A DNA stretch of 55,499 nucleotides from an uncultured Atribacterota bacterium (GTDB lineage: Bacteria > Atribacterota > Phoenicimicrobiia > Phoenicimicrobiales > Stramentimicrobiaceae). The position numbers and the translations under genes were made by a program. Location of the stretch: the NCBI GenBank assembly GCA_964485485.1, contig CAZAJW010000328.1:1-55499 (forward strand), read 5' to 3'. This document shows, one piece after another, positions 1-55,499 of this stretch (positions within the stretch are counted from its first letter, which is position 1; every line of letters starts with the position of its first letter). A model generated the notes under the pieces. That model worked only from the letters and a program-made list of their open reading frames with translations. It did no database searches and had not been told where the DNA came from.

Positions 1-233
1 CGTAATTCTTTTTTGCCCATACTGTTGGTATAATGGGTATCGCCTTGTTTAATAGCATTAATTACTGCATCTTTGATTGGTTGGGGTGTTTCAAAATCAG
101 GTTCTCCAACCTCCAAGTGGATAATATTCCGTCCTTCTTTTTCTAATTGTTGAGCTTTTTCCATAACATCCATGGCAATAAAGGGAGAAATAGAAGAAGC
201 CTTTCGAGTTACCTGAAAATTATATCCTTTCAT
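1..233 (-). CDS. Class I/II PLP-dependent aminotransferase, N-terminal fragment (continues past window edge)
   Basis: Reverse-strand translation from ATG (complement of 231-233) gives MKGYNFQVTRKASSISPFIAMDVMEKAQQLEKEGRNIIHLEVGEPDFETPQPIKDAVINAIKQGDTHYTNSMGKKEL. The HLxxGEPDFxTP pattern is a typical aminotransferase N-terminus. It is absent from the ORF track because it is truncated. Confidence 0.7.
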   Translation of the reverse strand, partial: MKGYNFQVTRKASSISPFIAMDVMEKAQQLEKEGRNIIHLEVGEPDFETPQPIKDAVINAIKQGDTHYTNSMGKKEL

Positions 234-390
234 ATATATCACCTTTCTTAAAACCAAACTCTTTTGTTCAGCCATTTATTATTATATAACTTTTATATTG
301 TAATACATTTTCTTACAATACTAAAGTAATATTTGAAATGATATAGAATAAAGTTAGCAATTATTAAATATCGCAATTAAGATTAGAATG

Positions 391-631
391 ATTTATTTAA
401 CCCAAAAATTACCTTTTGAAAGGATAGTAATGGTTAAAAAAATGGTTTTATCATAAAAAGACCAAGTAAGATATTTGATAAATTTTCACCTGAAGTCCAA
501 AGCAGGTAGTTCTATTATTTAGAAAGATTTAGTTAAAAAATAAAAAAAGCGGAACAAAAAGTAACCGAGGAAAGCTAAATCTCTTTAAAAGACTTCTTAA
601 AAATACCTGTTAAGCGGTTGCGATATTTGCT
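391..631 (+). repeat. Intergenic modular repeat, copy A (5' hairpin + A-box + B spacer + C-box)
   Basis: Aligns by eye to copies at 43621-43863 and 48581-48773. Shared blocks are TGGTTTTAYCATAAAAAGA, TGAYAAATTTTCACCTGAAGTCC, CGGAASAAAAAGT and the C-box AGCTAAAnCTCTTTAAAAG..TTCTTAA..ACC..GCGGTTGCGATATTTGCT. Confidence 0.75.
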
Positions 632-1003
632 TTGGTAAACCTCATGAAAAAAATTCAACATTTTTTAGCTCAATTATCTTTTTTAAAAATGAAAGGACTT
701 TTCTTTTTACCACTGGTGGTCTCTAAAATTTTACTATCTTCAAAAGATTAGAGGGCGAATAGAATACAGGAGATTGCATTTAATTGACTGTAATTTCTGC
801 AAAGGGTTTGATAATTATGGTCATTTAAAGTTTTTTGGAGATATCACTAAAGGACATCCTGAATTAAAAGATTTATATAAAACAAAAAAATTTGCTAATA
901 ACTTAGTAAATAGGTTATAATTGATGGCTAAAATTTTTATACAAATAAGCGCTAAAATTATTTTAATAAGATAATTGGATAAGCTTATGAAAGGAGATAA
1001 TAT

Positions 1004-2668
1004 ATGAAAATAAGTTTTCTGGGTGCAAATCGCTTAGTATCAGGTTCTTGTTACCTAATCCAGACAAAATATAAAAAATTCTTGCTTGATTGCGGTTTAT
1101 TCCGAGGTAATGAATTAACTACCCGTTTAAATTATGCCCCTTTTTCTTTCCGACCGGAAGAAATTGATTTTATAATTTTAACACATGCTCATATAGATCA
1201 TTCTGGCAGAATTCCTCAGCTTTATAAAGAGGGATTTCAAGGCCATGTATATTGTACTAAACCCACAATGGAATTATGTTCAGTAATGCTACCTGACAGT
1301 GGACAAATTCAGGAAGAGGATGCCGAGGAAGAAAATCAAAGGAGACTCAGGTCAGGAGAATCTTTTATAGAGCCATTATATGGTATAGAAGATGCCCTGG
1401 ATGCTCTTTTGCTATTTCGAGCAGTGCCATATCAGTATAAGGTTAGGATCGATGAGAACATTAGTTTTCGTTTCCAGGATGCCGGACATGTTCTTGGTTC
1501 TTCATCTGTTGAGCTGTGGATTCGGGAGGAAGGGAAAGAGTGCAAGTGGCTATTTTCAGGAGATATAGGAAGGAAAAATAAGCCTTTCCTGCGAAACCCA
1601 CAACGAATTAAGGATGCTGATTATGTAGTAATAGAATCGACTTATGGGGCAAGGAAACACCGACCTTATCGGAAAGAAGTTAAAAAGTTTTTTTCCATCA
1701 TTGACAAAACGTTAAAAAGGGGTGGGGATGTTATTATACCTGCTTTCGCTTTGCAAAGGTCGCAGGATATTATATATGAGTTGACCCAGTATTATAATCT
1801 ACAGGTTAGGCCACTGAAGGGTAAGGATAAAAGATTAAAAAAATTAAGATTTTATTTGGATAGTCCATTGGCAATTGCGGCAACTAAAATATATCGTAAT
1901 AATCCACAAGATTTTGCTCGTAAGAATTTGAAAATTATGGAGAAAAGCAATCAACTACTTGATTTTCAGCCTTTAAGATTGACCCGCACAAGTAAGGCTT
2001 CCAGGAGGATTAGCCGTTCTAAAAGAAGTAAAATAATTATATCAGCCAGTGGTATGTGCGAAGGAGGTCGTATCCAATACCATTTAAGGGACCATATTTG
2101 GAAAGAGAAATCGTCTATCATTTTTGTAGGCTATCAAGCTGAAGGGACATTGGGTAGGAAAATTGTAAGTGGGGAGAAAAGTTTAGATATTATGGAAGAG
2201 ATGGTTGACATTAAAGCAGAGATTTATCATCTTGACGGATTTTCTTCTCATGCTGACCAAGATGAACTGCTTTGGTGGTTAAAAGGGCTGAAGGAAAAGC
2301 CTAAAAAACTATTTATTGTTCATGGAGAAAAGCATGAATCTGAATCATTGGCAGAATGTGTTAAACAGAATTTAGCTTTTGATACCCAAATACCTGCCAT
2401 CGGAGAAACATTTCTAATTCAGGATAATAAGATTATCAACCAGGGATTAATTAAAGATGTTAACAAGGAGAGTCAATTAGATGAAATTGTACGAGACATT
2501 AGTAAAATAAGAAGGAAGTTTTGTCTGCTATTGGCTGATATGGAATTTTCAGGTGTAGAGCTTGACAAGGAAACATTGTGTTATAAAGTCAAAGATCAAC
2601 TGGAACAGTTGCAGCATGATATTAGAAAAGTTAAGAGATTAATCAAAGAAAATGAATTAGAAGTTTAA
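1004..2668 (+). CDS. Beta-CASP family MBL-fold nuclease (RNA-metabolising metallo-beta-lactamase)
   Basis: Motifs HAHIDHSG (HxHxDH), GDIG, ESTYG, SSHAD and VHGE occur in beta-CASP order. RBS AAAGGAG lies upstream of the ATG. The last ~90 aa look like a charged helical extension. Confidence 0.8.
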   Translation: MKISFLGANRLVSGSCYLIQTKYKKFLLDCGLFRGNELTTRLNYAPFSFRPEEIDFIILTHAHIDHSGRIPQLYKEGFQGHVYCTKPTMELCSVMLPDSGQIQEEDAEEENQRRLRSGESFIEPLYGIEDALDALLLFRAVPYQYKVRIDENISFRFQDAGHVLGSSSVELWIREEGKECKWLFSGDIGRKNKPFLRNPQRIKDADYVVIESTYGARKHRPYRKEVKKFFSIIDKTLKRGGDVIIPAFALQRSQDIIYELTQYYNLQVRPLKGKDKRLKKLRFYLDSPLAIAATKIYRNNPQDFARKNLKIMEKSNQLLDFQPLRLTRTSKASRRISRSKRSKIIISASGMCEGGRIQYHLRDHIWKEKSSIIFVGYQAEGTLGRKIVSGEKSLDIMEEMVDIKAEIYHLDGFSSHADQDELLWWLKGLKEKPKKLFIVHGEKHESESLAECVKQNLAFDTQIPAIGETFLIQDNKIINQGLIKDVNKESQLDEIVRDISKIRRKFCLLLADMEFSGVELDKETLCYKVKDQLEQLQHDIRKVKRLIKENELEV

Positions 2669-2730
2669 GCAAAAGAATTACTATAATATAAACACTTAAC
2701 AGAAGAAAATGTTTACCAGGGATTGTTTTA

Positions 2731-4545
2731 ATGAAAAATATCACTGAAGCTAATAATCAAATATTATCAAGAGATAAAATTCCGGAGAAGTATCGCTGGG
2801 ATATTGAATCTCTTTATTTCAGTATAAAGGATTGGGAAAAAGATTGTCAGAAAGCCGAGCAGCTGAGGAGTAGATTAGTAGAACAAAAAGAAAAATTTAC
2901 CAAAGACGCCAGCTCTTTCTTACAATGTTTACAATTAAAAGATGAAATTTCTGAATTGATACAAAAAATATATACTTATGCCAATATGCGCAAAGATGAA
3001 GATAATCGCAATGATGACCACCAATCAATATATTATAAGGCTTCGAGTTTGCTGGTTAGAATTCAAGATAGCCTGTCATTTATCCAACCAGGTATCTTGT
3101 CTTTGGATATTAACACGCTAAAAAAATGGATGAATGAAATTAATTCATTAAAAGATTATCAGCATTATTTAGAAGGTATTTATCGGAAAAAAGATCATAT
3201 TCTTTCTCCGGATGAAGAGAAAATTGTTGCCCAAGCCGGAGAAATGGCCATGGTTCCCGAAAACACCTTTGGCATGTTAAGTAATGCTGATCTGAAATTC
3301 CCCGAAATAAAGAACGAAGAAGGAAAGTTTGTTTCTATCAGTCAAGGAAATTTTATTACTTTCTTGAGAAACAGAGATAGAAAATTTCGTAAGAATGTCT
3401 TCAAAAAATATTATAAGCCATACAAAGAGCACCGTCATACATTTGCTGCCTTGTTAGCTGGTAATTTAAAAAAAGACCACTTTTTCAGTAATACCCGAAA
3501 ATATAATAATAGCCTTGAATCTGCATTATTTGAAGATAATATTCCGGTCACTGTTTATGAGAATTTGCTGAGTATTGTACATAAAAATATAGGTTTATTG
3601 CATAAATATATTCAGCTAAAGGAAGATTTTTTAAATCTTAAACCATTTCACATGTATGATATGTATGTACCAATATCTGAAAAAACAATTAAAATTAACT
3701 ACTCCAAGGCACAGGATATTATAATAAACAGTCTTGCTCCTTTAGGGAAATCATACCAATCAGTACTCAAGAGAGGTTTTGAGGAAAGATGGATTGATGT
3801 ATATGAGAATAAAGGAAAAACAAGCGGGGCTTATTCTACCGGGAGTTATCAGAGCAAGCCTTTTATTTTGTTGAATTATCAGGGAACAATGGAGGATGTT
3901 TATACATTAGCACATGAATTAGGCCATTCTCTTCACAGTTATTATACAAATAAGTCCCAACCTTACATCTATAGCAGTTATCCCATTTTTTTAGCAGAAA
4001 TTGCTTCTACAACTAATGAAACCTTATTAACAAATTATCTACTTGGTAATGCTGAGAATGAGAAAGATAAACTTCTTATATTAAACCATTTTTTAGAGCA
4101 ATTTCGGACCACATTGTTCAGACAGACCCTGTTTGCCGAATTTGAAAAGATTATCCATGAATATGAAGAAAAAGGTGGTTCCCTTACGGCAGAATGGTGT
4201 TCTTATCAATATTCTGAATTACTTCGCTATTATTATGGAAAAAATGTTATAATTGATAACGAAATAAATATGGAATGGGCACGAATACCTCATTTCTATT
4301 ACAATTATTATGTTTACCAATATGCTACAGGATTTGCTGCAGCTATTGGTTTTTCCCATAGGATTATAGAGGAAGGAAAGCCGGCAGTAAAAGAATATCT
4401 TGAATTTCTAAGTAAAGGAAATTCAGATTATCCGATAACTATTTTAAAACAAGCTGGAATTGATATGACTACCCCTAATTCCTTAATGGAGGCTATGAAG
4501 TTATTTTCTGAATTGTTAAACCAGCTAGAGAGCCTAAAGAAATAA
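2731..4545 (+). CDS. pepF: Oligoendopeptidase F (M3B metallopeptidase)
   Basis: 604 aa with the HELGHSLH zinc motif and a PepF-like layout. Confidence 0.88.
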   Translation: MKNITEANNQILSRDKIPEKYRWDIESLYFSIKDWEKDCQKAEQLRSRLVEQKEKFTKDASSFLQCLQLKDEISELIQKIYTYANMRKDEDNRNDDHQSIYYKASSLLVRIQDSLSFIQPGILSLDINTLKKWMNEINSLKDYQHYLEGIYRKKDHILSPDEEKIVAQAGEMAMVPENTFGMLSNADLKFPEIKNEEGKFVSISQGNFITFLRNRDRKFRKNVFKKYYKPYKEHRHTFAALLAGNLKKDHFFSNTRKYNNSLESALFEDNIPVTVYENLLSIVHKNIGLLHKYIQLKEDFLNLKPFHMYDMYVPISEKTIKINYSKAQDIIINSLAPLGKSYQSVLKRGFEERWIDVYENKGKTSGAYSTGSYQSKPFILLNYQGTMEDVYTLAHELGHSLHSYYTNKSQPYIYSSYPIFLAEIASTTNETLLTNYLLGNAENEKDKLLILNHFLEQFRTTLFRQTLFAEFEKIIHEYEEKGGSLTAEWCSYQYSELLRYYYGKNVIIDNEINMEWARIPHFYYNYYVYQYATGFAAAIGFSHRIIEEGKPAVKEYLEFLSKGNSDYPITILKQAGIDMTTPNSLMEAMKLFSELLNQLESLKK

Positions 4546-4566
4546 AATAGTCTGGAGTTACGCTTT

Positions 4567-5286
4567 ATGACTAAGAAAAACACTAAACTTCTGTTATTCA
4601 TATTGTTGATATCTTTTCTTGTTTTTACCTTAGCTGGCTGTTGGAGTACGGGAGAGCATACTGAAGAAACATATAGCATTGAATTAGAAGATGCTGAAAA
4701 AGTTAATACCACGGTTGTAATTTACAAAGGTGATCTCTATATTTCAGGGGGGAAACAACAGTTGCTATTAATCGCGGATTTTGATTATAATTTAAATCAA
4801 TGGGTTCCACAGGTGAGCTATAGCACAGAAAACAATGAAGGTAAATTAAAAATAAAGCAAGAAGAGAAAGAAAAGGGGTTGCTTGATTCTGTTGAAAATA
4901 AATGGTCCTTGATATTTAATCAGACAGTTCCGCTGGAATTAGACATAGTTATGGGTAGTGGAGATAATCATTTGGATTTAAGTTCTATTAATTTAATTGA
5001 TTTAAAGGCTGTGGTTGGGACAGGAAATACTATACTTGATTTAACAGGGAATTATCAGGAAAATATGCAGATTTATTTAGTAGGAGGTGTTGGACATACT
5101 ACTATTAATCTTCCGGAAGATATTGGAGTCCGCCTTTGGATTAAGGATGGTTTAAATAGAATCAGCTGTGATGGTTTTAGGCGATTTGGCAACTTTTATT
5201 TCAATTCGGTCTTTGATTTTTCGGAAAGGAAAATCTATATTACCTTATTTTCTGGTTTAGGCACAATTGATATCAATCTAATATAA
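4567..5286 (+). CDS. Putative lipoprotein, function unknown
   Basis: N-terminal signal sequence with lipobox FTLAGC. The repetitive beta-rich C-terminal half (DLxxxNL-type repeats) suggests a toast-rack or adhesin-like fold. Confidence 0.55.
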   Translation: MTKKNTKLLLFILLISFLVFTLAGCWSTGEHTEETYSIELEDAEKVNTTVVIYKGDLYISGGKQQLLLIADFDYNLNQWVPQVSYSTENNEGKLKIKQEEKEKGLLDSVENKWSLIFNQTVPLELDIVMGSGDNHLDLSSINLIDLKAVVGTGNTILDLTGNYQENMQIYLVGGVGHTTINLPEDIGVRLWIKDGLNRISCDGFRRFGNFYFNSVFDFSERKIYITLFSGLGTIDINLI

Positions 5287-5349
5287 TTAAAAAATAAATT
5301 TTATTTTTATAATGTTTGGTTAATATAAAATATCTGGAGGTATATAAAA

Positions 5350-5952
5350 ATGCAAAAAACAGTTAGAATATTGGCTGTATTTCTATTGTTTTTTATTCTA
5401 CCTTCCTATTCTGTTTTCAGTATATCGGAAATAGAAATAGAAGATGAAAAAGAAATACAAACAGGGTGGTCTTCAGTAGATGACATTTTTAGTAAAAAGG
5501 AAATCAATCAATTAGTAATAAAACCAAATACTGGACCGATTAAAATTGGTTTTACTGTAAAAGAGGTTAGAGAAGTTATGGGGGTACCTGATAGTATAGA
5601 TGAAGAAGGTCATATATATTATTATCGACAATCTCCCATATTTTTTGATAATGAATGGAAGGTACAATCCTGGGATAATCGCTATGGAAATATAGATGTT
5701 CTGAAGGAAGCCGTAAAAATAGCTCCAGGTTCACATGTATCTGAAGTTTTCAAAGAAAAGGGTTTTCCGATTAGAATTACAAAAAATGGTTATAGTTACC
5801 AATTAGAATATCCCAATGAAATTATTTACGTTAGCAATAGATGGAATATGGAAGCAATTCAATACAGAAATATTGTAGAATACAAACAGGACAGGGCTAA
5901 TATGGAGATTGAAGAATTTTTAGAAGAATTTAATAACTATTTGAAAAAATAA
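5350..5952 (+). CDS. Secreted hypothetical protein
   Basis: Strong RBS GGAGG. N-terminal hydrophobic signal MQKTVRILAVFLLFFILPSYSVFS. No motif recognised. Confidence 0.55.
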   Translation: MQKTVRILAVFLLFFILPSYSVFSISEIEIEDEKEIQTGWSSVDDIFSKKEINQLVIKPNTGPIKIGFTVKEVREVMGVPDSIDEEGHIYYYRQSPIFFDNEWKVQSWDNRYGNIDVLKEAVKIAPGSHVSEVFKEKGFPIRITKNGYSYQLEYPNEIIYVSNRWNMEAIQYRNIVEYKQDRANMEIEEFLEEFNNYLKK

Positions 5953-6045
5953 TGTAGGACAATAAGCTTATCGGTAGTTAGCTGTTGCTTAATAATTTAG
6001 GATAACGGTATTGGATGAACAAATATATGAAAAGACTATATTGTA

Positions 6046-7620
6046 TTAGATAACTTTTAAGCCTGTAAAATTCAGTTTTGCAGTATTATTTTGATTGTTG
6101 CGAACTATCTTCATTGCTTCAGGCAGGAAATCCATTATATCATTAGCGGTTATGCCATCTTCTCCCATTTTTTTGGCTGCCAGGTCTCCTGCAAATCCAT
6201 GAACTAACACACCCTGTCTGGCCGCAGATTCAATGGGTAAGCCTAAAGCAAACATTGCTGCTATCGCTCCGGTTAGAACATCCCCTGAACCGGCAGATGC
6301 CATTCCACTGTTTCCGGTCATATTAATATAGATATTACCATCAGGCAATCCTATTATTGAATGAGCGCCTTTTAAAATAATAATAGCATTAAATTCTTGA
6401 GCAGCCTCTTGAATCATATTAATTGAGTTCTCTTTTATTTTAGCAATAGGCTGTTTCATTAAACGTGACATTTCTCCCGGATGAGGAGTTAATATAGTAG
6501 GTTGCTGACGTAATTTTAAAATAGACAGATCATTGCTTAGGGCAGTTAGTCCATCTCCATCAATCAATATTGGCTTATCGATTTTCGCTAACAATTTCCT
6601 AACTAACTCTTGTGTTTCCTCTTGTATAGATAAGCCAGGCCCGATAATAACAATATCCATTTTATTTGAACATTCCAGTAGTTCCTGAAAATTGTCTAAC
6701 CCAATAGATCCGGACATAGTTTCTCTTTGAGGGAGAAAGACTACTTCACTTGCCCTGGAGCTGATATACGGAATAATGGAAGCAGGAGCCGCTAACCTGG
6801 AATAACCACCACCTGTTTTTAAAAAAGAGAATGATGAGAAATAAGGTGCACCATAGTAATTTTGGGCTCCGGATATAAATAAAGCATTTCCGAAAGTTCC
6901 CTTGTGTCCCTCTTTCGGTCGATTAGGAATTGTAAGTGGGGTATTGATTTGTATATTTATATTTTTTTTATTATACAACTCTGGCGGAAAAGAAATATGA
7001 GAAACGTAAAGATTTCCAGCATAATCATAGCCCGGGTAGAGTATGTTGCCTATTTTAGGAAGGCCGAAGGTTACTGTGTAATCTGCATATACAGCGATAC
7101 CATTAACTTTACCACTATTTCCGTCGATTCCTGAAGGAATATCAATGCTAATCACCTGATTGTTCTTTTGATTTATAAGCTGAATAGTCTCGAAATAATA
7201 TCCCTCGATATCCCGGGTAAGACCAGTACCAAAAATAGCATCGATAATAATGTTTTCCGGTTTTATTGATGTTGCTATTTCTTTAATTGTAGGCATAATC
7301 ATTACCGGTAAATTAAGTTTTTGAATAATTTGCCAGTTTTTTAGGGCAGCATTTTGATATTTTTCCGGGTTGCCTAGAATACATAATTTGATATTTGCAC
7401 CATTGGAAAATAATTTTCTCGCAACTACCAGTCCATCTCCGCCATTATTGCCGACTCCGCAGAAAATTAAGAAATGACTATCATTTATTTTAAAATTTTT
7501 TTCGATTACCTGATAGGTTGCCAATCCTGCATTTTCCATCAAAAGTTCATCACTAATTCCATATTTTTCCATAGCTTCCAGGTCCATGTGCTGCATTTCT
7601 TTTACCCGGCTAATTTTCAT
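6046..7620 (-). CDS. nnr: Bifunctional NAD(P)H-hydrate repair enzyme (epimerase + ADP-dependent dehydratase)
   Basis: YjeF N-terminal motif CGVGNNGGDG and C-terminal carbohydrate-kinase motif GSGDVLTG. 524 aa. Confidence 0.9.
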   Translation of the reverse strand: MKISRVKEMQHMDLEAMEKYGISDELLMENAGLATYQVIEKNFKINDSHFLIFCGVGNNGGDGLVVARKLFSNGANIKLCILGNPEKYQNAALKNWQIIQKLNLPVMIMPTIKEIATSIKPENIIIDAIFGTGLTRDIEGYYFETIQLINQKNNQVISIDIPSGIDGNSGKVNGIAVYADYTVTFGLPKIGNILYPGYDYAGNLYVSHISFPPELYNKKNINIQINTPLTIPNRPKEGHKGTFGNALFISGAQNYYGAPYFSSFSFLKTGGGYSRLAAPASIIPYISSRASEVVFLPQRETMSGSIGLDNFQELLECSNKMDIVIIGPGLSIQEETQELVRKLLAKIDKPILIDGDGLTALSNDLSILKLRQQPTILTPHPGEMSRLMKQPIAKIKENSINMIQEAAQEFNAIIILKGAHSIIGLPDGNIYINMTGNSGMASAGSGDVLTGAIAAMFALGLPIESAARQGVLVHGFAGDLAAKKMGEDGITANDIMDFLPEAMKIVRNNQNNTAKLNFTGLKVI

Positions 7621-8040
7621 TAATTATATCCCCTTGCTTAATAAAAAATTAAATTATTATCTTGAATAAACTTAACAATTTTCCTTATTTAAATACAATA
7701 TAATATCCTGGTATTTGCGACATTAGTTTGGTATAAACAAATAATGAATCTCTATAACTTGAAATATTAGCAATAATTTTAAATATAAATATCCAGCTAA
7801 ATTATTTTATATTAAGCTGAAAAAATTTACAACTTTTATATGAATAGAGAAAGCCAATAATGGCCTTACTATTAAAATAGTATAGGTAAGTTGGTTAAAT
7901 CATTAATATATATTTATTTATACTCTTTAAAATATTATCCATTCATGTTTATAATGTATATATAAATATGGGAATAGTATAATTGGTTTACTGGCATAAG
8001 GATACTAAAATATGCTATAAATAAAATAATATATAAGGTA

Positions 8041-11000
8041 ATGAGGAAAAGCATGGTAGTACAAAACCAAGAATTCGATATAAGGGTAATTACTGATAAG
8101 CTGTTTCAGGAATTAACCAGGATTGATGTTTTACAGAGGTATCAGTTAGACGTTGGAGATATTAAGGCAATAGAAAGAAATTCTACATTTAAGAACAGCT
8201 TATCTGTGATGGTAAATAAAAGAAAATTCACTGCAGCACAAACAATGGAATTATACTTGGATAGATTTCAGTCTAATGATAAATCGGTAAGTAAAGAGCA
8301 ATGGTTAAAGCAAATTTATAATTTTTGTCAGTATTTATCCTTTCCAGATACCCGGCCGGAATTAAAAGATTTACCATTGAGCAAAAAAAAGTTATTTTTT
8401 ATGTTCTTATTGACCTATCGTCAAATAATTGCTTTAAAGCAACAATATGGTGAAACGGATCCTTTTTTGCAACAATACCCTCTTTCTTTTCTGTCTTCCA
8501 AGGAGATTGGATTGTTGGAGCAACCGGAAGAATACCGGCGTTTTTTAAATGCTTTTGATACACTATTTGTCTATGAAATGATGGCTTTAAGTAAAGAAAT
8601 ATATCAATATACTACACTGGACCATATTTGTGGTGTTCATGCATTGGCTTTAAGCATTGCCAGACAGGTACAAAAACAAGGATTTTCTCTTGATTTGGGA
8701 ATTGTATCCGGATCTGCTGCCGGTCATGATGTGGGCAAATATGGTTGTCGAGGAAGTGAACAAAAAAGGGTTCCTTATCTTCACTATTATTATACCGATA
8801 TATGGTTTCAGCAGCAGAATATTCCTTACATTGGTCATATTGCTGTCAATCATTCGGTATGGGATTTAGAGTTGGAAAATCTTTCCCTGGAAGCGCTAAT
8901 TCTTATTTATTCCGATTTCAGGGTTAAGAATAAGCTAAATTCTAATGAAATGAGCATCTATAGCTTACAAAAATCCTTTCGGGTTATCTTAAACAAATTA
9001 GATAACGTAGATGAAAATAAGGAAAAAAGATATCGTAAGGTATTTGCTAAACTTAAGAATTTTGAGGATTTTTTGATAGAGAAAGGAGTGAATGTAGACC
9101 TTATATTATCGCCTGAAAAGAAATATCATCCACAAAGCAAAAAACAATTGTTTTTTGCTTTGCTTCATGGGGATGAAGTAATTCAACAAATTAAGTATCT
9201 ATCTTTGGAACACAGTTTTGTACTGATGTTTCAGTTGCGTAACGAATCCTCTATAAATTCAATACTTGAATCAGCCCGCAGTGAAGGTGATTGGCAAAAT
9301 CTTCAGGAATATCTAAGAATATTTGCAGAATATGCAAGTTATCTTAATCAGAATGAAAAAATTCTTACATTAAAATATTTATATGAACAGCTGATTTTTC
9401 CAGAAGAAGGAATCAGAAGAAGAAGTGCTAAACTAATTGGATACTTAATTGCTACCTTTGATGAAAAGTACCGAAAAGAGATACCAGTTGATGTGTTTAT
9501 AGAACCGTCAAAAGTAAAAAGTGCTGATTTGCTGGAAAAATATATCCAATTGTTTATAGAACCTACCCATAAAACTTCAGAACTCAATCAATGCAGGGTC
9601 AGAGAAAATTTGCCTTTTATTTTTGATGCTTTATTTAAAAATAGCCAGGGTCGACAGATAGAGCAATATCTCCAGATAATTAAAAATTATTACCGGAAAT
9701 ACAACTATGATAATGTTCCTAAAATCATTGCTATTTATTTGTTACAGGCATTAAAAAGTGTTTCCATTCTCCCAAAACAGGATATAGATCCGGTTTTTGC
9801 GAATTTTTTAATTCGATTTATTCAGCATGATGAGGAAACATTGCGAATTACCGCACTGGATGTTACCGAGGATGTCTTGAATAAAATACCGGAAAAAGAT
9901 CCTTTTAAGGAGAGTTGTAAATTAATTTTAAACAAAATAGTAGAATGTTCTTTGATTCCTGCTGAGAACTATCTCCGATATGAAATAAGCAAAAAAATTA
10001 AAGCAAGAAATATTTTAATCAACCGTCTTCAAAAATATTGCCTCCAAGATGTAGAAAAAATTGATAGGATGTATTTAAATAATCTAAAATCATCTACTGA
10101 TGCTATTATTAAAAAAGTTCAAATTGATATGTTGACAGAAAGAGCTAAATCGAATCATAAAGAAGCTGTTTACACTGCCTTACATTTCTGTAATATTTTA
10201 AAAGTTAGCAGTCATGAGTCGATTCGTAATTATGCTGGCCGATCCCTCATTAAGGTTATTCCCTATCTGAATGTTGAACAGAAGAACGATATCTCAATTG
10301 AGCTTCTAAAAGCATTAGAGATAGATGATTATCAATACACAAAATATATTCCATATTATTTAGGACAATCTATTCCTTTCCTGCCTCCCCGTGAAATAGA
10401 TGAATTTATAGATGATTTGGAACAAAAAATAAAAATAGCAGATCAATGGACCTGTACCTTGCTAATTCGTACATTGGCAGTAGCTATAAGCCGTTATGCA
10501 GCATACCGAGCTAGATATAAAGAGGACCAAATTATTTTTAAAAAGAGATTAGCTAGAATGCTGGGAATATTGATGAATGGTTTGGCACATCATGACCCAC
10601 TTGTAAAACGAGTAACTTCAAGGGTTATCGGTAAAGAAATATTTGCTTCGAGTCATCTTACCCTTAGGGAAAAGGAGAATATTTTTCGGCTTATTGCTAA
10701 AAAATTGCTCAATTTGACTACACCGATTTCCCAACACGACACATTATTATTTTTTAGCAATTCGGTAGCGCTGCATCAACTGTATGTATTTATTTCTGAT
10801 TATTATTTTTACGAAGGGGAGATAAAACTTCAAGTCCCCGAATCCATTGCTTTTTTCCCGGGTTCTTTTGATCCATTTTCCTTAAGTCATAAAGAAATAG
10901 TAAGGGAAATTGAGAAGATGGGGATGGAAGTATATTTGTCAGTTGATGAATTTTCCTGGTCCAAGCGAACCCAACCACATCTTTACCGAAAAAATCTGAT

Positions 11001-13056
11001 TAACATGTCAATTGCGGATGAACTTAATGTATATCTCTATCCTGAAAATTTACCCAGCAATATTGCCAACCCAAATGATTTAAAAATGTTAAAAAAGCAA
11101 TTTACTAAATCTGAAATATATATAGTAGCGGGGAGTGATGTTTTATTGAATGCTTCCGCCTATAATAATATAGAAGACCAGAATTCCATAATTCACTTTC
11201 CTCATATAGTATTTAGTCGAAAATCTTTTCACCTTAGCGAAAAACAGCAAAAAAAATATCATGAGATTATAAACAAGATTGAATCAGAGGTAATTCAATT
11301 GAACCTTCAAGCCCCTTTTGAGGAAATAAGTTCTAGCCAGATTAGAAAAAATATCGATAGCCATCGTAGTATTTCTGATTTGGTTGATCCCTTGGCTGAA
11401 CGTTATATCTATCAATTTGGCTTATATCAAAGAGAGCCACAATACAAATCAACACTACAAAAGGTGTATACCAAGGTAGAGGTACAGGAGAATATAAATA
11501 ATGGCCTTATTGAAAAATTAGTAAATGAAGTATTTCCCGAAAAAAATAGAAAGAAAGCACTGGAAAGTCTAAAAAAATTCAACAAGAAACTTAACCCACG
11601 AATTATCCTTTTTAAGGATACGCAAAATAATGAGAAAATATTGGGTTTTTCTGCCATTCACTGGGTTCGTTCCAGCTTGTTTTATCATGAGTTTAATGAT
11701 AATACTATTTCCCAGTATATAAGAGACAACGCAACCGGTCGCACAATTGTTATTGATGGAGTTTTTGTTGTTTCACCTGATGAAAATACCTCCCGCTTTA
11801 GAGATTTAAGTCAGATTGTTTTAACAGAAGCTCTTACTTTTTGTGTAAAAAGAGACTATGATTATGCCGTTTTCAAAAATATGATTCCAGAAAACAATTC
11901 TCCGGAACTAATAGAAACATTAGAGCTTTTTGGATTTTCAGAATTACCGGTTAGTAAAAGTACTGATCCTATTCTGGCTGTAGATATTCGAAAACCCTGT
12001 ACAATAAGTTTAGATATAGAGACACTTATAAAAGCACCATTTGTGCAAAGCTATAGAGTTATTGAAGCAATAAAAATGGCTCGTAAAAAATTGCAAAGGG
12101 CTATTACACGTTTATACCCTGGTCATCTTCTTATTCCTTTTAATATTGATATAATTAACCAATCTATTGTTGCCAAGGTCTGTCAGGAAAATGGTGTATC
12201 AAGTGAACCGGAAAGTGCCAAAAATTTAGGACCGTTAATGTGTGTGCCCTTTGGCAAGATATTACACAAGATGGTCGTACCTAATACCGTGACTAAGTCG
12301 TTGCATACTGACAAAATCTTTACACCGGATATGCAACATTTCAAAATCGATTCATTTGGTTATTACATGAGCCTGGAGAATCAAGTAAAAATGATTAGGT
12401 CTTTTAATCGGCCAGTTTTGTTGATTGATGATCTTCTCCATAAGGGATATCGTCTCAGAGCTTTGAGTCCTTTGCTCAGAAAAGAAAATATTAAAGTACA
12501 TAAGATTATTGTTGGTTTAATATCAGGGAGAGGAAAAGAATTAGCTATGATTCAAAAACGTTCTGCAGATGGTGCTTATTTTATTCCAAACCTGCGAGTA
12601 TGGTTTAATGAAAGTGATTTATATCCTTTTATTGGAGGAGACGGATTATTCCGGCAAGAATCTGAACAAGGCAACCTGGTTCGTTCAATTAATATGATTT
12701 TACCTTTTGCCTATCCTGTTTTTCTAAAAGGTGTTGACCATAAAATAACTTACTATTTATCCAAAACATGTATCGAGAATGCAATCCATATTATAAAAGC
12801 ACTAGAGAGAGAATACCAGGCAATTTATCATAGAAAATTAACTTTGGGCAATCTAGGTGAAGTTTGCCTGTATCCTCGTTACCCTGATCACGGAAAATAT
12901 ATAAATTATAATATGTCAATGGCAACTTCGATTTACTTAGAAAATGATCTGGAATTATTGCATAGAATCTGGGAAAGAGGGACAAAGTCCAGTTCCGGAA
13001 ATTTACTGCTTTACCCGCATTCCCGGGAATTTAATTTAGGGAAGGAGGTAATATGA
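8041..13056 (+). CDS. Giant multidomain protein: HD phosphohydrolase + HEAT-like repeats + NadD-like nucleotidyltransferase + GNAT-like region + PRTase-like C-terminus
   Basis: HD region is HICGVH...GHDVGKYG...YSDFR (about nt 8620-8940). HEAT-like segments include IRRRSAKLIGYLI, IRNYAGRSLIKVI and LVKRVTSRVIGKEI. The nucleotidyltransferase region has FPGSFDPFSLSHKEI and ISSSQIRKNI (about nt 10840-11430). The PRPP-loop-like motif is RPVLLIDDLLHKGYR (about nt 12410-12450). The start could be ATG 8041 or ATG 8053. Confidence 0.75.
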   Translation: MRKSMVVQNQEFDIRVITDKLFQELTRIDVLQRYQLDVGDIKAIERNSTFKNSLSVMVNKRKFTAAQTMELYLDRFQSNDKSVSKEQWLKQIYNFCQYLSFPDTRPELKDLPLSKKKLFFMFLLTYRQIIALKQQYGETDPFLQQYPLSFLSSKEIGLLEQPEEYRRFLNAFDTLFVYEMMALSKEIYQYTTLDHICGVHALALSIARQVQKQGFSLDLGIVSGSAAGHDVGKYGCRGSEQKRVPYLHYYYTDIWFQQQNIPYIGHIAVNHSVWDLELENLSLEALILIYSDFRVKNKLNSNEMSIYSLQKSFRVILNKLDNVDENKEKRYRKVFAKLKNFEDFLIEKGVNVDLILSPEKKYHPQSKKQLFFALLHGDEVIQQIKYLSLEHSFVLMFQLRNESSINSILESARSEGDWQNLQEYLRIFAEYASYLNQNEKILTLKYLYEQLIFPEEGIRRRSAKLIGYLIATFDEKYRKEIPVDVFIEPSKVKSADLLEKYIQLFIEPTHKTSELNQCRVRENLPFIFDALFKNSQGRQIEQYLQIIKNYYRKYNYDNVPKIIAIYLLQALKSVSILPKQDIDPVFANFLIRFIQHDEETLRITALDVTEDVLNKIPEKDPFKESCKLILNKIVECSLIPAENYLRYEISKKIKARNILINRLQKYCLQDVEKIDRMYLNNLKSSTDAIIKKVQIDMLTERAKSNHKEAVYTALHFCNILKVSSHESIRNYAGRSLIKVIPYLNVEQKNDISIELLKALEIDDYQYTKYIPYYLGQSIPFLPPREIDEFIDDLEQKIKIADQWTCTLLIRTLAVAISRYAAYRARYKEDQIIFKKRLARMLGILMNGLAHHDPLVKRVTSRVIGKEIFASSHLTLREKENIFRLIAKKLLNLTTPISQHDTLLFFSNSVALHQLYVFISDYYFYEGEIKLQVPESIAFFPGSFDPFSLSHKEIVREIEKMGMEVYLSVDEFSWSKRTQPHLYRKNLINMSIADELNVYLYPENLPSNIANPNDLKMLKKQFTKSEIYIVAGSDVLLNASAYNNIEDQNSIIHFPHIVFSRKSFHLSEKQQKKYHEIINKIESEVIQLNLQAPFEEISSSQIRKNIDSHRSISDLVDPLAERYIYQFGLYQREPQYKSTLQKVYTKVEVQENINNGLIEKLVNEVFPEKNRKKALESLKKFNKKLNPRIILFKDTQNNEKILGFSAIHWVRSSLFYHEFNDNTISQYIRDNATGRTIVIDGVFVVSPDENTSRFRDLSQIVLTEALTFCVKRDYDYAVFKNMIPENNSPELIETLELFGFSELPVSKSTDPILAVDIRKPCTISLDIETLIKAPFVQSYRVIEAIKMARKKLQRAITRLYPGHLLIPFNIDIINQSIVAKVCQENGVSSEPESAKNLGPLMCVPFGKILHKMVVPNTVTKSLHTDKIFTPDMQHFKIDSFGYYMSLENQVKMIRSFNRPVLLIDDLLHKGYRLRALSPLLRKENIKVHKIIVGLISGRGKELAMIQKRSADGAYFIPNLRVWFNESDLYPFIGGDGLFRQESEQGNLVRSINMILPFAYPVFLKGVDHKITYYLSKTCIENAIHIIKALEREYQAIYHRKLTLGNLGEVCLYPRYPDHGKYINYNMSMATSIYLENDLELLHRIWERGTKSSSGNLLLYPHSREFNLGKEVI

Positions 13057-14330
13057 TATATTTTTACCGTTTACATAAAAATATAATATTTTCAAGTCAG
13101 AAAATTGATGATTTACAGGAGATTAGCCCAGAGAGCATATCGTTTAATGATAATAAATATATTTATTATCTGCAATATGGAAATTGGCGAAGAGATAACT
13201 CTCTTGTTACCCTTATTCACCCAGATCAAATAACAGATAAAAAGAAAGAAATCAACATTCTCCAAAAACCTGATAAAACAAGTAAAGATTTTAACATTTT
13301 CCCTGATTGGATTAAAGACAAAATCAATAGGAGAGAAGTCGGACTATGTTATAAAAGCTATCCCCGTTGGAAAGATAGATTGGAATGGGTGCAACCGAAA
13401 CAGTGGAGAATTAATTTAATTGGTTTAGGAAATGTCGGAGGTACCCTGTTAACTGGTTTACGACTATTAGGAGGAGAAAAAATTGAGAGGATAGGTATTT
13501 TTGATACTAACGAGAAAGCTGTTTCAAGATGGGAGCAGGAAGTGAATCAAATTATCGATGGTTCAAACCAGAGAAGATTACCTCCTGTTAGATCAATTCA
13601 ACCTGATACAATATTTCAAGCGGATATGGTAGTATTTTGCATATCTATTGGAGTTCCTGCACCAGAAAAAAATGAGGTTAGAGATGTAAGGATGATGCAA
13701 CTGGAAGCTAACTCCAGAATTATTAATTACTATGCTAAACGGGCTAGGAAAGTAAGCTTTAACGGTATTTTTTCCGTCGTTTCAGATCCTATAGATTTAT
13801 TATGCCAGAGCGCATTTTTAGCAAGCAACTACAATGAAGAAGGTGAATTAGACGGCAAAGGTCTCAGTGCTGATCAGATTAGAGGATTTGGTTTGGGCGT
13901 AATGCATGGTAGGGCAGCTTATTTTGCAATGAAAGATAGGGATACAGAAGTCTATCTTAAAAAAGGTCGAGTTTTTGGACCTCATGGAAAAGGATTGCTA
14001 GTTGCTAACGATGTAGAAAATTATAATCAGGAACAATCCAATTTTTTAACAGAAAAGGTTTTACATGCTAACCTTGAACTTAGGAAAATAGGTTATAAAC
14101 CATATATAGCTCCGGCATTATCTTCAGGCACGCTTTCGTTATTGGCCTTAATCAATGGTAAATGGCATTATAGCGCTGGTTTTTTAGGGGGGATCTTTTG
14201 GGGTTCCAGAAACCGACAAACACCTCTAGGAATAGAATGGGAACAATACAAGTTTCCTCAAAAATTATTTCAAAAACTGGAAAAAAGTTATCAAGCACTA
14301 AAAAAACAGGCAAAAAAATTGGAGAAATAA
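13053..14330 (+). CDS. Lactate/malate dehydrogenase-family NAD-dependent dehydrogenase with ~115-aa N-terminal extension
   Basis: Rossmann motif INLIGLGNVGGT, SDPIDLL (the NPVD-like position) and the GLGVMHGRA His region. Its ATG overlaps the upstream stop (ATGA), and RBS GAAGGAGG is present. Confidence 0.7.
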   Translation: MIYFYRLHKNIIFSSQKIDDLQEISPESISFNDNKYIYYLQYGNWRRDNSLVTLIHPDQITDKKKEINILQKPDKTSKDFNIFPDWIKDKINRREVGLCYKSYPRWKDRLEWVQPKQWRINLIGLGNVGGTLLTGLRLLGGEKIERIGIFDTNEKAVSRWEQEVNQIIDGSNQRRLPPVRSIQPDTIFQADMVVFCISIGVPAPEKNEVRDVRMMQLEANSRIINYYAKRARKVSFNGIFSVVSDPIDLLCQSAFLASNYNEEGELDGKGLSADQIRGFGLGVMHGRAAYFAMKDRDTEVYLKKGRVFGPHGKGLLVANDVENYNQEQSNFLTEKVLHANLELRKIGYKPYIAPALSSGTLSLLALINGKWHYSAGFLGGIFWGSRNRQTPLGIEWEQYKFPQKLFQKLEKSYQALKKQAKKLEK

Positions 14331-15389
14331 ATGAATTCAGATTTAATTGTTTTATTACCTGGGAAGGTATCCTCAAGATTCGAGGACTTTATACGAGAAG
14401 CAGTCAAGGGCTACCCAAGTCAAATCATTACCAGCATAAACGATGCTCCTTCTTTACAAGAGAAGAAAATATTATGGGCAGTTGAACTAAATGAATATGG
14501 TTTTAACCTTTCACTGGAAGAAATGTTGCAATCAATTTGCCAAAGGGGCAGAGACTCATTAAAAAATGCACATGGGGCGATAATTATACAAAGTCCAGTT
14601 GAATTATGGACTAAATGTTCTGCTAATCGCATTATTTTTCAGACCAACCAGCTGGGATGCCGTTATATGGGTCATTCTGTAGTAGAGGCAACTAAGGATC
14701 TGGTAAATTTTATGACCTGGCAAAAACAGATAAATATACCTTTAACTGAAATCTATCAAAGAAATAGCCGTAATTTAGTTTCTCGATTGGTGAAAAGCAA
14801 TAAAATAATTATTGAAAAGCCGTCTATATTGGTACTATATTCTAATCCCAGAAAAACTTCTAATACCATGATGCTCTGGCAGATGGTAAAAAAGGATATT
14901 CCTTCTAATCGGAATTTAATGGAAAAACATGTAGAAAACGGGACTATTGTCGATTGTAGAGGCTGTCTGTATAAGACTTGTAAGCACTACAGTGAGAGGA
15001 AAAGCTGTTTTTATGGAGGCATTGTTGTCCAGGAAATCTTACCTGCTATTGAAAAGGCAGATTATTTAATATGGCTTTGTCCAAATTACAATGATGCAGT
15101 TTCTGCCAAATTAATGGCAGTCATTAACCGATTAACTGTACTTTATAAACGAGTGAATTTTTATAAGAAAACATTTTTTTCAATTATTGTATCCGGAAAT
15201 TCAGGAAGTGAAAATGTTGCCATGCAGCTCATTGGGGCCTTAAATGTAAATAAAGGTTTTCACCTTCCCCCATATTTTAGTTTGATGGCAATTGCTAATG
15301 ATCCGGGAACAGTTGAAAAAATTTCTGATATTCAAGAGAAAGCCGAAAATTTTGCTCAGAATATTTGTAAAGAGACGGGCATTAAATAA
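14331..15389 (+). CDS. Iron-sulfur flavoprotein-like NADPH-dependent FMN reductase/flavodoxin-fold protein with extra N-terminal domain
   Basis: ILVLYSNPRKTSNT is a flavodoxin-like phosphate loop. The compact Cys cluster CRGCLYKTCKHYSERKSC is Isf-like. The start directly abuts the upstream stop (TAAATG). Confidence 0.62.
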   Translation: MNSDLIVLLPGKVSSRFEDFIREAVKGYPSQIITSINDAPSLQEKKILWAVELNEYGFNLSLEEMLQSICQRGRDSLKNAHGAIIIQSPVELWTKCSANRIIFQTNQLGCRYMGHSVVEATKDLVNFMTWQKQINIPLTEIYQRNSRNLVSRLVKSNKIIIEKPSILVLYSNPRKTSNTMMLWQMVKKDIPSNRNLMEKHVENGTIVDCRGCLYKTCKHYSERKSCFYGGIVVQEILPAIEKADYLIWLCPNYNDAVSAKLMAVINRLTVLYKRVNFYKKTFFSIIVSGNSGSENVAMQLIGALNVNKGFHLPPYFSLMAIANDPGTVEKISDIQEKAENFAQNICKETGIK

Positions 15390-15443
15390 ATTGGTTTTAC
15401 CATGTGAAATTATAGAGATATATTTTTTCTAGAGGAGGGAAAA

Positions 15444-15896
15444 TTGAATATAAATAAGCAAGAGGATGTAGAAAAATTTTGGAAAGAAAAAGAACAGGAA
15501 ATTGGCGAGAAAGTTAAGGGAAAAGATATGAGCGAGTATATTAGTGGACACCAGGAGTTAAAGGAAAAAAGCTGGGGCCTTCTTTACTATACCGAAAGTG
15601 CGTTCTATTTTCAAACATTTCCCAGAAGAAATTGGTTAACCTCTTTAATAGGAGGGGGGAAGACAGAAAAGACCGGAGATACAATAATTTTACGTATATT
15701 GTGGGAGAAGGTAAGAGAAATAATTCTTCCGGCAAAAAAAAATACATTTTTTGCTTTTCTTTCTCCTCCTGACCATCGTATTTTTATCAAATACCAGATC
15801 GATGGTAAAGAGAATACATTGGTATTTGTGATGTATTCGAAGGATAGCAGGGACAAGTTTTTGGATTGTTACCACCAATCTAAAAAAAGAGGGTAG
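15444..15896 (+). CDS. Hypothetical protein
   Basis: 150-aa ORF with a TTG start preceded by GAGGAGGG. No motif recognised. Confidence 0.5.
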   Translation: MNINKQEDVEKFWKEKEQEIGEKVKGKDMSEYISGHQELKEKSWGLLYYTESAFYFQTFPRRNWLTSLIGGGKTEKTGDTIILRILWEKVREIILPAKKNTFFAFLSPPDHRIFIKYQIDGKENTLVFVMYSKDSRDKFLDCYHQSKKRG

Positions 15897-15937
15897 TTAT
15901 ATTTATCAAAAAGCAGGGGAATTAACAATTAATATTT

Positions 15938-16579
15938 ATGGATATTATTAGTTATCATCAGACTATAAATAGTTCTATACAAATAAAAAATACAATAAAG
16001 AAAAGTCGTTTTATTGCATCTGTACAAGAAATAAGCAATGAATATGAAGCCAGGATATTTCTAAAATCAATTGCAGAACAGTTTCCTGATGCCAGTCATC
16101 ATTGTTGGGCATATCAATTTGGAGTTGGTGGCCAAATGATATCTCAATATTCAGATGGAGGTGAGCCTGCTAACTCAGCAGGGCCTCCTATATTACAGGC
16201 TATCAAACGAGAAAAAATAACCAATGTAATGGTAGTTATCAGTCGTTATTTTGGAGGCATAAAATTAGGGATTAGCGGTCTTATTCGAGCTTATCGGGAT
16301 ACTGCTTTAAAAGGTTTACAGGCAGCAGGTAAGATTAAAAAATTCCCGCTACGAAAATATATTATTGAAAATGTAGAATATCAGATATTGGGAAGCATCC
16401 TGCAATCAATAGAGAGTCAGGATGGTGTCATTGATGATATACAATATGGAGAGAAAATAAAAATCAAAGTGTATCTTCCTGATAAACTTCGGGAATGGAT
16501 TACTCAAACGGTTAAAAATATTACTAAGGGAGAAGCTCATATCCGATTTGGTGAAATACGTTGGTATCGTGTAAAATAG
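15938..16579 (+). CDS. YigZ/IMPACT family (UPF0029) protein
   Basis: Conserved ASHHCWAY and GEPxxSAG motifs. 213 aa. Confidence 0.8.
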   Translation: MDIISYHQTINSSIQIKNTIKKSRFIASVQEISNEYEARIFLKSIAEQFPDASHHCWAYQFGVGGQMISQYSDGGEPANSAGPPILQAIKREKITNVMVVISRYFGGIKLGISGLIRAYRDTALKGLQAAGKIKKFPLRKYIIENVEYQILGSILQSIESQDGVIDDIQYGEKIKIKVYLPDKLREWITQTVKNITKGEAHIRFGEIRWYRVK

Positions 16580-16702
16580 TACTGAAGAAGAATATTTAAT
16601 TATACAGACAAACATGAAATAAATAATACAAATTAATACCTGAAAAAGGAAAGCCATTAAAAACTGTTTTTGATATTTTTTAATATAGGAAAGGAAAACT
16701 TA

Positions 16703-17203
16703 ATGAAAACACTTATTGTTTATTATTCCCGTTCTGGAAGAACACGCAAGATAGCAAAACAGATAGGAGTTAAGCTTAAGGCAGATTTGGATGAAATTCA
16801 AGACAATAAAAATAGAGCTGGTATATTTGGATTCATAACTAGTGGCAATGAAGCTTATCTAAGGAGAGCTGCTCCTATTAATAAATTAAATAGAGATCCT
16901 GCTCAATATGATACTGTAATTATAGGAACTCCTATTTGGGCCAATAATATATCAACACCTATCCGAAGTTTTTTTAAAGAATATCAGGAAAAATTAAAAA
17001 ATGTTGCCTTTTTCTGTACCAGTATAGGCTCTAACCCAAAACCTGTTTTCTTGGCTATGGAAAAGATGGCAACACAGAAACCAATAACTGTTATGAATAT
17101 TACTGCTCGTGATATTAGAAGACAGTTTTATAATGAGTTGGTCGATGAATTTGTTAAGAAAATTAAACACTCGCAAACAGAGTCAAGGAAACATGATAAA
17201 TAA
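16703..17203 (+). CDS. Flavodoxin-family protein
   Basis: MKTLIVYYSRSGRTRKIA flavodoxin-like N-terminus. I moved the start to ATG 16703 because it is preceded by AGGAAAGG; the track ORF starts at 16670. Confidence 0.72.
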   Translation: MKTLIVYYSRSGRTRKIAKQIGVKLKADLDEIQDNKNRAGIFGFITSGNEAYLRRAAPINKLNRDPAQYDTVIIGTPIWANNISTPIRSFFKEYQEKLKNVAFFCTSIGSNPKPVFLAMEKMATQKPITVMNITARDIRRQFYNELVDEFVKKIKHSQTESRKHDK

Positions 17204-17582
17204 AAAGCAATTTGAAGAATTGGTAGTTCAGGCTATTAGCGAATTGCCTGAATATTTCAGAGAGAAAATGGAAAATGTCACCATTCATATCGAAGAAATT
17301 CCTAGCGAAGGTATATTGAAAGACCTTGGTCATAAATCACCCTATTCCCTATTAGGACTTTATCAAGGAGTACCTGTAACTCGTCGTGGAATACATTATC
17401 GCAATGTAATGCCTGACCGAATTACCATTTTTCGAAAACCAATTCTAAATAAAAACAAAAATCCTCAAGCAATCAAAGATGACATAAAACGAGTTGTTTT
17501 ACATGAAATAGGCCATTACTTTGGGCTTAGTGAACATGAATTATATGTTATCGAGAGGGAACATTTTTACAAGTCTAGATGA
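17193..17582 (+). CDS. Zinicin-like metallopeptidase family protein (DUF1025-like)
   Basis: HEIGHYFG zinc motif near the C-terminus. I chose ATG 17193 (RBS AAGGAAAC), which overlaps the upstream stop; the track ORF starts at 17109. Confidence 0.68.
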   Translation: MINKKQFEELVVQAISELPEYFREKMENVTIHIEEIPSEGILKDLGHKSPYSLLGLYQGVPVTRRGIHYRNVMPDRITIFRKPILNKNKNPQAIKDDIKRVVLHEIGHYFGLSEHELYVIEREHFYKSR

Positions 17583-17652
17583 AAATGTTAAGGAAATAAA
17601 TTTATAATCTTTGGTTGTTAGGTTAATTGCAATGTATTTAATTTTTTAAGAA

Positions 17653-18228
17653 TTACTTTTTAAATATTCTACTGCCAGGCTTTACTAGCTTTATGCCTTG
17701 TTTACACATAGGACAATCTTTTTCGTTGTAAATCTTAATATTTAACTTGATACCACAGAAAATAGGTAATCCGATATCCATATTCATTGGTTTTCTATCT
17801 ACTATGCAGGCAACCCCGAGAACATTAGCCCCCATTTCTTCCATTAGATTTCTTACTTCTAAGGTAGATCTGCCGGTAGTAATGACGTCTTCGCTAATTA
17901 AAACATTGGTACCCTTTTTTATGGAAAAGCCTCGTCTTAGTGTAACTTGACCGTTTATTCTTTCAGTAAAAATTGATTCAAGATTAAGCTGTCTACCCAT
18001 TTCATAAGAAGTTATAATCCCACCCATTGCCGGGCCAACTATGATATTTATTTCTAGATCTCTTACTTTGTCACATAGTATTTTTATTATCTGTTCAGCA
18101 TACCAGGGGAATCTTAGTACTTTGGCGCATTGTATATACTGATTAGAGTGTTGTCCGGAAGAGAGTAGAAAGTGTCCTTCTATTAGTGCTCCTGTTTCTT
18201 CTAATATCTTTAAAATTGTTGTATTCAT
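17653..18228 (-). CDS. pyrE: Orotate phosphoribosyltransferase
   Basis: PRPP loop VLISEDVITTGRS, 191 aa, last gene of the pyr cluster. Confidence 0.9.
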   Translation of the reverse strand: MNTTILKILEETGALIEGHFLLSSGQHSNQYIQCAKVLRFPWYAEQIIKILCDKVRDLEINIIVGPAMGGIITSYEMGRQLNLESIFTERINGQVTLRRGFSIKKGTNVLISEDVITTGRSTLEVRNLMEEMGANVLGVACIVDRKPMNMDIGLPIFCGIKLNIKIYNEKDCPMCKQGIKLVKPGSRIFKK

Positions 18229-18241
18229 AGATATTCTCCTT

Positions 18242-19150
18242 TTAATCTACAATGCCGATTATCTCTGAGATATTTGAGATATCATTGCTTATAAGGTAAT
18301 TTTTTAAATCTTTAATTATAATTTCTCCCACTTTCGGATTAATGAAGTTTGCTGTTCCGATTTGCACTGCCCGGGCACCAGCCATTAAAAATTCCAAAAC
18401 GTCCTGATAATCAACTATCCCTCCGATGCCCATTACTGGTATTTTAACCTGTTTGGCCACTTCGTGAACCATTCTAAGAGCAATTGGCTTAATGCATGGT
18501 CCAGATAAACCGGCATAGGTATTTTCAAAAATTTTCTTTTTTTCATTTATATCAATAGCAAAGGCTTTAAAAGTGTTAATTAGTGATATTGCATCTGCTC
18601 CTTCTTCTTCACAAATTCTGGCTATTCTAATAATATCATCAGCATCAGGGCTTAGTTTTACCATAAGAGGAACTTTAACTACTTTTCTAACCTCTTTAAC
18701 TACTTCTCTGGTAGTTGTTTCTTTGATGCCGAAAGGAATGTTATTTTCTTGTACATTTGGGCAGGAGATGTTAAGTTCAATCATATCTACTTTTTCCCTG
18801 GAGATTATCTGACAGGCTTTAACGTAATCTCCCAGGTTTGTCCCACTAATATTTATAATATGAGCCAGATCTAGTGATTGCATAAAGGGAAGTTCATTTT
18901 CTATAAAAGTTTGGATACCTGGATTTTCCAGTCCTACGCTATTCATCATTCCTGAAGGGGTTTCCCATATTCGTATTCCTTGATTTCCGCCTCTGGGATT
19001 TAGAGTCAAACCTTTACTGGCAATCCCGCCCAATTTTTCAATATCATATATTTCAGCATATTCCCGTCCAAAGCCAAAAGTTCCCGATGCCATTATAATT
19101 GGATTTTTTAAATTAATTTCTAAAAATTTTATATCCAATAAGCCATTCAT
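18242..19150 (-). CDS. pyrD: Dihydroorotate dehydrogenase 1B, catalytic subunit
   Basis: Class 1 DHOD motifs (ASGTFGFG, NxSCPN, GIGGI). Adjacent to pyrK. Confidence 0.9.
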   Translation of the reverse strand: MNGLLDIKFLEINLKNPIIMASGTFGFGREYAEIYDIEKLGGIASKGLTLNPRGGNQGIRIWETPSGMMNSVGLENPGIQTFIENELPFMQSLDLAHIINISGTNLGDYVKACQIISREKVDMIELNISCPNVQENNIPFGIKETTTREVVKEVRKVVKVPLMVKLSPDADDIIRIARICEEEGADAISLINTFKAFAIDINEKKKIFENTYAGLSGPCIKPIALRMVHEVAKQVKIPVMGIGGIVDYQDVLEFLMAGARAVQIGTANFINPKVGEIIIKDLKNYLISNDISNISEIIGIVD

Positions 19151-19851
19151 TAAAAAATGTCCTTTCCTCTAAAGACAGGTCCGTCTTTACAAACCCGTTT
19201 ATTACCCTTTTTTGTTTGACATGTGCAGACAAGACAGGCTCCAACCCCGCAAGCCATTCTTTTTTCCAAAGACACATAATGATCGATATTGAGTTTTCTT
19301 GCCTGTTTTTCGATTTTCTTCATCATTATCTCCGGTCCGCAACTGAAAATAGTGTTGTATTTTTCATATGGAATATAATCAGTGATAAAACCACCATAAT
19401 TCACCCGCAAGAGATCTGCATAATTATTAAAAGAGGCTTCAAATTCATTTTTTTCTGGTAATCCTAAAAAAACATGGATGGTATTATTTCTGCAGTATTT
19501 TTTTAATTGTTTTGAAACATAGAACAGGGGAGCAATTCCAGTTCCTCCACCTACCAGGGCAATGTCTCCCTTTACTTCCATCGGGAAATTATTGCCATAA
19601 GGACCATAAATACTAATTTCATCATCTTTTTTGCAATCAGCCAAAACAGTAGTTCCTTTGCCGATTTTCTTATATAAGAAAATAATTCCATCATTTTCTA
19701 AATCATAAACGCTCATCGGGCGATTTAAAAACATAAATTGACTGTCTTTTCTAATCATAAAGAATTGTCCCATTTTGGCTTCATATTTTCCAGAAATTTT
19801 TAACAGATAAAAATTATTTTTTAAGGGCTTATTGTATTTGATTAGAGCCAT
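19150..19851 (-). CDS. pyrK: Dihydroorotate dehydrogenase electron-transfer subunit
   Basis: FAD/NAD-binding fold with the C-terminal 2Fe-2S motif CGVGACLVCTC. Confidence 0.85.
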   Translation of the reverse strand: MALIKYNKPLKNNFYLLKISGKYEAKMGQFFMIRKDSQFMFLNRPMSVYDLENDGIIFLYKKIGKGTTVLADCKKDDEISIYGPYGNNFPMEVKGDIALVGGGTGIAPLFYVSKQLKKYCRNNTIHVFLGLPEKNEFEASFNNYADLLRVNYGGFITDYIPYEKYNTIFSCGPEIMMKKIEKQARKLNIDHYVSLEKRMACGVGACLVCTCQTKKGNKRVCKDGPVFRGKDIF

Positions 19852-20714
19852 TGAGCTATATCCTTTTTCATTTCCATTACTTTTTGCCGGGTAATTTTAA
19901 CGAAATCTTTTGTATCATCTATTCCTTGATGAGCAGCTATGATTCCTCGGGAAGAATTAATAACTGCATTAATGTCTTTATCAAAAATTTTTGCCAGGTC
20001 TTTACCGCTGCCACCCTGTTTCCCATAGCCGGGAATAAGGAAGAAAGTATGTTTCGCATGTTTTTTAATCATAAGAAATTCATCAGGATAGGTCAGGCCG
20101 ACTACCGAACCTATGGCATTGTACCCAAAATTTCCTCTATATTTTTTTCCCCATTCTTCAATTTTTTGGGTAATATGTATAAATAGTGGTTTACCATTTG
20201 CTTTCAGCTCTTGAAAATCTTTAGAGCCGGGATTAGATGTTTTTGCCAGTATAAAAAGTCCTTTTTCTCCGCTATCTAGGTATTTAAAATAAGGCCTTAC
20301 AGCATCTATGCCCATAAATGGATTAATAGTTAAAAAATCAGCTTCAAAATCTCCGGTAAAATGGGCTTTAGCATATTGTTCAGCGGTGGATGATATGTCT
20401 CCTCTTTTTATATCAGCGATGACAATGCCTTCTTTTTGTTTGATATAAGAGAGAGTTTTTTGATAAGCAATTAATCCTTTGATGCCGTGAGCTTCATAGA
20501 AGGCTATCTGAACTTTGTAACATGCGGTGATATCAAAAGTATTATCTATTATCGTCTTATTAAAAAGAAACATTTTATCAGTAATATTTAAACCATTATT
20601 ATTTTTTATGTAACCAGGGATAAAATCTAACTTTGTATCGAGTCCAATACATATAGGGCCTCTTTTATTGGCTAATTCATATAGTTTATCTATTATCATA
20701 TTTAATTTCTCCAT
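19842..20714 (-). CDS. pyrF: Orotidine 5'-phosphate decarboxylase (long type 2 form)
   Basis: DIKRGDI motif, 290 aa, sits in the pyr cluster. The start may be one of two nearby ATGs. Confidence 0.85.
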   Translation of the reverse strand: MEKLNMIIDKLYELANKRGPICIGLDTKLDFIPGYIKNNNGLNITDKMFLFNKTIIDNTFDITACYKVQIAFYEAHGIKGLIAYQKTLSYIKQKEGIVIADIKRGDISSTAEQYAKAHFTGDFEADFLTINPFMGIDAVRPYFKYLDSGEKGLFILAKTSNPGSKDFQELKANGKPLFIHITQKIEEWGKKYRGNFGYNAIGSVVGLTYPDEFLMIKKHAKHTFFLIPGYGKQGGSGKDLAKIFDKDINAVINSSRGIIAAHQGIDDTKDFVKITRQKVMEMKKDIAQWL

Positions 20715-21840
20715 TTTTAATAGTCATCAGCACTTCCCCGTAAACATCCTGACCTATAAAAGGTGTATTTTCTGATTTGGAATGCATTTTTTTTTCACCG
20801 ATTATATACTTTTTTGCCAGGTCTACCAGAACAAAATTCGAATTTGTTTTTTGATTAAATTTTGTTGCTCTTTTTTTTAACATATTCGATGGTGTTTCAG
20901 ACATTAATTTACTTAATAATTGAATATTTATATTAGCCCCCTTAAATAGGGTATAGACAATAGAAAAGGCGTGTTCCAATCCAATTAACCCTCGAGCTCC
21001 TTTTGACTTATCTTTTTTACTATGGGGAGCATGGTCAGTTGCAATAATATCTATTGTGCCATCAAGAACTCCCTTCAGCAATTCTTCAGTATCTTCCCTT
21101 TTTCGAAAGGGAGGATGTACTATGTAATCCAGTCCATAGCTAAATAAATGGTGTGGAGTTACCTCACAAGTAACATTCAAATTATCATTTTTAGCAGCCC
21201 GAACTAATTCAACGCTTTCTCCTTTGCTTACATGGCAGATATGTAAATTACCTCCATATTTTTTCAATAATTTCAAATCTCGCTCAATCATTTCTACTTC
21301 CGGTTCACAGTGTGTCAGTAATTTAAAATGATATTCTGAAGATGCCTGTAGAGCTCTTATCATTGTTTGTTTATTAATAATTGGTTCACCATCATTAGAG
21401 AAGAGCTGTGTATATCTAGTCATTGAATCAAAATCAACTAATTGGTTTGTATTCAGGTTCTTGGTAACAGCAGAGACAGGAATTACTTCACACATATTTA
21501 ATGACTTAGCTTTATCCAAAACATATTTAATGGTATCTGGATTGTCACAAATAGGCATTGTATTAGCCATAGGGCAAACAGTAGTAAATCCACCGGATAA
21601 TGCTGTCAGTTGTCCTGATTCCAAGTCTTCTTTATAAGTATATCCAGGGTCTCTAAAATGGCAATGCATATCTATAAAGGAGGGCATCAACACCAGTCCT
21701 TCTCCGTCAATAATCTCTGTAAAATTGTTTTTCCTGTCTAAATGCTTTATTTCACTAAAAGTATTATCAGAGATTAGAATATTTGTAGTTCTGTCTGTTT
21801 CCGTATCAATTATTCTAATTTTTTTAAATAGTATTGACAT
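20686..21840 (-). CDS. pyrC: Dihydroorotase
   Basis: DMHCHFRDPG (HxH metal motif) and ATDHAPH motif. Confidence 0.85.
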   Translation of the reverse strand: MSILFKKIRIIDTETDRTTNILISDNTFSEIKHLDRKNNFTEIIDGEGLVLMPSFIDMHCHFRDPGYTYKEDLESGQLTALSGGFTTVCPMANTMPICDNPDTIKYVLDKAKSLNMCEVIPVSAVTKNLNTNQLVDFDSMTRYTQLFSNDGEPIINKQTMIRALQASSEYHFKLLTHCEPEVEMIERDLKLLKKYGGNLHICHVSKGESVELVRAAKNDNLNVTCEVTPHHLFSYGLDYIVHPPFRKREDTEELLKGVLDGTIDIIATDHAPHSKKDKSKGARGLIGLEHAFSIVYTLFKGANINIQLLSKLMSETPSNMLKKRATKFNQKTNSNFVLVDLAKKYIIGEKKMHSKSENTPFIGQDVYGEVLMTIKNGEIKYDNR

Positions 21841-21850
21841 TGATATTTTC

Positions 21851-22273
21851 CTAGAGATTAGTTTTTTCGTGACAATATTCGCATTGATATTCTTTTGTAG
21901 ATGGATTAATCAGGGTAAATTCAATTTCTCCAACATCTTCAATGGTGCTAATGCATCTTGGGTTTTTACATTTTAATATCCCATATACTTTTCTGGGAAG
22001 CTCCAATTTTATTTTTTTCTTTTTTTGACCATTTTCAATAATATTAATAGTAACCCCTGAATCAATTAAGCCGAGTACAGTTAAATCAAGATAGATGTCA
22101 TTTTCGATTTTAATTAAGTCTTTCACTCCCATTTTATTTGAAGGAATATTTTTTAACAATACTACCGTATCTTCCAGTTTATCTAATCCCAATTGGCTAA
22201 ATATTTTGTAACCATTCCCGGATTTAATATGGTCGATTACAATACCCTTTTTTAATTTTGAAACATTTATCAT
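21851..22273 (-). CDS. pyrI: Aspartate carbamoyltransferase regulatory subunit
   Basis: 140 aa with a C-terminal zinc motif (CxNPxC ... CxYC). Immediately downstream of pyrB. Confidence 0.85.
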   Translation of the reverse strand: MINVSKLKKGIVIDHIKSGNGYKIFSQLGLDKLEDTVVLLKNIPSNKMGVKDLIKIENDIYLDLTVLGLIDSGVTINIIENGQKKKKIKLELPRKVYGILKCKNPRCISTIEDVGEIEFTLINPSTKEYQCEYCHEKTNL

Positions 22274-23193
22274 TAATTTTCTCCTTTCCCAACAATTTTG
22301 GAGATTAATGCCATCCTAACATACATTCCAAATTTTGCTTGCTTAAAATAAACTGCCCTATCATCCCGATCTACTTCTGTCGCTATTTCGTTTACTCTGG
22401 GCAAAGGATGCATGACAATCATATCATTTTTTGCCATTTTCATTATATTTATATCTAAAATATAAGAGTCTTTTAACCGGAGGTATTCTTCTTCACTAAA
22501 GAATCGCTCTTTTTGAATTCTAGTCATATATAGGATATCCAATGTATCAATGCAACTTTCTAAAGAAGAGGTTTCTTGATATCTATTATTTCCGATTTCT
22601 TCTTTTATGTATTCCGGAATTCGCAATTCTTCCGGAGATATAAATACAAAGTTAATATCCGGATACTTTAGAAGCATTTTTGTTAATGAATGAGTTGTGC
22701 GACCAAATTTTAAGTCTCCACACAATCCAATGGTAAAATCTGAGATAGGTCCCTTTAATTGGCGTATCGTCAATAAATCAGTTAAAGTTTGAGTGGGGTG
22801 TTGATGTCCACCGTCACCAGCGTTTATAATTGGAACGCTGGAATATTTCGAAGCTAGCTTGGGAGCTCCTTCTTTGGGGTGTCTCATAATAATTAAATCT
22901 GCATAGCAGGAGATAGTTTGAATAGTATCAATAAGGCTTTCTCCCTTTGATACAGAGGAAGTCATAGCATCAGCAAAACCTATCACTTGTCCTCCTAATC
23001 TAAGAATGGCAGATTCAAAACTAAATTTTGTTCTGGTAGAAGGTTCATAAAATAGTGTTGCTATTAAACATCCTTTACATAAACCAGAATAGTTCTTCTC
23101 GCTGTCAATTATTTTTCCGGCAAAAGATAATAGATCGTCAATCTCTTCCAATGAGAAATCATTTACTTCAATTAAACTTTTTCCTTCGATCAT
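22273..23193 (-). CDS. pyrB: Aspartate carbamoyltransferase catalytic subunit
   Basis: STRTR and HPTQ motifs, HPLPR motif, 306 aa. Confidence 0.92.
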
Positions 23194-23211
23194 ACGAATA
23201 ATACCTCCTTC

Positions 23212-23365
23212 TTAGTCTCGCTGGGACTAAATTAAAGATTATTTAACATAAAAAAACCTTTTCGTAAACAATACGAAAAGGTGGTATTCTGATGGTTCCG
23301 TTTATCATTCAATCTATTTGGTCGTTTTCTCATCTCTAACTACCTTTCTAGTATCTCGTACTAGA
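23212..23365 (-). promoter_or_regulatory. pyr operon leader: two PyrR-box-like hairpins flanking an intrinsic terminator
   Basis: On the minus strand the order is as follows. Hairpin TCTAGTA-CGAGA-TACTAGA (23365-23347). Terminator CCACCTTTTCGTATTGTTTACGAAAAGGTTTTTTT (23284-23250). Hairpin TTAGTC-CCAGCGA-GACTAA (23230-23212), directly before RBS GAAGGAGG. The last hairpin reads AGUCCCAGCGAGACU, which resembles the PyrR consensus ARUCCAGAGAGGYU. Confidence 0.45.
23250..23284 (-). terminator. Intrinsic terminator (attenuator) in pyr leader
   Basis: 10-bp stem CCTTTTCGTA/TACGAAAAGG with a 4-nt loop, followed by a run of 7 U on the minus strand. It lies upstream of the pyrB start. Confidence 0.6.
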
Positions 23366-23384
23366 TTAAAGATATCTTCTAAAA

Positions 23385-23414
23385 ATCATATATCACAGCA
23401 ATGCGAATTGTCAA
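23385..23414 (-). promoter_or_regulatory. Putative sigma-70 promoter of pyr operon
   Basis: The minus strand reads TTGACA-18 nt-TATGAT. Confidence 0.45.
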
Positions 23415-23498
23415 TGAAATTTTAAAGAAATGTTTCTGATATCTTCTTATCGTTGATTATTTATGGTCTTGAGAAGATTAATTAATATTGCTAAGTAG

Positions 23499-24362
23499 AT
23501 GAAAATAATTGTTTATTATATTATAATTGGTGAAGTGCTTGAAAAATATCATATATTAAAGAAACAAAAAAAACTATATGCTATATGGAGGGAAAAAATT
23601 AACATTCAATTTATTGAAACACATGCTCATCTGGATATGATTGAAAGAGAGCCGAGTGAAGTTATTGATGATGCTTTGAGAAAAGGCGTTATAAAAATTA
23701 TTTCTATTGGTATTGATTTGGAATCCAGTAGAAAGAATTCTTATTATGCGTCTCAATTTAAAAATGTGTACACTGCCATGGGTTTTCATCCCCATGAAAG
23801 CAAAAAGATGAATGATGAAGATTTTGTTCAATTAGAAAAATTGTTATCAACTCCCAAAAATATTGCCCTTGGAGAGATAGGGCTAGATTATTACTATCTG
23901 CATAGCAGCAAAGAAGAGCAGAAAAGGGCCTTTAGAGAGCAAATTGATTTAGCCAGAAGATACAATTTACCCATAATCGTTCATGATAGAGATGCACATG
24001 TAGATACTATGAAAATATTAGAAGAAAAAGCTAAAAATATGAAAGTGGTTTTGCATTGTTTTTCCGGTGACAAAAAAATGGCTGAATGGTGTGTGCAAAG
24101 AGGCTATTATTTTGGCATCGGAGGAGTAATAACTTTTAAAAATGCACGGAAATTAGCAGAAATAGTGAGAGAAATTCCTCTTGAGAATATATTATTGGAA
24201 ACAGATTCTCCTTTTCTTACTCCCATGCCATTTCGGGGAAAACCAAATGAACCCAAATATATACCGATAATTGCCGAAAAAATTGCGGAGCTGAAAGAAA
24301 AAGAGATATCTGAGATAGGCAATGTTACTACTGAGAATGCTAACCAATTTTTTGGGTTCTAG
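23499..24362 (+). CDS. tatD: TatD-family metal-dependent hydrolase/DNase
   Basis: ETHAHLD, GEIGLDY, HDRDA and ETDSPFL motifs. The first ~35 aa of the track ORF are probably not translated: TatD proteins normally begin just before the HxH motif, and a GGAGGG sits at 23586-23591. Confidence 0.8.
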   Translation: MKIIVYYIIIGEVLEKYHILKKQKKLYAIWREKINIQFIETHAHLDMIEREPSEVIDDALRKGVIKIISIGIDLESSRKNSYYASQFKNVYTAMGFHPHESKKMNDEDFVQLEKLLSTPKNIALGEIGLDYYYLHSSKEEQKRAFREQIDLARRYNLPIIVHDRDAHVDTMKILEEKAKNMKVVLHCFSGDKKMAEWCVQRGYYFGIGGVITFKNARKLAEIVREIPLENILLETDSPFLTPMPFRGKPNEPKYIPIIAEKIAELKEKEISEIGNVTTENANQFFGF

Positions 24363-24424
24363 TTCTTCAGCTTGTTGATTGTAGTATTTTGATTAACTAG
24401 ATTGTAAAAAATTTCTAACTTTGT

Positions 24425-24453
24425 TTGACATTTGAATGGTTAATAGGTAAAAT
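24425..24453 (+). promoter_or_regulatory. Sigma-70 promoter for leader peptide/ABC importer operon
   Basis: TTGACA (24425-24430), 17-nt spacer, TAAAAT (24448-24453). Confidence 0.6.
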
Positions 24454-24500
24454 ATTTTAAAATAATAAAAAATTAAGCATAATAAAAAAAGAGAATTAAA

Positions 24501-24554
24501 ATGATACAACAAGTTAATAATAATTATTATTACTACTATTATATTCCGGGGTAA
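24501..24554 (+). CDS. Tyr-rich attenuation leader peptide MIQQVNNNYYYYYYIPG
   Basis: The reading frame is ATG ATA CAA CAA GTT AAT AAT AAT TAT TAT TAC TAC TAT TAT ATT CCG GGG TAA. Six consecutive Tyr codons span 24525-24542. It sits between a consensus promoter and two terminators. The SD is weak (AGAGAA). Confidence 0.6.
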   Translation: MIQQVNNNYYYYYYIPG

Positions 24555-24602
24555 GTGCCTATCGGGTTTGGTAGTAGTAAGTAAAAGATTAGTTCTGATA
24601 CA

Positions 24603-24652
24603 AATCAACCACAGGCGTTTACCTCAGGTAAATTCCTGTGGTTGATTTTTTT
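24603..24652 (+). terminator. Leader terminator T1
   Basis: AATCAACCACAGG (24603-24615) pairs with CCTGTGGTTGATT (24635-24647), with an inner TTTACC/GGTAAA helix, followed by a U run. Confidence 0.7.
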
Positions 24653-24686
24653 AAACCACGGGTGTGTAAATCATTCGTGGTTTTTT
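24653..24686 (+). terminator. Leader terminator T2
   Basis: AAACCACG (24653-24660) pairs with CGTGGTTT (24676-24683), followed by a U run. Confidence 0.6.
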
Positions 24687-24773
24687 ATATAAGTAATAGA
24701 GAGGGGATGATAGGTGATTCAAAAAATATATTGGAATCCAATTAAAAATATTCAAAAAAAAGGAGGAAATAAA

Positions 24774-25799
24774 ATGAGAACAAATTCAAATCGTTCAGTC
24801 GTTCTTATGATTATTAGTGTGATGTTAATAATTATTGCTTTTATGGTAATGAGTGCACCTGTTTTAGCTGAACAGCTAAAAATTGGGATTAGTCAAATTG
24901 TAGAGCATCCGGCATTAGATAACTGTCGGGATGGTTTTGTAGATGGAATGGAAAAGGCAGGATACAGTACCGGTGAAGATGTTATATACGATTTTCAGAA
25001 TGCCCAGGGAGAATTTAGTAACGCTATTTCGATTGCTCAAAAATTTAAGGATGACCAGGTAGATATTATTGTGGCAATTTCTACTCCCATCGCTCAGGCT
25101 TCAGCACAGGTTACCAGTGAAATACCGATTATCATTGGGGCAATTACCGATCCGGTAGCAGCGAATATTGCTGAAAGCTGGGAAAGTTCCGGAAATAATA
25201 TAACTGGCATGTCTGATGCAGCTCCAAACGAAGCACAGTTAAAATTAATACCAAGGTTTTTTCCTCAGGCAACCAAAGTAGGAACAATTTATAATGCGGG
25301 TGAAGCCAATTCGGTGGTTCAGGTAGAACTTTCTCGAGAAATATGTCAGGATTTGGGATTAGAATTGGTTGAAGCCACAGTAAGTAATTCTAACGAGGTA
25401 TTAATGGCTGCTCAATCACTGGCTGGAAGAGTAGATGTATTTTATATAGTGACAGATAATGTTGCCGTATCAGCCATAAGCTCTATTGTTAAGGTTTCTT
25501 TGGAAGAAAAAATACCTATTATACTTGCAGACCCAACCAATGTTCCTGATGGAGGTTTTGCTTCCTTTGGAATAGATTATTTCACATTAGGTCAGAAAAG
25601 TGCTGAAAAAGCAGTTCAGGTACTTGAGGGGAAATTGCCTTCTGAAATACCTATTGGAAAATTAGAACAACCGGAAGAATTAAAATTTGTCATTAATATG
25701 GACATTGCACAACAGCTAAATCTGGAAATACCTGCCGACCTTTTAGGGGAAGCAGATTCTATTTTTCTTGGTGGTGTCAGCTGGGATCGAAGTGAATAA
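24774..25799 (+). CDS. ABC transporter substrate-binding protein, PF04392 (ABC_sub_bind) type; the family is annotated as a putative tryptophan/tyrosine transport system
   Basis: Signal/TM segment followed by LKIGISQIVEHPALD, typical of this family. I chose ATG 24774 after AAGGAGG; the track ORF starts at 24714. Confidence 0.82.
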   Translation: MRTNSNRSVVLMIISVMLIIIAFMVMSAPVLAEQLKIGISQIVEHPALDNCRDGFVDGMEKAGYSTGEDVIYDFQNAQGEFSNAISIAQKFKDDQVDIIVAISTPIAQASAQVTSEIPIIIGAITDPVAANIAESWESSGNNITGMSDAAPNEAQLKLIPRFFPQATKVGTIYNAGEANSVVQVELSREICQDLGLELVEATVSNSNEVLMAAQSLAGRVDVFYIVTDNVAVSAISSIVKVSLEEKIPIILADPTNVPDGGFASFGIDYFTLGQKSAEKAVQVLEGKLPSEIPIGKLEQPEELKFVINMDIAQQLNLEIPADLLGEADSIFLGGVSWDRSE

Positions 25800-25836
25800 A
25801 TAAGATTGTTGAGTGAGAGGGAGGAGTTAACGTAAT

Positions 25837-26766
25837 ATGAGTTTGAGCTTAGTATTTCATGCAATAGAGCAGGGACTAGTTTTTGGACTTATGGCATTGG
25901 GGGTTTATATTACTTTTCAGGTATTGGATTTTCCGGATTTGTCAGTTGATGGAAGTTTCCCTTTAGGGGGTGCTATCACTGCTAAAATAATTTTTTCAGG
26001 AGGACATCCTTTAGTAGCAATTTTCTGGGCAATAGTAGGTGGTTTACTGGCAGGGGGATTAACAGCTTTTTTTCATACCAGGCTAAAATTTACTAATTTG
26101 CTTTCTGGTATACTGACCATGACCTTGCTTTACTCAGTCAACCTGAGGATTATGGGAAAATCAAATATTCCATTATTGGGGAAAATTACAATACTAGATA
26201 ATATAAAGAGTTTGTTTCCATCACTTACGATGGATCTGTTAACTCCTTTACTCTTTTTATTTATTGTTTTGCTTGTCAAAATATTGCTGGATTATTTTCT
26301 TTCAACTGAAATAGGTATGGCGATTCGAGCAACCGGAGATAACGAGCAGATGATTTTAAGTTTGGGTGTGGATACAAAGGTAACTAAAATTATTGGCTTA
26401 TGCCTTTCTAACGGATTAGTTGCTCTCTCGGGTTCTCTTTTTGCTCAATATTCTGGATTTGCTGATGTCGGAATGGGAATCGGGACAATTGTGGCCGGGT
26501 TGGCTTCAGTAATTATCGGACGCAGTATTATTAAGAATGGTAATATTGTCTGGATGACCACCAGTGTGATTATAGGTTCAATCATTTATCGTGCAACAGT
26601 TATGATTGCGCTGAGGTATGGTTATCACTTTGGTTTCCAACCGGGAGACTTGAAGCTTATTTCAGTTGTTCTGGTAGTCATTGCTTTAACTTTTCCGCTA
26701 GTTCGGGGAAGGGTCAAAGCGATTGTAATGTCTAATGATTCAAGTTCAACGGAAAAAGAACACTAA
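25837..26766 (+). CDS. ABC transporter permease (cognate to PF04392 SBP)
   Basis: Polytopic membrane protein of 309 aa, positioned between the SBP and ATPase genes. Confidence 0.82.
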   Translation: MSLSLVFHAIEQGLVFGLMALGVYITFQVLDFPDLSVDGSFPLGGAITAKIIFSGGHPLVAIFWAIVGGLLAGGLTAFFHTRLKFTNLLSGILTMTLLYSVNLRIMGKSNIPLLGKITILDNIKSLFPSLTMDLLTPLLFLFIVLLVKILLDYFLSTEIGMAIRATGDNEQMILSLGVDTKVTKIIGLCLSNGLVALSGSLFAQYSGFADVGMGIGTIVAGLASVIIGRSIIKNGNIVWMTTSVIIGSIIYRATVMIALRYGYHFGFQPGDLKLISVVLVVIALTFPLVRGRVKAIVMSNDSSSTEKEH

Positions 26767-26780
26767 GGAGGTAATTGACT

Positions 26781-27572
26781 ATGCTTCGTTTAAGATCTGT
26801 ATATAAATGTTTTGCAAGAGGAACTTCATATGAAGTCAATGCTTTAACGGGAATTAATTTAAAAATTACAGAAGGTGATTTCGTTACTGTTATTGGCAGT
26901 AATGGGGCTGGAAAGTCAACCCTCCTGAATATCATATCCGGAACGATGTTGCCAGATAGAGGAATGATAAAAATCGATAATCAGGATGTAACTAAAAAAG
27001 CTGAGCATTGCCGAGCCAAATACATTGGACGTGTTTTTCAGGATCCACTAATGGGAACTGCTCCTTCTATGACTATAGAAGAAAACCTGGTACTTTCTAT
27101 AAAACGTTATGGTAGAGGTTTAAGACTAGGATTGAATAACAAGAGAAGAGAATTCTTCCGAAATAAACTGGCAGAGTTAGAATTAGGGCTGGAGAATATG
27201 CTATCAAAGAAAGTAGCCTTGCTTTCCGGAGGGCAAAGACAGGCTTTAACGATTTTGATGGCAACAATGTTTGATCCAAAATTACTTTTATTGGATGAAC
27301 ATACCGCCTCCCTTGATCCGGGTATTAGTAAAAAAATACAGGCTATTACTCAGGAAATTGTTAAAGAAAAAAAATTAACAACAATCATGGTAACTCATAA
27401 TATGCAAGAAGCATTAAGACTAGGTAAACGAACTATTATGATGGACCGAGGTCGTATTATACTTGATATATCCGGCAAAGAAAGGGAAAATGTTACTATT
27501 GATTATTTATTAAAACAATTTGCAAAATTAAGAAAAGAAGAATATATTGAAGATGAATTAGTATTAGCCTGA
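26781..27572 (+). CDS. ABC transporter ATP-binding protein
   Basis: Walker A GSNGAGKST, signature LSGGQRQ, Walker B LLLLDE. ATG 26781 sits 9 nt after AAGGAGG; the track uses TTG 26775. Confidence 0.9.
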   Translation: MLRLRSVYKCFARGTSYEVNALTGINLKITEGDFVTVIGSNGAGKSTLLNIISGTMLPDRGMIKIDNQDVTKKAEHCRAKYIGRVFQDPLMGTAPSMTIEENLVLSIKRYGRGLRLGLNNKRREFFRNKLAELELGLENMLSKKVALLSGGQRQALTILMATMFDPKLLLLDEHTASLDPGISKKIQAITQEIVKEKKLTTIMVTHNMQEALRLGKRTIMMDRGRIILDISGKERENVTIDYLLKQFAKLRKEEYIEDELVLA

Positions 27573-27645
27573 TTGGTTCTGACAGGTTTATTTTAATTAA
27601 AGAAAATATTTATAGCTGTTTTAAAATAGCAAAAATTATAATAGG

Positions 27646-27676
27646 AAAATCCCCGGATATTTTTGGGGATTTTTTA
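27646..27676 (+). terminator. Intrinsic terminator after ABC operon
   Basis: AAAATCCCC-loop-GGGGATTTT followed by a U run. Confidence 0.6.
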
Positions 27677-27774
27677 TTTATGATAAAATAAAATAAAAGA
27701 AAAGAAAATAAAAAAGCATTTTAAGAAAATTAACCTATTAGTATTTGATGATCAATAGAGAGCGGAGGCAGACA

Positions 27775-28983
27775 ATGACCAGGAAACTATATCATGAAAA
27801 TTCCTATCAAAGAAAATTTCGAGCAACGGTTCTTGATAAAAAGATTGAACAAGAAACTTCTGCTTTGATCCTGGATCAGTCCTACTTTTACCCAAATGCA
27901 GGGGGACAGCTTTGTGACAAGGGGGCAATTGAAGGATTACCAGTTATTGATGTTCAGGAGTTAGACGGCGATATTATCCATTATATAAAAGGCAATATTT
28001 CGATAAACCAGGGTGATATTATAACCGGAGAAATTGATTGGGAGAGCCGCTTTGACCATATGCAACAACATAGCGGGCAACATGTCTTATCAGGCGTCTT
28101 AATGTCTATTTGGCAGAAAGAGACACTATCGTTTCATATGGGTGAAGAGATATGCACACTTGATATTTCTTATACTTCTCTTGATGAAAAAAAAGTCGAA
28201 CACCTGGAAGAGATGGTAAATCAGGTAATTTATGATAATAAAATAATTCGCCAATATTATCTGGAGGACAATAATAATATTACTGGGAAATTAAGAAAAA
28301 AACAGGAATTGCATGAAAAATTACGGGTAGTTGAGATTGATAAATTTGACTTAACTGCATGTGGTGGAACGCATTGTAAAAGTACAGGAGAGATTGCAAT
28401 TATTAAAATAATCGGCTGGGAAAAACATAAAGATAAAACCAGGATATCTTTTCTTTGTGGCCATCGCGCATTTGCTGACTACCGTAAGAAACACAAGATT
28501 ATTAAGCATCTTTCAGGCTTTTTTACAGTTGGGGTTAACCAATTGGAAGAAAAAGTAGACCAATTAAGTAAAGAAAAATACGAATTAACAAAAGGATTTA
28601 ATAGAATAGAGAAGGAATTAATTCGGTATGAAGCAGAAGAATTAAAGGTAAAGTATAGTAAAAATAAAAAAGACTATTTTCTAGTTAGCAAACTATTTTT
28701 TGAAAAGTCTGTTCATCTTCTTCGGCAAATATCATTGATGTTAATTAATGAGCAAAAATGTTTAGTTATAATAGGGGCTGAAAAGCCGGAACCTGTTATA
28801 TGTTTAGCCTGTTCTCAAGATTTTAATATTCATATGGGAGAATTAGTAAAACAAATAGTGATAGAATATAATGGAAATGGCGGAGGTTCTAATTTTATGG
28901 CAGTGGGTAAACTAAAAAGCAGCGCAGATCTCTCAAAAGTTTTTAATAAGACCACTAAACTGATTTTTCAGAAAATGCAGTAA
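27775..28983 (+). CDS. alaX: Alanyl-tRNA editing protein AlaX-L type
   Basis: HxxxH motif MQQHSGQHVL and zinc motif CGGTHC of the AlaRS editing domain, plus a C-terminal DHHA1-like region. Start at ATG 27775 after GCGGAGG. Confidence 0.78.
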   Translation: MTRKLYHENSYQRKFRATVLDKKIEQETSALILDQSYFYPNAGGQLCDKGAIEGLPVIDVQELDGDIIHYIKGNISINQGDIITGEIDWESRFDHMQQHSGQHVLSGVLMSIWQKETLSFHMGEEICTLDISYTSLDEKKVEHLEEMVNQVIYDNKIIRQYYLEDNNNITGKLRKKQELHEKLRVVEIDKFDLTACGGTHCKSTGEIAIIKIIGWEKHKDKTRISFLCGHRAFADYRKKHKIIKHLSGFFTVGVNQLEEKVDQLSKEKYELTKGFNRIEKELIRYEAEELKVKYSKNKKDYFLVSKLFFEKSVHLLRQISLMLINEQKCLVIIGAEKPEPVICLACSQDFNIHMGELVKQIVIEYNGNGGGSNFMAVGKLKSSADLSKVFNKTTKLIFQKMQ

Positions 28984-29029
28984 ATAATAAGAAAATTTAT
29001 AAATTTAATTTTAGGATTACATACATGTT

Positions 29030-30193
29030 ATGAAAAAAAATGGGAATAAGAATAACATTATTAAGAATAAATATAAAGTATTGAAAATCTTTATTTTAGT
29101 TATTTTTATTCTATTATCTATAATAGCTCCTGCTATCTCTACAGATCGTGACTTTGAAAAAGAAGAAAAGATCGGCCGAAAGATGGCCAAAAGAGTTGAA
29201 AGACAATATAATTTAATTGAAGATAGTGAATCCTTGCTGAGAGTTCAACGAATAGGGGAACACCTGAGGAACATTTCAGGCATTGGGCAGATAAACTATC
29301 AATTTAATATTATAGACAGAGAGGGCCCAAACGCCTTTGCATTTCCCGGAGGTTTTATTTATATCACTGCTGATTTGTTTGATTATATTCACTCAGATGA
29401 TGAATTGGCTGCAATAATTGCACATGAGATGGGCCATGTTATACATCAGCATTCTATAAAACAGATGCAGGAAAATCGCAAGATGAAATTAGTAGAACTT
29501 TTTGCAGTATTATTAACCGGAGATCCGACGATAGGACTTTTAGGAGAACTAACCACCATTACTGTACTTAATAATTATCGTAGGGAGTATGAGGAGGAAG
29601 CTGATTTAACTGCACTTGAATTACTAAACAAAAGTCCTATCTATCATCCAGTAGGATTGTTGACTTATTTTGAGAGAGTAGGTAGTAAATATTTATTAAA
29701 GCCCACTAATAATTTGGGTATATTTCAAACTCATCCTGATGTGGAGGAACGGGTTAAAAAAGTCAAACAATATTTGAAAGAAAACGGAATTAACATAAAT
29801 CGTCGTTTAACTACTGATTACCTTACTGTTAATGGAGCTTATAAAGAACAGGTTAATGGTTTATTAATTGCCCGAATATTTATTAATGATGTGGAGATAT
29901 TTAGGTTTACTGGTAAAGAAGAGGAAATACTCTGTCAAAAATTGGAAGAAATTGTATTAAAATTTGATCAATCATTAAGGCTTGACCTGGAGCCTTATGA
30001 AATTACCTTATACTCAGGTGAGGAGCAATGCACTTTGAGAATCGGAACTGAAAAAATTGTTTCATTGTCTCGAGAAGAGGTAAATTTTCAGGGTTTAACT
30101 GCTGCTGAGGTCCTGGAAGAAGCCAGGAAAAGAATATCTGTTATTCTCTGGCAACTGAAACTAAAATTGCCTATCCTATTTTTAAAAAGTTAA
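29030..30193 (+). CDS. M48-family zinc metallopeptidase, membrane anchored
   Basis: N-terminal TM segment and the HEMGHVIHQH motif. Confidence 0.72.
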   Translation: MKKNGNKNNIIKNKYKVLKIFILVIFILLSIIAPAISTDRDFEKEEKIGRKMAKRVERQYNLIEDSESLLRVQRIGEHLRNISGIGQINYQFNIIDREGPNAFAFPGGFIYITADLFDYIHSDDELAAIIAHEMGHVIHQHSIKQMQENRKMKLVELFAVLLTGDPTIGLLGELTTITVLNNYRREYEEEADLTALELLNKSPIYHPVGLLTYFERVGSKYLLKPTNNLGIFQTHPDVEERVKKVKQYLKENGININRRLTTDYLTVNGAYKEQVNGLLIARIFINDVEIFRFTGKEEEILCQKLEEIVLKFDQSLRLDLEPYEITLYSGEEQCTLRIGTEKIVSLSREEVNFQGLTAAEVLEEARKRISVILWQLKLKLPILFLKS

Positions 30194-30265
30194 ATACTCT
30201 AACTGACTAGAGGATGAATTTCATAATCGTTTAAAAGATTATTAATATTACATTTTTTTCATATT

Positions 30266-30316
30266 AAAAACCCGGTTATTAATTCATGATTTTGAGATTA
30301 ATAACCGGGTTTTTTA
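30266..30316. terminator. Bidirectional intrinsic terminator between convergent genes
   Basis: AAAAACCCGGTTATTAAT ... ATTAATAACCGGGTTTTTT is a perfect long stem with an A run on one side and a T run on the other. Confidence 0.7.
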
Positions 30317-30344
30317 CTTTAAATTAAGTAATTACTAAATAAGC

Positions 30345-31697
30345 TTAGCCAAGAATTCCTACACTGTTTAGAAATACAACAAATACCGCAATTGGTACTA
30401 CATATTTAATCAGGAAGGAATAACTAGCACCCAATTTTGTGCTGGCACCTCGATTAGCTTCCTCAAGAGCCTTGTCAGTACCCCAGAACCATCCGATAAA
30501 TATGGCAATCAGTAATCCTCCCAAAGGTAATAGTATATTATTGGCAAAGAAGTCAAAGGAGTCTAAAATATCAAATCCCTTAATTAGTTTTACATCTGAT
30601 AAAGTACTATAACCAAGAGAAGGGAAAATGCCGAGAATCCAGATAGCGGTTCCCATACCAATCGTTGCTTTCTTTCTGTTCCATTTGATTTCATCAATAA
30701 AGTAAGCAGCAACAACTTCTAATAAAGAAATTGCCGATGTTAAAGCAGCTACAGTTAACAAGATAAAGAAGATGGTACCGAAGATATGTCCGGCCGCACC
30801 CATTTCAGAAAAAACTGCCGGTAAGGTTATAAAGGTAAGCCCGGGACCCGAAGCAGGTTCTAATCCAAAAGCAAATACAGCTGGGAAAATAACAAATCCG
30901 GCTAATAGAGCAATTATTGTATCGAAGCTAACAACATATTTGGCATTCAAGGGTAAATCTTCGTCTTTTTTCAAGTAACTGCCGTAAGTTATCATGCAAC
31001 CCATGCCTAGGCTCAAAGTAAAGAAAACCTGGCCAAGGGCTGCCAAAAACCCTTCAGCATTGAATGCGCTAAAATCAGGCCGTAGATAAAAAGATAATCC
31101 TTCTCCTGCGCCTGGCAGTGTAACAGAACGGATAATCAGTACGATAAGCAATATAAACAAAACAGGCATAAGGATTTTAGACCAGCGTTCTATTCCGTTC
31201 TCAACACCACCATAAACTATACCAATACACAAAAGCATAAATAGTGTATGCCAGAAAATACCACCAAAGGTTGAACTAATTGAGCCTACAAAAATATTGG
31301 CAGCATCTGAGCCGGCAGCCATATAGGCACCGGATTTAAAAACATAAGAAAGTGACCATCCTGCAACTACTGAATAGTAGGATAGGATGATAAAACCAGC
31401 AAGAACACCCATAAACCCGACGATTATCCAGGGGCTTCCCGGAGCTAGTGCCTTATAAGCACCAACGGGGTTTTTTTGAGTCTTACGGCCTAACAGTAAT
31501 TCAGAGTTCATTACCGGGTAACCGATAAAGATTAGTAAAAGAATATAAACAAGAACAAATGCTCCACCACCGTACCTACCGGTAATATATGGAAAACGCC
31601 ATATATTACCTAAACCAATAGCTGAACCAGCAGCAGCAGCTATAAAACCTGCTCGTGTTTGCCACTGCCCTCTTCCGTTTTCACTCATTTCTTTCAT
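30345..31697 (-). CDS. Sodium-dependent transporter, SNF (neurotransmitter:sodium symporter) family
   Basis: GLGNIWRFPY signature; 450-aa polytopic protein. Confidence 0.9.
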   Translation of the reverse strand: MKEMSENGRGQWQTRAGFIAAAAGSAIGLGNIWRFPYITGRYGGGAFVLVYILLLIFIGYPVMNSELLLGRKTQKNPVGAYKALAPGSPWIIVGFMGVLAGFIILSYYSVVAGWSLSYVFKSGAYMAAGSDAANIFVGSISSTFGGIFWHTLFMLLCIGIVYGGVENGIERWSKILMPVLFILLIVLIIRSVTLPGAGEGLSFYLRPDFSAFNAEGFLAALGQVFFTLSLGMGCMITYGSYLKKDEDLPLNAKYVVSFDTIIALLAGFVIFPAVFAFGLEPASGPGLTFITLPAVFSEMGAAGHIFGTIFFILLTVAALTSAISLLEVVAAYFIDEIKWNRKKATIGMGTAIWILGIFPSLGYSTLSDVKLIKGFDILDSFDFFANNILLPLGGLLIAIFIGWFWGTDKALEEANRGASTKLGASYSFLIKYVVPIAVFVVFLNSVGILG

Positions 31698-32140
31698 CTC
31701 CTTAATTAAATGATTAAATATAAGATTGCACTTTTAGTAAATTATTAGTTGAAACATGAAGTTTATTTAAGCAAAATTTCCATAAAATATTGTTTACCAC
31801 CTCCTTTTAAGGTCAATTTATCAATATTTAATTATGTTTTAGAAATATATAGAAGTAGAAGTTTCAAATAAATATTATTATATATAATTTTAATAGACAA
31901 AAATAATCTTGCCTATCTTAAATATTTTATAATTTTTTGCAGCAAGCAGTTGTTTTAAAAACGTTTAAAATTATATAGTAGGTTATGATTATATAATTAA
32001 TTTCAAAGTTTAGCACCTTTTCTAATTAATGTCAAAAAGAATGAAAGACAAAAAATAAAAATGTTAAAATAATATTTACTTGTTATAATACTCGTTATAA
32101 ATAACTAAAAGTTATAAATATTTTAAAAAAGCAATTTAAA

Positions 32141-32288
32141 ATTATTTTACTTAACCATGAAAAAGATGAAAAAAGCTATCTGACAATTTTTCACCTTAAG
32201 TTCAATATAGGAAGTGGGATTGCTAAAAAAAGCTAAACTTCTTTTAGAGATTCTTAAAGCCAACTACTATTCGGGTGTGATATTTGCT
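32141..32288 (+). repeat. Intergenic modular repeat, copy C (A-box + short B + C-box, no 5' hairpin)
   Basis: TTACTTAACCATGAAAAAGA..AGCTATCTGACAATTTTTCACCTTAAGTTC..AGCTAAACTTCTTTTAGAGATTCTTAAAGCCAAC..TTCGGGTGTGATATTTGCT. Confidence 0.75.
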
Positions 32289-32295
32289 AAAGCTG

Positions 32296-32324
32296 TTGAA
32301 TTGAAGTGATACAAGTGGTATATT
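32296..32324 (+). promoter_or_regulatory. Putative sigma-70 promoter of acyP-ccdA unit
   Basis: TTGAAT (32296-32301), 17-nt spacer, TATATT (32319-32324). It lies immediately 3' of repeat copy C. Confidence 0.45.
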
Positions 32325-32365
32325 TTATCAAACAAGATAAGATTTAGAAAATATGGTGATTTATT

Positions 32366-32677
32366 ATGTTAAGAAACAGCCATGAAAAAATAGGTAATAA
32401 AAACAATCGTGAAAGAGCCTATATTATTCTAACCGGTAGGGTACAAGGTGTAGCATTTCGTTATTATGCTCGAAATATAGCAAACAGACTCGGAGTAAAA
32501 GGATGGATAAGAAACTTAGACAATGGAGATGTAGAGGCAACTATTGAGGGAGAGAAAAATTCAGTTAATCAGATGATTGAATGGTGCAAAAAAGGACCGA
32601 GTCTAGCCTTGGTAGAGGATATAAAAATAATTTGGCAGCCCTATACTGGTGATTTTAGTGATTTTCATATTAGATGA
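32366..32677 (+). CDS. acyP: Acylphosphatase
   Basis: GRVQGVAFRYY and GWIRNLDNGDVE motifs. Confidence 0.85.
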   Translation: MLRNSHEKIGNKNNRERAYIILTGRVQGVAFRYYARNIANRLGVKGWIRNLDNGDVEATIEGEKNSVNQMIEWCKKGPSLALVEDIKIIWQPYTGDFSDFHIR

Positions 32678-32754
32678 TAATATTTAGTAGTATATATTTA
32701 CTTTTTATACAAATAGAAAATAATTAAGAAATAAAATAGAGAAAGGAAGAAAAA

Positions 32755-33474
32755 ATGTTAGTATTACAGGAAGTTTCTTATTTTGCTGCTTTTTTAGCTG
32801 GATTGTTGTCATTTTTATCACCCTGTATCTTACCTTTGGTACCAGGGGATATTTCATTTATTTCCGGAATATCCTTAGAGGATTTAAACAATAATAACAG
32901 TAAAAATAGAAATAGCTTTTATCGTGTCCTTACAGGGGCTTTATTTTTTATCTTCGGATTCTCTCTAGTCTTTGTTCTTTTAGGCGCTTCTGCAACTTTT
33001 CTTGGGCAGTTTCTACAGGAATACTCAGTTTGGTTCAAGAGAATAGGCGGTATAATCATTATTTTATTCGGGTTGCACATGATAGGAATTATAAACATTC
33101 CTTTTTTAAATTTTCAAAAAAAGTTCCAAACCAAATCGGATCTTTCTTTTAATTTATTTTTTACGCCTTTTTTAATCGGTTTTGCATTTGCTTTTGGATG
33201 GACCCCCTGTATTGGACCTATTCTGGCTGCTATTTTAGTCTATGCGGGTACCCAGGATACGGTTATTAAAGGCATGTCCTTATTATCCCTCTATTCTTTG
33301 GGTTTGGGGGTTCCCTTTTTATTAACGGCTTTAGCGGTAAATCAATTCTATCGATTAAGTGTGCAGATTAAAAAATATTTTAAGATAATTGAATGGGTAG
33401 GAGGAATATTGCTAATCATAATAGGTATTATGATATTTAGTGACAATTTAATAATTCTTTCAGGTATTATATAG
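32755..33474 (+). CDS. ccdA: Cytochrome c biogenesis/thiol-disulfide transporter CcdA (DsbD family)
   Basis: LSPCILPLVP and WTPCIGPIL motifs; six-TM-like protein. Confidence 0.85.
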   Translation: MLVLQEVSYFAAFLAGLLSFLSPCILPLVPGDISFISGISLEDLNNNNSKNRNSFYRVLTGALFFIFGFSLVFVLLGASATFLGQFLQEYSVWFKRIGGIIIILFGLHMIGIINIPFLNFQKKFQTKSDLSFNLFFTPFLIGFAFAFGWTPCIGPILAAILVYAGTQDTVIKGMSLLSLYSLGLGVPFLLTALAVNQFYRLSVQIKKYFKIIEWVGGILLIIIGIMIFSDNLIILSGII

Positions 33475-33566
33475 AATAATTTGACAACAAATAATATTGT
33501 TGTATAATTTAACACTAAACAATTTGAAAAAAATTAAAATAATGTAGATAGGATAGGTTCTTTATT

Positions 33567-34112
33567 ATGAGCAAATTAATTGAAAAGAAAATAAAATATT
33601 TACAAATATTTATAGTTCTAGTATTTATGCTGGTTTACAGTTTTAGCTGTATGGCTGTTGAGCTGTCCGAAAATGAAAATTATCAAAACGGGAAAGATTT
33701 AAATTGGCTGTCATTTGATCAGGCGCTGACAAAATCGAAAATTGAGAATATCCCGACCCTGATTTATTTCTATTCTGACAACTGTGAGTGGTGTAGAAGA
33801 TTGGAAGATGAAACTTTCAAAAATCAAGAGGTTAAGGAATTAATGAATGGGGATTTTGCTATTGTTAAAATTAACAGTAATTCCTCTAATGTTGTTAGTG
33901 ATAAGGGGGAAATTACCGAAAAGCAACTATCGCAGGAATTTTATCAGGTAAGGGCAAATCCAACCATTTGGTTTTTAAGCAGCAATGAAGAACGTATTGC
34001 TCCCTTGCCGGGCTATGCGCCCGCTGAAGATTTTATCAGTGTTTTACATTATATAAGGGATGGTTATTATAGGGATTATACTTTCCCCGAATATATGGAA
34101 GAATTCAATTAG
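33567..34112 (+). CDS. Membrane-anchored/secreted thioredoxin-fold protein
   Basis: N-terminal hydrophobic segment and a CEWC (CxxC) motif. Adjacent to ccdA. Confidence 0.7.
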   Translation: MSKLIEKKIKYLQIFIVLVFMLVYSFSCMAVELSENENYQNGKDLNWLSFDQALTKSKIENIPTLIYFYSDNCEWCRRLEDETFKNQEVKELMNGDFAIVKINSNSSNVVSDKGEITEKQLSQEFYQVRANPTIWFLSSNEERIAPLPGYAPAEDFISVLHYIRDGYYRDYTFPEYMEEFN

Positions 34113-34189
34113 TAATAGTAAGTAGTACAGGAATTTATTTTTCAGTCTAGGAATTTTCTTATTAAATATTACCAAAATATTCAAATAAT

Positions 34190-34231
34190 AAAAATGAGAT
34201 AGTTAACTATATCAATAACTATCTCATTTTT
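34190..34231 (+). terminator. Intrinsic terminator after thioredoxin-like gene
   Basis: AAAAATGAGATAGTTA-loop-TAACTATCTCATTTTT. Confidence 0.65.
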
Positions 34232-34320
34232 ATTTAACATGAAAAAGACAAAGAGAAGCTATATGACGATTTTTCATCAGAAGTTCAATGTAGAAAATAG
34301 GGTTGCAAAAAAGCTAAAAC
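34227..34320 (+). repeat. Intergenic modular repeat, copy D (A-box + short B; C-box absent after AGCTAAAAC)
   Basis: TTATTTAACATGAAAAAGACAAAGAGAAGCTATATGACGATTTTTCATCAGAAGTTCAATGTAGAAAATAGGGTTGCAAAAAAGCTAAAAC aligns best to copy C. Confidence 0.65.
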
Positions 34321-34393
34321 AGTCACAAAGATATTTTAATATAATATATGATAAGATTAAGATAAAATAACAAATGTTTCGAGGTAAAAAGGT

Positions 34394-35371
34394 TTGCAGG
34401 AAGCATCAATTGAAGTTCAAAAAATAGTTGACAATATCAGAAAAGTTGTAAAGGAAAAATCCGCTACGGTTGCTTTCTCCGGAGGACTTGATAGCACTGT
34501 AGTGCTTAATTTAGCTAAAAGAGCCCTGTGTAAAGAGAAATTGACCGCAGCCAATGTTGATTTCGGATTGTTTACCTACAATAAAGCTCGTGAAAATATA
34601 CAGGCGATAAGTAAATCTTTACAAATAAAACTTATCATAATTTCCGGTGAATCTGAACAAGTGACTATAATGAGGGGCGGACCGGATTGTAATTTATGTA
34701 CCAAAAAAGTTAAATTAGGCTTGATAAAAAGGAAATTAAAAAAACAGATTATTTTAACAGGTTCTAACCAAAGCGACAGCTGGGGAAAATATGGAATTGA
34801 CTTCCAGAACAGTTATTATGCCCCATTGTTTGCTTACTCAAAAAATGAGATTAAGATTATTGCTGATTATTTAAATATTGGAATTAAACGCATTGGAGAG
34901 AATAATAATCGTGAAGGATGCAAATTAAAGCATTTACTTAAACCTTTAATTAACCTTGATTATCACGGACATGCAGTTAATAAAGCAAATGAATTACTGT
35001 TAGAGAAGATTTATAAATCAGGTATTTGTGCTGAAAAGGCAAATGTTAAAATTATTGGTCCTTTAAGCAAAAACATTGCCTTGATTAATATTTACCCTTT
35101 ACCAGACCAAAATTGGTTAGATGAGGCCAAATATCAAATAGAGGACTTAGCAACTATCGAAGAATGCCAAATTGTTGACCACCCTTTGGAATTGTTGATA
35201 AAAGCCAATAAAGGTCAATTTAATAATCTCCGTTCCCGCTATTGGTTAGAAAAGGGTAGACTGCAACCGGAATTTTCCTTTCCCGTAAAAGTAAGATGGT
35301 TATTAACAAGCAATAGAAAGTTGAAAACATTTCAGGTTGTCGATTATAATAAGTTAGATGTAAGTAATTAA
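34394..35371 (+). CDS. PP-loop ATP pyrophosphatase family protein (LarE/TtuA-like sulfur- or adenylyl-transferase)
   Basis: PP-loop AFSGGLDSTV. Cysteines occur in GGPDCNLCTKK and REGCKLKH. TTG start after GAGGT. Confidence 0.65.
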   Translation: MQEASIEVQKIVDNIRKVVKEKSATVAFSGGLDSTVVLNLAKRALCKEKLTAANVDFGLFTYNKARENIQAISKSLQIKLIIISGESEQVTIMRGGPDCNLCTKKVKLGLIKRKLKKQIILTGSNQSDSWGKYGIDFQNSYYAPLFAYSKNEIKIIADYLNIGIKRIGENNNREGCKLKHLLKPLINLDYHGHAVNKANELLLEKIYKSGICAEKANVKIIGPLSKNIALINIYPLPDQNWLDEAKYQIEDLATIEECQIVDHPLELLIKANKGQFNNLRSRYWLEKGRLQPEFSFPVKVRWLLTSNRKLKTFQVVDYNKLDVSN

Positions 35372-35427
35372 TTCGGATTTTAATAAATTAACATAGAAGT
35401 AGAATATCAACAAAGGAGTAGTTTTTT

Positions 35428-35970
35428 ATGAGTAATGAAATGAGTTATATCAATTATGAAGATACAATTAGAAATGCAGTGGAATTGATGGCATTATCTG
35501 CCAGGACAGCTCCCAAGTCAGCTGGAGAAGATTTTGTGGAAATCAAAATACTTTATGGGGATGAAGTGGTAAGATTGGGAGAGGAAATGATAAAATATGG
35601 TATAGAAAATAGTAAGAGAAATTTTGACCGTGATGGTGAAAATGTAAAGAATTCCCCTGCCCTATTGTTGATTGGCTTAAAGGGAGCCCAGGCATTAGGT
35701 CTTGATTGTGGAGCCTGCGGATTTAATAGTTGTTCAGAATGTCAAGAACATAGTGGACCTGAGTTCGATGGCCCCCAGTGTGCTTTTCGTATTTTGGATA
35801 TGGGAATTGCCATTGGCTCTGCTGCTAAAATGGCAGGTATATTAAGTATAGATAACCGCATTATGTACCGCGCTGGAGTTGTTGCTAAAAAGATAGGACT
35901 TATTGATACTAGTTTTGTCATGGGGATACCTTTTTCAGTAACCGGAAAAAATATTTATTTTGACAGATAA
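35428..35970 (+). CDS. DUF2148-like ferredoxin-domain protein
   Basis: Cys cluster CGACGFNSCSEC plus GPQCAF. 180 aa. Good RBS AAAGGAG. Confidence 0.6.
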   Translation: MSNEMSYINYEDTIRNAVELMALSARTAPKSAGEDFVEIKILYGDEVVRLGEEMIKYGIENSKRNFDRDGENVKNSPALLLIGLKGAQALGLDCGACGFNSCSECQEHSGPEFDGPQCAFRILDMGIAIGSAAKMAGILSIDNRIMYRAGVVAKKIGLIDTSFVMGIPFSVTGKNIYFDR

Positions 35971-36208
35971 ATATAACTGGGATTGGGAAATATTTGCACA
36001 GCTGATAAGAAATAAAGCGCAATTATTTTGCAGTAAAAAGATGTTTTTGCAACCAATGGGATTATTTATGTGTGTTATTTAAAAGAATAGCCATTAAATA
36101 AACTGATAATCTCAGGCAAAGAAAATCTTTATTTATATCGTTTTAGAAGGATGGATGCTTTTTAGGTATGGCAGTAGATTGATAAAATAAATTGTATGGA
36201 TTTTATTC

Positions 36209-36224
36209 TGGCATAGAAATTGCT
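36209..36224 (+). promoter_or_regulatory. Sigma-54 (-24/-12) promoter upstream of htrA
   Basis: TGGCATAGAAATTGCT matches TGGCAC-N5-TTGCW, with the GG and GC at the exact consensus spacing. It lies ~145 nt upstream of the htrA ATG. A sigma-54 activator gene is encoded downstream. Confidence 0.6.
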
Positions 36225-36369
36225 TTATATAATTAGATAGAAAAAAGAAATAATAAAAAAGGAGATGATTTCTTATGTCAGAGTCATTTTTATAAAAAAG
36301 TATTATATAAAAAATCCAAAGTGAAATTCTGAAATATTTTAATAATTCTTTCAATGAGGAGGTAAGAAT

Positions 36370-37806
36370 ATGTTACAAAAAATTTTTATAAAAAGACAGA
36401 AACTATATTTTATTTCTCTATCACTAATATTTATATTTTTGCTGAGTTTTGCCGGAACAGGCATTGCGCAACAAAAACAGTCTATTGTTAAATCTCTTAG
36501 TGATGATATTGCTCAAATTGCGGAGGTCGTTGGTCCGGCAGTAGTAAATATTGATGTAGTACGTTATGTAGACACATCACCTTTTGGCAGTCAATTTAAT
36601 GATCCATTTTTTGAGAGATTCTTTGAACAATTTGAAGAATATCGAAGACAAATTCCGCAAAAGGGAGCTGGTTCTGGGTTTATTGTTGACAAGGAAGGCC
36701 ATATATTAACCAATGAACATGTAGTTCACAATGCCGAAGAGATAAAAGTCACTCTGTCAGATGGTCGCGAGTTTACTGGTGAGGTAGTTGGTTCTGATAT
36801 CACAACAGATATGGCAATTGTAAAAATTGATGCCAATGATCTTCCGATAGTAGAATTAGGAGATTCTGATTCACTGAGGGTAGGAGAAATTGTCATTGCT
36901 ATTGGAAATCCATATGGCTTAGAAAAAACGGTTACTATGGGTGTTGTTAGCGCCAAGGGTAGAGACATCAATGCCGGTTCAGATGGCCAGGAATATCGTA
37001 ATCTTATTCAAACAGATACAGCAATTAACCCGGGCAACAGTGGCGGTCCCTTGCTCAATACAGATGGAGAAGTAGTAGGAATAAACACTGCAATTATCCC
37101 TTATGCACAAGGTATTGGTTTTGCAATTCCAGTGAGTGTAGCCCAGCGGAATCTTGATGATTTAATTACTCTTGGAAAGGTAAGAAGGTCCTGGTTGGGT
37201 GTTTATATTCAACAGGTAACTCCGGAGATTGCCGAACAATTTGACCTTGAAGAGGCTGAAGGCGTATTGGTTGGTGATGTAATTGAAGATAGTCCTGCTG
37301 AAAAAGCCGGTCTTGTCAGAGGTGATGTAATTATATCTGTTAACGATATAGTAGTAAATACGCCACAGGAGCTGCAGGACACTATCCGCGCTTTAGAAAT
37401 TGGCGAAAGAGCTGAGTTAACAGTAAAGAGAAACGGGGAAGAGACAAATATAATGGTTGATATAGCAGAAATGCCTTCAGATGAAGTCGTAGAAACTAAA
37501 GAAAAAGTCTTTTCCGAACAAACTGGAATCAAGGTTGAAGAAGTGACTCCGGAGATCGCCCGTGAAGCAAACTTGCCATGGGTAAAAGGATTAGTTATAA
37601 CCGATATTGTTCCCGGTAGCTCTGCAGATGATATGGGACTAAGAAGAGGAGACATTGTGTTGGAAGCTAACAGAAATGAAGTATCATCGATTGCTGAATG
37701 GGAAGAGATAATTAATCAGCTAGAAACAGGAGATACTTTATTGCTCTTGGTTTTCCGAGATAGGCATACTTATTATGTTCCTATCAAAATAGAGGAACTT
37801 GAATAA
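36370..37806 (+). CDS. htrA: HtrA/DegP-family serine protease with two PDZ domains
   Basis: Catalytic motifs TNEHV, DMAIVK and GNSGGPL. Two PDZ-like regions. Signal/TM N-terminus. Confidence 0.9.
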   Translation: MLQKIFIKRQKLYFISLSLIFIFLLSFAGTGIAQQKQSIVKSLSDDIAQIAEVVGPAVVNIDVVRYVDTSPFGSQFNDPFFERFFEQFEEYRRQIPQKGAGSGFIVDKEGHILTNEHVVHNAEEIKVTLSDGREFTGEVVGSDITTDMAIVKIDANDLPIVELGDSDSLRVGEIVIAIGNPYGLEKTVTMGVVSAKGRDINAGSDGQEYRNLIQTDTAINPGNSGGPLLNTDGEVVGINTAIIPYAQGIGFAIPVSVAQRNLDDLITLGKVRRSWLGVYIQQVTPEIAEQFDLEEAEGVLVGDVIEDSPAEKAGLVRGDVIISVNDIVVNTPQELQDTIRALEIGERAELTVKRNGEETNIMVDIAEMPSDEVVETKEKVFSEQTGIKVEEVTPEIAREANLPWVKGLVITDIVPGSSADDMGLRRGDIVLEANRNEVSSIAEWEEIINQLETGDTLLLLVFRDRHTYYVPIKIEELE

Positions 37807-37826
37807 ATAGCTCTAATAAGTAAAAG

Positions 37827-37862
37827 AAAAAAGAGAACCGGTAATTACCGGTTCTCTTTTTT
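37827..37862. terminator. Intrinsic terminator after htrA
   Basis: AAAAAAGAGAACCGGTAATTACCGGTTCTCTTTTTT is a perfect palindrome flanked by A and T runs. Confidence 0.75.
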
Positions 37863-37934
37863 ATTAAAAATCCAATTTTATAAAAAATGAAGCTAAGGAT
37901 AACAATTCAATTATTACTGGTAGTTAAATAATCT

Positions 37935-39626
37935 ATGATAAATATTAAAAAAATATTTCAAAAAAACAATATCTTTCTTGTTCTAATTTTGACCGTACTC
38001 CTCGTCTTTATTTTAGGTTATATCAGTTATTATGAACTGCAAAGGGAAAAGAATTATTTATGGGAATTAGCTCGGGTAGAAGGTTTAAATATTTCTTTTT
38101 CTATTCAAACACTGGGTTCTGAATTTATTTTAAATAGAGATATTTTAATAGAAGTGCTTGATTTATTTCAAAAAGAGGGAATTACCTTTATTGATGTAGT
38201 TGACCATAACGGTAACATCAGGTTAAGCACTAATGAGCAAAGAATGAATCAGCGGGTAGAAATAAGATATCCCGGTGTTGTAAACTATATTCACTCCTAC
38301 GATTCGAAAAATCAGAGAATACTGCAAGTAATAAAGCCTTTTGATTTTGATGACCACTTTTCTTCCGATTTGTTCGGCTATCTTTTTTTGCATGATAAAT
38401 ATTTGTTAATTGGAATAAACATGGAGGATTATTATTTGCGCTATAATCAAATAAAACAGAGAGTAATCCTGAATTATTTCATTATTCTAATATTGTCGCT
38501 ACTAGGTATTTATATGATATTCAGGATACAGGAGAGTATGGTAGTAAGAAGGACATTGAGGAATATGAAGGATTATACCAGCAAATTATTAGAAACGATG
38601 GATAGTGGTGTGATATCCGTAGATGAACAAAGTATTGTCAAAACTTTTAACCGAAAAAGCGAACAAATATTTAACTTAAAGAGAAATGAAGTTATTGGAA
38701 AAAACGCAGAAAAAGTATTGCCGATTAAAATAAAAAATACGTCTATTTATCATTTAGTCTTACAGGAAAAGCAAAAAATTGAGCATGAAATTGAATTTGA
38801 AACCAAGAACCATAGCAGGAAAATACTTGAGGTGAATACCTCTTTGCTTTCCGGAGGAAAAGACCAGAATAGCGGGATAGTTATTTTAGTAAGAGATATA
38901 AGCCGCATTAAAAGCCTATCAGAAGAGATTAACCGTAATAGAAGATTGGCATCCTTGGGAAAATTATCAAGCGGTATAGCACATGAAATTAGAAACCCAC
39001 TTAGTTCCATAAGGGGATTAGCTCAGTTTCTTCATCAGTCGTTCGATAAAAAAGATGAGCGAAAAGAAGATTTGAATATCATTTTAAAAGAGGTGGATAG
39101 GTTAAATCAGTTAATCAACCAGATACTTGATTTTTCCAGGCCGAAGAAATTAATGGTTAGTCGTTTCTCAATACAAAAAGTTATTGAAGAGTTGATTTAT
39201 TTGCTAAAATTAGAGAAAAATGAAAAAGAAATTTCTTTCCAGTATCATCTAAATATTACAAATCAATTTATTGAAGGAGACAGGAACCAAATTAGACAGG
39301 CACTTATGAATATTCTTCTAAATTCGATACAGGCTATAAAGAAGAAAGGAAAAATTGTTATTTCCTTGACAATGGCAACTTATAAAGATAGTGAAATGGT
39401 TAAAATAACAATTCATGATAATGGTGTAGGAATTGATGCTGCTGATTTAGCGCATATATTTGATCCTTTTTTTACCAATAGGGATAATGGATATGGATTG
39501 GGTCTTTCTATTGCTTACAATATTATTGAAATGCATCAGGGGACTATAAATGTTGAGTCAGAAAAAGGGGAAGGAACTGACATAAATATTTTTCTTCCGG
39601 TTAGGAGTAGTAAAGAAATTGAATAA
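37935..39626 (+). CDS. Sensor histidine kinase (TM-sensor, PAS, HisKA, HATPase_c)
   Basis: H-box SSGIAHEIRNPL, N-box NILLNSIQA, G-boxes DNGVGI and GYGLGL. Confidence 0.85.
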   Translation: MINIKKIFQKNNIFLVLILTVLLVFILGYISYYELQREKNYLWELARVEGLNISFSIQTLGSEFILNRDILIEVLDLFQKEGITFIDVVDHNGNIRLSTNEQRMNQRVEIRYPGVVNYIHSYDSKNQRILQVIKPFDFDDHFSSDLFGYLFLHDKYLLIGINMEDYYLRYNQIKQRVILNYFIILILSLLGIYMIFRIQESMVVRRTLRNMKDYTSKLLETMDSGVISVDEQSIVKTFNRKSEQIFNLKRNEVIGKNAEKVLPIKIKNTSIYHLVLQEKQKIEHEIEFETKNHSRKILEVNTSLLSGGKDQNSGIVILVRDISRIKSLSEEINRNRRLASLGKLSSGIAHEIRNPLSSIRGLAQFLHQSFDKKDERKEDLNIILKEVDRLNQLINQILDFSRPKKLMVSRFSIQKVIEELIYLLKLEKNEKEISFQYHLNITNQFIEGDRNQIRQALMNILLNSIQAIKKKGKIVISLTMATYKDSEMVKITIHDNGVGIDAADLAHIFDPFFTNRDNGYGLGLSIAYNIIEMHQGTINVESEKGEGTDINIFLPVRSSKEIE

Positions 39627-40962
39627 AATATTGATTGTTGATGATGAAGAAAGTATCCGAATCATGTTAAAAAGGGTACTTTCCGGAGAACAATATGAAA
39701 TTCAAGAAGCAATTAACGGATTAGAAGCTTTGGAGAAAATTGCTCGCGAAAAATATAGTGCAATTTTATTGGATTTAAAGATGCCTCAAATGAACGGACT
39801 TCAGGTTATAACTAAAATAAAGGAAATGGATATCAGTACTCCAATTATTATGATGTCAGCATATGGGACTATCCCGGATGCAGTAGAGGCAATGAAAATA
39901 GGAGCAGTTGACTATATAGTAAAACCTTTTGACCTGGATGAATTAAAAATGTCGTTAGATCGCATGATTTGTCAGGATGAAATGAAAAATGAGAATCAGT
40001 ATTATAAAGAAGAAGAAGACAAGCGTTTCAATTTTGAAGAGATTATCTCTCAAAGTCAGGTCATGAAAGAGGTATTGAAAATGATTAAGCAGGTTGCTCC
40101 TTTACCTACTACAGTTATGATTACTGGAGAGAGCGGTACTGGAAAAGAATTGATTGCCAGGGCAATTCATAAGAACAGCCCGCGAAAAGAAAAACCATTT
40201 GTGGTAGCTAATTGTGTGGCTTTTTCACCCAATGTACTGGAGAGTGAATTATTCGGACATGAAAAAGGAGCTTTTACCGGGGCCAGTACCAGACGTATGG
40301 GAAGGTTTGAAATTTCCCATGGTGGGACAATATTTTTGGACGAAATCGGAGAGATAAATCTGATGACTCAAGCAAAACTGTTACGAGTAGTACAGGAAAA
40401 GGAATTTGAACGAGTAGGCAGTTCCACCAGTATTAAGATTGATACTAGAATTGTAGCAGCTACCAATAAGGATATAAAAAAAGAAGTTGAAGAACATAAG
40501 TTTCGAGAAGACCTTTATTATCGTCTTAATGTTTTTCATATTCATATTCCTCCCTTAAGAGAAAGAAAAGAAGATATTCCTTTATTGGGACAGCATTTTA
40601 TTGAAAAATATAACAGAATTTTAAACAAACGTATTTCTTGTTTATCAAAAGAAGCTATTAGTCTATTGATGGATTATTCTTACCCCGGGAATGTTAGAGA
40701 GCTAGAGAATATAATTGAAAGAGCGATTATTACGTCTAACGGGAAAATCATCGATAAAGATTTTCTTTTCTTTTTTGACCAAAAAAATATTAATAAAAAA
40801 AATGGTACACTTAAAGAGATGGAGAAAGAGATGATAAAGAAGTATCTTATTCAAAATCATGGCAATCGTACCAAGACAGCGTTAAACCTGGGTATTAGCA
40901 GGAGAAACCTGCAGTTAAAACTAAAAGAGTACCAGATTGATGTACCAAGTAAAAATATTTAA
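39619..40962 (+). CDS. Sigma-54-dependent response regulator (NtrC/ZraR/AtoC type)
   Basis: The receiver domain (ILLDLKMP) is followed by an AAA+ domain with Walker A GESGTGKE and the GAFTGA loop. A C-terminal HTH is also present. The TTG start overlaps the kinase stop. Confidence 0.9.
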   Translation: MNKILIVDDEESIRIMLKRVLSGEQYEIQEAINGLEALEKIAREKYSAILLDLKMPQMNGLQVITKIKEMDISTPIIMMSAYGTIPDAVEAMKIGAVDYIVKPFDLDELKMSLDRMICQDEMKNENQYYKEEEDKRFNFEEIISQSQVMKEVLKMIKQVAPLPTTVMITGESGTGKELIARAIHKNSPRKEKPFVVANCVAFSPNVLESELFGHEKGAFTGASTRRMGRFEISHGGTIFLDEIGEINLMTQAKLLRVVQEKEFERVGSSTSIKIDTRIVAATNKDIKKEVEEHKFREDLYYRLNVFHIHIPPLRERKEDIPLLGQHFIEKYNRILNKRISCLSKEAISLLMDYSYPGNVRELENIIERAIITSNGKIIDKDFLFFFDQKNINKKNGTLKEMEKEMIKKYLIQNHGNRTKTALNLGISRRNLQLKLKEYQIDVPSKNI

Positions 40963-40997
40963 ATAATAACCATCAGTGGTAAAGAAAGAGGTTAATA

Positions 40998-41762
40998 ATG
41001 CTATTAGTTATCGATGTAGGCAATACTCATACCGTGGTAGGAATATTCGAAGATAATAAAATAAGGGGTCATTGGCGAATATCAACTGATTTTAAAAAAA
41101 CTGAAGATGAATTTGGCATGTTATTCAAGAGTTTATTAGATGAACAGGCATTAAATTATACCCATATCAAAGCAGTGGTAATATCATGTGTTGTACCTCC
41201 TTTGATTTGGATTTTACTACAAATGTCCAAAACTTATTTTAAAGTAGAACCTATTATAGTAAATTCCGGAATTAATTTAAATATTAAGATAAAGACAGAT
41301 TACCCCGACGAACTAGGTGCTGACAGAATAGTAAATGCTGTTGCTGCTTATAATATTTATGGAGTACCAGCTATTATTATTGATTATGGGACTGCTACGA
41401 CTTTTTGTGCCCTTGATCAACATAAAAATTATATAGGTGGAGCTATTGCGCCGGGTATAGAATTATCCAGTAATGCCTTATTTGAAAAAACTGCTAAATT
41501 ACCGGAAGTTGAACTCATTGAACCCAAAAATGCTATAGGCAAAAATACAATTCAAGCTATACAGTCCGGGGTTTATTTGGGTCATATAGGATTAACCAGG
41601 GAATTGGTGAACCGTTTTAAGAAAGAATTAAAAGGAAATCCTAAAGTGATTGCAACAGGAGGGTTAGCTGAATTAATAGGTAGAAGCTGTCCAATAATTG
41701 ATAAAGTAGATCCCTTGTTAACCCTGAGAGGATTAAAAATAATTTACCAACTTAATAGTTAA
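40998..41762 (+). CDS. coaX: Type III pantothenate kinase
   Basis: LLVIDVGNTHT, GADR and DYGTATT motifs. Confidence 0.9.
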   Translation: MLLVIDVGNTHTVVGIFEDNKIRGHWRISTDFKKTEDEFGMLFKSLLDEQALNYTHIKAVVISCVVPPLIWILLQMSKTYFKVEPIIVNSGINLNIKIKTDYPDELGADRIVNAVAAYNIYGVPAIIIDYGTATTFCALDQHKNYIGGAIAPGIELSSNALFEKTAKLPEVELIEPKNAIGKNTIQAIQSGVYLGHIGLTRELVNRFKKELKGNPKVIATGGLAELIGRSCPIIDKVDPLLTLRGLKIIYQLNS

Positions 41763-41877
41763 TTAGAAAAGAAATCAGCATTTAGCGGTCTATGTAATTG
41801 ACATATAATTTGATAAAAGATAAGATAGATTAAAATTTAACCAATTTTATTGAATATGGAGAAAGAAGGGTTTATAT

Positions 41878-43344
41878 ATGTGGGAAGATAAATTAATCAA
41901 GGAAGATGGACTTACTTTTGATGATGTCTTATTAATTCCTCAAAATTCCAGATTGATTCCAAAGGATGTGAATTTAAATACATCTTTATCTCGGCATATT
42001 AATCTTAACATTCCTTTGCTTAGTGCTGCAATGGATAAAGTAACAGAATCCAGATTGGCCATTGCCATTGCTCGGGAAGGTGGTCTTGGGATTATCCATA
42101 GAAATATGACCATTCAAGAACAAGCTCATGAAGTGGACAGGGTTAAGCGTTCTGAAAGTGGCATTATTGTGGAGCCAATTGCTTTAACAGAAGATAAAAA
42201 AGTTAAAGATGCTCTAGAGCTAATGCAGCATTATCATATTTCCGGTATCCCTGTCGTAAATCAAGACAAAATACTGGTTGGCATATTAACAAATCGTGAT
42301 ATTCGTTTTCTGGACGATGTGGAAATGCCAATTGGGGATGTAATGACCAGGGAACCTCTTATTACCGGTAAAGTAGGAACAACATTAGATGAAGCCAAGA
42401 AGATATTACACAAAAATCGTATTGAAAAATTACCCTTGGTTGACGAAGATTATACTTTAAAAGGTTTAATTACAATTAAGGATATTGAAAAGGTCAGACA
42501 GTATCCCAATGCATGTAAGGATGAAAATGGACGCTTAAGGGTAGGGGCTGCTATAGGCGTATCTTCTGATACCTTTAAAAGGGTAGAAGCAATGATAAAG
42601 GCACATGCTGATGTTCTAGCGGTAGATACTGCTCATGCAGATTCGGAAAGAGTTTTAAATACCATCAAAGAAATCAAAAAAAGATTTACCGTGGAATTAA
42701 TTGGGGGAAATGTAGCTACCTATGAAGGTGCAAAACGTTTGATTTCAGCGGGGGTTGACGCTATCAAAGTGGGTATAGGTCCAGGCTCAATTTGTACTAC
42801 CAGAGTTGTAACAGGTGTTGGTGTGCCCCAAGTATATGCCATAAGAGAATGCTCCAGGGCTTGTAAAGAAGCAAATGTCCCGCTGATAGCTGATGGAGGC
42901 ATACGTTATTCCGGTGATATTTGTAAAGCCTTAGCTGTAGGAGCTGATTCAGTAATGATTGGTAGCCTTTTTGCCGGTACAGAGGAAAGCCCTGGAGAAG
43001 TTGTTCTCTATAAGGGACGAAGTTACAAAGAATACCGGGGAATGGGCTCAGTAGGAGCCATGAAAGAAGGTAGCAAAGACCGTTATTTTCAGGAGGATAA
43101 TGAAAATAAAAAATTAGTACCGGAAGGAATAGAAGGACGAGTCCCATATAAGGGTTCAGTTTCTAATTGTGTGCTTCAGTTGATGGGAGGATTAAGGGCA
43201 GGTATGTCTTATTGTGGTTCCAAAACAGTTCGAGAATTACAAGAGAAAAGTCGTCTACTCAGGATTTCCAGTGCAGGTCTAAGAGAAGGACACCCGCATG
43301 ATATAATTATAACCAAAGAAGCTCCTAATTACGAGATTGAGTAA
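41878..43344 (+). CDS. guaB: IMP dehydrogenase
   Basis: Tandem CBS insert, catalytic [11 protein letters not shown], 488 aa. Confidence 0.95.
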
Positions 43345-43620
43345 TATCAAGAGGAAAAAACAAAAATTTCAATAAATTCTCTGATGATAGTTTTTCCTTC
43401 TACTATTTTTTATTTATAGATATATAATTCATATTTTATTCAAAGAAAATTGACCATCTATTGCAAAATTAGCAATGTCCTTTATTGCCAACAAGAGATA
43501 AATTGTTTTATTTCCCTTCACTAAAAAAATAAAACAAAACTTCATCATAATTCGGACGGAAAAGTAAAGATTTGTTATAATAAAAGAGAGAACAATCTAT
43601 AAGGTGTAAGGAGAAGATAG

Positions 43621-43863
43621 TTATTTTATTTAACCATAAAAAACCACTTTCTAAGATGGCGCTAATGGTTAAATAAAATAATTTTACCATAAAAAGATTA
43701 AGTTAAGCTAGATGACAATTTTTACCTGAAGACCAAAATTGAAAGTCATATTGCTTAGATATAACTAAAGTGTAAATAGGAAATCGGAAGAAAAAGTGGT
43801 AAAAAGTTGAAGCTCTTTTAGAGGTTCTTAAGGCTACCTGCTTATGCGGGTGCTATATTTACT
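43621..43863 (+). repeat. Intergenic modular repeat, copy E (longest; 5' hairpin + A-box + B + C-box)
   Basis: 17-nt inverted repeat TTATTTTATTTAACCAT/ATGGTTAAATAAAATAA, then TTTTACCATAAAAAGATTAAGTTAAGCTAGATGACAATTTTTACCTGAAG, then CGGAAGAAAAAGTGG, then the C-box AGCTCTTTTAGAGGTTCTTAAGGCTACCTGCTTATGCGGGTGCTATATTTACT. Confidence 0.8.
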
Positions 43864-43881
43864 GTTATGAGGAGGTTAAAG

Positions 43882-44295
43882 ATGGTTAAATTTGATTTAG
43901 AAAAAGGGATGAGAGGGGTTTCCCAAATGGTAGTTAGCCCCGATAACATGGCAGAAAAATTTTCCCGACCAATGCCCCCTTCTTTTGCCACACCGATGCT
44001 TGTATCTCTGATGGATAATGCTGCTATTGAAGCCGTCAAGAAAAAGCTACCAGCTGGTTATATAAGTGTTGGCACTTCAATTACTGTCAAGCATATTGCT
44101 CCAACTCCTGAGGGGATGACGATAACTGCTCAGGCAGAATTGAAGGACATTTTTCAAAATCGCCTGATTTTTGAAGTAACCGCATATGATGAGATTGAAA
44201 AAGTCGGGGAGGGAGAAGTAGAAAGGTATATTATTGATTTAGAAAGATTTTCTGAAAAAATATTGGAGAAAAAGAAAAGAGAAGAAAAGCCATAA
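43882..44295 (+). CDS. Hotdog-fold thioesterase (FlK-like family)
   Basis: Small hotdog-like protein. I chose ATG 43882, which lies 7 nt after AGGAGG; the track start 43867 lies within the RBS region. Confidence 0.65.
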   Translation: MVKFDLEKGMRGVSQMVVSPDNMAEKFSRPMPPSFATPMLVSLMDNAAIEAVKKKLPAGYISVGTSITVKHIAPTPEGMTITAQAELKDIFQNRLIFEVTAYDEIEKVGEGEVERYIIDLERFSEKILEKKKREEKP

Positions 44296-44346
44296 TAGAT
44301 TAAATAAAATGGATTTACTATTTATTAAGAACAAGAGGTTAATAGC

Positions 44347-45270
44347 TTGGCTACCAAACATTTTAAAATTGGATTAGCGCTGGGAGGAGGAGGTGCCCGT
44401 GGGCTTGCTCATGCCGGTGTGATACAGTTTTTAGAAACAGAAGGTATTCCAATTGATATTATTGCCGGTACTTCAGTAGGTTCGGTGATTGGAGCCTTCT
44501 ACTCTTTATATAAAGATGGTCGGAAACTAAAAATAACAGCAGAAGAATTAGCTAAAAAAATGAATCAATATCACAAACATTTGGATTTTAACCAATTTCA
44601 GACAGAAAAAGGGAAGAAGAATTTACCATGGGGCAGGTTAACTGAATTTATTAAAAAAGGTTATTTTTTGCATACCGAGTTAAGAAAAACCTGTTTAAAT
44701 GATGGGACAATTATGGAAAATCTCTTTAAAGATGTTTTTGGAGAATATAAATTCCAGGAAACCAAAATACCTTTTAGTGCGGTAGCGGCTGATCTAATTA
44801 GCGGAAAAGAAGTAATATTGAGAGAAGGCAGTTTAACGAAAGCCATTATGGCAAGTTGTGCAATTCCAGGAATATTCCCACCAGTTCAATATCACAATCA
44901 ATTATTGGTTGATGGTGGGATTATTGATAATGTTCCCACAGAAGCTGTCCGAAAGATGGGAGCTGATTTTATTATTTCTTCCAACATAACTAGGAAATTA
45001 AAACGAAAGAGAAATTTTAAAAATGCTATTGATATTTTAGTTCGTTCTGAGGAAATTACTTCAAAACAATTGAGAAGGATTCAACTAGAAATATCTGATT
45101 TTGTTATATCTCCGGAAATTCACCACATCGATTGGTGGAATTTTAGCAAACCGGAGCAATGCATCAAATTAGGAGAGGAAGCAGCTAAAAAAGTAAAAAT
45201 AGAACTACAAAAGACATTAAGGAAAAAGCAGCTAAAAACAAAATGGAAAAAATTATTATTTAAGTCTTAG
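44347..45270 (+). CDS. Patatin-like phospholipase
   Basis: GGGGARG oxyanion motif, GTSVGS nucleophile elbow, and DGG of the catalytic dyad. Confidence 0.85.
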   Translation: MATKHFKIGLALGGGGARGLAHAGVIQFLETEGIPIDIIAGTSVGSVIGAFYSLYKDGRKLKITAEELAKKMNQYHKHLDFNQFQTEKGKKNLPWGRLTEFIKKGYFLHTELRKTCLNDGTIMENLFKDVFGEYKFQETKIPFSAVAADLISGKEVILREGSLTKAIMASCAIPGIFPPVQYHNQLLVDGGIIDNVPTEAVRKMGADFIISSNITRKLKRKRNFKNAIDILVRSEEITSKQLRRIQLEISDFVISPEIHHIDWWNFSKPEQCIKLGEEAAKKVKIELQKTLRKKQLKTKWKKLLFKS

Positions 45271-45568
45271 CAGATTCATTTTTGGCTTTTGCTGTTGTAG
45301 AATTTTTAGTTTCCTCAGTTACCGGTTTATCTGAGCCCTTTTTTGGTGTTTTATCAGTAACATTTTTATTTTCTTTAGGAATATGTTTTCTGCGGTTATC
45401 AGTGCTGTAATAACCACTTCCTTTCAATATAAAACTACCATTTTTACTGATTAAACGAAAAATTTCACCATTACATTTAGGACAATGTTGCAATGGTTTC
45501 GCCGTTATAGATTGAAATTTTTCAAAAGTATATCCGCATTTTTTACATTGATATTCATAAGTAGGCAT
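45260..45568 (-). CDS. FmdB-family zinc-ribbon protein
   Basis: MPTYEYQCKKCGYTFE ... CPKCNG zinc ribbon. RBS AGGGAGG. Confidence 0.75.
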   Translation of the reverse strand: MPTYEYQCKKCGYTFEKFQSITAKPLQHCPKCNGEIFRLISKNGSFILKGSGYYSTDNRRKHIPKENKNVTDKTPKKGSDKPVTEETKNSTTAKAKNESAKT

Positions 45569-45886
45569 TTACAATAAAATCCTCCCTTTGGTTTCCGATA
45601 AAAAATAATATTTCATTTCTGACGTTTTGTCAAGATATTTCTAACTTTTGTGATTTTACAGTTGGAACTAGTATCTAGATAAGAAATTGTTTTAATACTG
45701 AACCAGGGACGAATCTTATTTTAAGTTAAAATCTCCCATGAAAAAAATATATGAAAATATTATATTCCCTTCTTCTTTAATTTTAATTGTTTTGTATAGA
45801 ATGTTGCAACTGTATTTACGCAAGATTGCTTGCTAATTAAAATTCCTTTTGGTATAGTTAGAACAATTGTAAAACAGGAGAAACCT

Positions 45887-46651
45887 ATGAAGGTAATCGG
45901 TATTGTTGGTTTTAAAAAAAGTGGAAAAACAACATTAACGATGGCAATTGCTAAATCGTTAATGGATAGAGGACATAGAGTTGCTGTTGTAAAACATTCC
46001 AGTGAACCAGTTGACCATAGAAATACCGATACAGGTCAATTTATGAAGGAAATAGGCTGGGTGGCATTAATCACTCCTGAAAATTCGGAAATAATACTTA
46101 AAGGTAAGCATGATTTAAAAGGAATAATGTCTTATTTTCTTGGCGACTTTTTAATAGTTGAGGGATTTAAGAACTTAAAATATTTTCCAAAAATAGTATG
46201 TTTAAAAGAAGAAGATGAAAAAAAAGTTCTAGATGATGGGCTTGTCCTTTTTACTGCTGGAATTGATGCTTCTTTGAAAGAAAAAAAGGTAGTAAATTAT
46301 TTGATTTCAGAGGAAAATGATTTAGAGGAGATGGTATCTCAGGTTGAGAAAAGGGCATTTATGCTTCCGGATATGAATTGCGGTAAATGCGGTTATGATA
46401 ATTGCTATAGTTTGGCTCAAGCTATCGTTAAAGGGAACGAAGTTCAGCAAAAATGTGTCTATTCTCAAAATGCTATTTCTATTCACATTAATAAAAAGAA
46501 AGTGTATCTTAATTCCTTTATGTCACAATTATATCAAAATATGATTTATGGGATGTTTTCTCCTTTAAAAAATATTGGCTCACTTGAGAATGCCAAAATT
46601 GAAATAGATATGAATTCCAAAAGTGAATCAAAAAAACAAGATAACAGTTAA
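45887..46651 (+). CDS. mobB: MobB-like P-loop protein fused to a C-terminal Cys-rich (Fe-S binding-like) domain
   Basis: VIGIVGFKKSGKTTL Walker A as in MobB. The C-terminal segment is CGKCGYDNCYSLAQAIV...QKC. Start at ATG 45887 after CAGGAG. Confidence 0.7.
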   Translation: MKVIGIVGFKKSGKTTLTMAIAKSLMDRGHRVAVVKHSSEPVDHRNTDTGQFMKEIGWVALITPENSEIILKGKHDLKGIMSYFLGDFLIVEGFKNLKYFPKIVCLKEEDEKKVLDDGLVLFTAGIDASLKEKKVVNYLISEENDLEEMVSQVEKRAFMLPDMNCGKCGYDNCYSLAQAIVKGNEVQQKCVYSQNAISIHINKKKVYLNSFMSQLYQNMIYGMFSPLKNIGSLENAKIEIDMNSKSESKKQDNS

Positions 46652-46688
46652 ATCTAGATAATAATATGAACAGCGAGGTGAATAAAAT

Positions 46689-47666
46689 ATGAATAAACAA
46701 GATTTAAAACATAATGACATATATGAAACAATTATCGTAGGAGGTGGTCCTGCCGGATTAACGGCAGGCATTTATCTTAGTCGTTCCCGGGTTAATGTAT
46801 TATTGTTAGAAAAAGGATTGCCTGGAGGGCAAGCTATCCTAACCGAAATGATTGAAAATTATCCTGGTTTTCCGGAAGGTATTTTGGGACCAGACTTAAT
46901 GCAAAGGTTTGAAAAACAAGCAAGAGGATTCGGATTGGAAATAACAAATGATACGGTGCTGGAAATCGATCAGAGAGATAAGGAAGAAGAAAAACATTTT
47001 CAGGTTAAGACAAATACTAATATTTTTCAATCTAAATCAATCATTATTGCATCTGGTGCCCAGGCCAGTCAATTGGGAGTTCCCGGAGAGGATAAATTTA
47101 GAGGAAGAGGCGTTTCCTATTGTGCAACCTGTGATGGAGCCTTTTTTCGTGGAAAAGAAATTTTAGTCGTTGGGGGAGGGGATGCCGCTATAGAAGAATC
47201 CTTATTTTTGACTAAGTTTGCCAGTAAAGTTCATGTTGTCCATCGAAGGGGTGAGTTAAGGGCTGCGAAAATACTTCAGGAACGTGCTTTTGCGAATCCA
47301 AAAATAAATTTTATTTGGCATTCAATCGTCAGGGAAATAAAAGGAAATGACCAGGTAGAAGCAGTACAATTAAAAAATGTCACAAATGAACAAGAAATAA
47401 TTTTTCCCTGTCAGGGAGTTTTCATTTTTACCGGTTATTCGCCAACCCATCCTTCATTAGGCTCTCTTAAGGATAAAATTGTTAACGAAAAAGGGTATAT
47501 CTTAACTGATGAGTGCATGATGACAGCGGTAGAGGGGCTGTTTGCCTGTGGAGATGTACGAGCTAAGGTGCTTCGGCAAGTTGTTACTGCCTGCGGTGAA
47601 GGAGCAAGCGCTGCTTTTTTTGCAGAAAAGTACCTGGAGTATTTGTCCTCAAAGGAGTCAGAATAG
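46689..47666 (+). CDS. trxB: Thioredoxin-disulfide reductase
   Basis: GGGPAG, redox-active CATCDG and GGGDAA motifs. Confidence 0.9.
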   Translation: MNKQDLKHNDIYETIIVGGGPAGLTAGIYLSRSRVNVLLLEKGLPGGQAILTEMIENYPGFPEGILGPDLMQRFEKQARGFGLEITNDTVLEIDQRDKEEEKHFQVKTNTNIFQSKSIIIASGAQASQLGVPGEDKFRGRGVSYCATCDGAFFRGKEILVVGGGDAAIEESLFLTKFASKVHVVHRRGELRAAKILQERAFANPKINFIWHSIVREIKGNDQVEAVQLKNVTNEQEIIFPCQGVFIFTGYSPTHPSLGSLKDKIVNEKGYILTDECMMTAVEGLFACGDVRAKVLRQVVTACGEGASAAFFAEKYLEYLSSKESE

Positions 47667-47733
47667 GGCAAATAAATAATATAATACATAACATAAACTA
47701 CAATAGTAATTTATAAAATTAGGGTAAAAACAT

Positions 47734-48573
47734 ATGAATTTAAATTTTGGTATATCAACCATAGTTTATTATCATGAATATATAGAAAAATTATTACCCT
47801 GCTTGGATGATGCCGATATCCGAAATATTGAAATCAGGCCTCATATTGGACATTTTGAATGTCAAGATCCTGAATTAATTGATAAACTGAAAAAAAGAAT
47901 TGAATATTTTAATATATCTGTCAAATCCATCCATATGCCTATGAATGGTGTGGATATATCCCATCCAGAAGAGTACGATAGGGTAAGATCTATCAGAGAA
48001 ATAGAAAAAGCAATTATGGTTGCATTGAAACTAAATGCCGAATTGGTTGTTATTCATCCCGGCGGTAAGTACAATAATTCGGAGGATAGGAAGATTAGAT
48101 TGAATCACTGTATTAGCAGTTTAAAGGAAATTACTGGATTCTGTAAGCAATGGAATATAAAAATTGCGCTTGAAAATACTCTTCCCGGGAGATTGGGAGA
48201 CCGGTGGACAGAAATTCAGCAGATTATAGAAAAAATATCATCAGAATATTTAGGCGTATGTCTTGACACAGGGCATTATCTTCTCAATCAACAAGGTAAT
48301 GAAAGAGGGATGCTAAACCTAGATAAAGAACCTGTTAACTGGCAGAAAAATTTATTGCATGTACATATACACGACAATAACGGTAAGGAAGATTTACACT
48401 TATTACCCGAAGAAGGTTTGTTTCCATGGATTTCGTTGATTTCTTATTTAAAAATAATAAAATATGATGGTGTTTTGATAGTTGAACCCAAGGTACAAGA
48501 AGTGCAATTACCAGATTATCTCGATAAGATAAGGAATGCTTTTGAAAGATTGGGATATCTATGGACTATTTAG
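47734..48573 (+). CDS. Sugar phosphate isomerase/epimerase (xylose isomerase-like TIM barrel)
   Basis: The HxP, ALEN, DTGH and HxHD metal-ligand pattern typical of AP endonuclease 2/xylose isomerase-like barrels. Confidence 0.72.
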   Translation: MNLNFGISTIVYYHEYIEKLLPCLDDADIRNIEIRPHIGHFECQDPELIDKLKKRIEYFNISVKSIHMPMNGVDISHPEEYDRVRSIREIEKAIMVALKLNAELVVIHPGGKYNNSEDRKIRLNHCISSLKEITGFCKQWNIKIALENTLPGRLGDRWTEIQQIIEKISSEYLGVCLDTGHYLLNQQGNERGMLNLDKEPVNWQKNLLHVHIHDNNGKEDLHLLPEEGLFPWISLISYLKIIKYDGVLIVEPKVQEVQLPDYLDKIRNAFERLGYLWTI

Positions 48574-48580
48574 CCATTTT

Positions 48581-48773
48581 GTTTAAACACAAAAATTACC
48601 TTCCGTTAAATAAAATGGTTTTACCATAAAGAAAAAGATATAATAACTGAAGTATTTTTACCTGAAGTCCTTAGGAGATTGAATAGAAAAGAGCAGGGAG
48701 AAAATGGCTAATAAACAGCTAAGCCTCTTTAAGGGATTCTTAAATCTACCAACTATGCGGGTGTTGTATTTAC
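48581..48773 (+). repeat. Intergenic modular repeat, copy F (5' hairpin + A-box + B + C-box)
   Basis: It begins 8 nt after the upstream stop codon. Blocks are AAAAATTACCTTCC, TGGTTTTACCATAAAG, TATTTTTACCTGAAGTCC and AGCTAAGCCTCTTTAAGGGATTCTTAAATCTACCAACTATGCGGGTGTTGTATTTACT. Confidence 0.78.
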
Positions 48774-48884
48774 TATTGAAACATATATGATAAATATAGC
48801 AAAGTAAGTTTTTTTGGAACGTATAGGTAAATAAGTTCTGGAAAATTTTCTATATTAACTATCTTTTGCCATATTTAGTATTCT

Positions 48885-48913
48885 TTGATAGAATAGTTTT
48901 GATAATTTATAAT
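48885..48913 (+). promoter_or_regulatory. Putative sigma-70 promoter of EF-G paralog
   Basis: TTGATA-17 nt-TATAAT read in ...TTCTTTGATAGAATAGTTTTGATAATTTATAATTTC... Coordinates are approximate. Confidence 0.4.
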
Positions 48914-48930
48914 TTCAAGGAGGAACGAGG

Positions 48931-51033
48931 GTGACTAAAAATGATGTTGACAGGATAAGAACTTTTGCAGTTGTTGGTCATGGAGATTCCGGTAAGACTT
49001 CCCTGACCGAAGCAATGCTTTATGACTCAAATATGATAACCCGGTTAGGAAAGATAGAACAAGGTAATACCGTTTCTGACTATGATCCAAAAGAAACCAA
49101 GAGGGGTATAACTATAAATTCTTCCTTAGCTTATCTGAATTGGAAAGACTCAACTTTTAATATTATTGATACACCTGGATATCTCGATTTTATAATCGAT
49201 ACAAAAACAAGTTTACGTGTAGTGGATACTGCGCTAATAGTTGTTTGTGGCGTATCTGGGGTGGAGGTTCAGACTGAGAAAGTCTGGGATTATTCCGAAG
49301 AATTTAAATTACCAAGTATCTTCTTTATTAATAAAATGGATAGGGAAAGAGCTGATTTTAACCGGACCAGTCAAATGATTAAAGATTATTTCGGTCAAAA
49401 TGCAGTTCCTATACAGCTGCCAATAGGATCTGAGGAAACTTTTGAAGGAGTTGTTGACTTGTTGAAGATGAAGGCATATTATTTTAAATCAAGCCCTGAA
49501 GGCAAAAGTCAGTTTGAGGAAAAAGAGATTCCAGAGGACCTAAAAGAAAAAACAAATGAATATCGTCAAAAGATGATAGAAGCAGTTACAGAATATGATG
49601 ATGAAATTTTGATGAAATACCTAGATGGAGAAGAGCTGAGCCAGGAAGAAATTCTTTCTTGTCTGAAAGGTGGAATGATAGAAAGAAAAGTTTTCCCAGT
49701 ATTATGCGGTTCAGCTACTAAGAATATTGGTATTGAATTGCTGCTTGATTTTATAAAAGATTATTTTCCAAGTCCGGTTGATTTACCGGAAATTGAAGTA
49801 AAAGACTTAAAAGAGCAAAAAGATATAAAAATAAAACGCTCATTAAGTGATACACCGTTTTCTGCTCTGGTATTTAAGACTGTAGCAGATCCTTATGTAG
49901 GGAACTTAACTTATTTTAGAGTTTTCTCCGGAGAGTTAAGCTCAGATTCTGCTGTCTACAATGCAACTCATGATATTGATAACAAGGTTGCCAAAATTTA
50001 CAGAATGCAGGGGAAAGAACAGGCCCCTGTTTCTAAAGTAATACCGGGAGGTATCGGTGCTATTGCTAAGCTAAAGAAAACAAACACCGGGGATACACTA
50101 TGCGATAAAGAACATCCCATTGAATTTAAGAGGATTGAATACCCTGAGCCAATTATGAAATTGTCAATATTCCCCAAGAGCAAGGGTGACGAGGACAAAC
50201 TTAGCATTGCTATTAACCGTATTGTAGAAGAGGAACCAACTATTCAAGTTTATCGGGATGAAGACACCGGAGAAACTATTATTGCTGGTATGGGAGAGTC
50301 TCACTTGGATGTAGTGATTGAAACAATGGAAACGAAATTTGGTGTGGAAATAGAAAAGAATACACCGAAAGTTGGCTACAAAGAAACAATACGTAAAAAG
50401 GTACAGGCAGAAGGAAAATATAAAAAACAATCCGGAGGTCGGGGCCAATATGGGCATTGTTTTGTAGAGTTTGAGCCCCAAGAACGGGGGAAAGGTTTTG
50501 AGTTTGTAGATAAGATAGTTGGTGGCGTAATACCAAAGCAATATCGCCCGGCAGTTGAAAAAGGCATTATAGAAGCAATGAAAAAAGGAGTATTTGCAGG
50601 CTATCCTACCGTAGATATCAAGGCCACATTGTATGATGGAAGTTACCATACCGTCGATTCATCGGAGATGGCTTTTAAGGTTGCTGGATCTATGGCATTC
50701 AAAAAAGGAGCTGCTCAGGCTGATCCTATTCTGTTAGAACCAATTTATGAGCTGGCAGTTACTGTTCCAAAAGATTATATGGGAGATATTATTGGAGATT
50801 TGAACAGTAAGCGAGGAAAGATTATGGGTATGGAAGAATCAGAAAAGGGTAGACAGCTTATTCGTGCTCAGGTTGCTCAAGCGGAAATATTTAGATATTC
50901 TATTGATTTGCGTTCTATTACCCAGGGTAGAGGTACTTTTACGATGAAATTTTCACATTATGAGGAAGTTCCTTCCCAAATTGCCCAGGAAATTGTAGAA
51001 CAAGCTAAAAAAGAGAATGAATCAGAATCATAG
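48931..51033 (+). CDS. Elongation factor G family GTPase (EF-G paralog)
   Basis: G1 GHGDSGKTS, G3 DTPG, G4 NKMD, domain IV YHTVDSSEMAF. 700 aa. GTG start after AAGGAGG. Confidence 0.85.
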   Translation: MTKNDVDRIRTFAVVGHGDSGKTSLTEAMLYDSNMITRLGKIEQGNTVSDYDPKETKRGITINSSLAYLNWKDSTFNIIDTPGYLDFIIDTKTSLRVVDTALIVVCGVSGVEVQTEKVWDYSEEFKLPSIFFINKMDRERADFNRTSQMIKDYFGQNAVPIQLPIGSEETFEGVVDLLKMKAYYFKSSPEGKSQFEEKEIPEDLKEKTNEYRQKMIEAVTEYDDEILMKYLDGEELSQEEILSCLKGGMIERKVFPVLCGSATKNIGIELLLDFIKDYFPSPVDLPEIEVKDLKEQKDIKIKRSLSDTPFSALVFKTVADPYVGNLTYFRVFSGELSSDSAVYNATHDIDNKVAKIYRMQGKEQAPVSKVIPGGIGAIAKLKKTNTGDTLCDKEHPIEFKRIEYPEPIMKLSIFPKSKGDEDKLSIAINRIVEEEPTIQVYRDEDTGETIIAGMGESHLDVVIETMETKFGVEIEKNTPKVGYKETIRKKVQAEGKYKKQSGGRGQYGHCFVEFEPQERGKGFEFVDKIVGGVIPKQYRPAVEKGIIEAMKKGVFAGYPTVDIKATLYDGSYHTVDSSEMAFKVAGSMAFKKGAAQADPILLEPIYELAVTVPKDYMGDIIGDLNSKRGKIMGMEESEKGRQLIRAQVAQAEIFRYSIDLRSITQGRGTFTMKFSHYEEVPSQIAQEIVEQAKKENESES

Positions 51034-51164
51034 CCAAATAAATAATAATATCATTATAATTATTTAAATATAAATTATTTTTTTAAAAAGTCTTGTTTTA
51101 AAAAGGTCTTGTTACTATAATAAAAACAAGAAATATTAATATTTAAAAGGGAGGTGGAATTTAG

Positions 51165-51257
51165 ATGGGCTTGTTTGCAGATTTAGAATGGTATTGGATT
51201 GCGGCAATAATAGCAGCTATTGTGGGAGTCATTTGGTGGCTAGGTGGGGAAGAATAA
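51165..51257 (+). CDS. Small (30 aa) hydrophobic protein MGLFADLEWYWIAAIIAAIVGVIWWLGGEE
   Basis: A strong RBS AAGGGAGGTGG sits 5 nt upstream. There is one predicted TM helix. It is not in the ORF track because it is below the size cutoff. Confidence 0.5.
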   Translation: MGLFADLEWYWIAAIIAAIVGVIWWLGGEE

Positions 51258-51319
51258 GATCAGACTAATAAAAATATATCCTCAAATATTAAAAGTATTA
51301 AATGTTAAAAATTAAAATG

Positions 51320-51358
51320 AGTGCAGGAGCATTGATTAATTTTAAGATGACCTGCACT
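51320..51358 (+). terminator. Possible terminator hairpin after small ORF
   Basis: AGTGCAGG (51320-51327) pairs with CCTGCACT (51351-51358). The loop is long and there is no tight U tract, so this is weak. Confidence 0.3.
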
Positions 51359-51392
51359 TATTCATTCATTGTTGTTTTTATTATCTATTAGC

Positions 51393-51465
51393 AGTTTTCC
51401 ATGAAAAGGTTAAACCTCTTTTGGAGGCCCTTAGAACCACCCGCTATACGGGTGCGATATTTACT
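51393..51465 (+). repeat. Intergenic modular repeat, copy G (minimal: A-box start fused directly to C-box)
   Basis: AGTTTTCCATGAAAAG is joined to GTTAAACCTCTTTTGGAGGCCCTTAGAACCACCCGCTATACGGGTGCGATATTTACT. Confidence 0.72.
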
Positions 51466-51552
51466 AAATAGTAACCATATCAAATGTTATTATAAAATTT
51501 ACTGGGGTACTAAAGAATCTGAAAACTTGTTCTCTAATATTAAATACATTGA

Positions 51553-51581
51553 TTGACTTTTCAAATTACATTAATTATAAT
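51553..51581 (+). promoter_or_regulatory. Sigma-70 promoter of leuS leader
   Basis: TTGACT (51553-51558), 17-nt spacer, TATAAT (51576-51581). Confidence 0.65.
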
Positions 51582-51606
51582 GATAAAAGTTTTTTAAAAT
51601 TAGTAA

Positions 51607-51933
51607 AATAGAGTACAGGAAATTTATTGAGTTGTAATGATAACAGAGAGTCAGTAATGGTGGAAGCTGATACATTATCTCAAAAAGCTCACCTGTTTAA
51701 TACCTGAATGAAAGAATTGTTTTATAAAGTAATTCAGGTCGTTTTTAAACGTTAAATAAACAAAGAGGGTAGATGGGGCTGTAGCTCAGTCGGGAGAGTG
51801 CCTCCTTGGCGTGGAGGAGGTCGCGGGTTCGATTCCCGCCAGCTCCACCATAAATATCTACTAAAAAAGGGTGGTACCACGGGAAATCTCGTCCCTTGTA
51901 ATGTATTTGTAAATTACAGGTGACGGGTTTTTT
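51607..51933 (+). promoter_or_regulatory. T-box riboswitch leader of leuS (specifier most likely CUC, Leu)
   Basis: Elements in order along the leader are as follows. AGAGTA at 51610-51615. AG bulge AGAGAG at 51645-51650. Distal loop GGTGGAA at 51659-51665. Specifier region AAAAGCTCA, with CTC at 51688-51690 followed by A. Stem II ACCTGAAT/ATTCAGGT at 51702-51739. F-box-like ACGTTA near 51750. T-box sequence AGGGTGGTACCACG at 51868-51881. Terminator at 51887-51927 followed by a run of six U. Confidence 0.85.
51775..51850 (+). tRNA. tRNA-Ala (anticodon GGC), CCA encoded, located inside the leuS T-box leader
   Basis: The cloverleaf is GGGGCTG-TA-GCTC-AGTCGGGA-GAGT-G-CCTCC-TTGGCGT-GGAGG-AGGTC-GCGGG-TTCGATT-CCCGC-CAGCTCC-A-CCA. 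It has the G3:U70 alanine identity pair. The anticodon GGC is at 51808-51810. Confidence 0.9.
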
Positions 51934-51957
51934 CTATTTTTAAGGGAGACAATCAGG

Positions 51958-54450
51958 ATGAAAGAAACATACGATTTTAAGGAAGTTGAAACTAAATGGC
52001 AGAAATACTGGTATAGTCAGAATTTTTTTGAAAGTAATGTTGATAAAAATAAAAAAGAATATTATGTGTTGGAGATGTTCCCCTATCCTTCTGGAGAGCC
52101 ACACATGGGACATGTTAAGAACTATGTGATAGGTGATGTTGTGGCACGTTATAAACAAAGTCGTGGATTTAATATTTTACATCCTATGGGCTGGGATTCT
52201 TTTGGTTTACCCGCCGAAAATGCTGCTATCAAGAATCAGATACATCCGGCAATATGGACCAAGAACAATATACAGAAAATGAAAAATACTCTTCAATCAA
52301 TGGGAATAACCTATGATTGGAATCGGGAAATTTCAACTTGTAGCCCTGAATATTATAAATGGACTCAATGGATATTTTTACAACTATATAAAAATAGACT
52401 TGCTTATAAGAAGAAAGCCGTAGTTAATTGGTGCCCATCTTGTGCAACTGTTCTTGCGAATGAGCAAGTTGTAAATGGCAGATGTGAGAGATGTGGTGCT
52501 GAGGTAACAAAAAAGGAATTATCCCAGTGGTTTTTTAAAATTACTGATTATGCCCAACAACTCTTGGATGATATGGATATCCTTGAGGAATGGCCTGAAC
52601 GAGTGCTGACTATGCAGAAGAACTGGATAGGGCGAAGTGAAGGCGCTAAAGTAGAATTTAAGATTTCCGGAAGAGAGGAAACCATATCAGTCTTTACTAC
52701 ACGACCGGATACGCTTTTTGGAGTAACGTTTTTTGTTCTTTCTCCTGAACATCCTATGGTTGAACAGCTTACCAAGGGGACATCATACGAGAAAGAAGTT
52801 AAGCAATTCAGAAATGAAATTGCCAAGGAAAATGTATCTGAAAAAGATTTAGCTACAACCGAAAAAAGAGGATGCTTTATCGGACAATATGCCATTAATC
52901 CGCTTAATCTGGAAAAAGTTCCCATATGGGTGGCTAATTATGTTTTGATGGAATATGGAACCGGTATGGTTATGGCAGTACCGGCACATGATCAACGAGA
53001 TCTAGAATTTGCCCAAAAATACAACCTTCCTGTAAGGGTGGTTATTCAACCTGAAAATGCAGCACTTTCAGGCGAAACTTTAAGCGAAGCTTATGACGGG
53101 GAAGGGGTGATGGTTAACTCCGGTGAATTTAATGGTCTGCATAGCTTAAAAGCTAAAGAAGTGATTACTAAATACCTGGAGGATAAAAATTTAGGAAAGA
53201 AAGAAATCAATTATCGATTAAGAGATTGGTTGATATCAAGACAACGATATTGGGGTGCGCCGATACCTATAATCTATTGTGAGAAATGCGGAATTGTTCC
53301 TGTTCCTGAGAGTAATTTGCCTGTTTATTTACCGGAAGATGTTAATTTTAAACCTACAGGGTTATCACCATTGTTATCTAGTAAGGAATTTCTTTATACC
53401 ACTTGTCCCATTTGTGGAGGAAAAGCAAGAAGAGAAACAGATACTATGGATACTTTTGTTTGTTCTTCCTGGTATTATTTACGTTTTTGTTCACCAAACT
53501 TGACTGAAAAACCTTTTGATGACGAAGAGTTACATTACTGGATGCCGGTTGATCAATATATTGGTGGTGTGGAACACGCAATTTTGCATCTACTTTATTC
53601 CCGTTTTTTTGTCAAAGCTCTTAATGATATGGGGTACCTTCGTTTTAAAGAACCATTTAAGAGGCTATTTACCCAGGGAATGGTGTGCAAAGATGGTGCT
53701 GCTATGTCAAAGTCCAAGGGAAATGTAGTTACCCCAGGTGAGATATTCAGCCAGTATGGTATTGATGCGACCAGGGTAATGATACTTTTTGCCAGCCCTC
53801 CTGAAGTCGACATGGAGTGGAGTGACAAGGGAATTGAAGGAGCCTCTCGTTTTTTAAATCGTGTCTGGCGACTTGTGTTCCAATATCAAAAACTCTTTAA
53901 GGAAAAAGAATATACCAGCATTCCAAAAGATAATATCAATAAGGATATTAAGGATTTAAAAAGAAAAATACATCAAACTATAAAAAAAGTAACTGAGGAT
54001 ATTGAAGAACGGTTCCACTTTAATACTGCTATAAGTGCTATTATGGAATTGGTTAATAGCTTATATGGTTTTGATTTGAAAGTTTCCCAGATGAGTCAGG
54101 CGCATAAATTAGTTTTTAAAGATGCTATAGAGACAACTATCAAATTGCTTAATCCCATTGCTCCACATTTCTGTGAAGAATTATGGCACGAGATTGGATA
54201 CAAAAAAAGTCTGTATTTAGAACCATGGCCAAAATATAGCGTTGATGCATTGAAAGAAGAGGAAATACTCATCGTTGTACAAATAAACGGTAAATTAAGG
54301 GATAAGATAAAAATATTATCAGATATTTCTGAAGAAGATATTAAAGAAAAAGTGTTAAAATTACCAAAAGTTAAAAAGTGGATTAATAATAAAAAAATTG
54401 ATAAGATTATATATGTATCAGGTAAATTGTTAAATATTGTAGTTCATTGA
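51958..54450 (+). CDS. leuS: Leucyl-tRNA synthetase
   Basis: HMGH (HIGH) motif, KMSKS motif and CP1 editing domain. 830 aa. Confidence 0.95.
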
Positions 54451-54497
54451 TATTAATGCAATTCTAGTGTTACTATTCTATAAAAGGAGGAATTTTC

Positions 54498-54971
54498 ATG
54501 GCATCTTTTGGTGATTTAAATTCTTTTGTTGGCATAGGTCGTTTAACAAGAGATCCAGAGCTAAGATATACGCCTTCCGGGACGGCTGTATGCAAATTTG
54601 GCTTGGCTATTAACAGGAGTTTTAGAAATCAGGAGGGAAATAATATAGAAGATACATTATTTATAAATGTGTCTGCTTGGGGAAGACAAGCCGAACATTG
54701 TTCACAGTTTCTAAAAAAGGGAAGAAGGGTTGCGATTAACGGAGAGCTCAGGTCTAATTCCTGGCAAGATAGGGAAGGAAATAAAAGGGTAACTTATGAA
54801 ATCAATGCACGTAGTGTTCAATTTTTAGATTATTTGAAGGATACCACTAGCAGCTCAGAAGAAGGATACCGTAAAGATAATCAATCTCAGGAAAATTCTG
54901 TTGAAGATAATTCTGGACAAGAAAATAGTCATATTGAAGAAGACGGCAATGAAGAAGACATTCCCTTTTAA
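54498..54971 (+). CDS. ssb: Single-stranded DNA-binding protein
   Basis: OB-fold N-terminus (NSFVGIGRLTRDPELRYTPSG) and acidic tail ending EEDIPF. Confidence 0.9.
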   Translation: MASFGDLNSFVGIGRLTRDPELRYTPSGTAVCKFGLAINRSFRNQEGNNIEDTLFINVSAWGRQAEHCSQFLKKGRRVAINGELRSNSWQDREGNKRVTYEINARSVQFLDYLKDTTSSSEEGYRKDNQSQENSVEDNSGQENSHIEEDGNEEDIPF

Positions 54972-55016
54972 GTTATAGCCGGACAATTGTTCTTAAAAAT
55001 TAGGATAATCAAACTA

Positions 55017-55150
55017 ATTTTATTTAACCATAAAAAAGTTTAAGATAAGCTAGCTGACAATTTTTCATTCGAAATCTAAAGTTGGGAATTATAGTGCTTA
55101 AGCAATATTATAGCTGAAGTATAAATAAAAAATCGAAAGAAAAAACTAAA
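55017..55150 (+). repeat. Intergenic modular repeat, copy H (A-box + long B; no C-box)
   Basis: AATTTTATTTAACCATAAAAAAGTTTAAGATAAGCTAGCTGACAATTTTTCATTCGAAATC...TGCTTAAGC...ATAAATAAAAAATCGAAAGAAAAAAC aligns with copy E through the CGGAAGAAAAAG block. Confidence 0.68.
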
Positions 55151-55206
55151 ATAAACATTCTAAAATAAACAATCTACATTTTATATAGTTTTGGCAAGGT
55201 TTTTTA

Positions 55207-55235
55207 TAGACAAAGAAAAAAAGAGATGTTATAAT
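55207..55235 (+). promoter_or_regulatory. Putative promoter of tRNA cluster
   Basis: TAGACA (55207-55212), 17-nt spacer, TATAAT (55230-55235), with an extended -10 TG at 55227-55228. Confidence 0.5.
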
Positions 55236-55263
55236 AAAGCTTGCCGGTTTACGGAGTTAATTT

Positions 55264-55339
55264 GGGCGGGTAGCTCAGTTGGGAGAGCACTGGCTTTACA
55301 AGCCAGGGGTCACAGGTTCAAGCCCTGTTCCGCCTACCA
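55264..55339 (+). tRNA. tRNA-Val (anticodon TAC)
   Basis: Cloverleaf GGGCGGG-TA-GCTC-AGTTGGGA-GAGC-A-CTGGC-TTTACAA-GCCAG-GGGTC-ACAGG-TTCAAGC-CCTGT-TCCGCCT-A-CCA. Confidence 0.88.
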
Positions 55340-55352
55340 TTAATTTTAATAT

Positions 55353-55431
55353 GGGGTCGTAGTGCAGCTCGGTTTAACACGCCTGCCTGTCACGCAGGAG
55401 ATCGCGGGTTCAAATCCCGTCGACCCCGCCA
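55353..55431 (+). tRNA. tRNA-Asp (anticodon GTC)
   Basis: Acceptor GGGGTCG/CGACCCC, anticodon arm CCTGC-CTGTCAC-GCAGG, T arm GCGGG-TTCAAAT-CCCGT, discriminator G, CCA encoded. Confidence 0.88.
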
Positions 55432-55460
55432 TCGAAAATAATTTTTTTTAAATGCTATCT

Positions 55461-55499
55461 GCCGAGATAGCTCAGTCGGTAGAGCAGTGGACTGAAAAT
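55461..55499 (+). tRNA. tRNA-Phe (anticodon GAA), 5' part only (runs off window)
   Basis: GCCGAGA-TA-GCTC-AGTCGGTA-GAGC-A-GTGGA-CTGAAAA-T... It is truncated at the window end. Confidence 0.75.

Follow-up and report, generated by a model that had tools for sequence, protein, structure and literature searches.

This work reports a giant protein of an uncultured Atribacterota bacterium that combines, in about 1,670 residues, an HD phosphohydrolase and a HEAT scaffold with an adenylyltransferase resembling that of NAD synthesis and with two more enzyme-like folds, and that is translationally coupled to two partner genes. Based on the comparisons described here, it is a real and conserved multi-enzyme, and we propose, tentatively, that it makes and breaks an NAD-like dinucleotide together with these two redox partners. 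Its domain identities, the conservation of its motifs and operon, its non-housekeeping status and its phyletic spread have been established for the window (the whole 55,499-nucleotide stretch of DNA that was analysed) and for its relatives. The initial annotation had described a nucleotide- or NAD-related multi-enzyme of unassigned function with the module order HD, HEAT-like, NadD-like, GNAT-like and PRTase-like; both the general reading and the order stand, and each motif that it quoted was found in its place (Table 1).

Table 1. Features of the giant gene and its neighbours, in nucleotide positions of the window
Feature	Residues	Position	Strand	Basis or remark
nnr, bifunctional NAD(P)HX epimerase/dehydratase		6046..7620	-	divergent neighbour, kept only in the window's Atribacterota family
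Giant ORF	1671 aa as listed	8041..13056	+	no internal stop
N-terminal helical region	1-150	8041..8490	+	1% invariant positions, no family match
HD phosphohydrolase module	~151-360	8491..9120	+	metal-ligand set, conservation
HEAT/ARM-like alpha-solenoid	~361-925	9121..10815	+	AF2 model, Foldseek, Pfam HEAT
NadD/NMNAT-like HIGH-type nucleotidyltransferase	935-1130	10843..11430	+	TIGR00482, Foldseek, motifs
PGSFDPFSLSH	940-950	10858-10890	+	
ISSSQIR	1096-1102	11326-11346	+	
GNAT-fold domain	1140-1325	11458..12015	+	predicted fold, Foldseek
Linker and PRTase-like alpha/beta domain	1326-1545	12016..12675	+	
CVPFG		12241-12255	+	
PRPP-loop-like VLLIDDLLHKGYR	1459-1471	12415-12453	+	
Invariant GGD		12634-12642	+	
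C-terminal helical tail	1546-1671	12676..13053	+	final ~25 residues predicted disordered
LDH/MDH-like NAD-binding partner	425 aa	13053..14330	+	ATG overlaps the giant's TGA (ATGA)
FMN_red-type flavoprotein partner	352 aa	14331..15389	+	invariant Cx2Cx4Cx8C; ATG directly after the LDH-like TAA

An intact gene heads a conserved three-gene cassette

The giant is read from one open frame, and its true start is probably the ATG at 8053 (Met5), giving a protein of 1667 aa, because a GAGGA Shine-Dalgarno sequence lies 6-7 nt upstream of this codon and a 94%-identical homologue begins there. A homology search matched 1915 database clusters, nearly all of the best 120 of which are 1620-1670 aa long, with a query coverage of 93-100%. 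Full-length homologues occur by the hundreds and independently, in isolates and complete genomes such as Caloramator sp. E03, Geosporobacter ferrireducens and Clostridium sp. OS1-26, and with such relatives encoded in at least 589 species-representative, that is species-level, genomes, an assembly artefact or a frameshift fusion of separate genes is ruled out and the single polypeptide claimed at the outset is confirmed.

The initial annotation had considered the protein alone; the giant is the first gene of a cassette. The LDH-like partner carries the LDH catalytic residues R213, R287 and H311, and the second partner is an iron-sulfur flavoprotein whose four-cysteine motif is invariant. The complete cassette of giant, LDH-like protein and flavoprotein occurs in 16 of 18 loci, and in a second locus set the LDH-like and the flavoprotein partners accompany the giant in 67 and 62 of 73 loci, respectively. 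Beyond these two partners, no further conserved neighbour was found among 128 flanking ORFs and 73 loci, and the recurring clusters of MCP and ABC-ATPase neighbours are chance recurrences. Upstream of the giant gene, Rfam searches of the window and of 15 related loci detected no riboswitch, and a scan for promoters and terminators in this AT-rich DNA gave no excess over the shuffled expectation. As possible clues, an FMN riboswitch at locus L012 and a c-di-AMP riboswitch at locus L022 were rejected, the former controlling an ECF riboflavin transporter and the latter belonging to another gene. No riboswitch or additional conserved neighbour points to a ligand.

The nucleotidyltransferase module is NadD-like and is not the housekeeping enzyme of the cell

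The claim of a NadD-type nucleotidyltransferase bearing ISSSQIR is strongly supported, as TIGR00482 matches the module with an E-value of 1.9e-13 over model positions 2-194 of 194, and NadD or NMNAT structures occupy ranks 1-34 of the Foldseek search against the PDB throughout (E down to 3e-7, target TM-scores 0.69-0.79). The predicted model and these matches define a Rossmann-type HIGH nucleotidyltransferase fold that includes the NadD C-terminal helical subdomain. Additionally, this was the sole module matched in a profile search against PDB sequences, and PF01467 is the lone Pfam match of the window protein. In every full-length member with partner genes, FDPF, H950, S1098 and R1102 are conserved, and 21-25% of the positions of the NadD-like and HD modules are invariant. 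Alignment with E. coli NadD indicates that the lysine for the mononucleotide phosphate is kept, that D109 and the stacking aromatic W117 correspond to D1033 and Y1041, and that an arginine and ISSxQIR are retained, while PPHR becomes SWSK. The HxGH site reads SLSH in the giant and S/T-x-[S/G/A]-H in the family, with the second histidine alone invariant; the altered site resembles the TxGH of PPAT. Judged from the motif, this non-canonical HxGH could alter the ATP chemistry.

The module shares with NadD and NMNAT (TIGR00482, COG1057; PDB 1k4k, 1kaq, 3e27, 6kg3) the fold with its C-terminal subdomain, ISSxQIR, GxFDP and the conserved aspartate and aromatic residue at the pyridine-binding positions. 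However, identity to these enzymes is only 15-23%, the first histidine and the glycine of HxGH are replaced, SWSK stands for PPHK/R, the domain sits inside a 1670-aa protein, and the NAD-synthesis enzyme of the cell is another gene.

Database labels for the giant are just 'cytidyltransferase' or NadD ('nicotinate-nicotinamide nucleotide adenylyltransferase'), derived from the single match to PF01467, and full-text literature searches found no paper on its family. That it is an ordinary housekeeping NadD or cytidyltransferase, as these names imply, is extremely improbable. Its TIGR00482 score of 50.8 bits lies below the equivalog cut-off of 112.45, the remaining NadD models likewise place it far under their cut-offs, and the same genome encodes a canonical nadD (G000:C175:11113-11676, 190.8 bits) with yqeK next to it, as well as hpt. 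Since the genome thus has its own nadD-yqeK pair and hpt, and since the family is missing from 93% of Clostridia, this explanation was discarded.

An HD phosphohydrolase core precedes a HEAT solenoid

The N-terminal module was first described as an HD domain of the YqeK type with H...HD...D, of which the HD assignment held and the YqeK type did not. Its H..HD..H..H..D ligand set (H195, H229-D230, H248, H271 and D292) is invariant in 45 of 45 members, and with 25% invariant positions it is the most conserved module of the giant. In the Pfam profile search, the window protein had no match to PF01966 at E <= 1, sub-threshold matches occurred in 14 of 30 members (best E 0.016), and a distant member reached 21.5 bits against a cut-off of 22 bits. 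A YqeK profile built from 25 Clostridia did not match the giant at E <= 1e-3, whereas the yqeK product of the same genome scored 213 bits; aligned by hhalign, YqeK and the HD module gave P 2.3e-3 over 48 columns covering the H..HD part only. Searched against the genome of the giant, the family HD profile matched an HD-GYP protein best (E 2.7e-4). With HD-GYP and other binuclear-metal HD phosphodiesterases the giant shares the ligand pattern and an HDIGK motif, but it lacks the GYP motif and any receiver or sensor domain, and the resemblance is confined to the metal-binding core. Taken together, these sequence comparisons support an HD module that is not of the YqeK type.

The roughly 550 aa of HEAT-like helical repeats were borne out by the AF2 model, which is all helical in this region (pLDDT 88.5), by Foldseek matches to a designed ARM protein, importin-alpha, CAND1 and SF3B1 (E 1e-5 to 5e-4), and by Pfam HEAT matches in 17 of 30 members.

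The C-terminal half carries a GNAT fold and a PRTase-like loop

The region to which GNAT-like spacing had been ascribed does have the fold, but not the CoA-binding motif. The order of secondary-structure elements in residues 1144-1324 (beta1-alpha1-alpha2-beta2-4-alpha3-beta5-alpha4-beta6) fits GNAT, and Foldseek returned 7byy, FeeM 2g0b and SbzI 8zt3 (E 2-4e-4, prob 1.0) plus many viral GNATs. The acyl-CoA motif A (Q/R-x-x-G-x-G/A) between beta4 and alpha3 is present in 0 of 45 family members, and Pfam searches gave no acetyltransferase match for the window protein, nor did one figure among the 25 families found most often in a set of 30 members. With 3% invariant positions, this is the least conserved of the enzyme-like modules, and it is probably a structural or ligand-binding domain and not an acetyltransferase.

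For the C-terminal type-I PRTase-like loop, the motif is in place and resembles a PRPP loop, but the identity of the domain as a PRTase failed all formal thresholds. The likeness to type I phosphoribosyltransferases (PF00156; Hpt, Apt, PyrE, PyrR) consists of a hydrophobic strand, two acidic residues and the glycine-containing loop VLLIDDLLHKGYR, with a helix bearing GxGKEL after the next strand, in the manner of the Apt and PyrE types, within a predicted parallel alpha/beta core (pLDDT 85-95). D1463, G1469 and GGD are near-invariant over all architecture classes; VLLIDD is present, the loop reads [HND]-[KHNQ]-G-[YF]-R without threonine, and the second acidic residue becomes N or T (DN or DT) in 4 of 45 members. 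In comparisons by hhalign with the Hpt, PyrR and PyrE families, the PRPP loop was aligned every time and the alignment was confined there (P 7e-4 to 0.12), while the controls gave 0.1-0.67 with alignments elsewhere.

Profile and fold searches of wider scope returned little. In the Pfam search, the window protein did not match PF00156, which was sub-threshold in 11 of 30 members (best E 0.025); TIGR01203 gave an E-value of 0.018 for the module; a six-frame search with PF00156 through the genome at 1e-5 recovered 8 PRTases and not the giant's domain; and the domain found no match in the profile search against PDB sequences. The top 50 PDB matches by Foldseek with a three-domain model as query contained zero PRTases, and among the BFVD viral models a PRPP synthetase and a PRT-domain protein matched marginally (E 0.02, prob 0.15-0.21). 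A length-restricted homology search for stand-alone relatives of the C-terminal domain yielded only truncated fragments of the giant's family, and an HMM of this domain had no significant match among all ORFs of the genome, PyrR ranking eighth (E 0.68). The giant further differs from type I PRTases in that it lacks the T-G-x-T phosphate loop, matches them significantly in neither profile nor fold searches, and has a family-specific invariant block CVPFG...PNTVTKSLHTEK followed by a 130-aa helical tail. The PRTase assignment is therefore weakly supported, by the local PRPP-loop resemblance and the predicted alpha/beta fold.

Phyletic spread and natural variants

Together with its two redox partner genes, the giant is maintained in hundreds of species of anaerobes; carriers include cultured Clostridium, Caloramator, Alkaliphilus and Geosporobacter strains and uncultured subsurface Atribacterota. 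Among Clostridia it was found in 21 of 300 (about 7%), and the Atribacterota carriers are confined to one order. In the tree, the Atribacterota copies group together as a single clade that falls within Clostridia, which suggests one horizontal transfer into Atribacterota. Natural variants without the HD or the GNAT module retain both partner genes, so these two modules are accessory, and the pairing of making and breaking is not universal in the cassette. In a sister clade, class D, the nucleotidyltransferase motifs are degenerate and a PPDK_N ATP-grasp gene always precedes the giant's relative; both in class D and in the paralogue at locus L019, these motifs have decayed while the PRTase-like region is conserved. 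Therefore, the oldest shared function may lie in the HEAT and PRTase-like part and not in nucleotidyl transfer. The variants that keep the cassette, class D and the Atribacterota clade within Clostridia are new here, and the natural variants separate core from accessory modules and indicate cultured strains for functional tests.

Proposed function and alternative explanations

From these findings we infer what the modules act on, what they make and how they share the work, as follows. The C-terminal PRTase-like domain would bind or produce a phosphoribosyl substrate. The NadD-like module would transfer a nucleotidyl group from an NTP to a phosphorylated substrate of the mononucleotide type whose ring is planar, giving an NAD-like dinucleotide. 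The HD module, with its full binuclear-metal ligand set, could then hydrolyse a phosphoanhydride or phosphodiester of the product or of a wrong product, while the HEAT solenoid would hold the modules and probably dock the two co-translated redox partners, which may act on or with the product. Should the giant indeed make or repair an NAD-like molecule, it would extend the pyridine-nucleotide metabolism of anaerobes by one step and put the NadD, HD and PRTase folds to a new use.

SpoT/Rel and GlnD follow a comparable logic, each having on one polypeptide a module that transfers nucleotidyl or pyrophosphoryl groups and an HD hydrolase by which the product of that module is reversed or limited. 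The analogy is one of logic only; the giant's transferase fold is unrelated, and there is no alarmone or protein-modification evidence. The make-and-break or proofreading logic proposed here would be that of the NadD-YqeK fusion of mycoplasmas; Firmicutes have a nadD-yqeK gene pair, YqeK being the COG1713 Ap4A hydrolase (PMC9426524). In NadD-fused form, the YqeK domain has been proven to proofread NadD products by hydrolysing products or mis-products (PMC9426524). The giant resembles this fusion in carrying a NadD-type adenylyltransferase and an HD metal phosphohydrolase on one polypeptide. However, its order is reversed, with a 560-aa HEAT solenoid in between; its HD is not YqeK-like, its NadD-like module is under the equivalog cut-off and has SxxH for HxGH; it adds two C-terminal folds and two dedicated redox partner genes; and its genome has a separate, genuine nadD-yqeK pair.

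A bolder version of the proposal, which we regard as unlikely on present evidence but worth stating, is that an undescribed dinucleotide, perhaps a cofactor or a signal, is assembled on the giant and put to use in strict anaerobes, namely many Clostridia and the JS1-type Atribacterota. The diverged PRTase-fold domain would supply or hold an unusual phosphoribosyl (or 2-hydroxyacid-phosphate) substrate, the NadD-like module would join AMP to it, the HD module would trim or recycle the product, and its redox processing would fall to the dedicated LDH-like protein and Fe-S flavoprotein; in class D, the PPDK_N-type ATP-grasp protein would have taken over the ATP-dependent activation.

The alternative that survives best, though it is itself rather improbable, is damage control or salvage of NAD(P)(H). 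On this view, pyridine dinucleotides that are damaged or erroneous would be cut by the HD module and built up again by the PRTase-like and NadD-like modules, with the two redox partners recognising abnormal reduced forms or re-oxidising them. The proofreading by NadD-fused YqeK offers a precedent (PMC9426524), and the neighbourhood is suggestive. In the window and all through its Atribacterota family, nnr is the divergent neighbour of the giant gene, and the Clostridia locus L017 has, two genes downstream, an NnrD gene of independent origin in that position. The neighbours that recur beyond chance all use NAD(P); they are flavodoxin, seen in two lineages, and glutamate or amino-acid dehydrogenases, whose genes occur at 7 loci and are variously arranged. 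However, nnr adjacency is limited to 5 of 73 loci, all of one family, the HD module is not YqeK-like, canonical nadD-yqeK and nnr are already in the genome, and a repair function would be expected far beyond about 7% of Clostridia.

Less probable again is a regulatory scaffold or pseudo-enzyme sensor, in which the HEAT solenoid with the NadD-like, GNAT-like and PRTase-like folds senses a nucleotide (PRPP, NAD or ATP) and controls the redox pair, with no synthesis. PRTase folds serve as sensors in PyrR and PurR, and several sites of the giant depart from those of enzymes, namely the GNAT-like domain lacking its CoA motif in all 45 members, the PRPP loop without T-G-x-T and with a variable second acidic residue, the non-canonical HxGH, and the decay of the nucleotidyltransferase motifs in class D and L019 while the PRTase-like region is kept. 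Against this, the HD ligands and FDPF...H...ISSxQIR are invariant in the cassette-linked full-length members, which is the pattern of an active enzyme, and the high share of invariant positions in the HD and NadD-like modules points the same way.

An anti-phage or conflict system that targets NAD or nucleotides would fit the giant's very large size, its many domains, one of them NAD-related, a patchy spread over 21 of 300 Clostridia and one Atribacterota order, and the horizontal transfer suggested by the tree, but it is very unlikely and was rejected, since PADLOC matched neither the giant nor the LDH-like protein nor the flavoprotein, and the flanks consist of housekeeping genes and not of defence islands. 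Moreover, the partners are redox enzymes, and both Atribacterota families and Clostridium lineages have inherited the cassette stably.

The giant protein is encoded by a single genuine gene

The giant protein, as we call the product of the window ORF that joins HD, HEAT-like, NadD-like, GNAT-like and PRTase-like modules, is read from one ORF of 1671 aa whose translation has no internal stop. Its G+C (0.31-0.35) is the same as that of the flanking DNA, and a sequence check found all motifs quoted in the initial annotation where it had placed them. The annotated ATG at 8041 is probably not the true start, and the ATG at 8053 (Met5) is probably used instead: a GAGGA Shine-Dalgarno sequence lies 6-7 nt upstream of it and the closest homologue (94% identity) begins at the residue equivalent to Met5, so that the product probably has 1667 aa.

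The possibility of an assembly or frameshift fusion of separate genes, raised initially, was looked for and is ruled out by abundant full-length homologues, including those in complete isolate genomes, for example of Caloramator sp. E03 and Crassaminicella indica. In a database of 5.8 billion proteins, 1915 clusters matched, and nearly all of the best 120 are 1620-1670 aa long with query coverage of 93-100%; Candidatus Oleincola secundus (Atribacterota class Phoenicimicrobiia) is the nearest named organism among the matches listed. Additionally, a pattern scan with one genome per species located relatives at 589 loci at least, and residues 1140-1671, used as query in an exhaustive HMMER search, matched 386 clusters (50% identity), of which 169 had E <= 1e-30.

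Modules of the giant protein

Modules of the giant protein and neighbouring genes of the window
Feature	Position	Strand	Evidence
Giant gene	8041..13056	+	single ORF
HD module	residues ~151-360	+	invariant metal ligands, profile matches
HEAT-like scaffold	residues ~361-925	+	predicted model, fold and Pfam matches
NadD-like nucleotidyltransferase	residues 935-1130	+	profiles, AlphaFold/Foldseek, alignment
GNAT-like domain	residues 1140-1325	+	predicted fold, Foldseek
PRTase-like domain	residues ~1395-1545	+	PRPP-loop alignment, predicted alpha/beta fold
LDH-like dehydrogenase gene	13053..14330	+	
FMN_red flavoprotein gene	14331..15389	+	
nnr, NAD(P)HX epimerase/dehydratase gene	6046..7620	-	
Type I PRTase gene, probably pyrE	17653-18228	-	PF00156, 34 bits (six-frame search)

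The NadD-like assignment is strongly supported by profile matches, fold matches and conserved residues. TIGR00482 aligned over its whole model (E 1.9e-13) and Pfam CTP_transf_like scored over its gathering score (E 1.3e-6), although the TIGR00482 score of 50.8 bits lies far under the NadD equivalog cut-off of 112.45. NadD and PPAT were the only sequence matches among structures, and for the AlphaFold model of residues 925-1671 (pLDDT 80.5, pTM 0.82) NadD or NMNAT structures accounted for each of the best ~34 Foldseek PDB matches (target TM-scores 0.69-0.79). Alignment with E. coli NadD indicates that GxFDP, the phosphate-binding Lys (PPHR to SWSK), an Arg, ISSxQIR, D109 (D1033) and the stacking aromatic W117 (as Y1041) are kept. 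The HxGH position reads SLSH, and the family consensus there is S/T-x-[S/G/A]-H, with the last His alone invariant and Gly in about one third of members. We take this consensus to be similar to the TxGH of PPAT, a likeness that makes nucleotidyltransferase activity of the NadD-like module plausible but unproven.

The HD module is the most conserved one (25% invariant positions), and H195, H229-D230, H248, H271 and D292 are invariant in 45/45 members. Profile matches are weak, namely TIGR00295 (E 3e-3) and PF01966 in 14/30 members (best E 0.016); an HMM of the module run against all 2387 ORFs of its own genome first matched an HD-GYP protein (E 2.7e-4). A YqeK profile built from 25 Clostridia sequences found the real yqeK of that genome at 213 bits but did not match the giant protein, and hhalign against YqeK aligned the H..HD stretch alone (P 2e-3). 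These data support an HD-superfamily metal phosphohydrolase, in line with the HD hydrolase first proposed, but not the YqeK subtype proposed with it. The HEAT-like scaffold was borne out: the predicted model of residues 1-930 is all helical (pLDDT 88.5), its fold matches include a designed ARM protein, importin-alpha, CAND1 and SF3B1, and Pfam HEAT matched in 17/30 members.

For the GNAT-like domain the fold held and the acetyltransferase chemistry became doubtful. The secondary-structure elements of the predicted model follow the GNAT order and Foldseek matched GNAT toxins, FeeM, SbzI and many viral acetyltransferases at probability 1.0, but the Q/RxxGxG/A acyl-CoA motif occurs in 0/45 members; just 3% of positions are invariant.

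The PRTase-like reading found weak backing. The domain has a predicted core of the strand-helix alpha/beta type, and PF00156 matches recur below threshold in 11/30 members, with TIGR01203 at E 0.018. Hhalign against three PRTase families aligned the same PRPP-loop stretch every time (Hpt, P 7e-4 with a diverse alignment; PyrR, 0.015; PyrE, 0.12), whereas five controls gave P 0.1-0.67 at positions other than the PRPP loop. By eye, we regard the block VLLIDDLLHKGYR...IVGLISGRGKEL...AYFIPNL...YPFIGGD as similar to Apt-, PyrE- and Hpt-type sequences. Against this, profile searches gave no significant match to the domain, no PRTase appeared among the top 50 PDB fold matches, viral-library fold matches were marginal, and the domain lacks the T-G-x-T phosphate loop.

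A conserved three-gene cassette

The giant gene is the first of a conserved three-gene cassette, followed by genes for a 425-aa LDH/MDH-like protein and a 352-aa FMN_red protein. Its TGA overlaps the LDH-like ATG as ATGA (13053-13056) with GGAGG upstream, and the LDH-like TAA immediately precedes the flavoprotein ATG (14328-14333), both junctions being classic signs of translational coupling. This order is repeated in 16/18 Clostridia and Atribacterota loci. Of a further set of 73 species-level loci, 67 have the LDH-like gene and 62 the flavoprotein gene, whereas the next commonest neighbour family, a chemotaxis receptor, occurs in just 12.

The LDH-like partner retains GLGxVG, D151, the Arg of DVRxxQ, the Arg of GLGVMxxR and the His of GPHG, the last two presumably at the LDH R171 and H195 positions; by the equivalences we assume, it has Asp in place of N140, and D168 is not conserved. 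In the flavoprotein, C209, C212, C217 and C226 are 100% conserved (n=63 sequences), and an SNT phosphate loop is present. The four cysteines make up the compact iron-sulfur flavoprotein motif.

In the Atribacterota family to which the window belongs, nnr always lies divergently upstream of the giant gene, and one Clostridia locus has an independent NnrD gene two genes downstream. Glu/Leu/Phe/Val dehydrogenase genes adjoin the cassette or the class D pair described below at seven loci (L013, L014, L017, L020, L151, L217, L223) in at least three arrangements, which suggests an association above chance synteny, and a flavodoxin gene lies near the cassette in two lineages. At seven Clostridium loci (L192, L195, L196, L208, L222, L230, L231) a PHP phosphoesterase gene (277-301 aa) follows on the same strand, in most directly 3' of the flavoprotein gene, and looks like a lineage-specific fourth cassette gene. 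The probable pyrE of the window (191 aa) lies 2.3 kb downstream of the cassette.

No conserved riboswitch was found at the cassette loci, and no cassette protein had a PADLOC match. An FMN riboswitch near one cassette (L012:5085-5203) precedes an ECF riboflavin S-component gene, not the cassette, and a c-di-AMP riboswitch near a second one (L022:14019-14152) also belongs to another gene.

Natural variants define the chassis

A representative search found shorter, Met-initiated relatives that align to the giant protein from about residue 370 on. Besides the full-length class A, exemplified by the window protein with its LDH-like and FMN_red neighbours, class B (P0269, 1266 aa) is without the N-terminal region and HD, has intact nucleotidyltransferase motifs and is followed by Ldh_1_N and FMN_red genes; class C (P0347, 1075 aa) additionally lacks the GNAT-like region and half of the solenoid and keeps both partners. 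Class D (P0336, P0345, P0371, P0375, P0329; 1065-1300 aa) is HD-less and monophyletic in the tree, its invariant His is swapped, mostly for Asp, and its ISSxQIR has decayed, while the PRTase-like block is well conserved. Midpoint rooting places the HD-less forms basal, with long branches and an uncertain root.

In 5/5 class D loci examined, metagenome contigs from different studies (L144, L145, L148, L149/L150, L151), the gene is directly preceded by, and often coupled to, one for an orthologous ~850-aa protein (56-63% mutual identity among the five) with a central PPDK_N ATP-grasp domain (residues ~280-660) but without a swivel His domain that could be recognised. None of these loci has the LDH-like and flavoprotein genes as direct neighbours, although in one the pair lies 5 kb upstream. 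The class D and PPDK_N genes look like a distinct, undescribed two-gene module.

A second copy in one Clostridia genome (L019, G226:C9) is a 32% identity paralogue that has lost the nucleotidyltransferase signatures (FSPF, FSSKAIS), retains the HD and PRTase-like motifs and is without either partner as neighbour. The distant full-length P0388 (L146/L147) has the LDH-like partner, then Peptidase_U32-family and DHH/DHHA1 phosphoesterase genes, not FMN_red; on its upstream side are divergent UbiD and enoyl-CoA hydratase genes. Across classes, FDPF stays near-invariant in the nucleotidyltransferase, as do D1463, G1469, P1529 and the two Gly of GGD in the PRTase-like domain. Therefore, the chassis consists of HEAT, nucleotidyltransferase-like and PRTase-like folds, with HD and GNAT-like domains as additions, and ATP-using activation seems to be needed in cis (NadD-like) or in trans (PPDK_N protein).

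Discussion

The folds of the giant protein are known, its architecture and operon are undescribed, and its function, like every functional statement here beyond domain identity, is reached by inference only. We tentatively propose a make-and-break mechanism, which as a whole we regard as a serious possibility rather than a likelihood. The NadD-like module would use an NTP as donor of NMP, the acceptor being a phosphorylated, mononucleotide-like compound that has a planar ring; the pyridine-pocket Asp and the aromatic residue are retained. The PRTase-like domain would supply or hold this phosphoribosyl substrate, and the binuclear HD module would hydrolyse the phosphoanhydride/diester so formed or an incorrect product. 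In mycoplasmas, NadD carries a fused YqeK domain that hydrolyses NadD products or wrong products (PMC9426524). The HEAT solenoid may arrange the modules and probably docks the LDH-like protein and the Fe-S flavoprotein, which would act on or with the product.

Within this mechanism, the product could be a new dinucleotide that serves as cofactor or signal, or the protein could act in NAD damage control or salvage. Neighbours linked to NAD(P) recur (nnr, amino-acid dehydrogenase, flavodoxin), which favours a role around pyridine nucleotides. The original nucleotide- or NAD-related reading is kept. That the protein is instead a regulatory scaffold and not a synthesising enzyme would agree with the missing CoA motif of the GNAT-like domain, with PRPP and HxGH motifs that depart from the canonical form and with the decayed transferase motifs of class D, and we consider it unlikely.

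The closest described system is the NadD-YqeK fusion/operon, from which the giant protein differs in domain order, HD subtype, three extra modules and two dedicated partners. No paper on the family came up in full-text searches of the literature, and its database names derive from one Pfam match. The giant protein does not serve as a housekeeping enzyme, as its genome also has a canonical nadD (190.8 bits) with yqeK directly after, as well as hpt (231.9 bits) and seven further PRTases. The family occurs in 43/86 Atribacterota genomes, with carriers confined to two families of one order and none in the other five families surveyed, and in 21/300 evenly drawn Clostridia. In the maximum-likelihood tree, a single clade with support 100 contains every Atribacterota copy and is nested in Clostridia beside Tepidibacteraceae and Peptostreptococcaceae, as would fit a single ancient transfer with vertical inheritance thereafter. 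Two records carry other phylum labels. A contig of 1,970 bp (L160), labelled Hyphomicrobiales, codes for a fragment of Atribacterota type with 85% identity, and the copy in a record labelled 'Calditrichales' (L217) clusters with a Bacillota MAG; both labels probably stem from mistakes in binning or labelling and not from true occurrences in those phyla.

Follow-up and report, generated by a model that had tools for sequence, protein, structure and literature searches.

Organization of the importer locus

The window, i.e., the whole 55,499-nt stretch of Atribacterota DNA analysed here, carries a three-gene ABC importer operon with an elaborate 5' leader, in the order promoter, leader ORF, terminator 1 (T1), terminator 2 (T2), Shine-Dalgarno sequence, binding-protein gene, permease gene and ATPase gene (Table 1). 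The first-pass annotation had described a PF04392-type substrate-binding protein/permease/ATPase operon 3' of the leader, and profile matches identified all three genes. The binding protein matched PF04392 at 283 bits and NCBIfam TrpX at 277 bits, the latter under the cut-off of 390, and its gene is preceded by a strong Shine-Dalgarno sequence (generic anti-Shine-Dalgarno duplex of −11.8 kcal/mol). Upstream of the leader, a TatD-type gene ends with its stop at 24362, and the two terminators lie 240–320 nt beyond this stop. No candidate regulator gene linked to the importer operon was found among the neighbouring genes. We rejected a 71-codon minus-strand ORF at 24393–24608, which is not conserved and whose open span varies between 20 and 66 codons across orthologues.

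Table 1 Features of the importer locus (positions in the window).
Feature	Position	Strand	Details
Sigma-70-type promoter	24425–24453	+	TTGACA 24425–24430, 17-nt spacer, TAAAAT 24448–24453
Leader ORF, 17 codons, MIQQVNNNYYYYYYIPG	24501–24554	+	ATG at 24501, TAA at 24552–24554
Putative regulatory Tyr codons, 6 x TAY	24525–24542	+	TAT TAT TAC TAC TAT TAT
Segment A	24530–24541	+	5' arm of A:B hairpin, inside Tyr codons
Segment X (CCGGGGUAAGUGCCU)	24546–24560	+	Predicted 5' strand of T1 antiterminator; overlaps leader stop codon
Segment B (UGGUAGUAGUAA)	24569–24580	+	3' arm of A:B hairpin enclosing X; predicted anti-antiterminator
Terminator 1 (T1)	24602–24652	+	Arm C 24602–24623, arm D 24627–24648, U-tract 24646–24652
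D:E pairing (CCUGUGGUU with AACCACGGG)	24635–24662	+	Predicted antiterminator of T2, when D is not in T1
Terminator 2 (T2)	24653–24686	+	Arm E 24653–24664, arm F 24672–24683, U-tract 24681–24686
Substrate-binding protein gene (PF04392)	24774–25799	+	Predicted regulated ABC importer
Permease gene (PF02653)	25837–26766	+	
ATP-binding subunit gene (PF00005)	26775–27572	+	

The promoter agrees with the consensus at 11 of 12 positions and was the top site within 23400–25400. Our reading of the sequence confirmed the earlier description of a 17-codon ORF downstream of a TTGACA-17-TAAAAT promoter, with a distance of 47 nt from the −10 box to the leader ATG. The sequence (TAY)5 occurs a single time in the 55.5-kb window, in this ORF, where 0.03 occurrences are expected by chance. 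No other mini-ORF of the leader kind was found in the window, the remaining matches apparently lying inside listed ORFs or lacking a promoter/terminator context.

As had been pointed out before, the Shine-Dalgarno sequence of the leader ORF is weak; the generic anti-Shine-Dalgarno duplex reaches only −2.9 kcal/mol, against −11.8 kcal/mol for the binding-protein gene, and the leader upstream of the ORF is A/U-rich. The same weakness extends to essentially all orthologues (median −3.1 kcal/mol versus −11.8 kcal/mol for the importer gene). Initiation at the leader ORF would therefore have to depend on the A/U-rich, unstructured 5' leader, and this is the chief caveat to reading the element as an attenuator.

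Conservation of the leader reading frame

We then compared the leaders of orthologous operons, whose importer proteins are 58–95% identical to the window protein. The relatives of the binding protein come from Atribacterota, the best match being Candidatus Oleincola secundus (94% identity). A scan of species-representative genomes yielded 31 loci from Atribacterota, with 58–94% protein identity, and 49 from other phyla. Wherever upstream DNA sufficed, the Atribacterota loci all carry an ATG-initiated ORF of 16–39 codons with 5–13 in-frame Tyr codons; no Tyr-run leader was found upstream of the 49 homologues from other phyla, just scattered YYY or FFFF. Metagenomes were scanned with a leader-only DNA pattern that made no use of the importer gene, which returned 120 stretches. 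Among those with a Tyr run of at least four and enough downstream DNA, all precede a binding-protein orthologue except L129, a GC-rich chance match; none of the stretches without a Tyr run carries such an orthologue. The constant position of Tyr-run leaders before the binding-protein gene indicates that the element is tied to the importer operon.

Pooling the genome and metagenome scans gave about 55 distinct leaders. An in-frame ATG ORF passes through the Tyr run without an intervening stop in 54 of 55 (4–13 Tyr codons), the exception, L134, probably being a chance pattern match; the Tyr mini-ORF sought in orthologues is thus kept. The leaders encode 51 different peptides of 16–39 codons, with N-termini unrelated between lineages and with varying lengths. 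An ORF through the Tyr run is never present in the +2 frame and is present in the +1 frame in 11 leaders; in a genome this AT-rich, an unselected frame would soon be closed by stop codons. The leader stop codon falls within X in 39 leaders, after X in 16 and before X in none, so that a ribosome that does not stall always runs over X. A TTGAYN-16..18-TANNNT promoter is present in 48/51 distinct leaders, the median distance from its end to the leader ATG being 45 nt.

A hairpin in the Tyr codons and two conserved terminators

We folded the leader RNA (24455–24700), as the first-pass annotation had recommended for this region, and obtained −69.3 kcal/mol, compared with −39.7 ± 3.9 kcal/mol for shuffled sequences (z = −7.7). 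The fold contains the A:B hairpin, then T1, then T2. The complementarity noted earlier between the Tyr run (TTACTACTA) and a downstream sequence (TAGTAGTAA) was confirmed and is longer than first noted, with 12 pairs between 24530–24541 and 24569–24580. Including the small X hairpin in its loop, the A:B hairpin has an energy of −19.7 kcal/mol.

For covariation counts, we used a MAFFT alignment of 49 sequences made without fitting to a structure. The A:B helix (helix 1) has 85% of cells paired and one compensatory pair; at this pair (columns 15:60), 16 sequences offset a TAT/TAC change in A by A/G in B, and a synonymous change matched in B fits a joint coding and structural constraint on the stretch. 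The X hairpin (helix 2), as it would form in untranslated RNA, has 100% of cells paired. T1 (stem-loop 24602–24648, −29.1 kcal/mol, GC-rich stem) has 96.6% of cells paired, five compensatory pairs and a U-rich tail in 49/49 aligned orthologues. Similarly, T2 (stem-loop 24653–24683 from a terminator scan, −15.1 kcal/mol, GC-rich stem) has 5 + 2 compensatory pairs. The two intrinsic terminators that had been reported between the leader ORF and the operon are thus both conserved, with compensatory changes. Taken as a whole, the terminated state (A:B, X hairpin, T1 and T2) has 92.2% of cells paired and 13 compensatory pairs over the 49 sequences, whereas slid controls gave 37–55% of cells paired.

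A predicted long-range antiterminator and its relay

Segment X, at the stop of the leader ORF, can base-pair with 24613–24628 (AGGCGUUUACCUCAGG) in the 5' arm and the interior of T1. Furthermore, the T1 3' arm (24635–24643) is complementary to the T2 5' arm (24654–24662). The RNA can consequently adopt two mutually exclusive states: A:B, with the X hairpin in its loop, together with C:D and E:F; or X:C together with D:E. The first-pass annotation had found no convincing 2:3 antiterminator for the first terminator. This holds in so far as there is no simple 2:3 pairing beside the Tyr codons; an antiterminator does exist, however, as the long-range X:C pairing, and D:E relays it to T2. A step resembling that of the his leader, in which B would pair with the T1 5' arm, was rejected, since no convincing B:C pairing was found and the partner of C is X. 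In the second leader subgroup described below, B can instead pair with a second copy of A that lies further downstream.

X:C has 98.4% of cells paired over the 49 sequences, with compensatory changes, and its duplex energy lies between −19 and −32 kcal/mol in 49/49 sequences (z of −3.4 or lower against shuffled X). D:E (−13.2 kcal/mol) has 98.0% of cells paired and three compensatory pairs, and lengthens to 13–15 pairs in the other two leader subgroups. Together, X:C (13 bp) and D:E (9 bp) reach 98.2% of cells paired with five compensatory pairs in the 49 sequences; slid controls reached 32–51%, and the observed score was attained by 0/500 shuffles, although these shuffle counts are not probabilities because the aligned leaders are related. 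The leaders fall into three subgroups which differ in X and C and in which the two segments are still complementary (CCGGGGUAAGUGCCU / AGGCGUUUACCUCAGG, GAGGGGGUAUAUGCCUA / UAGGCAUGUGCCUCCC and CAGGAGGUAAUUGCC / GGCAGUUACCUCCUG). These three distinct solutions, along with the slid controls, make a stronger argument for covariation than the shuffle counts.

Effect of ribosome position on the fold

To model the ribosome, we masked the Tyr codons over a stretch of ribosome size, and we used truncated transcripts to represent co-transcriptional folds. Masked window transcripts ending at 24624–24634 fold into X:C (X with 24613–24628), whereas the same transcripts without the mask keep A:B and proceed to T1. 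For the window, these folds bear out the earlier proposal that a ribosome stalled on the Tyr codons would remodel the leader, since X:C appears only with the mask in place. With masked Tyr codons, X:C forms in 49/49 orthologues; in truncated transcripts without any ribosome, it is already the minimum-energy fold in 42/49. The role of A:B as an anti-antiterminator, and with it the behaviour of the untranslated state, may therefore not be general. Termination of an untranslated leader would rest on A:B forming first; X:C with an intact A:B is predicted to be a strained pseudoknot.

Masked full-length folds always gave both terminators. Their use as evidence against the antiterminator was overturned by the truncated, co-transcriptional folds. 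When the two states were forced at full length, the terminated state had −68.7 kcal/mol and the read-through state −45.2 kcal/mol; since the terminators win at full length, read-through has to be kinetic. In the E. coli trp leader, the terminator is likewise the more stable helix and read-through is kinetic. The energies of the competing elements (X..C −25.2 versus T1 −29.1 kcal/mol; D:E −13.2 versus T2 −15.1 kcal/mol) are close, and thus suited to kinetic competition. In leaders with 10–13 Tyr codons, stalling at the first of these would leave the ribosome short of segment A.

Substrate of the importer

The closest solved relative of the binding protein is CD0873 (6HNI; E = 1.7e-68) from C. 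difficile, which binds tyrosine, as established by crystallography and thermal shift (PMC6816091). Two residues account for its specificity: Glu263 contacts the tyrosine hydroxyl and Tyr279 excludes tryptophan (PMC6816091). Asp253 and Tyr269 of the window protein align with these, and neither varies among the Atribacterota orthologues. At the position of Glu263, the Vibrio protein that binds Phe carries Ala. Two Clostridiales homologues behind a T-box have a specifier read as UUC (Phe), yet carry Glu at this position, and the acidic residue therefore fails as a Tyr-specific marker. The family is one of aromatic amino-acid importers, with tyrosine indicated mainly by the leader itself. The earlier prediction of a tyrosine substrate gains independent support from the tyrosine-binding closest solved relative, but the residue signature by itself cannot tell Tyr from Phe.

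Predicted mechanism of attenuation

We propose that the leader is a ribosome-mediated leader-peptide attenuator that senses charged tRNA-Tyr and controls an aromatic amino-acid importer, probably for tyrosine, in Atribacterota, a reading to which we assign a probability of roughly 0.8 on comparative grounds. The comparison of orthologues strongly supports its core, a Tyr-codon attenuator operated by the ribosome. The conserved ORF, the covarying and mutually exclusive helix sets and the influence of ribosome placement on the fold were all obtained by computation; from them we infer that the leader ORF is translated and that the switch is decided kinetically during transcription.

Transcription would start ~40 nt before the leader ORF, in which the Tyr run is the only conserved coding feature. 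Six segments would take part apart from the Tyr-codon segment A: X at the stop codon; B, which pairs with A; C and D, the arms of T1; and E and F, the arms of T2. When tyrosine is plentiful, the ribosome would pass the Tyr codons and run over X to the stop codon, so that X would be covered during the synthesis of C and D; with X covered at that time, C:D (T1) would form and transcription would stop, E:F (T2) acting as a back-up terminator. When tyrosine is short, the ribosome would stall on the early Tyr codons with its front edge short of X. A:B would then be opened and X left bare to capture C on its emergence, and D, left partnerless, would pair with E. With X:C and D:E formed, neither terminator would form, and the importer genes would be transcribed. 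In the absence of a ribosome, A:B would form first and hold X in its loop, favouring termination in the window version of the leader. Relaying the signal through two terminators may sharpen the response well beyond that of attenuators with a single terminator, making it nearly all-or-none.

Alternative explanations

A trans-acting factor, either an RNA-binding protein or uncharged tRNA, might instead read the UAY repeats or the X hairpin, the mini-ORF being incidental. The Tyr run is one arm of a conserved helix, so that selection at the RNA level alone could keep a UAY repeat; the weak leader Shine-Dalgarno sequence fits such a factor as well, and the small X hairpin, paired in every cell of the alignment, could be its binding site. 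We nevertheless consider this explanation unlikely, as it leaves unexplained why the ATG is always in the Tyr frame and why the frame stays free of stops over 7–23 variable codons in an AT-rich genome; nor would RNA-level selection account for a stop codon that is always in or after X. The leader has no T-box sequence or stem I, and the operon lacks a linked candidate regulator gene. Its UAG/UAY triplets are contiguous, whereas TRAP sites consist of spaced triplets.

Alternatively, the element could be a leader-peptide attenuator that reads something other than tyrosine supply, such as queuosine-tRNA decoding capacity or general translation capacity. Queuosine-modified tRNAs read NAY codons (Tyr, Asn, His and Asp), and codons for Asn, His and Asp often flank or interrupt the run, as in INNYYYY, YYHYYYYYY and YYYYYYDPEV. 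Asn codons are common anyway in an AT-rich genome, however, the flanking residues are not conserved (HSQ before the run in leader L003, HKR in L004), and Tyr is the only conserved enrichment. Furthermore, the cargo protein is of the aromatic amino-acid-binding type, and its closest solved relative binds tyrosine (PMC6816091). We therefore regard this class of readings as unlikely. Its more specific form, in which the Tyr run would gauge NAY decoding by queuosine-class tRNAs and the importer would be switched by tRNA modification or the state of tRNA-Tyr rather than by tyrosine supply alone, seems unlikely as well.

That nothing here is regulatory, with the terminators merely ending the upstream TatD-type gene (240–320 nt after its stop) and the Tyr run being low-complexity sequence of an AT-rich genome, is effectively refuted by the conserved promoter between that gene and the terminators, by the chance expectation of 0.03 for (TAY)5 in the window, and by a leader that covaries across about 55 distinct sequences, always before the importer.

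Relation to known regulatory leaders

The proposed tyrosine attenuator shares with trpL, hisL, pheL, leuL, thrL and ilvL a short ORF of cognate codons and a set of exclusive helices between which ribosome position would decide. Its multi-step relay (A:B, C:D and E:F versus X:C and D:E) resembles that of the his leader. Unlike these enterobacterial attenuators, the Atribacterota leader would sense tyrosine, and its target is an importer rather than a biosynthetic operon. It also has two full, consecutive terminators with separate antiterminators; its X segment sits in the loop of the regulatory-codon hairpin and overlaps the stop codon; its Shine-Dalgarno sequence is weak; and its sequence resembles no Rfam leader family. 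To our knowledge, the classic set of leader-peptide attenuators (Trp, His, Phe, Leu, Thr and Ile/Val) has no tyrosine member. In mgtL/mgtA and tnaC/tnaAB, translation of a leader ORF controls elongation into a transporter gene, as proposed here; mgtL reads proline codons and Mg2+, tnaC reads free tryptophan on the nascent peptide, and the control is partly Rho-dependent. Neither contains a run of codons cognate to the transported substrate, in which they differ from the Atribacterota leader.

A scan of the leader against Rfam returned no family, either at gathering thresholds or at E <= 10. The trpB motif (RF04312; 23.6 bits against a cut-off of 59, E = 0.6) and His_leader (RF00514; 21 bits against a cut-off of 49, E = 0.42) appeared below threshold, and we rejected membership in either, the matches resting mainly on generic terminator hairpins. 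No T-box (RF00230) was detected at 24300–24850 even at E <= 10, with a model that does detect the one at 51602–51899. The first-pass annotation had described this importer family as usually T-box regulated, which is overstated for our sample: a T-box lies directly upstream in only 2 of 40 distant homologue loci. One documented case is TrpX of Streptococcus suis, a PF04392-type importer controlled by a Trp T-box (PMC9382623). It resembles the present operon in its transporter family and in attenuation by the charging of an aromatic amino-acid tRNA; however, the S. suis T-box RNA binds uncharged tRNA directly (PMC9382623), whereas in the Atribacterota leader, which has no T-box, the sensor would be the translating ribosome.

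Among attenuators concerned with aromatic amino acids, the aroR leader before aroF in Corynebacterium glutamicum is ribosome-mediated and is the one leader with a Tyr codon that our literature search turned up. According to a review of the work of Neshat et al. (2014), it contains Phe-Tyr-Phe, responds to Phe and is unaffected by Tyr availability (PMC11802643). The aroR leader has one Tyr codon and controls biosynthesis (PMC11802643), in contrast to the 4–13 Tyr codons of the Atribacterota leaders and their predicted control of uptake. The Acholeplasma uORFC-13-1 before aroF is likewise an aromatic-codon uORF by a terminator, and was likewise predicted comparatively and proposed to act by attenuation (PMC8632094). 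It differs in having Phe (U-run) codons, a biosynthetic target gene and a different phylum (PMC8632094), with no apparent similarity in sequence or architecture to the Atribacterota leader. A 2005 survey places tyrosine genes under T-box rather than attenuator control (PMC1262725). Our literature search, in which subscription journals mostly lay outside the coverage, found no tyrosine leader-peptide attenuator and no attenuator of any kind from Atribacterota; as this coverage is incomplete, the absence of a precedent is weak evidence.

These comparisons support well the view that the leader is a tyrosine-specific, importer-controlling, two-terminator-relay form of known ribosome-mediated attenuation, and not a new principle. 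It would add a tyrosine version to leader-peptide attenuation, phylum-wide in Atribacterota, and would extend this type of control to a largely uncultured phylum whose gene regulation is essentially unknown. Its architecture, with one sensor, a relay and two full terminators, is unusual. The DNA by itself predicts tyrosine uptake that is induced by tyrosine limitation, for a family annotated only as "putative tryptophan/tyrosine transport", and hints at the importance of tyrosine scavenging where Atribacterota live, in sediments, oil reservoirs and digesters. The alignment of 49 leaders could serve as the seed of a new RNA family.

A tRNA gene within the leuS T-box

The T-box leader at 51602–51899 belongs to leuS and is of separate interest. 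A complete tRNA-Ala(GGC) gene lies inside its stem III loop, and this arrangement is kept in four further Atribacterota lineages.

A tRNA gene within the leuS T-box

A complete gene for a non-cognate tRNA, tRNA-Ala(GGC), lies in the stem III loop of a T-box leader (101.9 bits) that we identified upstream of leuS (coordinates are given in the table below). The T-box specifier was read as CUC (Leu). The nested gene carries the G3:U70 pair and an encoded CCA. Stem III encloses the tRNA gene between GGUAGAU and AUCUACU, and the antiterminator sequence AGGGUGGUACCACGGG follows immediately after. The same nesting upstream of leuS was observed in four further Atribacterota lineages (L201-L204, at about 1150-1500), with LeuRS identities of 68-84%; a literature search for a tRNA gene nested within a T-box found no precedent.

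Coordinates of features in the window
Feature	Position	Strand	Remark
Putative pyrimidine biosynthesis cluster	19842-23193	minus	Divergent, upstream; judged by appearance of translations
Leader of putative pyrimidine cluster	23194-23498		300-nt
X, leader-stop segment	24546-24560
C motif region, 5' arm and inner part of terminator 1	24613-24628
AlaX-type alanyl-tRNA editing protein	27745-28983		Stand-alone, DHHA1 domain; directly 3' of importer operon
T-box leader	51602-51899		Upstream of leuS
tRNA-Ala(GGC) gene	51775-51850		Within T-box stem III loop

Conserved motifs in orthologous Tyr leaders

Alignment A3 of the orthologous leaders revealed, in most orthologues and at the same columns, a Shine-Dalgarno-like GGAGG/GGGGG in X and an anti-Shine-Dalgarno-like CCUCC in C. 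One possibility is that its motif lets X contact the translating ribosome through the tail of the 16S rRNA; the motifs in both segments could also be mere GC content that serves helix stability in an AT-rich genome.

In leader subgroup 2, GGTTGGTTGAATAAAA is conserved immediately 5' of the leader ATG, where it replaces the Shine-Dalgarno sequence (5-20 nt before the ATG in L018-L031 and most metagenome leaders). These leaders also carry a second, downstream copy of the Tyr-codon segment A, AUUGCUAUUAU, which could pair with B, the partner of A, when A is occupied.

Binding-protein homologues and neighbouring genes

For two binding-protein homologues from Clostridiales (41-44% identity), a T-box sits directly upstream (L051 2641-2896; L052 2563-2815), and its specifier was read as UUC (Phe). 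Despite this reading, both proteins have Glu at the site that in CD0873 makes contact with the hydroxyl of tyrosine; either the residue rule or the specifier reading is incomplete.

Around the importer operon, the AlaX-type gene had no evident link to the Tyr leader. From their translations, candidate members of the putative pyrimidine cluster are the aspartate carbamoyltransferase catalytic and regulatory chains, dihydroorotase and an OMP decarboxylase-like protein. One Atribacterota MAG (DAOSRJ01) holds two copies of the binding-protein gene (L016 and L017, the latter locus ending at the contig end), both about 71% identical to the window binding protein.

Follow-up and report, generated by a model that had tools for sequence, protein, structure and literature searches.

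The seven intergenic repeats found in the 55,499-nucleotide stretch of DNA analysed here (hereafter, the window), which belongs to an uncultured bacterium of the Atribacterota found in metagenomes of Mono Lake, are very probably non-autonomous, internally deleted derivatives (PATEs) of an Atribacterota-specific insertion sequence (IS) of the IS200 group within the IS200/IS605 family. This assignment follows from the fact that, in full-length relatives of the repeats, the same ends enclose a gene for a Y1 transposase. Thus, among the possibilities that an earlier note on this DNA had listed, namely BOX elements, MITEs, IS200/IS605-like elements and a structured non-coding RNA, it is the non-autonomous IS200/IS605-like element that is borne out by these relatives, and the family appears to be a fresh example of a well-known kind of element and not a new RNA or regulatory system.

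Copies in the window and their modules

Profile searches of the whole window recovered seven elements in 55 kb, all on the + strand and all intergenic, which account for about 2% of the sequence. All the same-strand copies that had been reported previously are present, at the positions originally given or within a few bases of them: the nhmmer profiles, which were made from the window copies themselves, yielded six A-box matches (at 441, 32144, 34228, 43678, 48614 and 55017; E 1e-13 to 3e-16) and five C-box matches (at 571, 32229, 43803, 48715 and 51406; E 2e-16 to 3e-19), whereas no further copies were detected in the window, the next-best matches having E values near 1. Comparison of the copies also confirmed both the ordered blocks, that is, an optional 5' palindrome followed by A, a variable B and C, and the abrupt end of the C-box, with similarity breaking off after TATTTRCT; CGGAAGAAAAAGT and its variants are seen only in copies A, D and G. 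Identity of the window copies to the family consensus is 77-89% (77% for the C-box of copy A). The refined coordinates, which leave out the flanking TTTA, are as follows.

Copy A, 396-629, + strand: left end (LE) with palindrome, A-box, B region and C-box; TTTA at 392-395
Copy B, 32150-32287, + strand: LE boundary without palindrome, A-box, very short B region, C-box with degraded hairpin 2; TTTA at 32146-32149
Copy C, 34233 to ~34338, + strand: LE boundary and A-box, with the C-box nearly all gone; TTTA at 34229-34232
Copy D, 43629-43862, + strand: LE, A-box, B region and C-box; TTTA at 43625-43628
Copy E, 48582-48773, + strand: degenerate LE palindrome, A-box of a different subfamily, B region and C-box; flank TTTG at 48578-48581
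Copy F, ~51395-51464, + strand: minimal copy, TTTTCCATGAAAAGG plus an intact C-box
Copy G, 55023 to ~55150, + strand: LE boundary, A-box and B region, without a C-box (decayed or deleted); TTTA at 55019-55022

The genomic settings of the copies are diverse. Copy A precedes an RNase J-like gene, lying upstream of it, copy B lies upstream of an acylphosphatase gene, copy E starts 8 nt past the stop codon of an AP-endonuclease-like gene, copy F has the EF-G gene on one side and the leuS T-box promoter on the other, and copy G lies upstream of a tRNA-Val/Asp cluster. At the site of copy B, the relative L112 contains a longer version of the element; the C-box of copy C is reduced to GCTAAAAC...GATATTTTA, and in the corresponding intergenic region of the relatives L112 and L121 both the A-box and the C-box are present.

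The anatomy of the family is best followed in copy D.

43625-43628, + strand: flanking TTTA, the transposon-adjacent target tetranucleotide, outside the element
43629-43681, + strand: left end, with TTTAACCAT, AAAAAA, the inner hairpin and TAATGGTTAAATAAAAT
43682-43745, + strand: A-box (nhmmer match 43678-43743, E 1.7e-15), which aligns with the left end and tnpA start of L142 and L135
43746-43806, + strand: variable B region, from subfamily comparison, its 3' part set against the tnpA 3' end
43807-43862, + strand: C-box (nhmmer match 43803-43864, E 1.4e-18), comprising the tnpA end and the right end (RE)

The left end of copy D contains an inner hairpin, CCACTTTCT-AAG-ATGGCGC (~43644-43662); the outer arms, 43621-43637 and 43665-43681, pair with each other. 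In the A-box, the segment ..TTTTACCATAAAAAGATTAAG..AGCTAGATGACA.. of copy D corresponds to ..TTTTACCATAAAAACCG..AAGATAAGATATGACT.. of the full-length IS, a homology that spans the 5' UTR and the start codon of tnpA. The C-box includes hairpin 1 (~43811-43826), the loop of which contains the ancestral stop codon, CTC TTT TAG; in hairpin 2, positions 43836-43841 pair with 43846-43851, and this hairpin is followed by 10 nt (CTATATTTAC) that end at 43862. Judging from these alignments, the optional 5' hairpin of the earlier description corresponds to the left end of the transposon, the A-box to the 5' UTR of the transposase gene with the start codon, and the C-box to the last transposase codons together with the right end. 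The B region, in part, would be decayed transposase coding sequence: its 3' part in copy D, ..AAATCGGAAGAAAAAGTGGTAAAAAG, may be a remnant of the AAG/GAA-rich end of the tnpA coding region, ..CAAGAAGAAAGCGACCAACAAGAATTTGGCCTCTTTTAG, a likeness seen by eye in low-complexity DNA.

The parent insertion sequence and its spread

Other contigs of Atribacterota contain a gene for a Y1 (HUH) transposase (Pfam PF01797) between this left end and the C-box, with the tnpA start codon inside the A-box and the stop codon inside the loop of C-box hairpin 1. The latter arrangement is seen at the Y1 transposase C-terminus in L129, a type of C-terminus that is common to 26 protein clusters, 22 of which contain PF01797, and the LE-tnpA-C-box array recurs as a single unit with differing flanks in L135, L136, L137 and L142-145; in L142, it occupies positions 1684-2254. 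The left end of this IS is matched by copies A and D (76% identity over 70 nt; E 2e-8 and 5e-11, respectively) and its right end by copies A (73% identical), B and E. The full-length element thus consists of a left end with a subterminal hairpin, the Y1 HUH tnpA gene and a right end equivalent to the C-box, and the window copies retain the left end, the tnpA 5' UTR with the start codon, scraps of coding sequence, and the last tnpA codons with the right-end hairpin.

After conceptual repair, TnpA can be aligned over its full length with the solved IS200/IS605 transposases 2ec2, 2xm3 and 2a6m (E 1e-24 to 1e-20), and it contains both the HUH motif, in the form HIH, and a C-terminal tyrosine region. 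A tnpA with these ends and an intact reading frame was not found: a +1 frameshift, at ..CCT CTT AAG ATT A|TC AAT.., is present in every copy seen, and the L135-type tnpA has a second defect. Codon differences in the open reading frame (ORF) downstream of the shared frameshift are suggestive of purifying selection. No Y1 transposase was detected in about 700 kb of element-bearing loci, whether the ORFs were clustered, tblastn was run with IS608 TnpA and an Atribacterota IS200 TnpA as queries, or the ORFs upstream of the C-boxes were read. Neither was a tnpB- or iscB-like ORF noticed in the loci fetched; the parent IS encodes tnpA only. A second, intact Atribacterota IS200 (L119, L124-L134) was considered and rejected as the parent because it differs both in its hairpins (CCCCGCAGCTCTGCTGCGGGG) and in its ends.

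Multiple copies of the family occur in at least 8 Atribacterota genome bins, a pattern scan giving about 80 C-box copies in 8 bins, and several contigs end at the repeat. No copies were found in viral contigs, plasmids or phages, and a search of the literature for Atribacterota repeats returned nothing. Genomes of 88-93% identity differ in whether sites D, F and X contain an element; site F, for instance, is empty in L098 (..AGCAATTTTATTAAATAGCAAC..), and site E is occupied by another subfamily in L098 and is empty in L103. The filled and empty alleles, along with the different subfamilies at site E, would imply that the element has been mobile on the evolutionary scale.

Ends, hairpins and the likely mode of transposition

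The left boundary is sharp, TTTA|TTTAACCAT: among 44 copies, the four positions 5' of TTTAACCAT are T, T, T and A in 95, 93, 95 and 90%, respectively, and farther positions are not conserved. This tetranucleotide belongs to the target because its counterpart at the X site, TTGA, includes the DsbD stop codon in the filled alleles, and the empty allele, L113, has the same stop codon. The right end lies exactly 10 nt past the foot of the RE hairpin (...TTTAC|), and in four contexts of the full-length IS, flanking similarity is lost immediately beyond ..GGTG + 10 nt (..TTTAC|); the F- and X-site boundaries are uncertain by 1-2 nt owing to T-rich, diverged flanks. In IS608, the right end is likewise cleaved 10 nt 3' of the hairpin foot (PMC3201880), and the same distance separates the hairpin from the right end in a bona fide other IS200 of Atribacterota.

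No target-site duplication could be identified in any register in the 42 complete copies, flank matches being equal to the permutation mean, and the only flank repeat in these copies is the element-borne TATTTA. There are no terminal inverted repeats either, TTTAACCAT.. and ..GATATTTAC not being mutual inverted copies. These findings bear directly on the possibility that the family is a BOX-like element or a classical MITE moved by a DDE transposase, with the Y1 transposase next to the C-box being a coincidence. The pneumococcal BOX elements (boxA, boxB repeats, boxC) indeed share with the present family the composite intergenic layout, conserved terminal and variable internal modules, many deletion variants, predicted stem-loops and an orientation that follows the coding bias (PMC3049150). 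However, the termini of BOX are inverted-repeat-like and mobilisation by ISSpn2 has been proposed, whereas here the modules are pieces of a Y1-transposase IS, with the transposase start and stop codons within the homologues of the A-box and C-box, and the LE-tnpA-RE unit recurs in different flanks; besides, a DDE transposase was not observed in the vicinity of any copy. Hence, of the earlier analogies, the classical MITE, which would require inverted termini and target duplication, has to be abandoned, the similarity to BOX is one of layout alone, and the DDE scenario is largely refuted and, in our estimate, highly improbable.

In the census of palindromes from 33 copies, the LE hairpin has the consensus CCACCTTCT-AAG-AGAAGGTGG and lies ~15 nt from the boundary; the RE hairpin, CCACCCGC-TAT-GCGGGTG, has 95% of its cells paired. 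The two are in the same orientation, both reading CCACC..GGTG on the + strand, and in a by-eye alignment their consensus sequences are identical in 14 of the 21 positions, with two pair positions differing in a compensatory manner. It had been claimed that the C-box stem varies between copies while keeping its pairing; this holds for copy F (CACCCG/CGGGTG) and, through a T.G wobble, for copy D (ACCTGC/GCGGGT), but the stem has largely decayed in copies A, B and E. The integron attC-like or Xer/dif-like GTTAAAT/ATTTAAC within the palindrome is a single AT-rich 7-mer and was dropped as a candidate once the transposase had been found.

All these features are compatible with the IS200 group, represented by Salmonella IS200, Helicobacter IS608 and Deinococcus ISDra2, with which the parent IS shares the Y1 HUH transposase (PF01797; alignment to 2a6m and 2xm3), and with the IS200/IS605 family in general, which has subterminal hairpins of one strand at both ends, a tetranucleotide flanking the LE, and neither inverted repeats nor target duplication. 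The differences are in the end and hairpin sequences, the target (TTTA here as opposed to TTAC), the LE hairpin, which here is inside a 13-bp outer palindrome and 15 nt (or 11 nt) from the boundary as opposed to 19 nt, the shared +1 frameshift in every tnpA seen, and the host phylum, Atribacterota. By analogy with established IS200/IS605 biology, copies with two hairpins would have been mobilised in trans, a TnpA dimer binding both hairpins on the top strand and cutting 3' of the flanking TTTA as well as 3' of the terminal TTTAC; the element would then leave as a single-stranded circle, to be pasted 3' of another TTTA in the single-stranded DNA of a replication fork. Transposition of this kind would leave no inverted repeats and no target duplication and would give rise to a strand bias. 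The window copies are probably for the most part immobile relics, given that most of them lack one end or have broken hairpins.

Close counterparts are the PATEs of Haloquadratum walsbyi and Geobacillus stearothermophilus, which are gene-less, have IS200/IS605-type ends, occur in many copies and are mobilised in trans (PMC10055086). The window elements resemble them in the lack of genes, the retention of LE and RE, the copy number and the need for mobilisation in trans, but the PATEs described so far derive mostly from tnpB/iscB elements, often with omega-RNA genes, whereas the parent here is a tnpA-only IS. The PATEs of Haloquadratum are 500-750 bp long; the elements described here are ~70-260 nt, with strongly modular internal deletions. 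A further parallel is with the REP/REPIN-RAYT systems, in which hairpin-containing intergenic repeats are similarly handled by a Y1 HUH enzyme, a domesticated IS200-like transposase, and the 5' palindrome of the Atribacterota family resembles a REPIN-like doublet. However, REPs are units of 20-40 nt with a GTAG-type 5' motif that flank a single-copy RAYT gene and have no distinct left and right ends, whereas the Atribacterota family includes a classical LE-tnpA-RE insertion sequence.

Orientation, transcription and significance of the family

Could the elements nevertheless function as RNA or as promoters? The orientation of the copies relative to the flanking genes, which the earlier note had proposed to count, is clearly biased: about 78% point the same way as these genes, equally so for upstream and downstream ones (64:17 and 68:20). 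Another 3' gene end lies ahead of 17 copies, 11 of them between convergent genes and 6 opposed to both neighbours. In the IS200/IS605 family, the top strand would be expected on the lagging-strand template, which would tie orientation to replication. All 7 window copies are on the strand of positive GC skew; on 8-kb loci, the skew cannot separate replication orientation from transcription orientation because the coding-strand effect dominates it. In many cases, 3-60 nt separate the end of the C-box from a ribosome-binding site (RBS) further on, so these C-boxes must be co-transcribed in 5' UTRs, and copy D is located between an RBS and the promoter-like TGtTATAAT, which is conserved in L098 and was spotted by eye, being absent from the promoter-scan hits.

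Both the bias and these positions would fit functional structured RNAs, be it a multi-copy sRNA, a UTR module for stability or attenuation, or PATE-borne, omega-RNA-like guides for a TnpB-type nuclease acting in trans, in which case the variable DNA after TTTAC would be the guide; PATEs indeed often encode omega RNAs (PMC10055086). The C-box hairpins, moreover, show 91% pairing in a set of 77 copies taken from many genomes. The covariation is nonetheless weak: hairpin 2 has only one-sided changes, its 3' arm being fixed by the search pattern, and hairpin 1 has a single U-A to C-G swap (11 cells) with U-G intermediates, so that covariation, weak and partly biased by the search pattern, was discarded as proof of RNA function. 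Nor does the orientation bias discriminate, given that BOX, RUP and SPRITE repeats mirror the coding bias as well (PMC3049150). Against a functional RNA, furthermore, no known RNA family matches any copy (in Rfam 15, there are no matches at the gathering thresholds, and at E<=10 only chance miRNA-like hairpins far below threshold appear), predicted folds beyond the two C-box hairpins vary by subfamily, top-strand G.U and C.A mismatches number 43 and 22, which is no clear excess and in part an alignment artefact, the window copies are decayed, and the parent is tnpA-only, no tnpB or iscB having been noticed in the loci fetched. Most omega RNAs, for their part, are missing from Rfam. Thus, nothing specific points to the non-coding RNA suggested originally, and we regard this reading as distinctly unlikely.

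A C-box serving as a portable promoter for the downstream gene, either of the sigma-54 type (GG-N10-GC in GGGTGCGATATTTGCT) or with an extended -10 element (TGcGATATT), and with the A-box as an enhancer, is scarcely probable and was rejected. The frequent location of the C-box directly upstream of an RBS, the TTTGCT variants that fit the GG-N10-GC spacing and the sigma-54 activators encoded by the organism are in keeping with such a promoter, but most copies read TTTACT and thus have no -12 GC, the canonical sigma-54-like site in the window is different (TGGCATAGAAATTGCT at 36209-36224), there is no -35 box at 16-18 nt, the 17 copies that face the 3' end of the next gene are not accounted for, and separate, good sigma-70 promoters are present downstream of copies E and F. 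Two further candidates were set aside. An intrinsic terminator is flagged by a simple scan only at hairpin 2 of copy D, and weakly, and the 5' UTR positions argue against it; a small peptide encoded by the A-box (ATGACAATTTTTCACCTG..) is in a frame that is not conserved between copies, and its ATG is a relic of the tnpA start codon.

Hairpin 1 resembles an RBS/anti-RBS pair (AACCTC..GAGGTT), and the C-box can lie directly before the RBS. Hence the idea that some copies are host-adopted RNA modules, in which the C-box would gate translation or stabilise the mRNA; alternatively, the family might be kept mobile by an IS200 transposase produced via a conserved programmed +1 frameshift, an idea that stems from the shared frameshift and from the codon differences suggesting selection on the ORF downstream. 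We consider it unlikely that one or the other applies.

As deletion derivatives of an IS200-group element, the repeats would constitute the first described high-copy mobile repeat family for Atribacterota, a phylum for which nearly all knowledge comes from metagenome bins. The repeat accounts for contig breaks in element-bearing Atribacterota genomes, and its recognition provides an annotation for intergenic blocks of ~200 nt that might otherwise be taken to be riboswitches, small RNAs or promoters. The differences between filled and empty sites at 88-93% genome identity may be usable as strain markers, and a rearrangement at one copy, in L098 compared with L099, suggests that the elements are recombination hot spots. 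For transposon biology, only two points are unusual: the many modular deletion derivatives to which a tnpA-only IS200 has given rise, and the universally frameshifted transposase.

Copies of the element inside and outside the window

The seven copies with shared, ordered blocks that the earlier note had described are borne out: each interval was read directly, the MAFFT alignment is in register, and profiles made from the copies recover 6 A-boxes and 5 C-boxes in the 55.5-kb window (E 1e-13 to 3e-19), every one on the + strand. The search for further copies in the window was negative, the remaining profile matches being no better than E ~1.

396-629, + strand: copy A, right hairpin broken
32150-32287, + strand: copy B, no left hairpin, right hairpin broken
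34233 to ~34338, + strand: copy C, no right end
43629-43862, + strand: copy D, stem pairing preserved through a T.G wobble
48582-48773, + strand: copy E, right hairpin broken
~51395-51464, + strand: copy F, no left hairpin
55023 to ~55150, + strand: copy G, no right end

All these copies are intergenic, and the genes downstream are unrelated and housekeeping (RNase J-like, acylphosphatase, PP-loop ATPase, FlK-type thioesterase, EF-G, the leuS T-box and a tRNA cluster). None of the copies matches an Rfam family. The proposed covariation of the GC-rich C-box hairpin proved weak, since the stem is kept in D and F only and is largely gone in A, B and E. The identity of the C-boxes to the consensus is 77-89% in the window vs a median of 91% elsewhere.

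Some other features of the window deserve mention. The leuS T-box leader (Rfam RF00230, 94-102 bits; 51602-51899) holds a complete tRNA-Ala(GGC) gene (51775-51850) between the specifier region and the antiterminator/terminator, an arrangement that is kept in two other Atribacterota lineages (L098 13233-13528, L103 17569-17895) and of which our literature search turned up no account. A 30-aa small ORF, MGLFADLEWYWIAAIIAAIVGVIWWLGGEE, hydrophobic and conserved, sits with an RBS of its own between the EF-G gene and copy F (51165-51257; L001 17215-17307); it also occurs in L098 and L103, and is retained in element-free relatives. A 1671-aa ORF (8041-13056) yields almost no Pfam signal, only a weak cytidylyltransferase-like match at residues ~938-1103.

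The family is not restricted to the window. One window protein has an identical match on Mono Lake metagenome contigs, with relatives named Atribacterota, and one pass of a C-box pattern scan over 185,579 species genomes returned 95 loci, of which ~80 are genuine copies and come from eight Atribacterota bins (Candidatus Oleincola secundus, six further MAGs of the phylum and one bin labelled Halanaerobiales), the remainder being chance matches in unrelated genomes. The C-box consensus is GTTAAACCTCTTTTAGAGGTTCTTAAAGCCACCCGCTATGCGGGTGCGATATTTACT, and the DNA right after it is unrelated between copies; several contigs start or stop within the C-box, the signature of a high-copy repeat. In most copies, the A-box precedes the C-box by 60-80 nt; several subfamilies are distinguished by the B region, and in short forms the left end is joined straight to the C-box. 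Some elements (L021 ~4500-4660; L059 ~5500-5720; L044 ~6850-6960; L076 ~3900-4020) carry an extra internal module of ~230 nt with a second long palindrome (AGGATATTCAAGGGGAA..TTCCCCTTGAATATCCT-like), possibly a further small mobile element nested within B. Searches of viral contigs, plasmids and phages detected nothing similar to the family, and a literature search for repeats in Atribacterota brought up no paper on any.

Ends of the element and the probable parent insertion sequence

The left boundary is sharp: in 44 copies, conservation starts four bases before TTTAACCAT, these bases being TTTA at 90-95% and the preceding base unconserved. At the site between the DsbD and thioredoxin genes, the flanking four bases are TTGA, where TGA is the DsbD stop codon that is present also in the empty allele of L113; thus, the TTTA position is target DNA. 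When left and right flanks were compared in every register, they matched no more than permuted pairs, the sole repeat being an element-borne TATTTA close to both ends, and the termini are not inverted copies of each other. Without inverted repeats and target duplication, a classical MITE, one option in the earlier note, is rejected.

The optional 5' hairpin consists of an outer 13-bp palindrome around an inner GC-rich hairpin, CCACCTTCT-AAG-AGAAGGTGG, that is similar in sequence and orientation to C-box hairpin 2 (CCACCCGC-TAT-GCGGGTG); in a by-eye alignment of the two consensuses, 14 of the 21 positions agree, and two of the differences are compensatory. The inner left hairpin begins 15 nt (or 11 nt) from the boundary and the right hairpin stops 10 nt before ..TTTAC. 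The corresponding distances in IS608 are 19 nt and 10 nt, with the flanking TTAC outside the IS, no DNA gained or lost, and top-strand specificity (PMC3201880). Judged from sequence, the end geometry is that of IS200/IS605 elements.

So where is the transposase? Searches of ~700 kb of element-bearing loci were negative. On one contig that carries a different IS200 (described below), L129, a C-box is directly preceded by an open frame ending ..YCVSSIGLDEAKIRKYVKYQEEKERQEESDQQEFGLF*, a typical Y1 transposase C-terminus, and the loop of C-box hairpin 1 contains its TAG stop codon. In a protein search with a 40-residue minimum, for which seven residues were added to this peptide, it matched 26 clusters, most of ~70 aa and 22 of them annotated PF01797. 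The contigs of these clusters carry the whole element, namely a left end TTTATTTCACCTTAAAAAACCACCTTCTTTGAAGGTGGTAATGGGTAAAAGGTTTTACCATAAAAACCGCTATATATGTTAAGATAAGAT, then tnpA (starting ATGACTAAATGG.., MTKWKKLSHTIYQCKYHIVWCPKYRYRIL.., with the HUH motif ..KEDHIHVILSIP..), then a C-box that ends ..GCCACCTGCTAAGCGGGTGGATTCTTTAC; in L135, L136 and L142, differing flanks begin straight after TTTAC. Copies A and D align to the IS left end (76% over 70 nt, E 2e-8 and 5e-11), and copies A, B and E to its right end. The counterpart of the A-box motif AGATAAGCTAGATGACA is AGATAAGATATGACT, which is the leader and start codon of tnpA, and the 3' portion of B, rich in AAG/GAA, looks like the 3' coding end of tnpA. 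With its frameshift conceptually repaired, TnpA aligns full-length with IS200/IS605 transposases of known structure, 2ec2, ISDra2 2xm3 and IS608 2a6m (E 1e-24 to 1e-20).

That frameshift recurs: all tnpA genes seen with these ends (L142 1769-2213; L135 2770-3213; protein clusters P0241-P0261) share one +1 site, ..CCT CTT AAG ATT A|TC AAT ATC.., with a second defect in the L135 type. In the downstream 70-aa ORF, synonymous and non-synonymous codon differences are about equal in number, and a dN/dS near 0.3, a rough estimate, suggests purifying selection. The shared shift could be a programmed frameshift, or the family could be propagated in trans.

A group II intron directly abuts the TTTAC right end of the IS, with GTGCGCCCAGC.. 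next (L135 3255-3439, L137 563-681; RF02001 (D1-D4) in Rfam for L135, 79.8 bits). It may have targeted the right-end hairpin, as class C introns do with terminators. Sister lineages within Atribacterota contain multiple copies of a second IS200, unrelated to the first (L119 3939-4387; L124 3890-4490; L125-L134); its TnpA, of 148 aa, is intact, and its hairpins are CCCCGCAGCTCTGCTGCGGGG. Its right end also lies 10 nt past the hairpin; its ends and hairpins differ, and it was rejected as the parent. In L124 and L126, its insertion point, judged from sequence, seems to lie within a decayed A-box of the C-box family.

Gain, loss and orientation of copies

Copies are gained and lost at syntenic loci of relatives. 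At site F, the window carries a copy and L098 is empty; at site D, the window again carries one, and that of L098 sits elsewhere within the same intergenic region; at site E, the window and L098 are occupied by different subfamilies and L103 is empty. L110, L112, L121 and L122 have a copy at the DsbD-thioredoxin site, which is empty in the window, L113 and L109. Relatives whose FlK thioesterase or DsbD is <=84% identical to that of the window have few copies or none over the 14-20 kb examined (one in L124). L098 (10300-10700) and L099 (5026-5292), whose FlK thioesterase (P0013) is identical, share the left flank, the AP-endonuclease gene and the adjacent element, and have different genes directly beyond the C-box, a difference that suggests rearrangement by recombination between copies.

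Crude ORF calls made around 101 C-boxes put every copy but one between genes; the exception falls within a called ORF, probably a spurious one. Downstream genes have the orientation of the element 68 times and the opposite one 20 times, and upstream genes 64 and 17 times, respectively; 11 copies lie between convergent genes and 6 are opposed to both neighbours. These counts for both neighbours indicate that the elements follow the general direction of genes (or replication), as do BOX, RUP and SPRITE in pneumococci (PMC3049150). Placement relative to sigma-70-like promoters differs between copies: D lies between a conserved TGtTATAAT, by eye an extended -10 element, and the RBS, whereas E and F are upstream of the next promoter. 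The C-box sequence GGGTGCGATATTTGCT does not fit a sigma-54 promoter, most copies having TTTACT; a canonical-looking sigma-54 site in the window is TGGCATAGAAATTGCT (36209-36224), upstream of an HtrA-like protease gene (36370-37806) that is followed by genes for a PAS histidine kinase and a sigma-54-dependent response regulator (37935-40962). Given the orientation counts, the variable promoter position and the sigma-54 misfit, the element as promoter, leader or regulon mark is rejected. A role at the RNA level, which the earlier note had considered in view of the hairpins, finds no specific support here and seems unlikely.

Identity and mechanism

The copies are very probably PATE-like, non-autonomous derivatives that arose by deletion from an Atribacterota IS200-group insertion sequence: their ends are homologous to those of an IS with a transposase gene between them, TTTA flanks the left end, the right end has the 10-nt geometry, inverted repeats and target duplications are absent, and insertions are polymorphic between related genomes. 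Every family-defining feature of IS200/IS605 PATEs that could be tested was found here, whereas the likeness to BOX elements is one of layout only; among the options of the earlier note, the non-autonomous IS200/IS605-like element is the best supported, on homology of ends and transposase. By established IS200/IS605 biology, a TnpA dimer would bind both hairpins, and single-strand 'peel-and-paste' transposition would insert the element 3' of TTTA at replication forks, from which a strand bias would result. The result is useful for the annotation and assembly of Atribacterota genomes.

Follow-up and report, generated by a model that had tools for sequence, protein, structure and literature searches.

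The leuS leader of an uncultured Atribacterota bacterium most probably unites two functional RNAs in one element, namely a transcription-attenuating T-box with a leucine specifier (CUC), which controls leuS, and a functional tRNA-Ala(GGC) nested inside it, both being read from one promoter into one primary transcript. The window analysed here is the whole stretch of 55,499 nucleotides from contig CAZAJW010000328.1 (assembly GCA_964485485.1), which has a G+C content of 33.6%. An earlier note on this DNA had placed the tRNA gene in the apical loop of Stem III of the leader, which is borne out by the alignment with the Rfam T-box model RF00230, in which the strands GGUAGAU and AUCUACU are paired as Stem III and the whole tRNA is treated as a loop insertion. 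The same note had regarded the nested tRNA as a singular oddity, a view that had to be abandoned: a pattern scan of genomes revealed the same insertion in at least 114 loci from about seven phyla. As judged from the sequences compared, the arrangement is a widespread, ancient and strictly uniform class, in which a tRNA-Ala(GGC) resides in a Leu(CUC) T-box.

The T-box assignment is based on a full-length match to RF00230 (model positions 1-219) at 51602-51899, which scores 101.9 bits against a cut-off of 93 (E = 2e-21) and does not place Stem III elsewhere. All canonical T-box parts that had been claimed between the promoter and the start codon of leuS were recovered in their proposed places by Rfam, folding and Pfam, and all of them are on the + strand. 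The leader promoter (51553-51581; 11/12 in a consensus scan) consists of a -35 hexamer TTGACT (51553-58), a 17-nt spacer and a -10 hexamer TATAAT (51576-81). Stem I extends from 51602 to 51700 in the RF00230 alignment and contains an AG bulge (51643-50, ACAGAGAG), a distal loop (51656-67, AAUGGUGGAAGC) and the specifier loop at 51682-93, with the leucine specifier CUC at 51688-90 being followed by an A as purine. Stem II (51703-38) and the Stem IIA/B region with the F-box CGUUA (51739-54), both aligned by Rfam and kept within the lineage, lead to the purine string AAGAG (51763-67), which represents the RRRxG element, and to the 5' strand of Stem III, GGUAGAU (51768-74), which directly adjoins position +1 of the tRNA (51775-51850). 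Behind the tRNA, the 3' strand of Stem III, AUCUACU (51856-51862), leads into the conserved AA that closes the RRRxG-Stem III-AA motif. Both strands are supported by the Rfam alignment and by covariation.

The discriminator or antiterminator (51867-51897; Rfam alignment, fold of -9.2 kcal/mol) carries the T-box sequence AGGGUGGUACCACG at 51868-81, which includes the 7-nt bulge UGGUACC (51872-78). The UGGU of this bulge (51872-75) is complementary to a tRNA end of the sequence ACCA, and the discriminator base of tRNA-Leu is A73. Helix A2 of the antiterminator pairs 51879-83 with 51888-92 according to the Rfam alignment. An intrinsic terminator, evident as an inverted repeat with a fold of -20.8 kcal/mol and kept within the lineage, is formed by a hairpin at 51888-51927 and a U6 run at 51928-33; it was missed by a simple scanner because its 10-nt loop exceeds the scanner's limit of 8, and not because a terminator is absent. 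The antiterminator and the terminator are mutually exclusive, since 51888-97 is common to both, belonging to the 5' arm of the terminator as well as to the 3' half of the antiterminator. A Shine-Dalgarno sequence AAGGGAG (51942-48) precedes leuS (51958-54450), which codes for 830 amino acids and is recognised by Pfam from the LeuRS editing domain (1.9e-75), the class I tRNA synthetase domain and the anticodon-binding domain. The regulated gene of the window therefore agrees with the amino acid of the specifier; the tRNA-Leu(GAG) gene of the host is absent from the window.

The nested gene is identified as tRNA-Ala(GGC) with an encoded CCA by ARAGORN, and the Rfam tRNA model scores it with 67 bits against a cut-off of 29, which agrees with the complete tRNA gene that had been proposed at this position. 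The embedded tRNAs of the other loci are of the same type: all 110 that could be identified by ARAGORN among the matches listed are tRNA-Ala(GGC), and the combination of G3:U70 and A73 is present in 111 of 111, counting that of the window, among the matches listed. These 111 tRNAs represent 78 distinct sequences, and 88 of those listed encode the CCA end, while the 23 without it come mostly from Chloroflexota. The consensus fold of 38 diverse tRNAs is a cloverleaf with compensatory changes on both sides in 15 of its 21 pairs; the only non-standard cells in this alignment are three G-A combinations, all at one D-stem pair (12:23), and G3:U70 and A73 again occur in 38/38. These data indicate that the nested tRNA is under purifying selection on its fold and is a genuine tRNA-Ala by every sequence criterion. 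A match to the tmRNA model (46 bits against a cut-off of 47) was rejected as a cross-match to the tRNA-Ala-like fold or as noise, and weak matches to the Rfam families of mascRNA, Plastid-ycf2 and a miRNA were dismissed on the same grounds. A search for a codon or anticodon relation that might account for the combination of Leu(CUC/GAG) with Ala(GCC/GGC) was negative. A single old insertion would be the sole explanation at hand for the uniform Ala(GGC) identity, for which simple hitch-hiking does not seem to account.

Structural work has identified Stem III as the helix that is essential for sensing aminoacylation. In T-boxes, it is framed by purines in the order 5'-RRRxG ... AA-3' (PMC7583486). 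Pairing of its two strands across the tRNA was assessed in a fixed register for 87 distinct loci, in which the 7 nt after RRRxG were set against the 7 nt ending 5 nt before GGGUGG; these two anchors are independent of the pairing. Standard pairs make up 79.6% of the Stem III cells in the 87 loci, compared with 58.3% in shuffles and 27-47% with slid partner columns, and compensatory changes are found in 7/7 pairs. The number of cells changed on both sides is 177 against 64 expected, a value that was not reached in any of 500 shuffles. Flanks taken from the same locus also pair better than flanks from mismatched loci, with means of -10.1 and -6.9 kcal/mol, respectively (Mann-Whitney p = 5e-12). 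The A located 5 nt before GGGUGG, directly after the helix, is invariant in 87/87 loci, and at least 90% of the loci keep the A that follows it. Among the loci listed, a median of 11 nt separates RRRxG from tRNA position +1, and a median of 14 nt lies between the tRNA end and the AA motif. In five loci (L040, L105, L111, L055 and L104), the 3' spacer leaves no space for an outer helix of its own, so that the role of Stem III must fall to the acceptor stem. Minimum-free-energy folds of the whole leader and of 51760-51870 keep the outer Stem III helix and do not reproduce the cloverleaf; single-sequence folding was not used as support for the structure.

The distribution of the element was established by a scan of one genome per species (GTDB representatives) for a T-arm GGTTCRANTCC followed after 20-50 nt by GGGTGGNACCRCG, a pattern which is specific for neither alanine nor leucine and is also able to match, for example, the window's own tRNA-Asp. 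At least 114 genuine loci were obtained (120 matches listed), and further loci exist. ARAGORN identified the tRNA in 110 of the 114 genuine loci listed, while in the other four the tRNA is cut by the locus edge. Six matches (L020, L025, L029, L060, L062 and L085) were rejected as chance matches that do not represent the nested-tRNA arrangement; L025 has a PheS-like ORF downstream, and its T-arm-like string may fall within its own Stem III. About seven phyla are represented among the matches listed, namely Bacillota, Chloroflexota, Atribacterota, Armatimonadota, Caldisericota, Coprothermobacterota and Sysuimicrobiota. Sorted by taxon label, the matches listed comprise 28 loci from Syntrophomonadaceae, 20 from other Bacillota, 47 from Chloroflexota and 19 remaining ones, which comprise Atribacterota, Armatimonadota, Ca. 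Sysuimicrobiota, Coprothermobacterota, Caldisericota and unclassified MAGs as well as some contigs labelled as proteobacteria, Bacteroidales or Acidiferrales, which may be mis-binned. Cultured carriers include Thermosyntropha lipolytica DSM 11003, Desulfofundulus thermosubterraneus DSM 16057, Desulfotruncus alcoholivorax DSM 16058, Desulfitispora alkaliphila DSM 22410 and Tengunoibacter tsumagoiensis Uno3.

The specifier motif GAA-CUC-R-YC was recognised in 103 of the 111 leaders among the matches listed. Several of the eight misses of this regular expression are one-base variants by eye, and one (L064) has too little upstream sequence to judge. LeuS is encoded downstream in 95 of the 114 loci listed, a class IV (branched-chain type) aminotransferase in 12, an AMP-binding protein in three and an alpha/beta hydrolase in two, and the contig edge follows in the last two. 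A full-length match to RF00230 spanning the tRNA was obtained for all 26 sequences tested, eight of which, the window included, are at or above the gathering score. The other 18 are also matched over the full length with E-values of 1e-6 to 3e-17, and their low scores are explained by the penalty for an insertion of 75-100 nt. A T-run after the T-box was detected by a crude regular expression in 100 of the 113 homologues listed. The combined tRNA and T-box pattern gave no match in 100 shuffles of the window, which, together with its recurrence in at least 114 genome loci and 58 metagenome contigs, rules out chance or an assembly artefact as the origin of the arrangement.

Within the Atribacterota, the closest locus among the matches listed is that of a single-cell genome (L114), whose LeuS is 68% identical to that of the window and which shares the synteny fusA-leader-leuS-tRNA with it. 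The differences between the window and this locus at the variable D-stem positions of the nested tRNA are compensatory. A scan of metagenomes with an exact pattern, the 3' 50 nt of the tRNA of this lineage, yielded 61 contigs, 58 of which have the T-box motif directly downstream; two more are cut at the contig edge, and one (L157) continues with a degenerate T-box-like sequence. A free-standing copy of the tRNA-Ala(GGC) of this lineage was found in 0/61 contigs by the exact 50-nt pattern, which a diverged paralogue would escape, and this result suggests that these genomes have no tRNA-Ala(GGC) gene besides the nested one. The lineage is represented by 53 unique leaders with 64-93% identity to that of the window, in which the two promoter hexamers show a conservation of at least 95%, unlike the sequence further upstream; the tRNA, too, hardly varies at the 26 positions that the search pattern does not cover.

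The Chloroflexota loci add a second tRNA gene to the picture. Among the 98 loci listed with enough upstream sequence, 22, all of the Chloroflexota type, carry a tRNA-Ala(CGC) 182-370 nt before the nested tRNA and in the same orientation. The distance from this upstream tRNA to the start of the T-box, as taken from the Rfam coordinates, is 5 nt in L030, 9 in L043, 10 in L082, 11 in L072, 12 in L053, 18 in both L065 and L027, 27 in L047 and 42 in L067. Such short gaps make co-transcription of riboswitch and tRNAs almost unavoidable in these nine loci, most of which would leave no room for a promoter between the upstream tRNA and the T-box. The Stem I/II domain would then represent the spacer of an operon of two tRNA-Ala genes, with leuS as its last gene.

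In the window, the tRNA and leuS are on the same strand behind one conserved promoter, no site resembling an internal promoter or a terminator precedes the tRNA, and from this layout we infer co-transcription, processing by RNase P and 3' nucleases, an order of events and the following possible benefits and regulatory consequences. One promoter upstream of Stem I would drive a primary transcript through to leuS, in which Stem I/II, the 5' strand of Stem III, the tRNA-Ala, the 3' strand of Stem III, the antiterminator/terminator and leuS follow each other. Stem I/II would serve as the sensor of the anticodon and the elbow of tRNA-Leu, and the discriminator would test the 3' end of tRNA-Leu within about 80 nt of transcription after the tRNA, so the decision on read-through probably precedes the excision of the tRNA-Ala by RNase P and 3' nucleases. 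This excision would cut the sensor off from the leuS mRNA. Since the tRNA lies upstream of the only terminator, it should be contained in terminated and read-through transcripts alike, as had been proposed from its position, and each initiation event would yield one tRNA-Ala precursor whether leuS is read through or not.

Several benefits of such a layout may be imagined, all of them speculative. Attenuated leaders, which would otherwise be discarded, might be put to use as a source of tRNA, leuS might be initiated from what is effectively a tRNA-type promoter, the leaders might be cleared fast, and the leuS mRNA might obtain a defined, hairpin-protected 5' end as in other processed T-box leaders. 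The 5' strand of Stem III is paired up to tRNA position -1 in the window, and the acceptor helix extended in this way is expected to slow RNase P. On terminated transcripts, 3' maturation of a tRNA with encoded CCA would need an endonuclease, because their 3' end is a stable hairpin.

The proposed single transcript has to be weighed against the reading that the locus consists of two or three independent overlapping units, with a hidden tRNA promoter in the Stem II region or a leuS promoter after the tRNA, in which case the halves of the T-box would not belong to one RNA. We regard this as highly improbable. Weak promoter-like sites are indeed abundant in the AT-rich region (19 found against 6.4 expected), but a consensus scan of the + strand detected none at 51610-51775 or at 51851-51957, and a scan of the leader gave no terminator-like site 5' of the tRNA. 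The claim that the tRNA has no separate promoter or terminator thus holds for the stretch between Stem I and the tRNA, which is taken up by conserved T-box elements. Moreover, Stem III covaries across the tRNA, which matters only with both strands in one RNA, and seven phyla have kept the sensor half together with the discriminator half. The chances are even slimmer that the T-box is a relic, inactivated by the insertion of the tRNA, with leuS being expressed constitutively or under some other control. Most homologues do fall below the Rfam gathering cut-off with scores of 45-86 bits, but these are explained by the insertion penalty, and every match is full length; the specifier, the purine string, the AA flank, the T-box bulge and the terminator are all conserved, and the helices covary across phyla, features that would have been lost from a dead element.

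A different matter is whether the tRNA is a mere passenger gene in a functional T-box or is retained above all for a cis-acting role in the riboswitch, with which the release of a functional tRNA would be compatible. As a clamp that folds fast, it might nucleate Stem III or take its place; it might be bound on the nascent leader by AlaRS, EF-Tu or RNase P; or it might be a built-in timer, in which cleavage by RNase P irreversibly parts the sensor from the discriminator. Such a role would fit the strict Ala(GGC) identity (110/110 among the matches listed, obtained with a pattern that admits other tRNAs), the tight and conserved geometry with its medians of 11 and 14 nt, the five loci with almost no outer helix and the acceptor stem in the place of Stem III, and the transfer of the intact module to other genes (ilvE-like, AMP-binding, hydrolase). 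One ancient insertion followed by vertical descent would equally result in a uniform identity, however, and canonical leuS T-boxes function with a plain Stem III hairpin, as represented by the Rfam consensus. In addition, the tRNA retains all decoding features, including the CCA status typical of the respective lineage, which a scaffold would not require. On balance, we consider it unlikely that the tRNA is kept mainly for such a function in cis.

Going beyond the preferred reading of a functional tRNA in a functional leuS T-box on one transcript, we tentatively put forward the less than probable idea of a distinct T-box class with the nested tRNA as an integral component, in which the 5' cut by RNase P severs the sensor from the discriminator in an irreversible and kinetically timed manner, with the acceptor stem acting as Stem III in some lineages. 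If this were true, the RNase P cut would reset the switch, free the ligand and set the 5' end of the leuS mRNA, and the supply of LeuRS would be coupled to the activity of a tRNA promoter and to the tRNA-processing capacity. Taken together with the tRNA-Ala(CGC) of the Chloroflexota, it would also imply that an ancient riboswitch and a tRNA-Ala operon have evolved in an interleaved state.

The T-box is the textbook example of a tRNA-sensing RNA, and the sensor described here also houses the gene of a different tRNA. Should the transcript behave as predicted, attenuated leaders would not be wasted, as each of them gives a tRNA, and the riboswitch would be a natural substrate of RNase P, whose sensor and effector halves are parted after the decision. 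The locus would then offer a natural system for the competition between a co-transcriptional decision and RNA processing, and the distal end of Stem III would be expected to tolerate a structured insert of about 76-100 nt, which is useful for the engineering of T-box devices. Under the same premise, the conservation in several phyla, always as tRNA-Ala(GGC) with Leu(CUC) among the matches listed, would point to an old event in the co-evolution of T-boxes and tRNA operons. Annotation pipelines probably miss such leaders and report just an isolated tRNA upstream of leuS, because the insertion puts most of them below the Rfam gathering score.

The closest known system is the canonical transcriptional leuS T-box of the Bacillus type (RF00230), which shares with the window leader a Stem I with K-turn region, AG bulge, distal platform and Leu specifier, a Stem II with IIA/B, a Stem III framed by RRRxG...AA, the UGGN bulge, the competing antiterminator and terminator, and leuS as the regulated gene. 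Its consensus Stem III loop consists of a few nt, whereas the window has a complete 76-nt tRNA gene for another amino acid in this place, along with sites predicted for cleavage by RNase P and for 3' processing, which separate the sensor from the discriminator. Insertions into T-boxes are known: a 2020 review noted some of unknown function (PMC7583486), and stem Sa of the staphylococcal glyS T-box, a 42-nt antiterminator hairpin, modulates ligand selection and antibiotic binding (PMC9177973). Stem Sa and other lineage-specific insertions, which are hairpins in the published cases, resemble the present case as extra RNA in the discriminator domain that is conserved within a lineage, but the insert of the window is an autonomous gene with its own product, is located in Stem III and is conserved across phyla. 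As for a tRNA nested in a T-box, no prior description was found in the full-text literature searched, as had been surmised, and an earlier remark may exist elsewhere.

Joint transcripts of tRNAs and mRNAs are represented by the thrU-tyrU-glyT-thrT-tufB operon of E. coli and by the tRNA punctuation of mitochondria, where both share a promoter and RNase P and 3' nucleases free the tRNAs and set the mRNA ends. The tRNAs of tufB-type units are simple intergenic spacers, in contrast to the tRNA of the window, which lies inside a folded regulatory RNA with cooperating halves and before a conditional terminator. Cleavage of T-box leaders is known as well, with endonucleolytic cleavage and the action of RNase J1/Y in the thrS leader of B. 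subtilis. The met T-box leader of S. aureus is cleaved by RNase III (PMC7913692). A cut after the regulatory decision that alters the stability of the downstream mRNA is common to these leaders and the predicted behaviour of the window, but they are cut by RNase J1/Y or RNase III at leader-specific sites, whereas the cuts predicted here belong to generic tRNA maturation. The tRNA-like elements of MALAT1 (mascRNA) and MEN-beta (RF01684) are likewise tRNA-shaped modules within longer transcripts and recognised by RNase P. The mascRNA is a mimic that is not aminoacylated, while the insert of the window has every sequence hallmark of a genuine tRNA-Ala, and its match to RF01684 is insignificant (21 bits, E = 0.17). 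By all sequence-level criteria, the element belongs to the T-box family and its insert to the tRNA-Ala family, and what sets the element apart from every described T-box that we found, in an apparently undescribed manner, is a separate gene occupying Stem III.

A view on the genes following the Leu(CUC) T-box with its nested tRNA-Ala(GGC) shows that, among the matches listed, this leader also precedes genes other than leuS. These code for a class IV (IlvE-like) aminotransferase in scan loci L016, L030, L038, L063, L064, L069, L070, L071, L075, L076, L083 and L096, for an AMP-binding enzyme in the Desulfotomaculia-type genomes L013, L032 and L079, and for an alpha/beta hydrolase in L026 and L034. 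The T-box and its nested tRNA-Ala(GGC) are a module that is copied or relocated as one unit.

In Chloroflexota, the module is extended at its 5' side by a same-strand tRNA-Ala(CGC), found upstream in 22 of all 98 loci among the matches listed, whatever their phylum, that have enough upstream sequence; the second, upstream tRNA in the matches listed is also specific for Ala in every case. The gap between tRNA-Ala(CGC) and the first T-box position amounts to only 5-42 nt in nine Chloroflexota loci, namely L027 (5288-5666), L030 (1107-1507), L043 (1456-1860), L065 (3327-3736), L072 (3327-3746) and L067 (7142-7587) on the minus strand, and L053 (842-1267), L082 (5715-6154) and L047 (3467-3892) on the plus strand. 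Because of this short distance, these loci are probably tRNA-Ala(CGC)-tRNA-Ala(GGC) operons, in which the Stem I/II domain represents the spacer between the two tRNAs and leuS is the last gene.

In L040, L105, L111, L055 and L104, only 3-6 nt separate the 3' end of the tRNA from the conserved AA preceding GGGUGG. A separate 3' strand of Stem III is therefore essentially absent, and Stem III appears to be replaced by the acceptor stem of the tRNA. The whole leader, including the tRNA, comprises only about 237 nt in L111 (Caldisericota) and L055 (Coprothermobacterota).

In the window, fusA (48931-51033) is separated from the leader promoter by a very AT-rich spacer of 520 nt (51034-51552), which yielded no Rfam family match at E values up to 1 and contains a hairpin (AATGAGTGCAGG...CCTGCACTTATT, 51316-51362) that may serve as fusA terminator. 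The gene following leuS is ssb (54498-54971), succeeded by a cluster of tRNA-Val(TAC) (55264-55339), tRNA-Asp(GTC) (55353-55431) and a third tRNA starting at 55461, which is incomplete at the window end (55499). The same tRNA cluster is present 3' of leuS in the Atribacterota locus L114.

The Rfam tmRNA model assigns 37-46 bits to nested tRNA-Ala genes (window 51775-51850; L114, L010, L055, L105, L030, L043 and L072), slightly below its cut-off of 47 bits, and the insertion brings most of the nested-tRNA T-boxes to scores under the T-box cut-off (93 bits). Both features are probable sources of mis-annotation or missed annotation by pipelines.

Metagenome contig L157 (6192-6300) carries the tRNA-Ala(GGC) of the window lineage with a CUC motif upstream, while the T-box position downstream of the tRNA is occupied by the degenerate sequence AAAGGTGGTTCTGCGGG, and within 400 nt, no ORF of 60 aa or longer begins. 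This copy may be decaying or a variant form. The scan pattern match upstream of a PheS-like ORF in Oribacterium sinus (L025, 5685-5748), at which no tRNA was detected, may be a chance T-arm-like string within Stem III of a putative pheS T-box. A few further contigs among the matches listed carry proteobacteria, Bacteroidales or Acidiferrales in their titles (L008, L061, L023, L026 and L007). L026 and L023 have flanks that resemble those of Anaerolineales (L027) and of Syntrophomonas-type loci, pointing to mis-binning of these two. Full-length T-box matches occur in Atribacterota (L114), Caldisericota (L111), Coprothermobacterota (L055, L104), Armatimonadota (L076, L089) and Ca. Sysuimicrobiota (L038, L063), phyla that are, to our knowledge, not usually listed among those carrying T-boxes.
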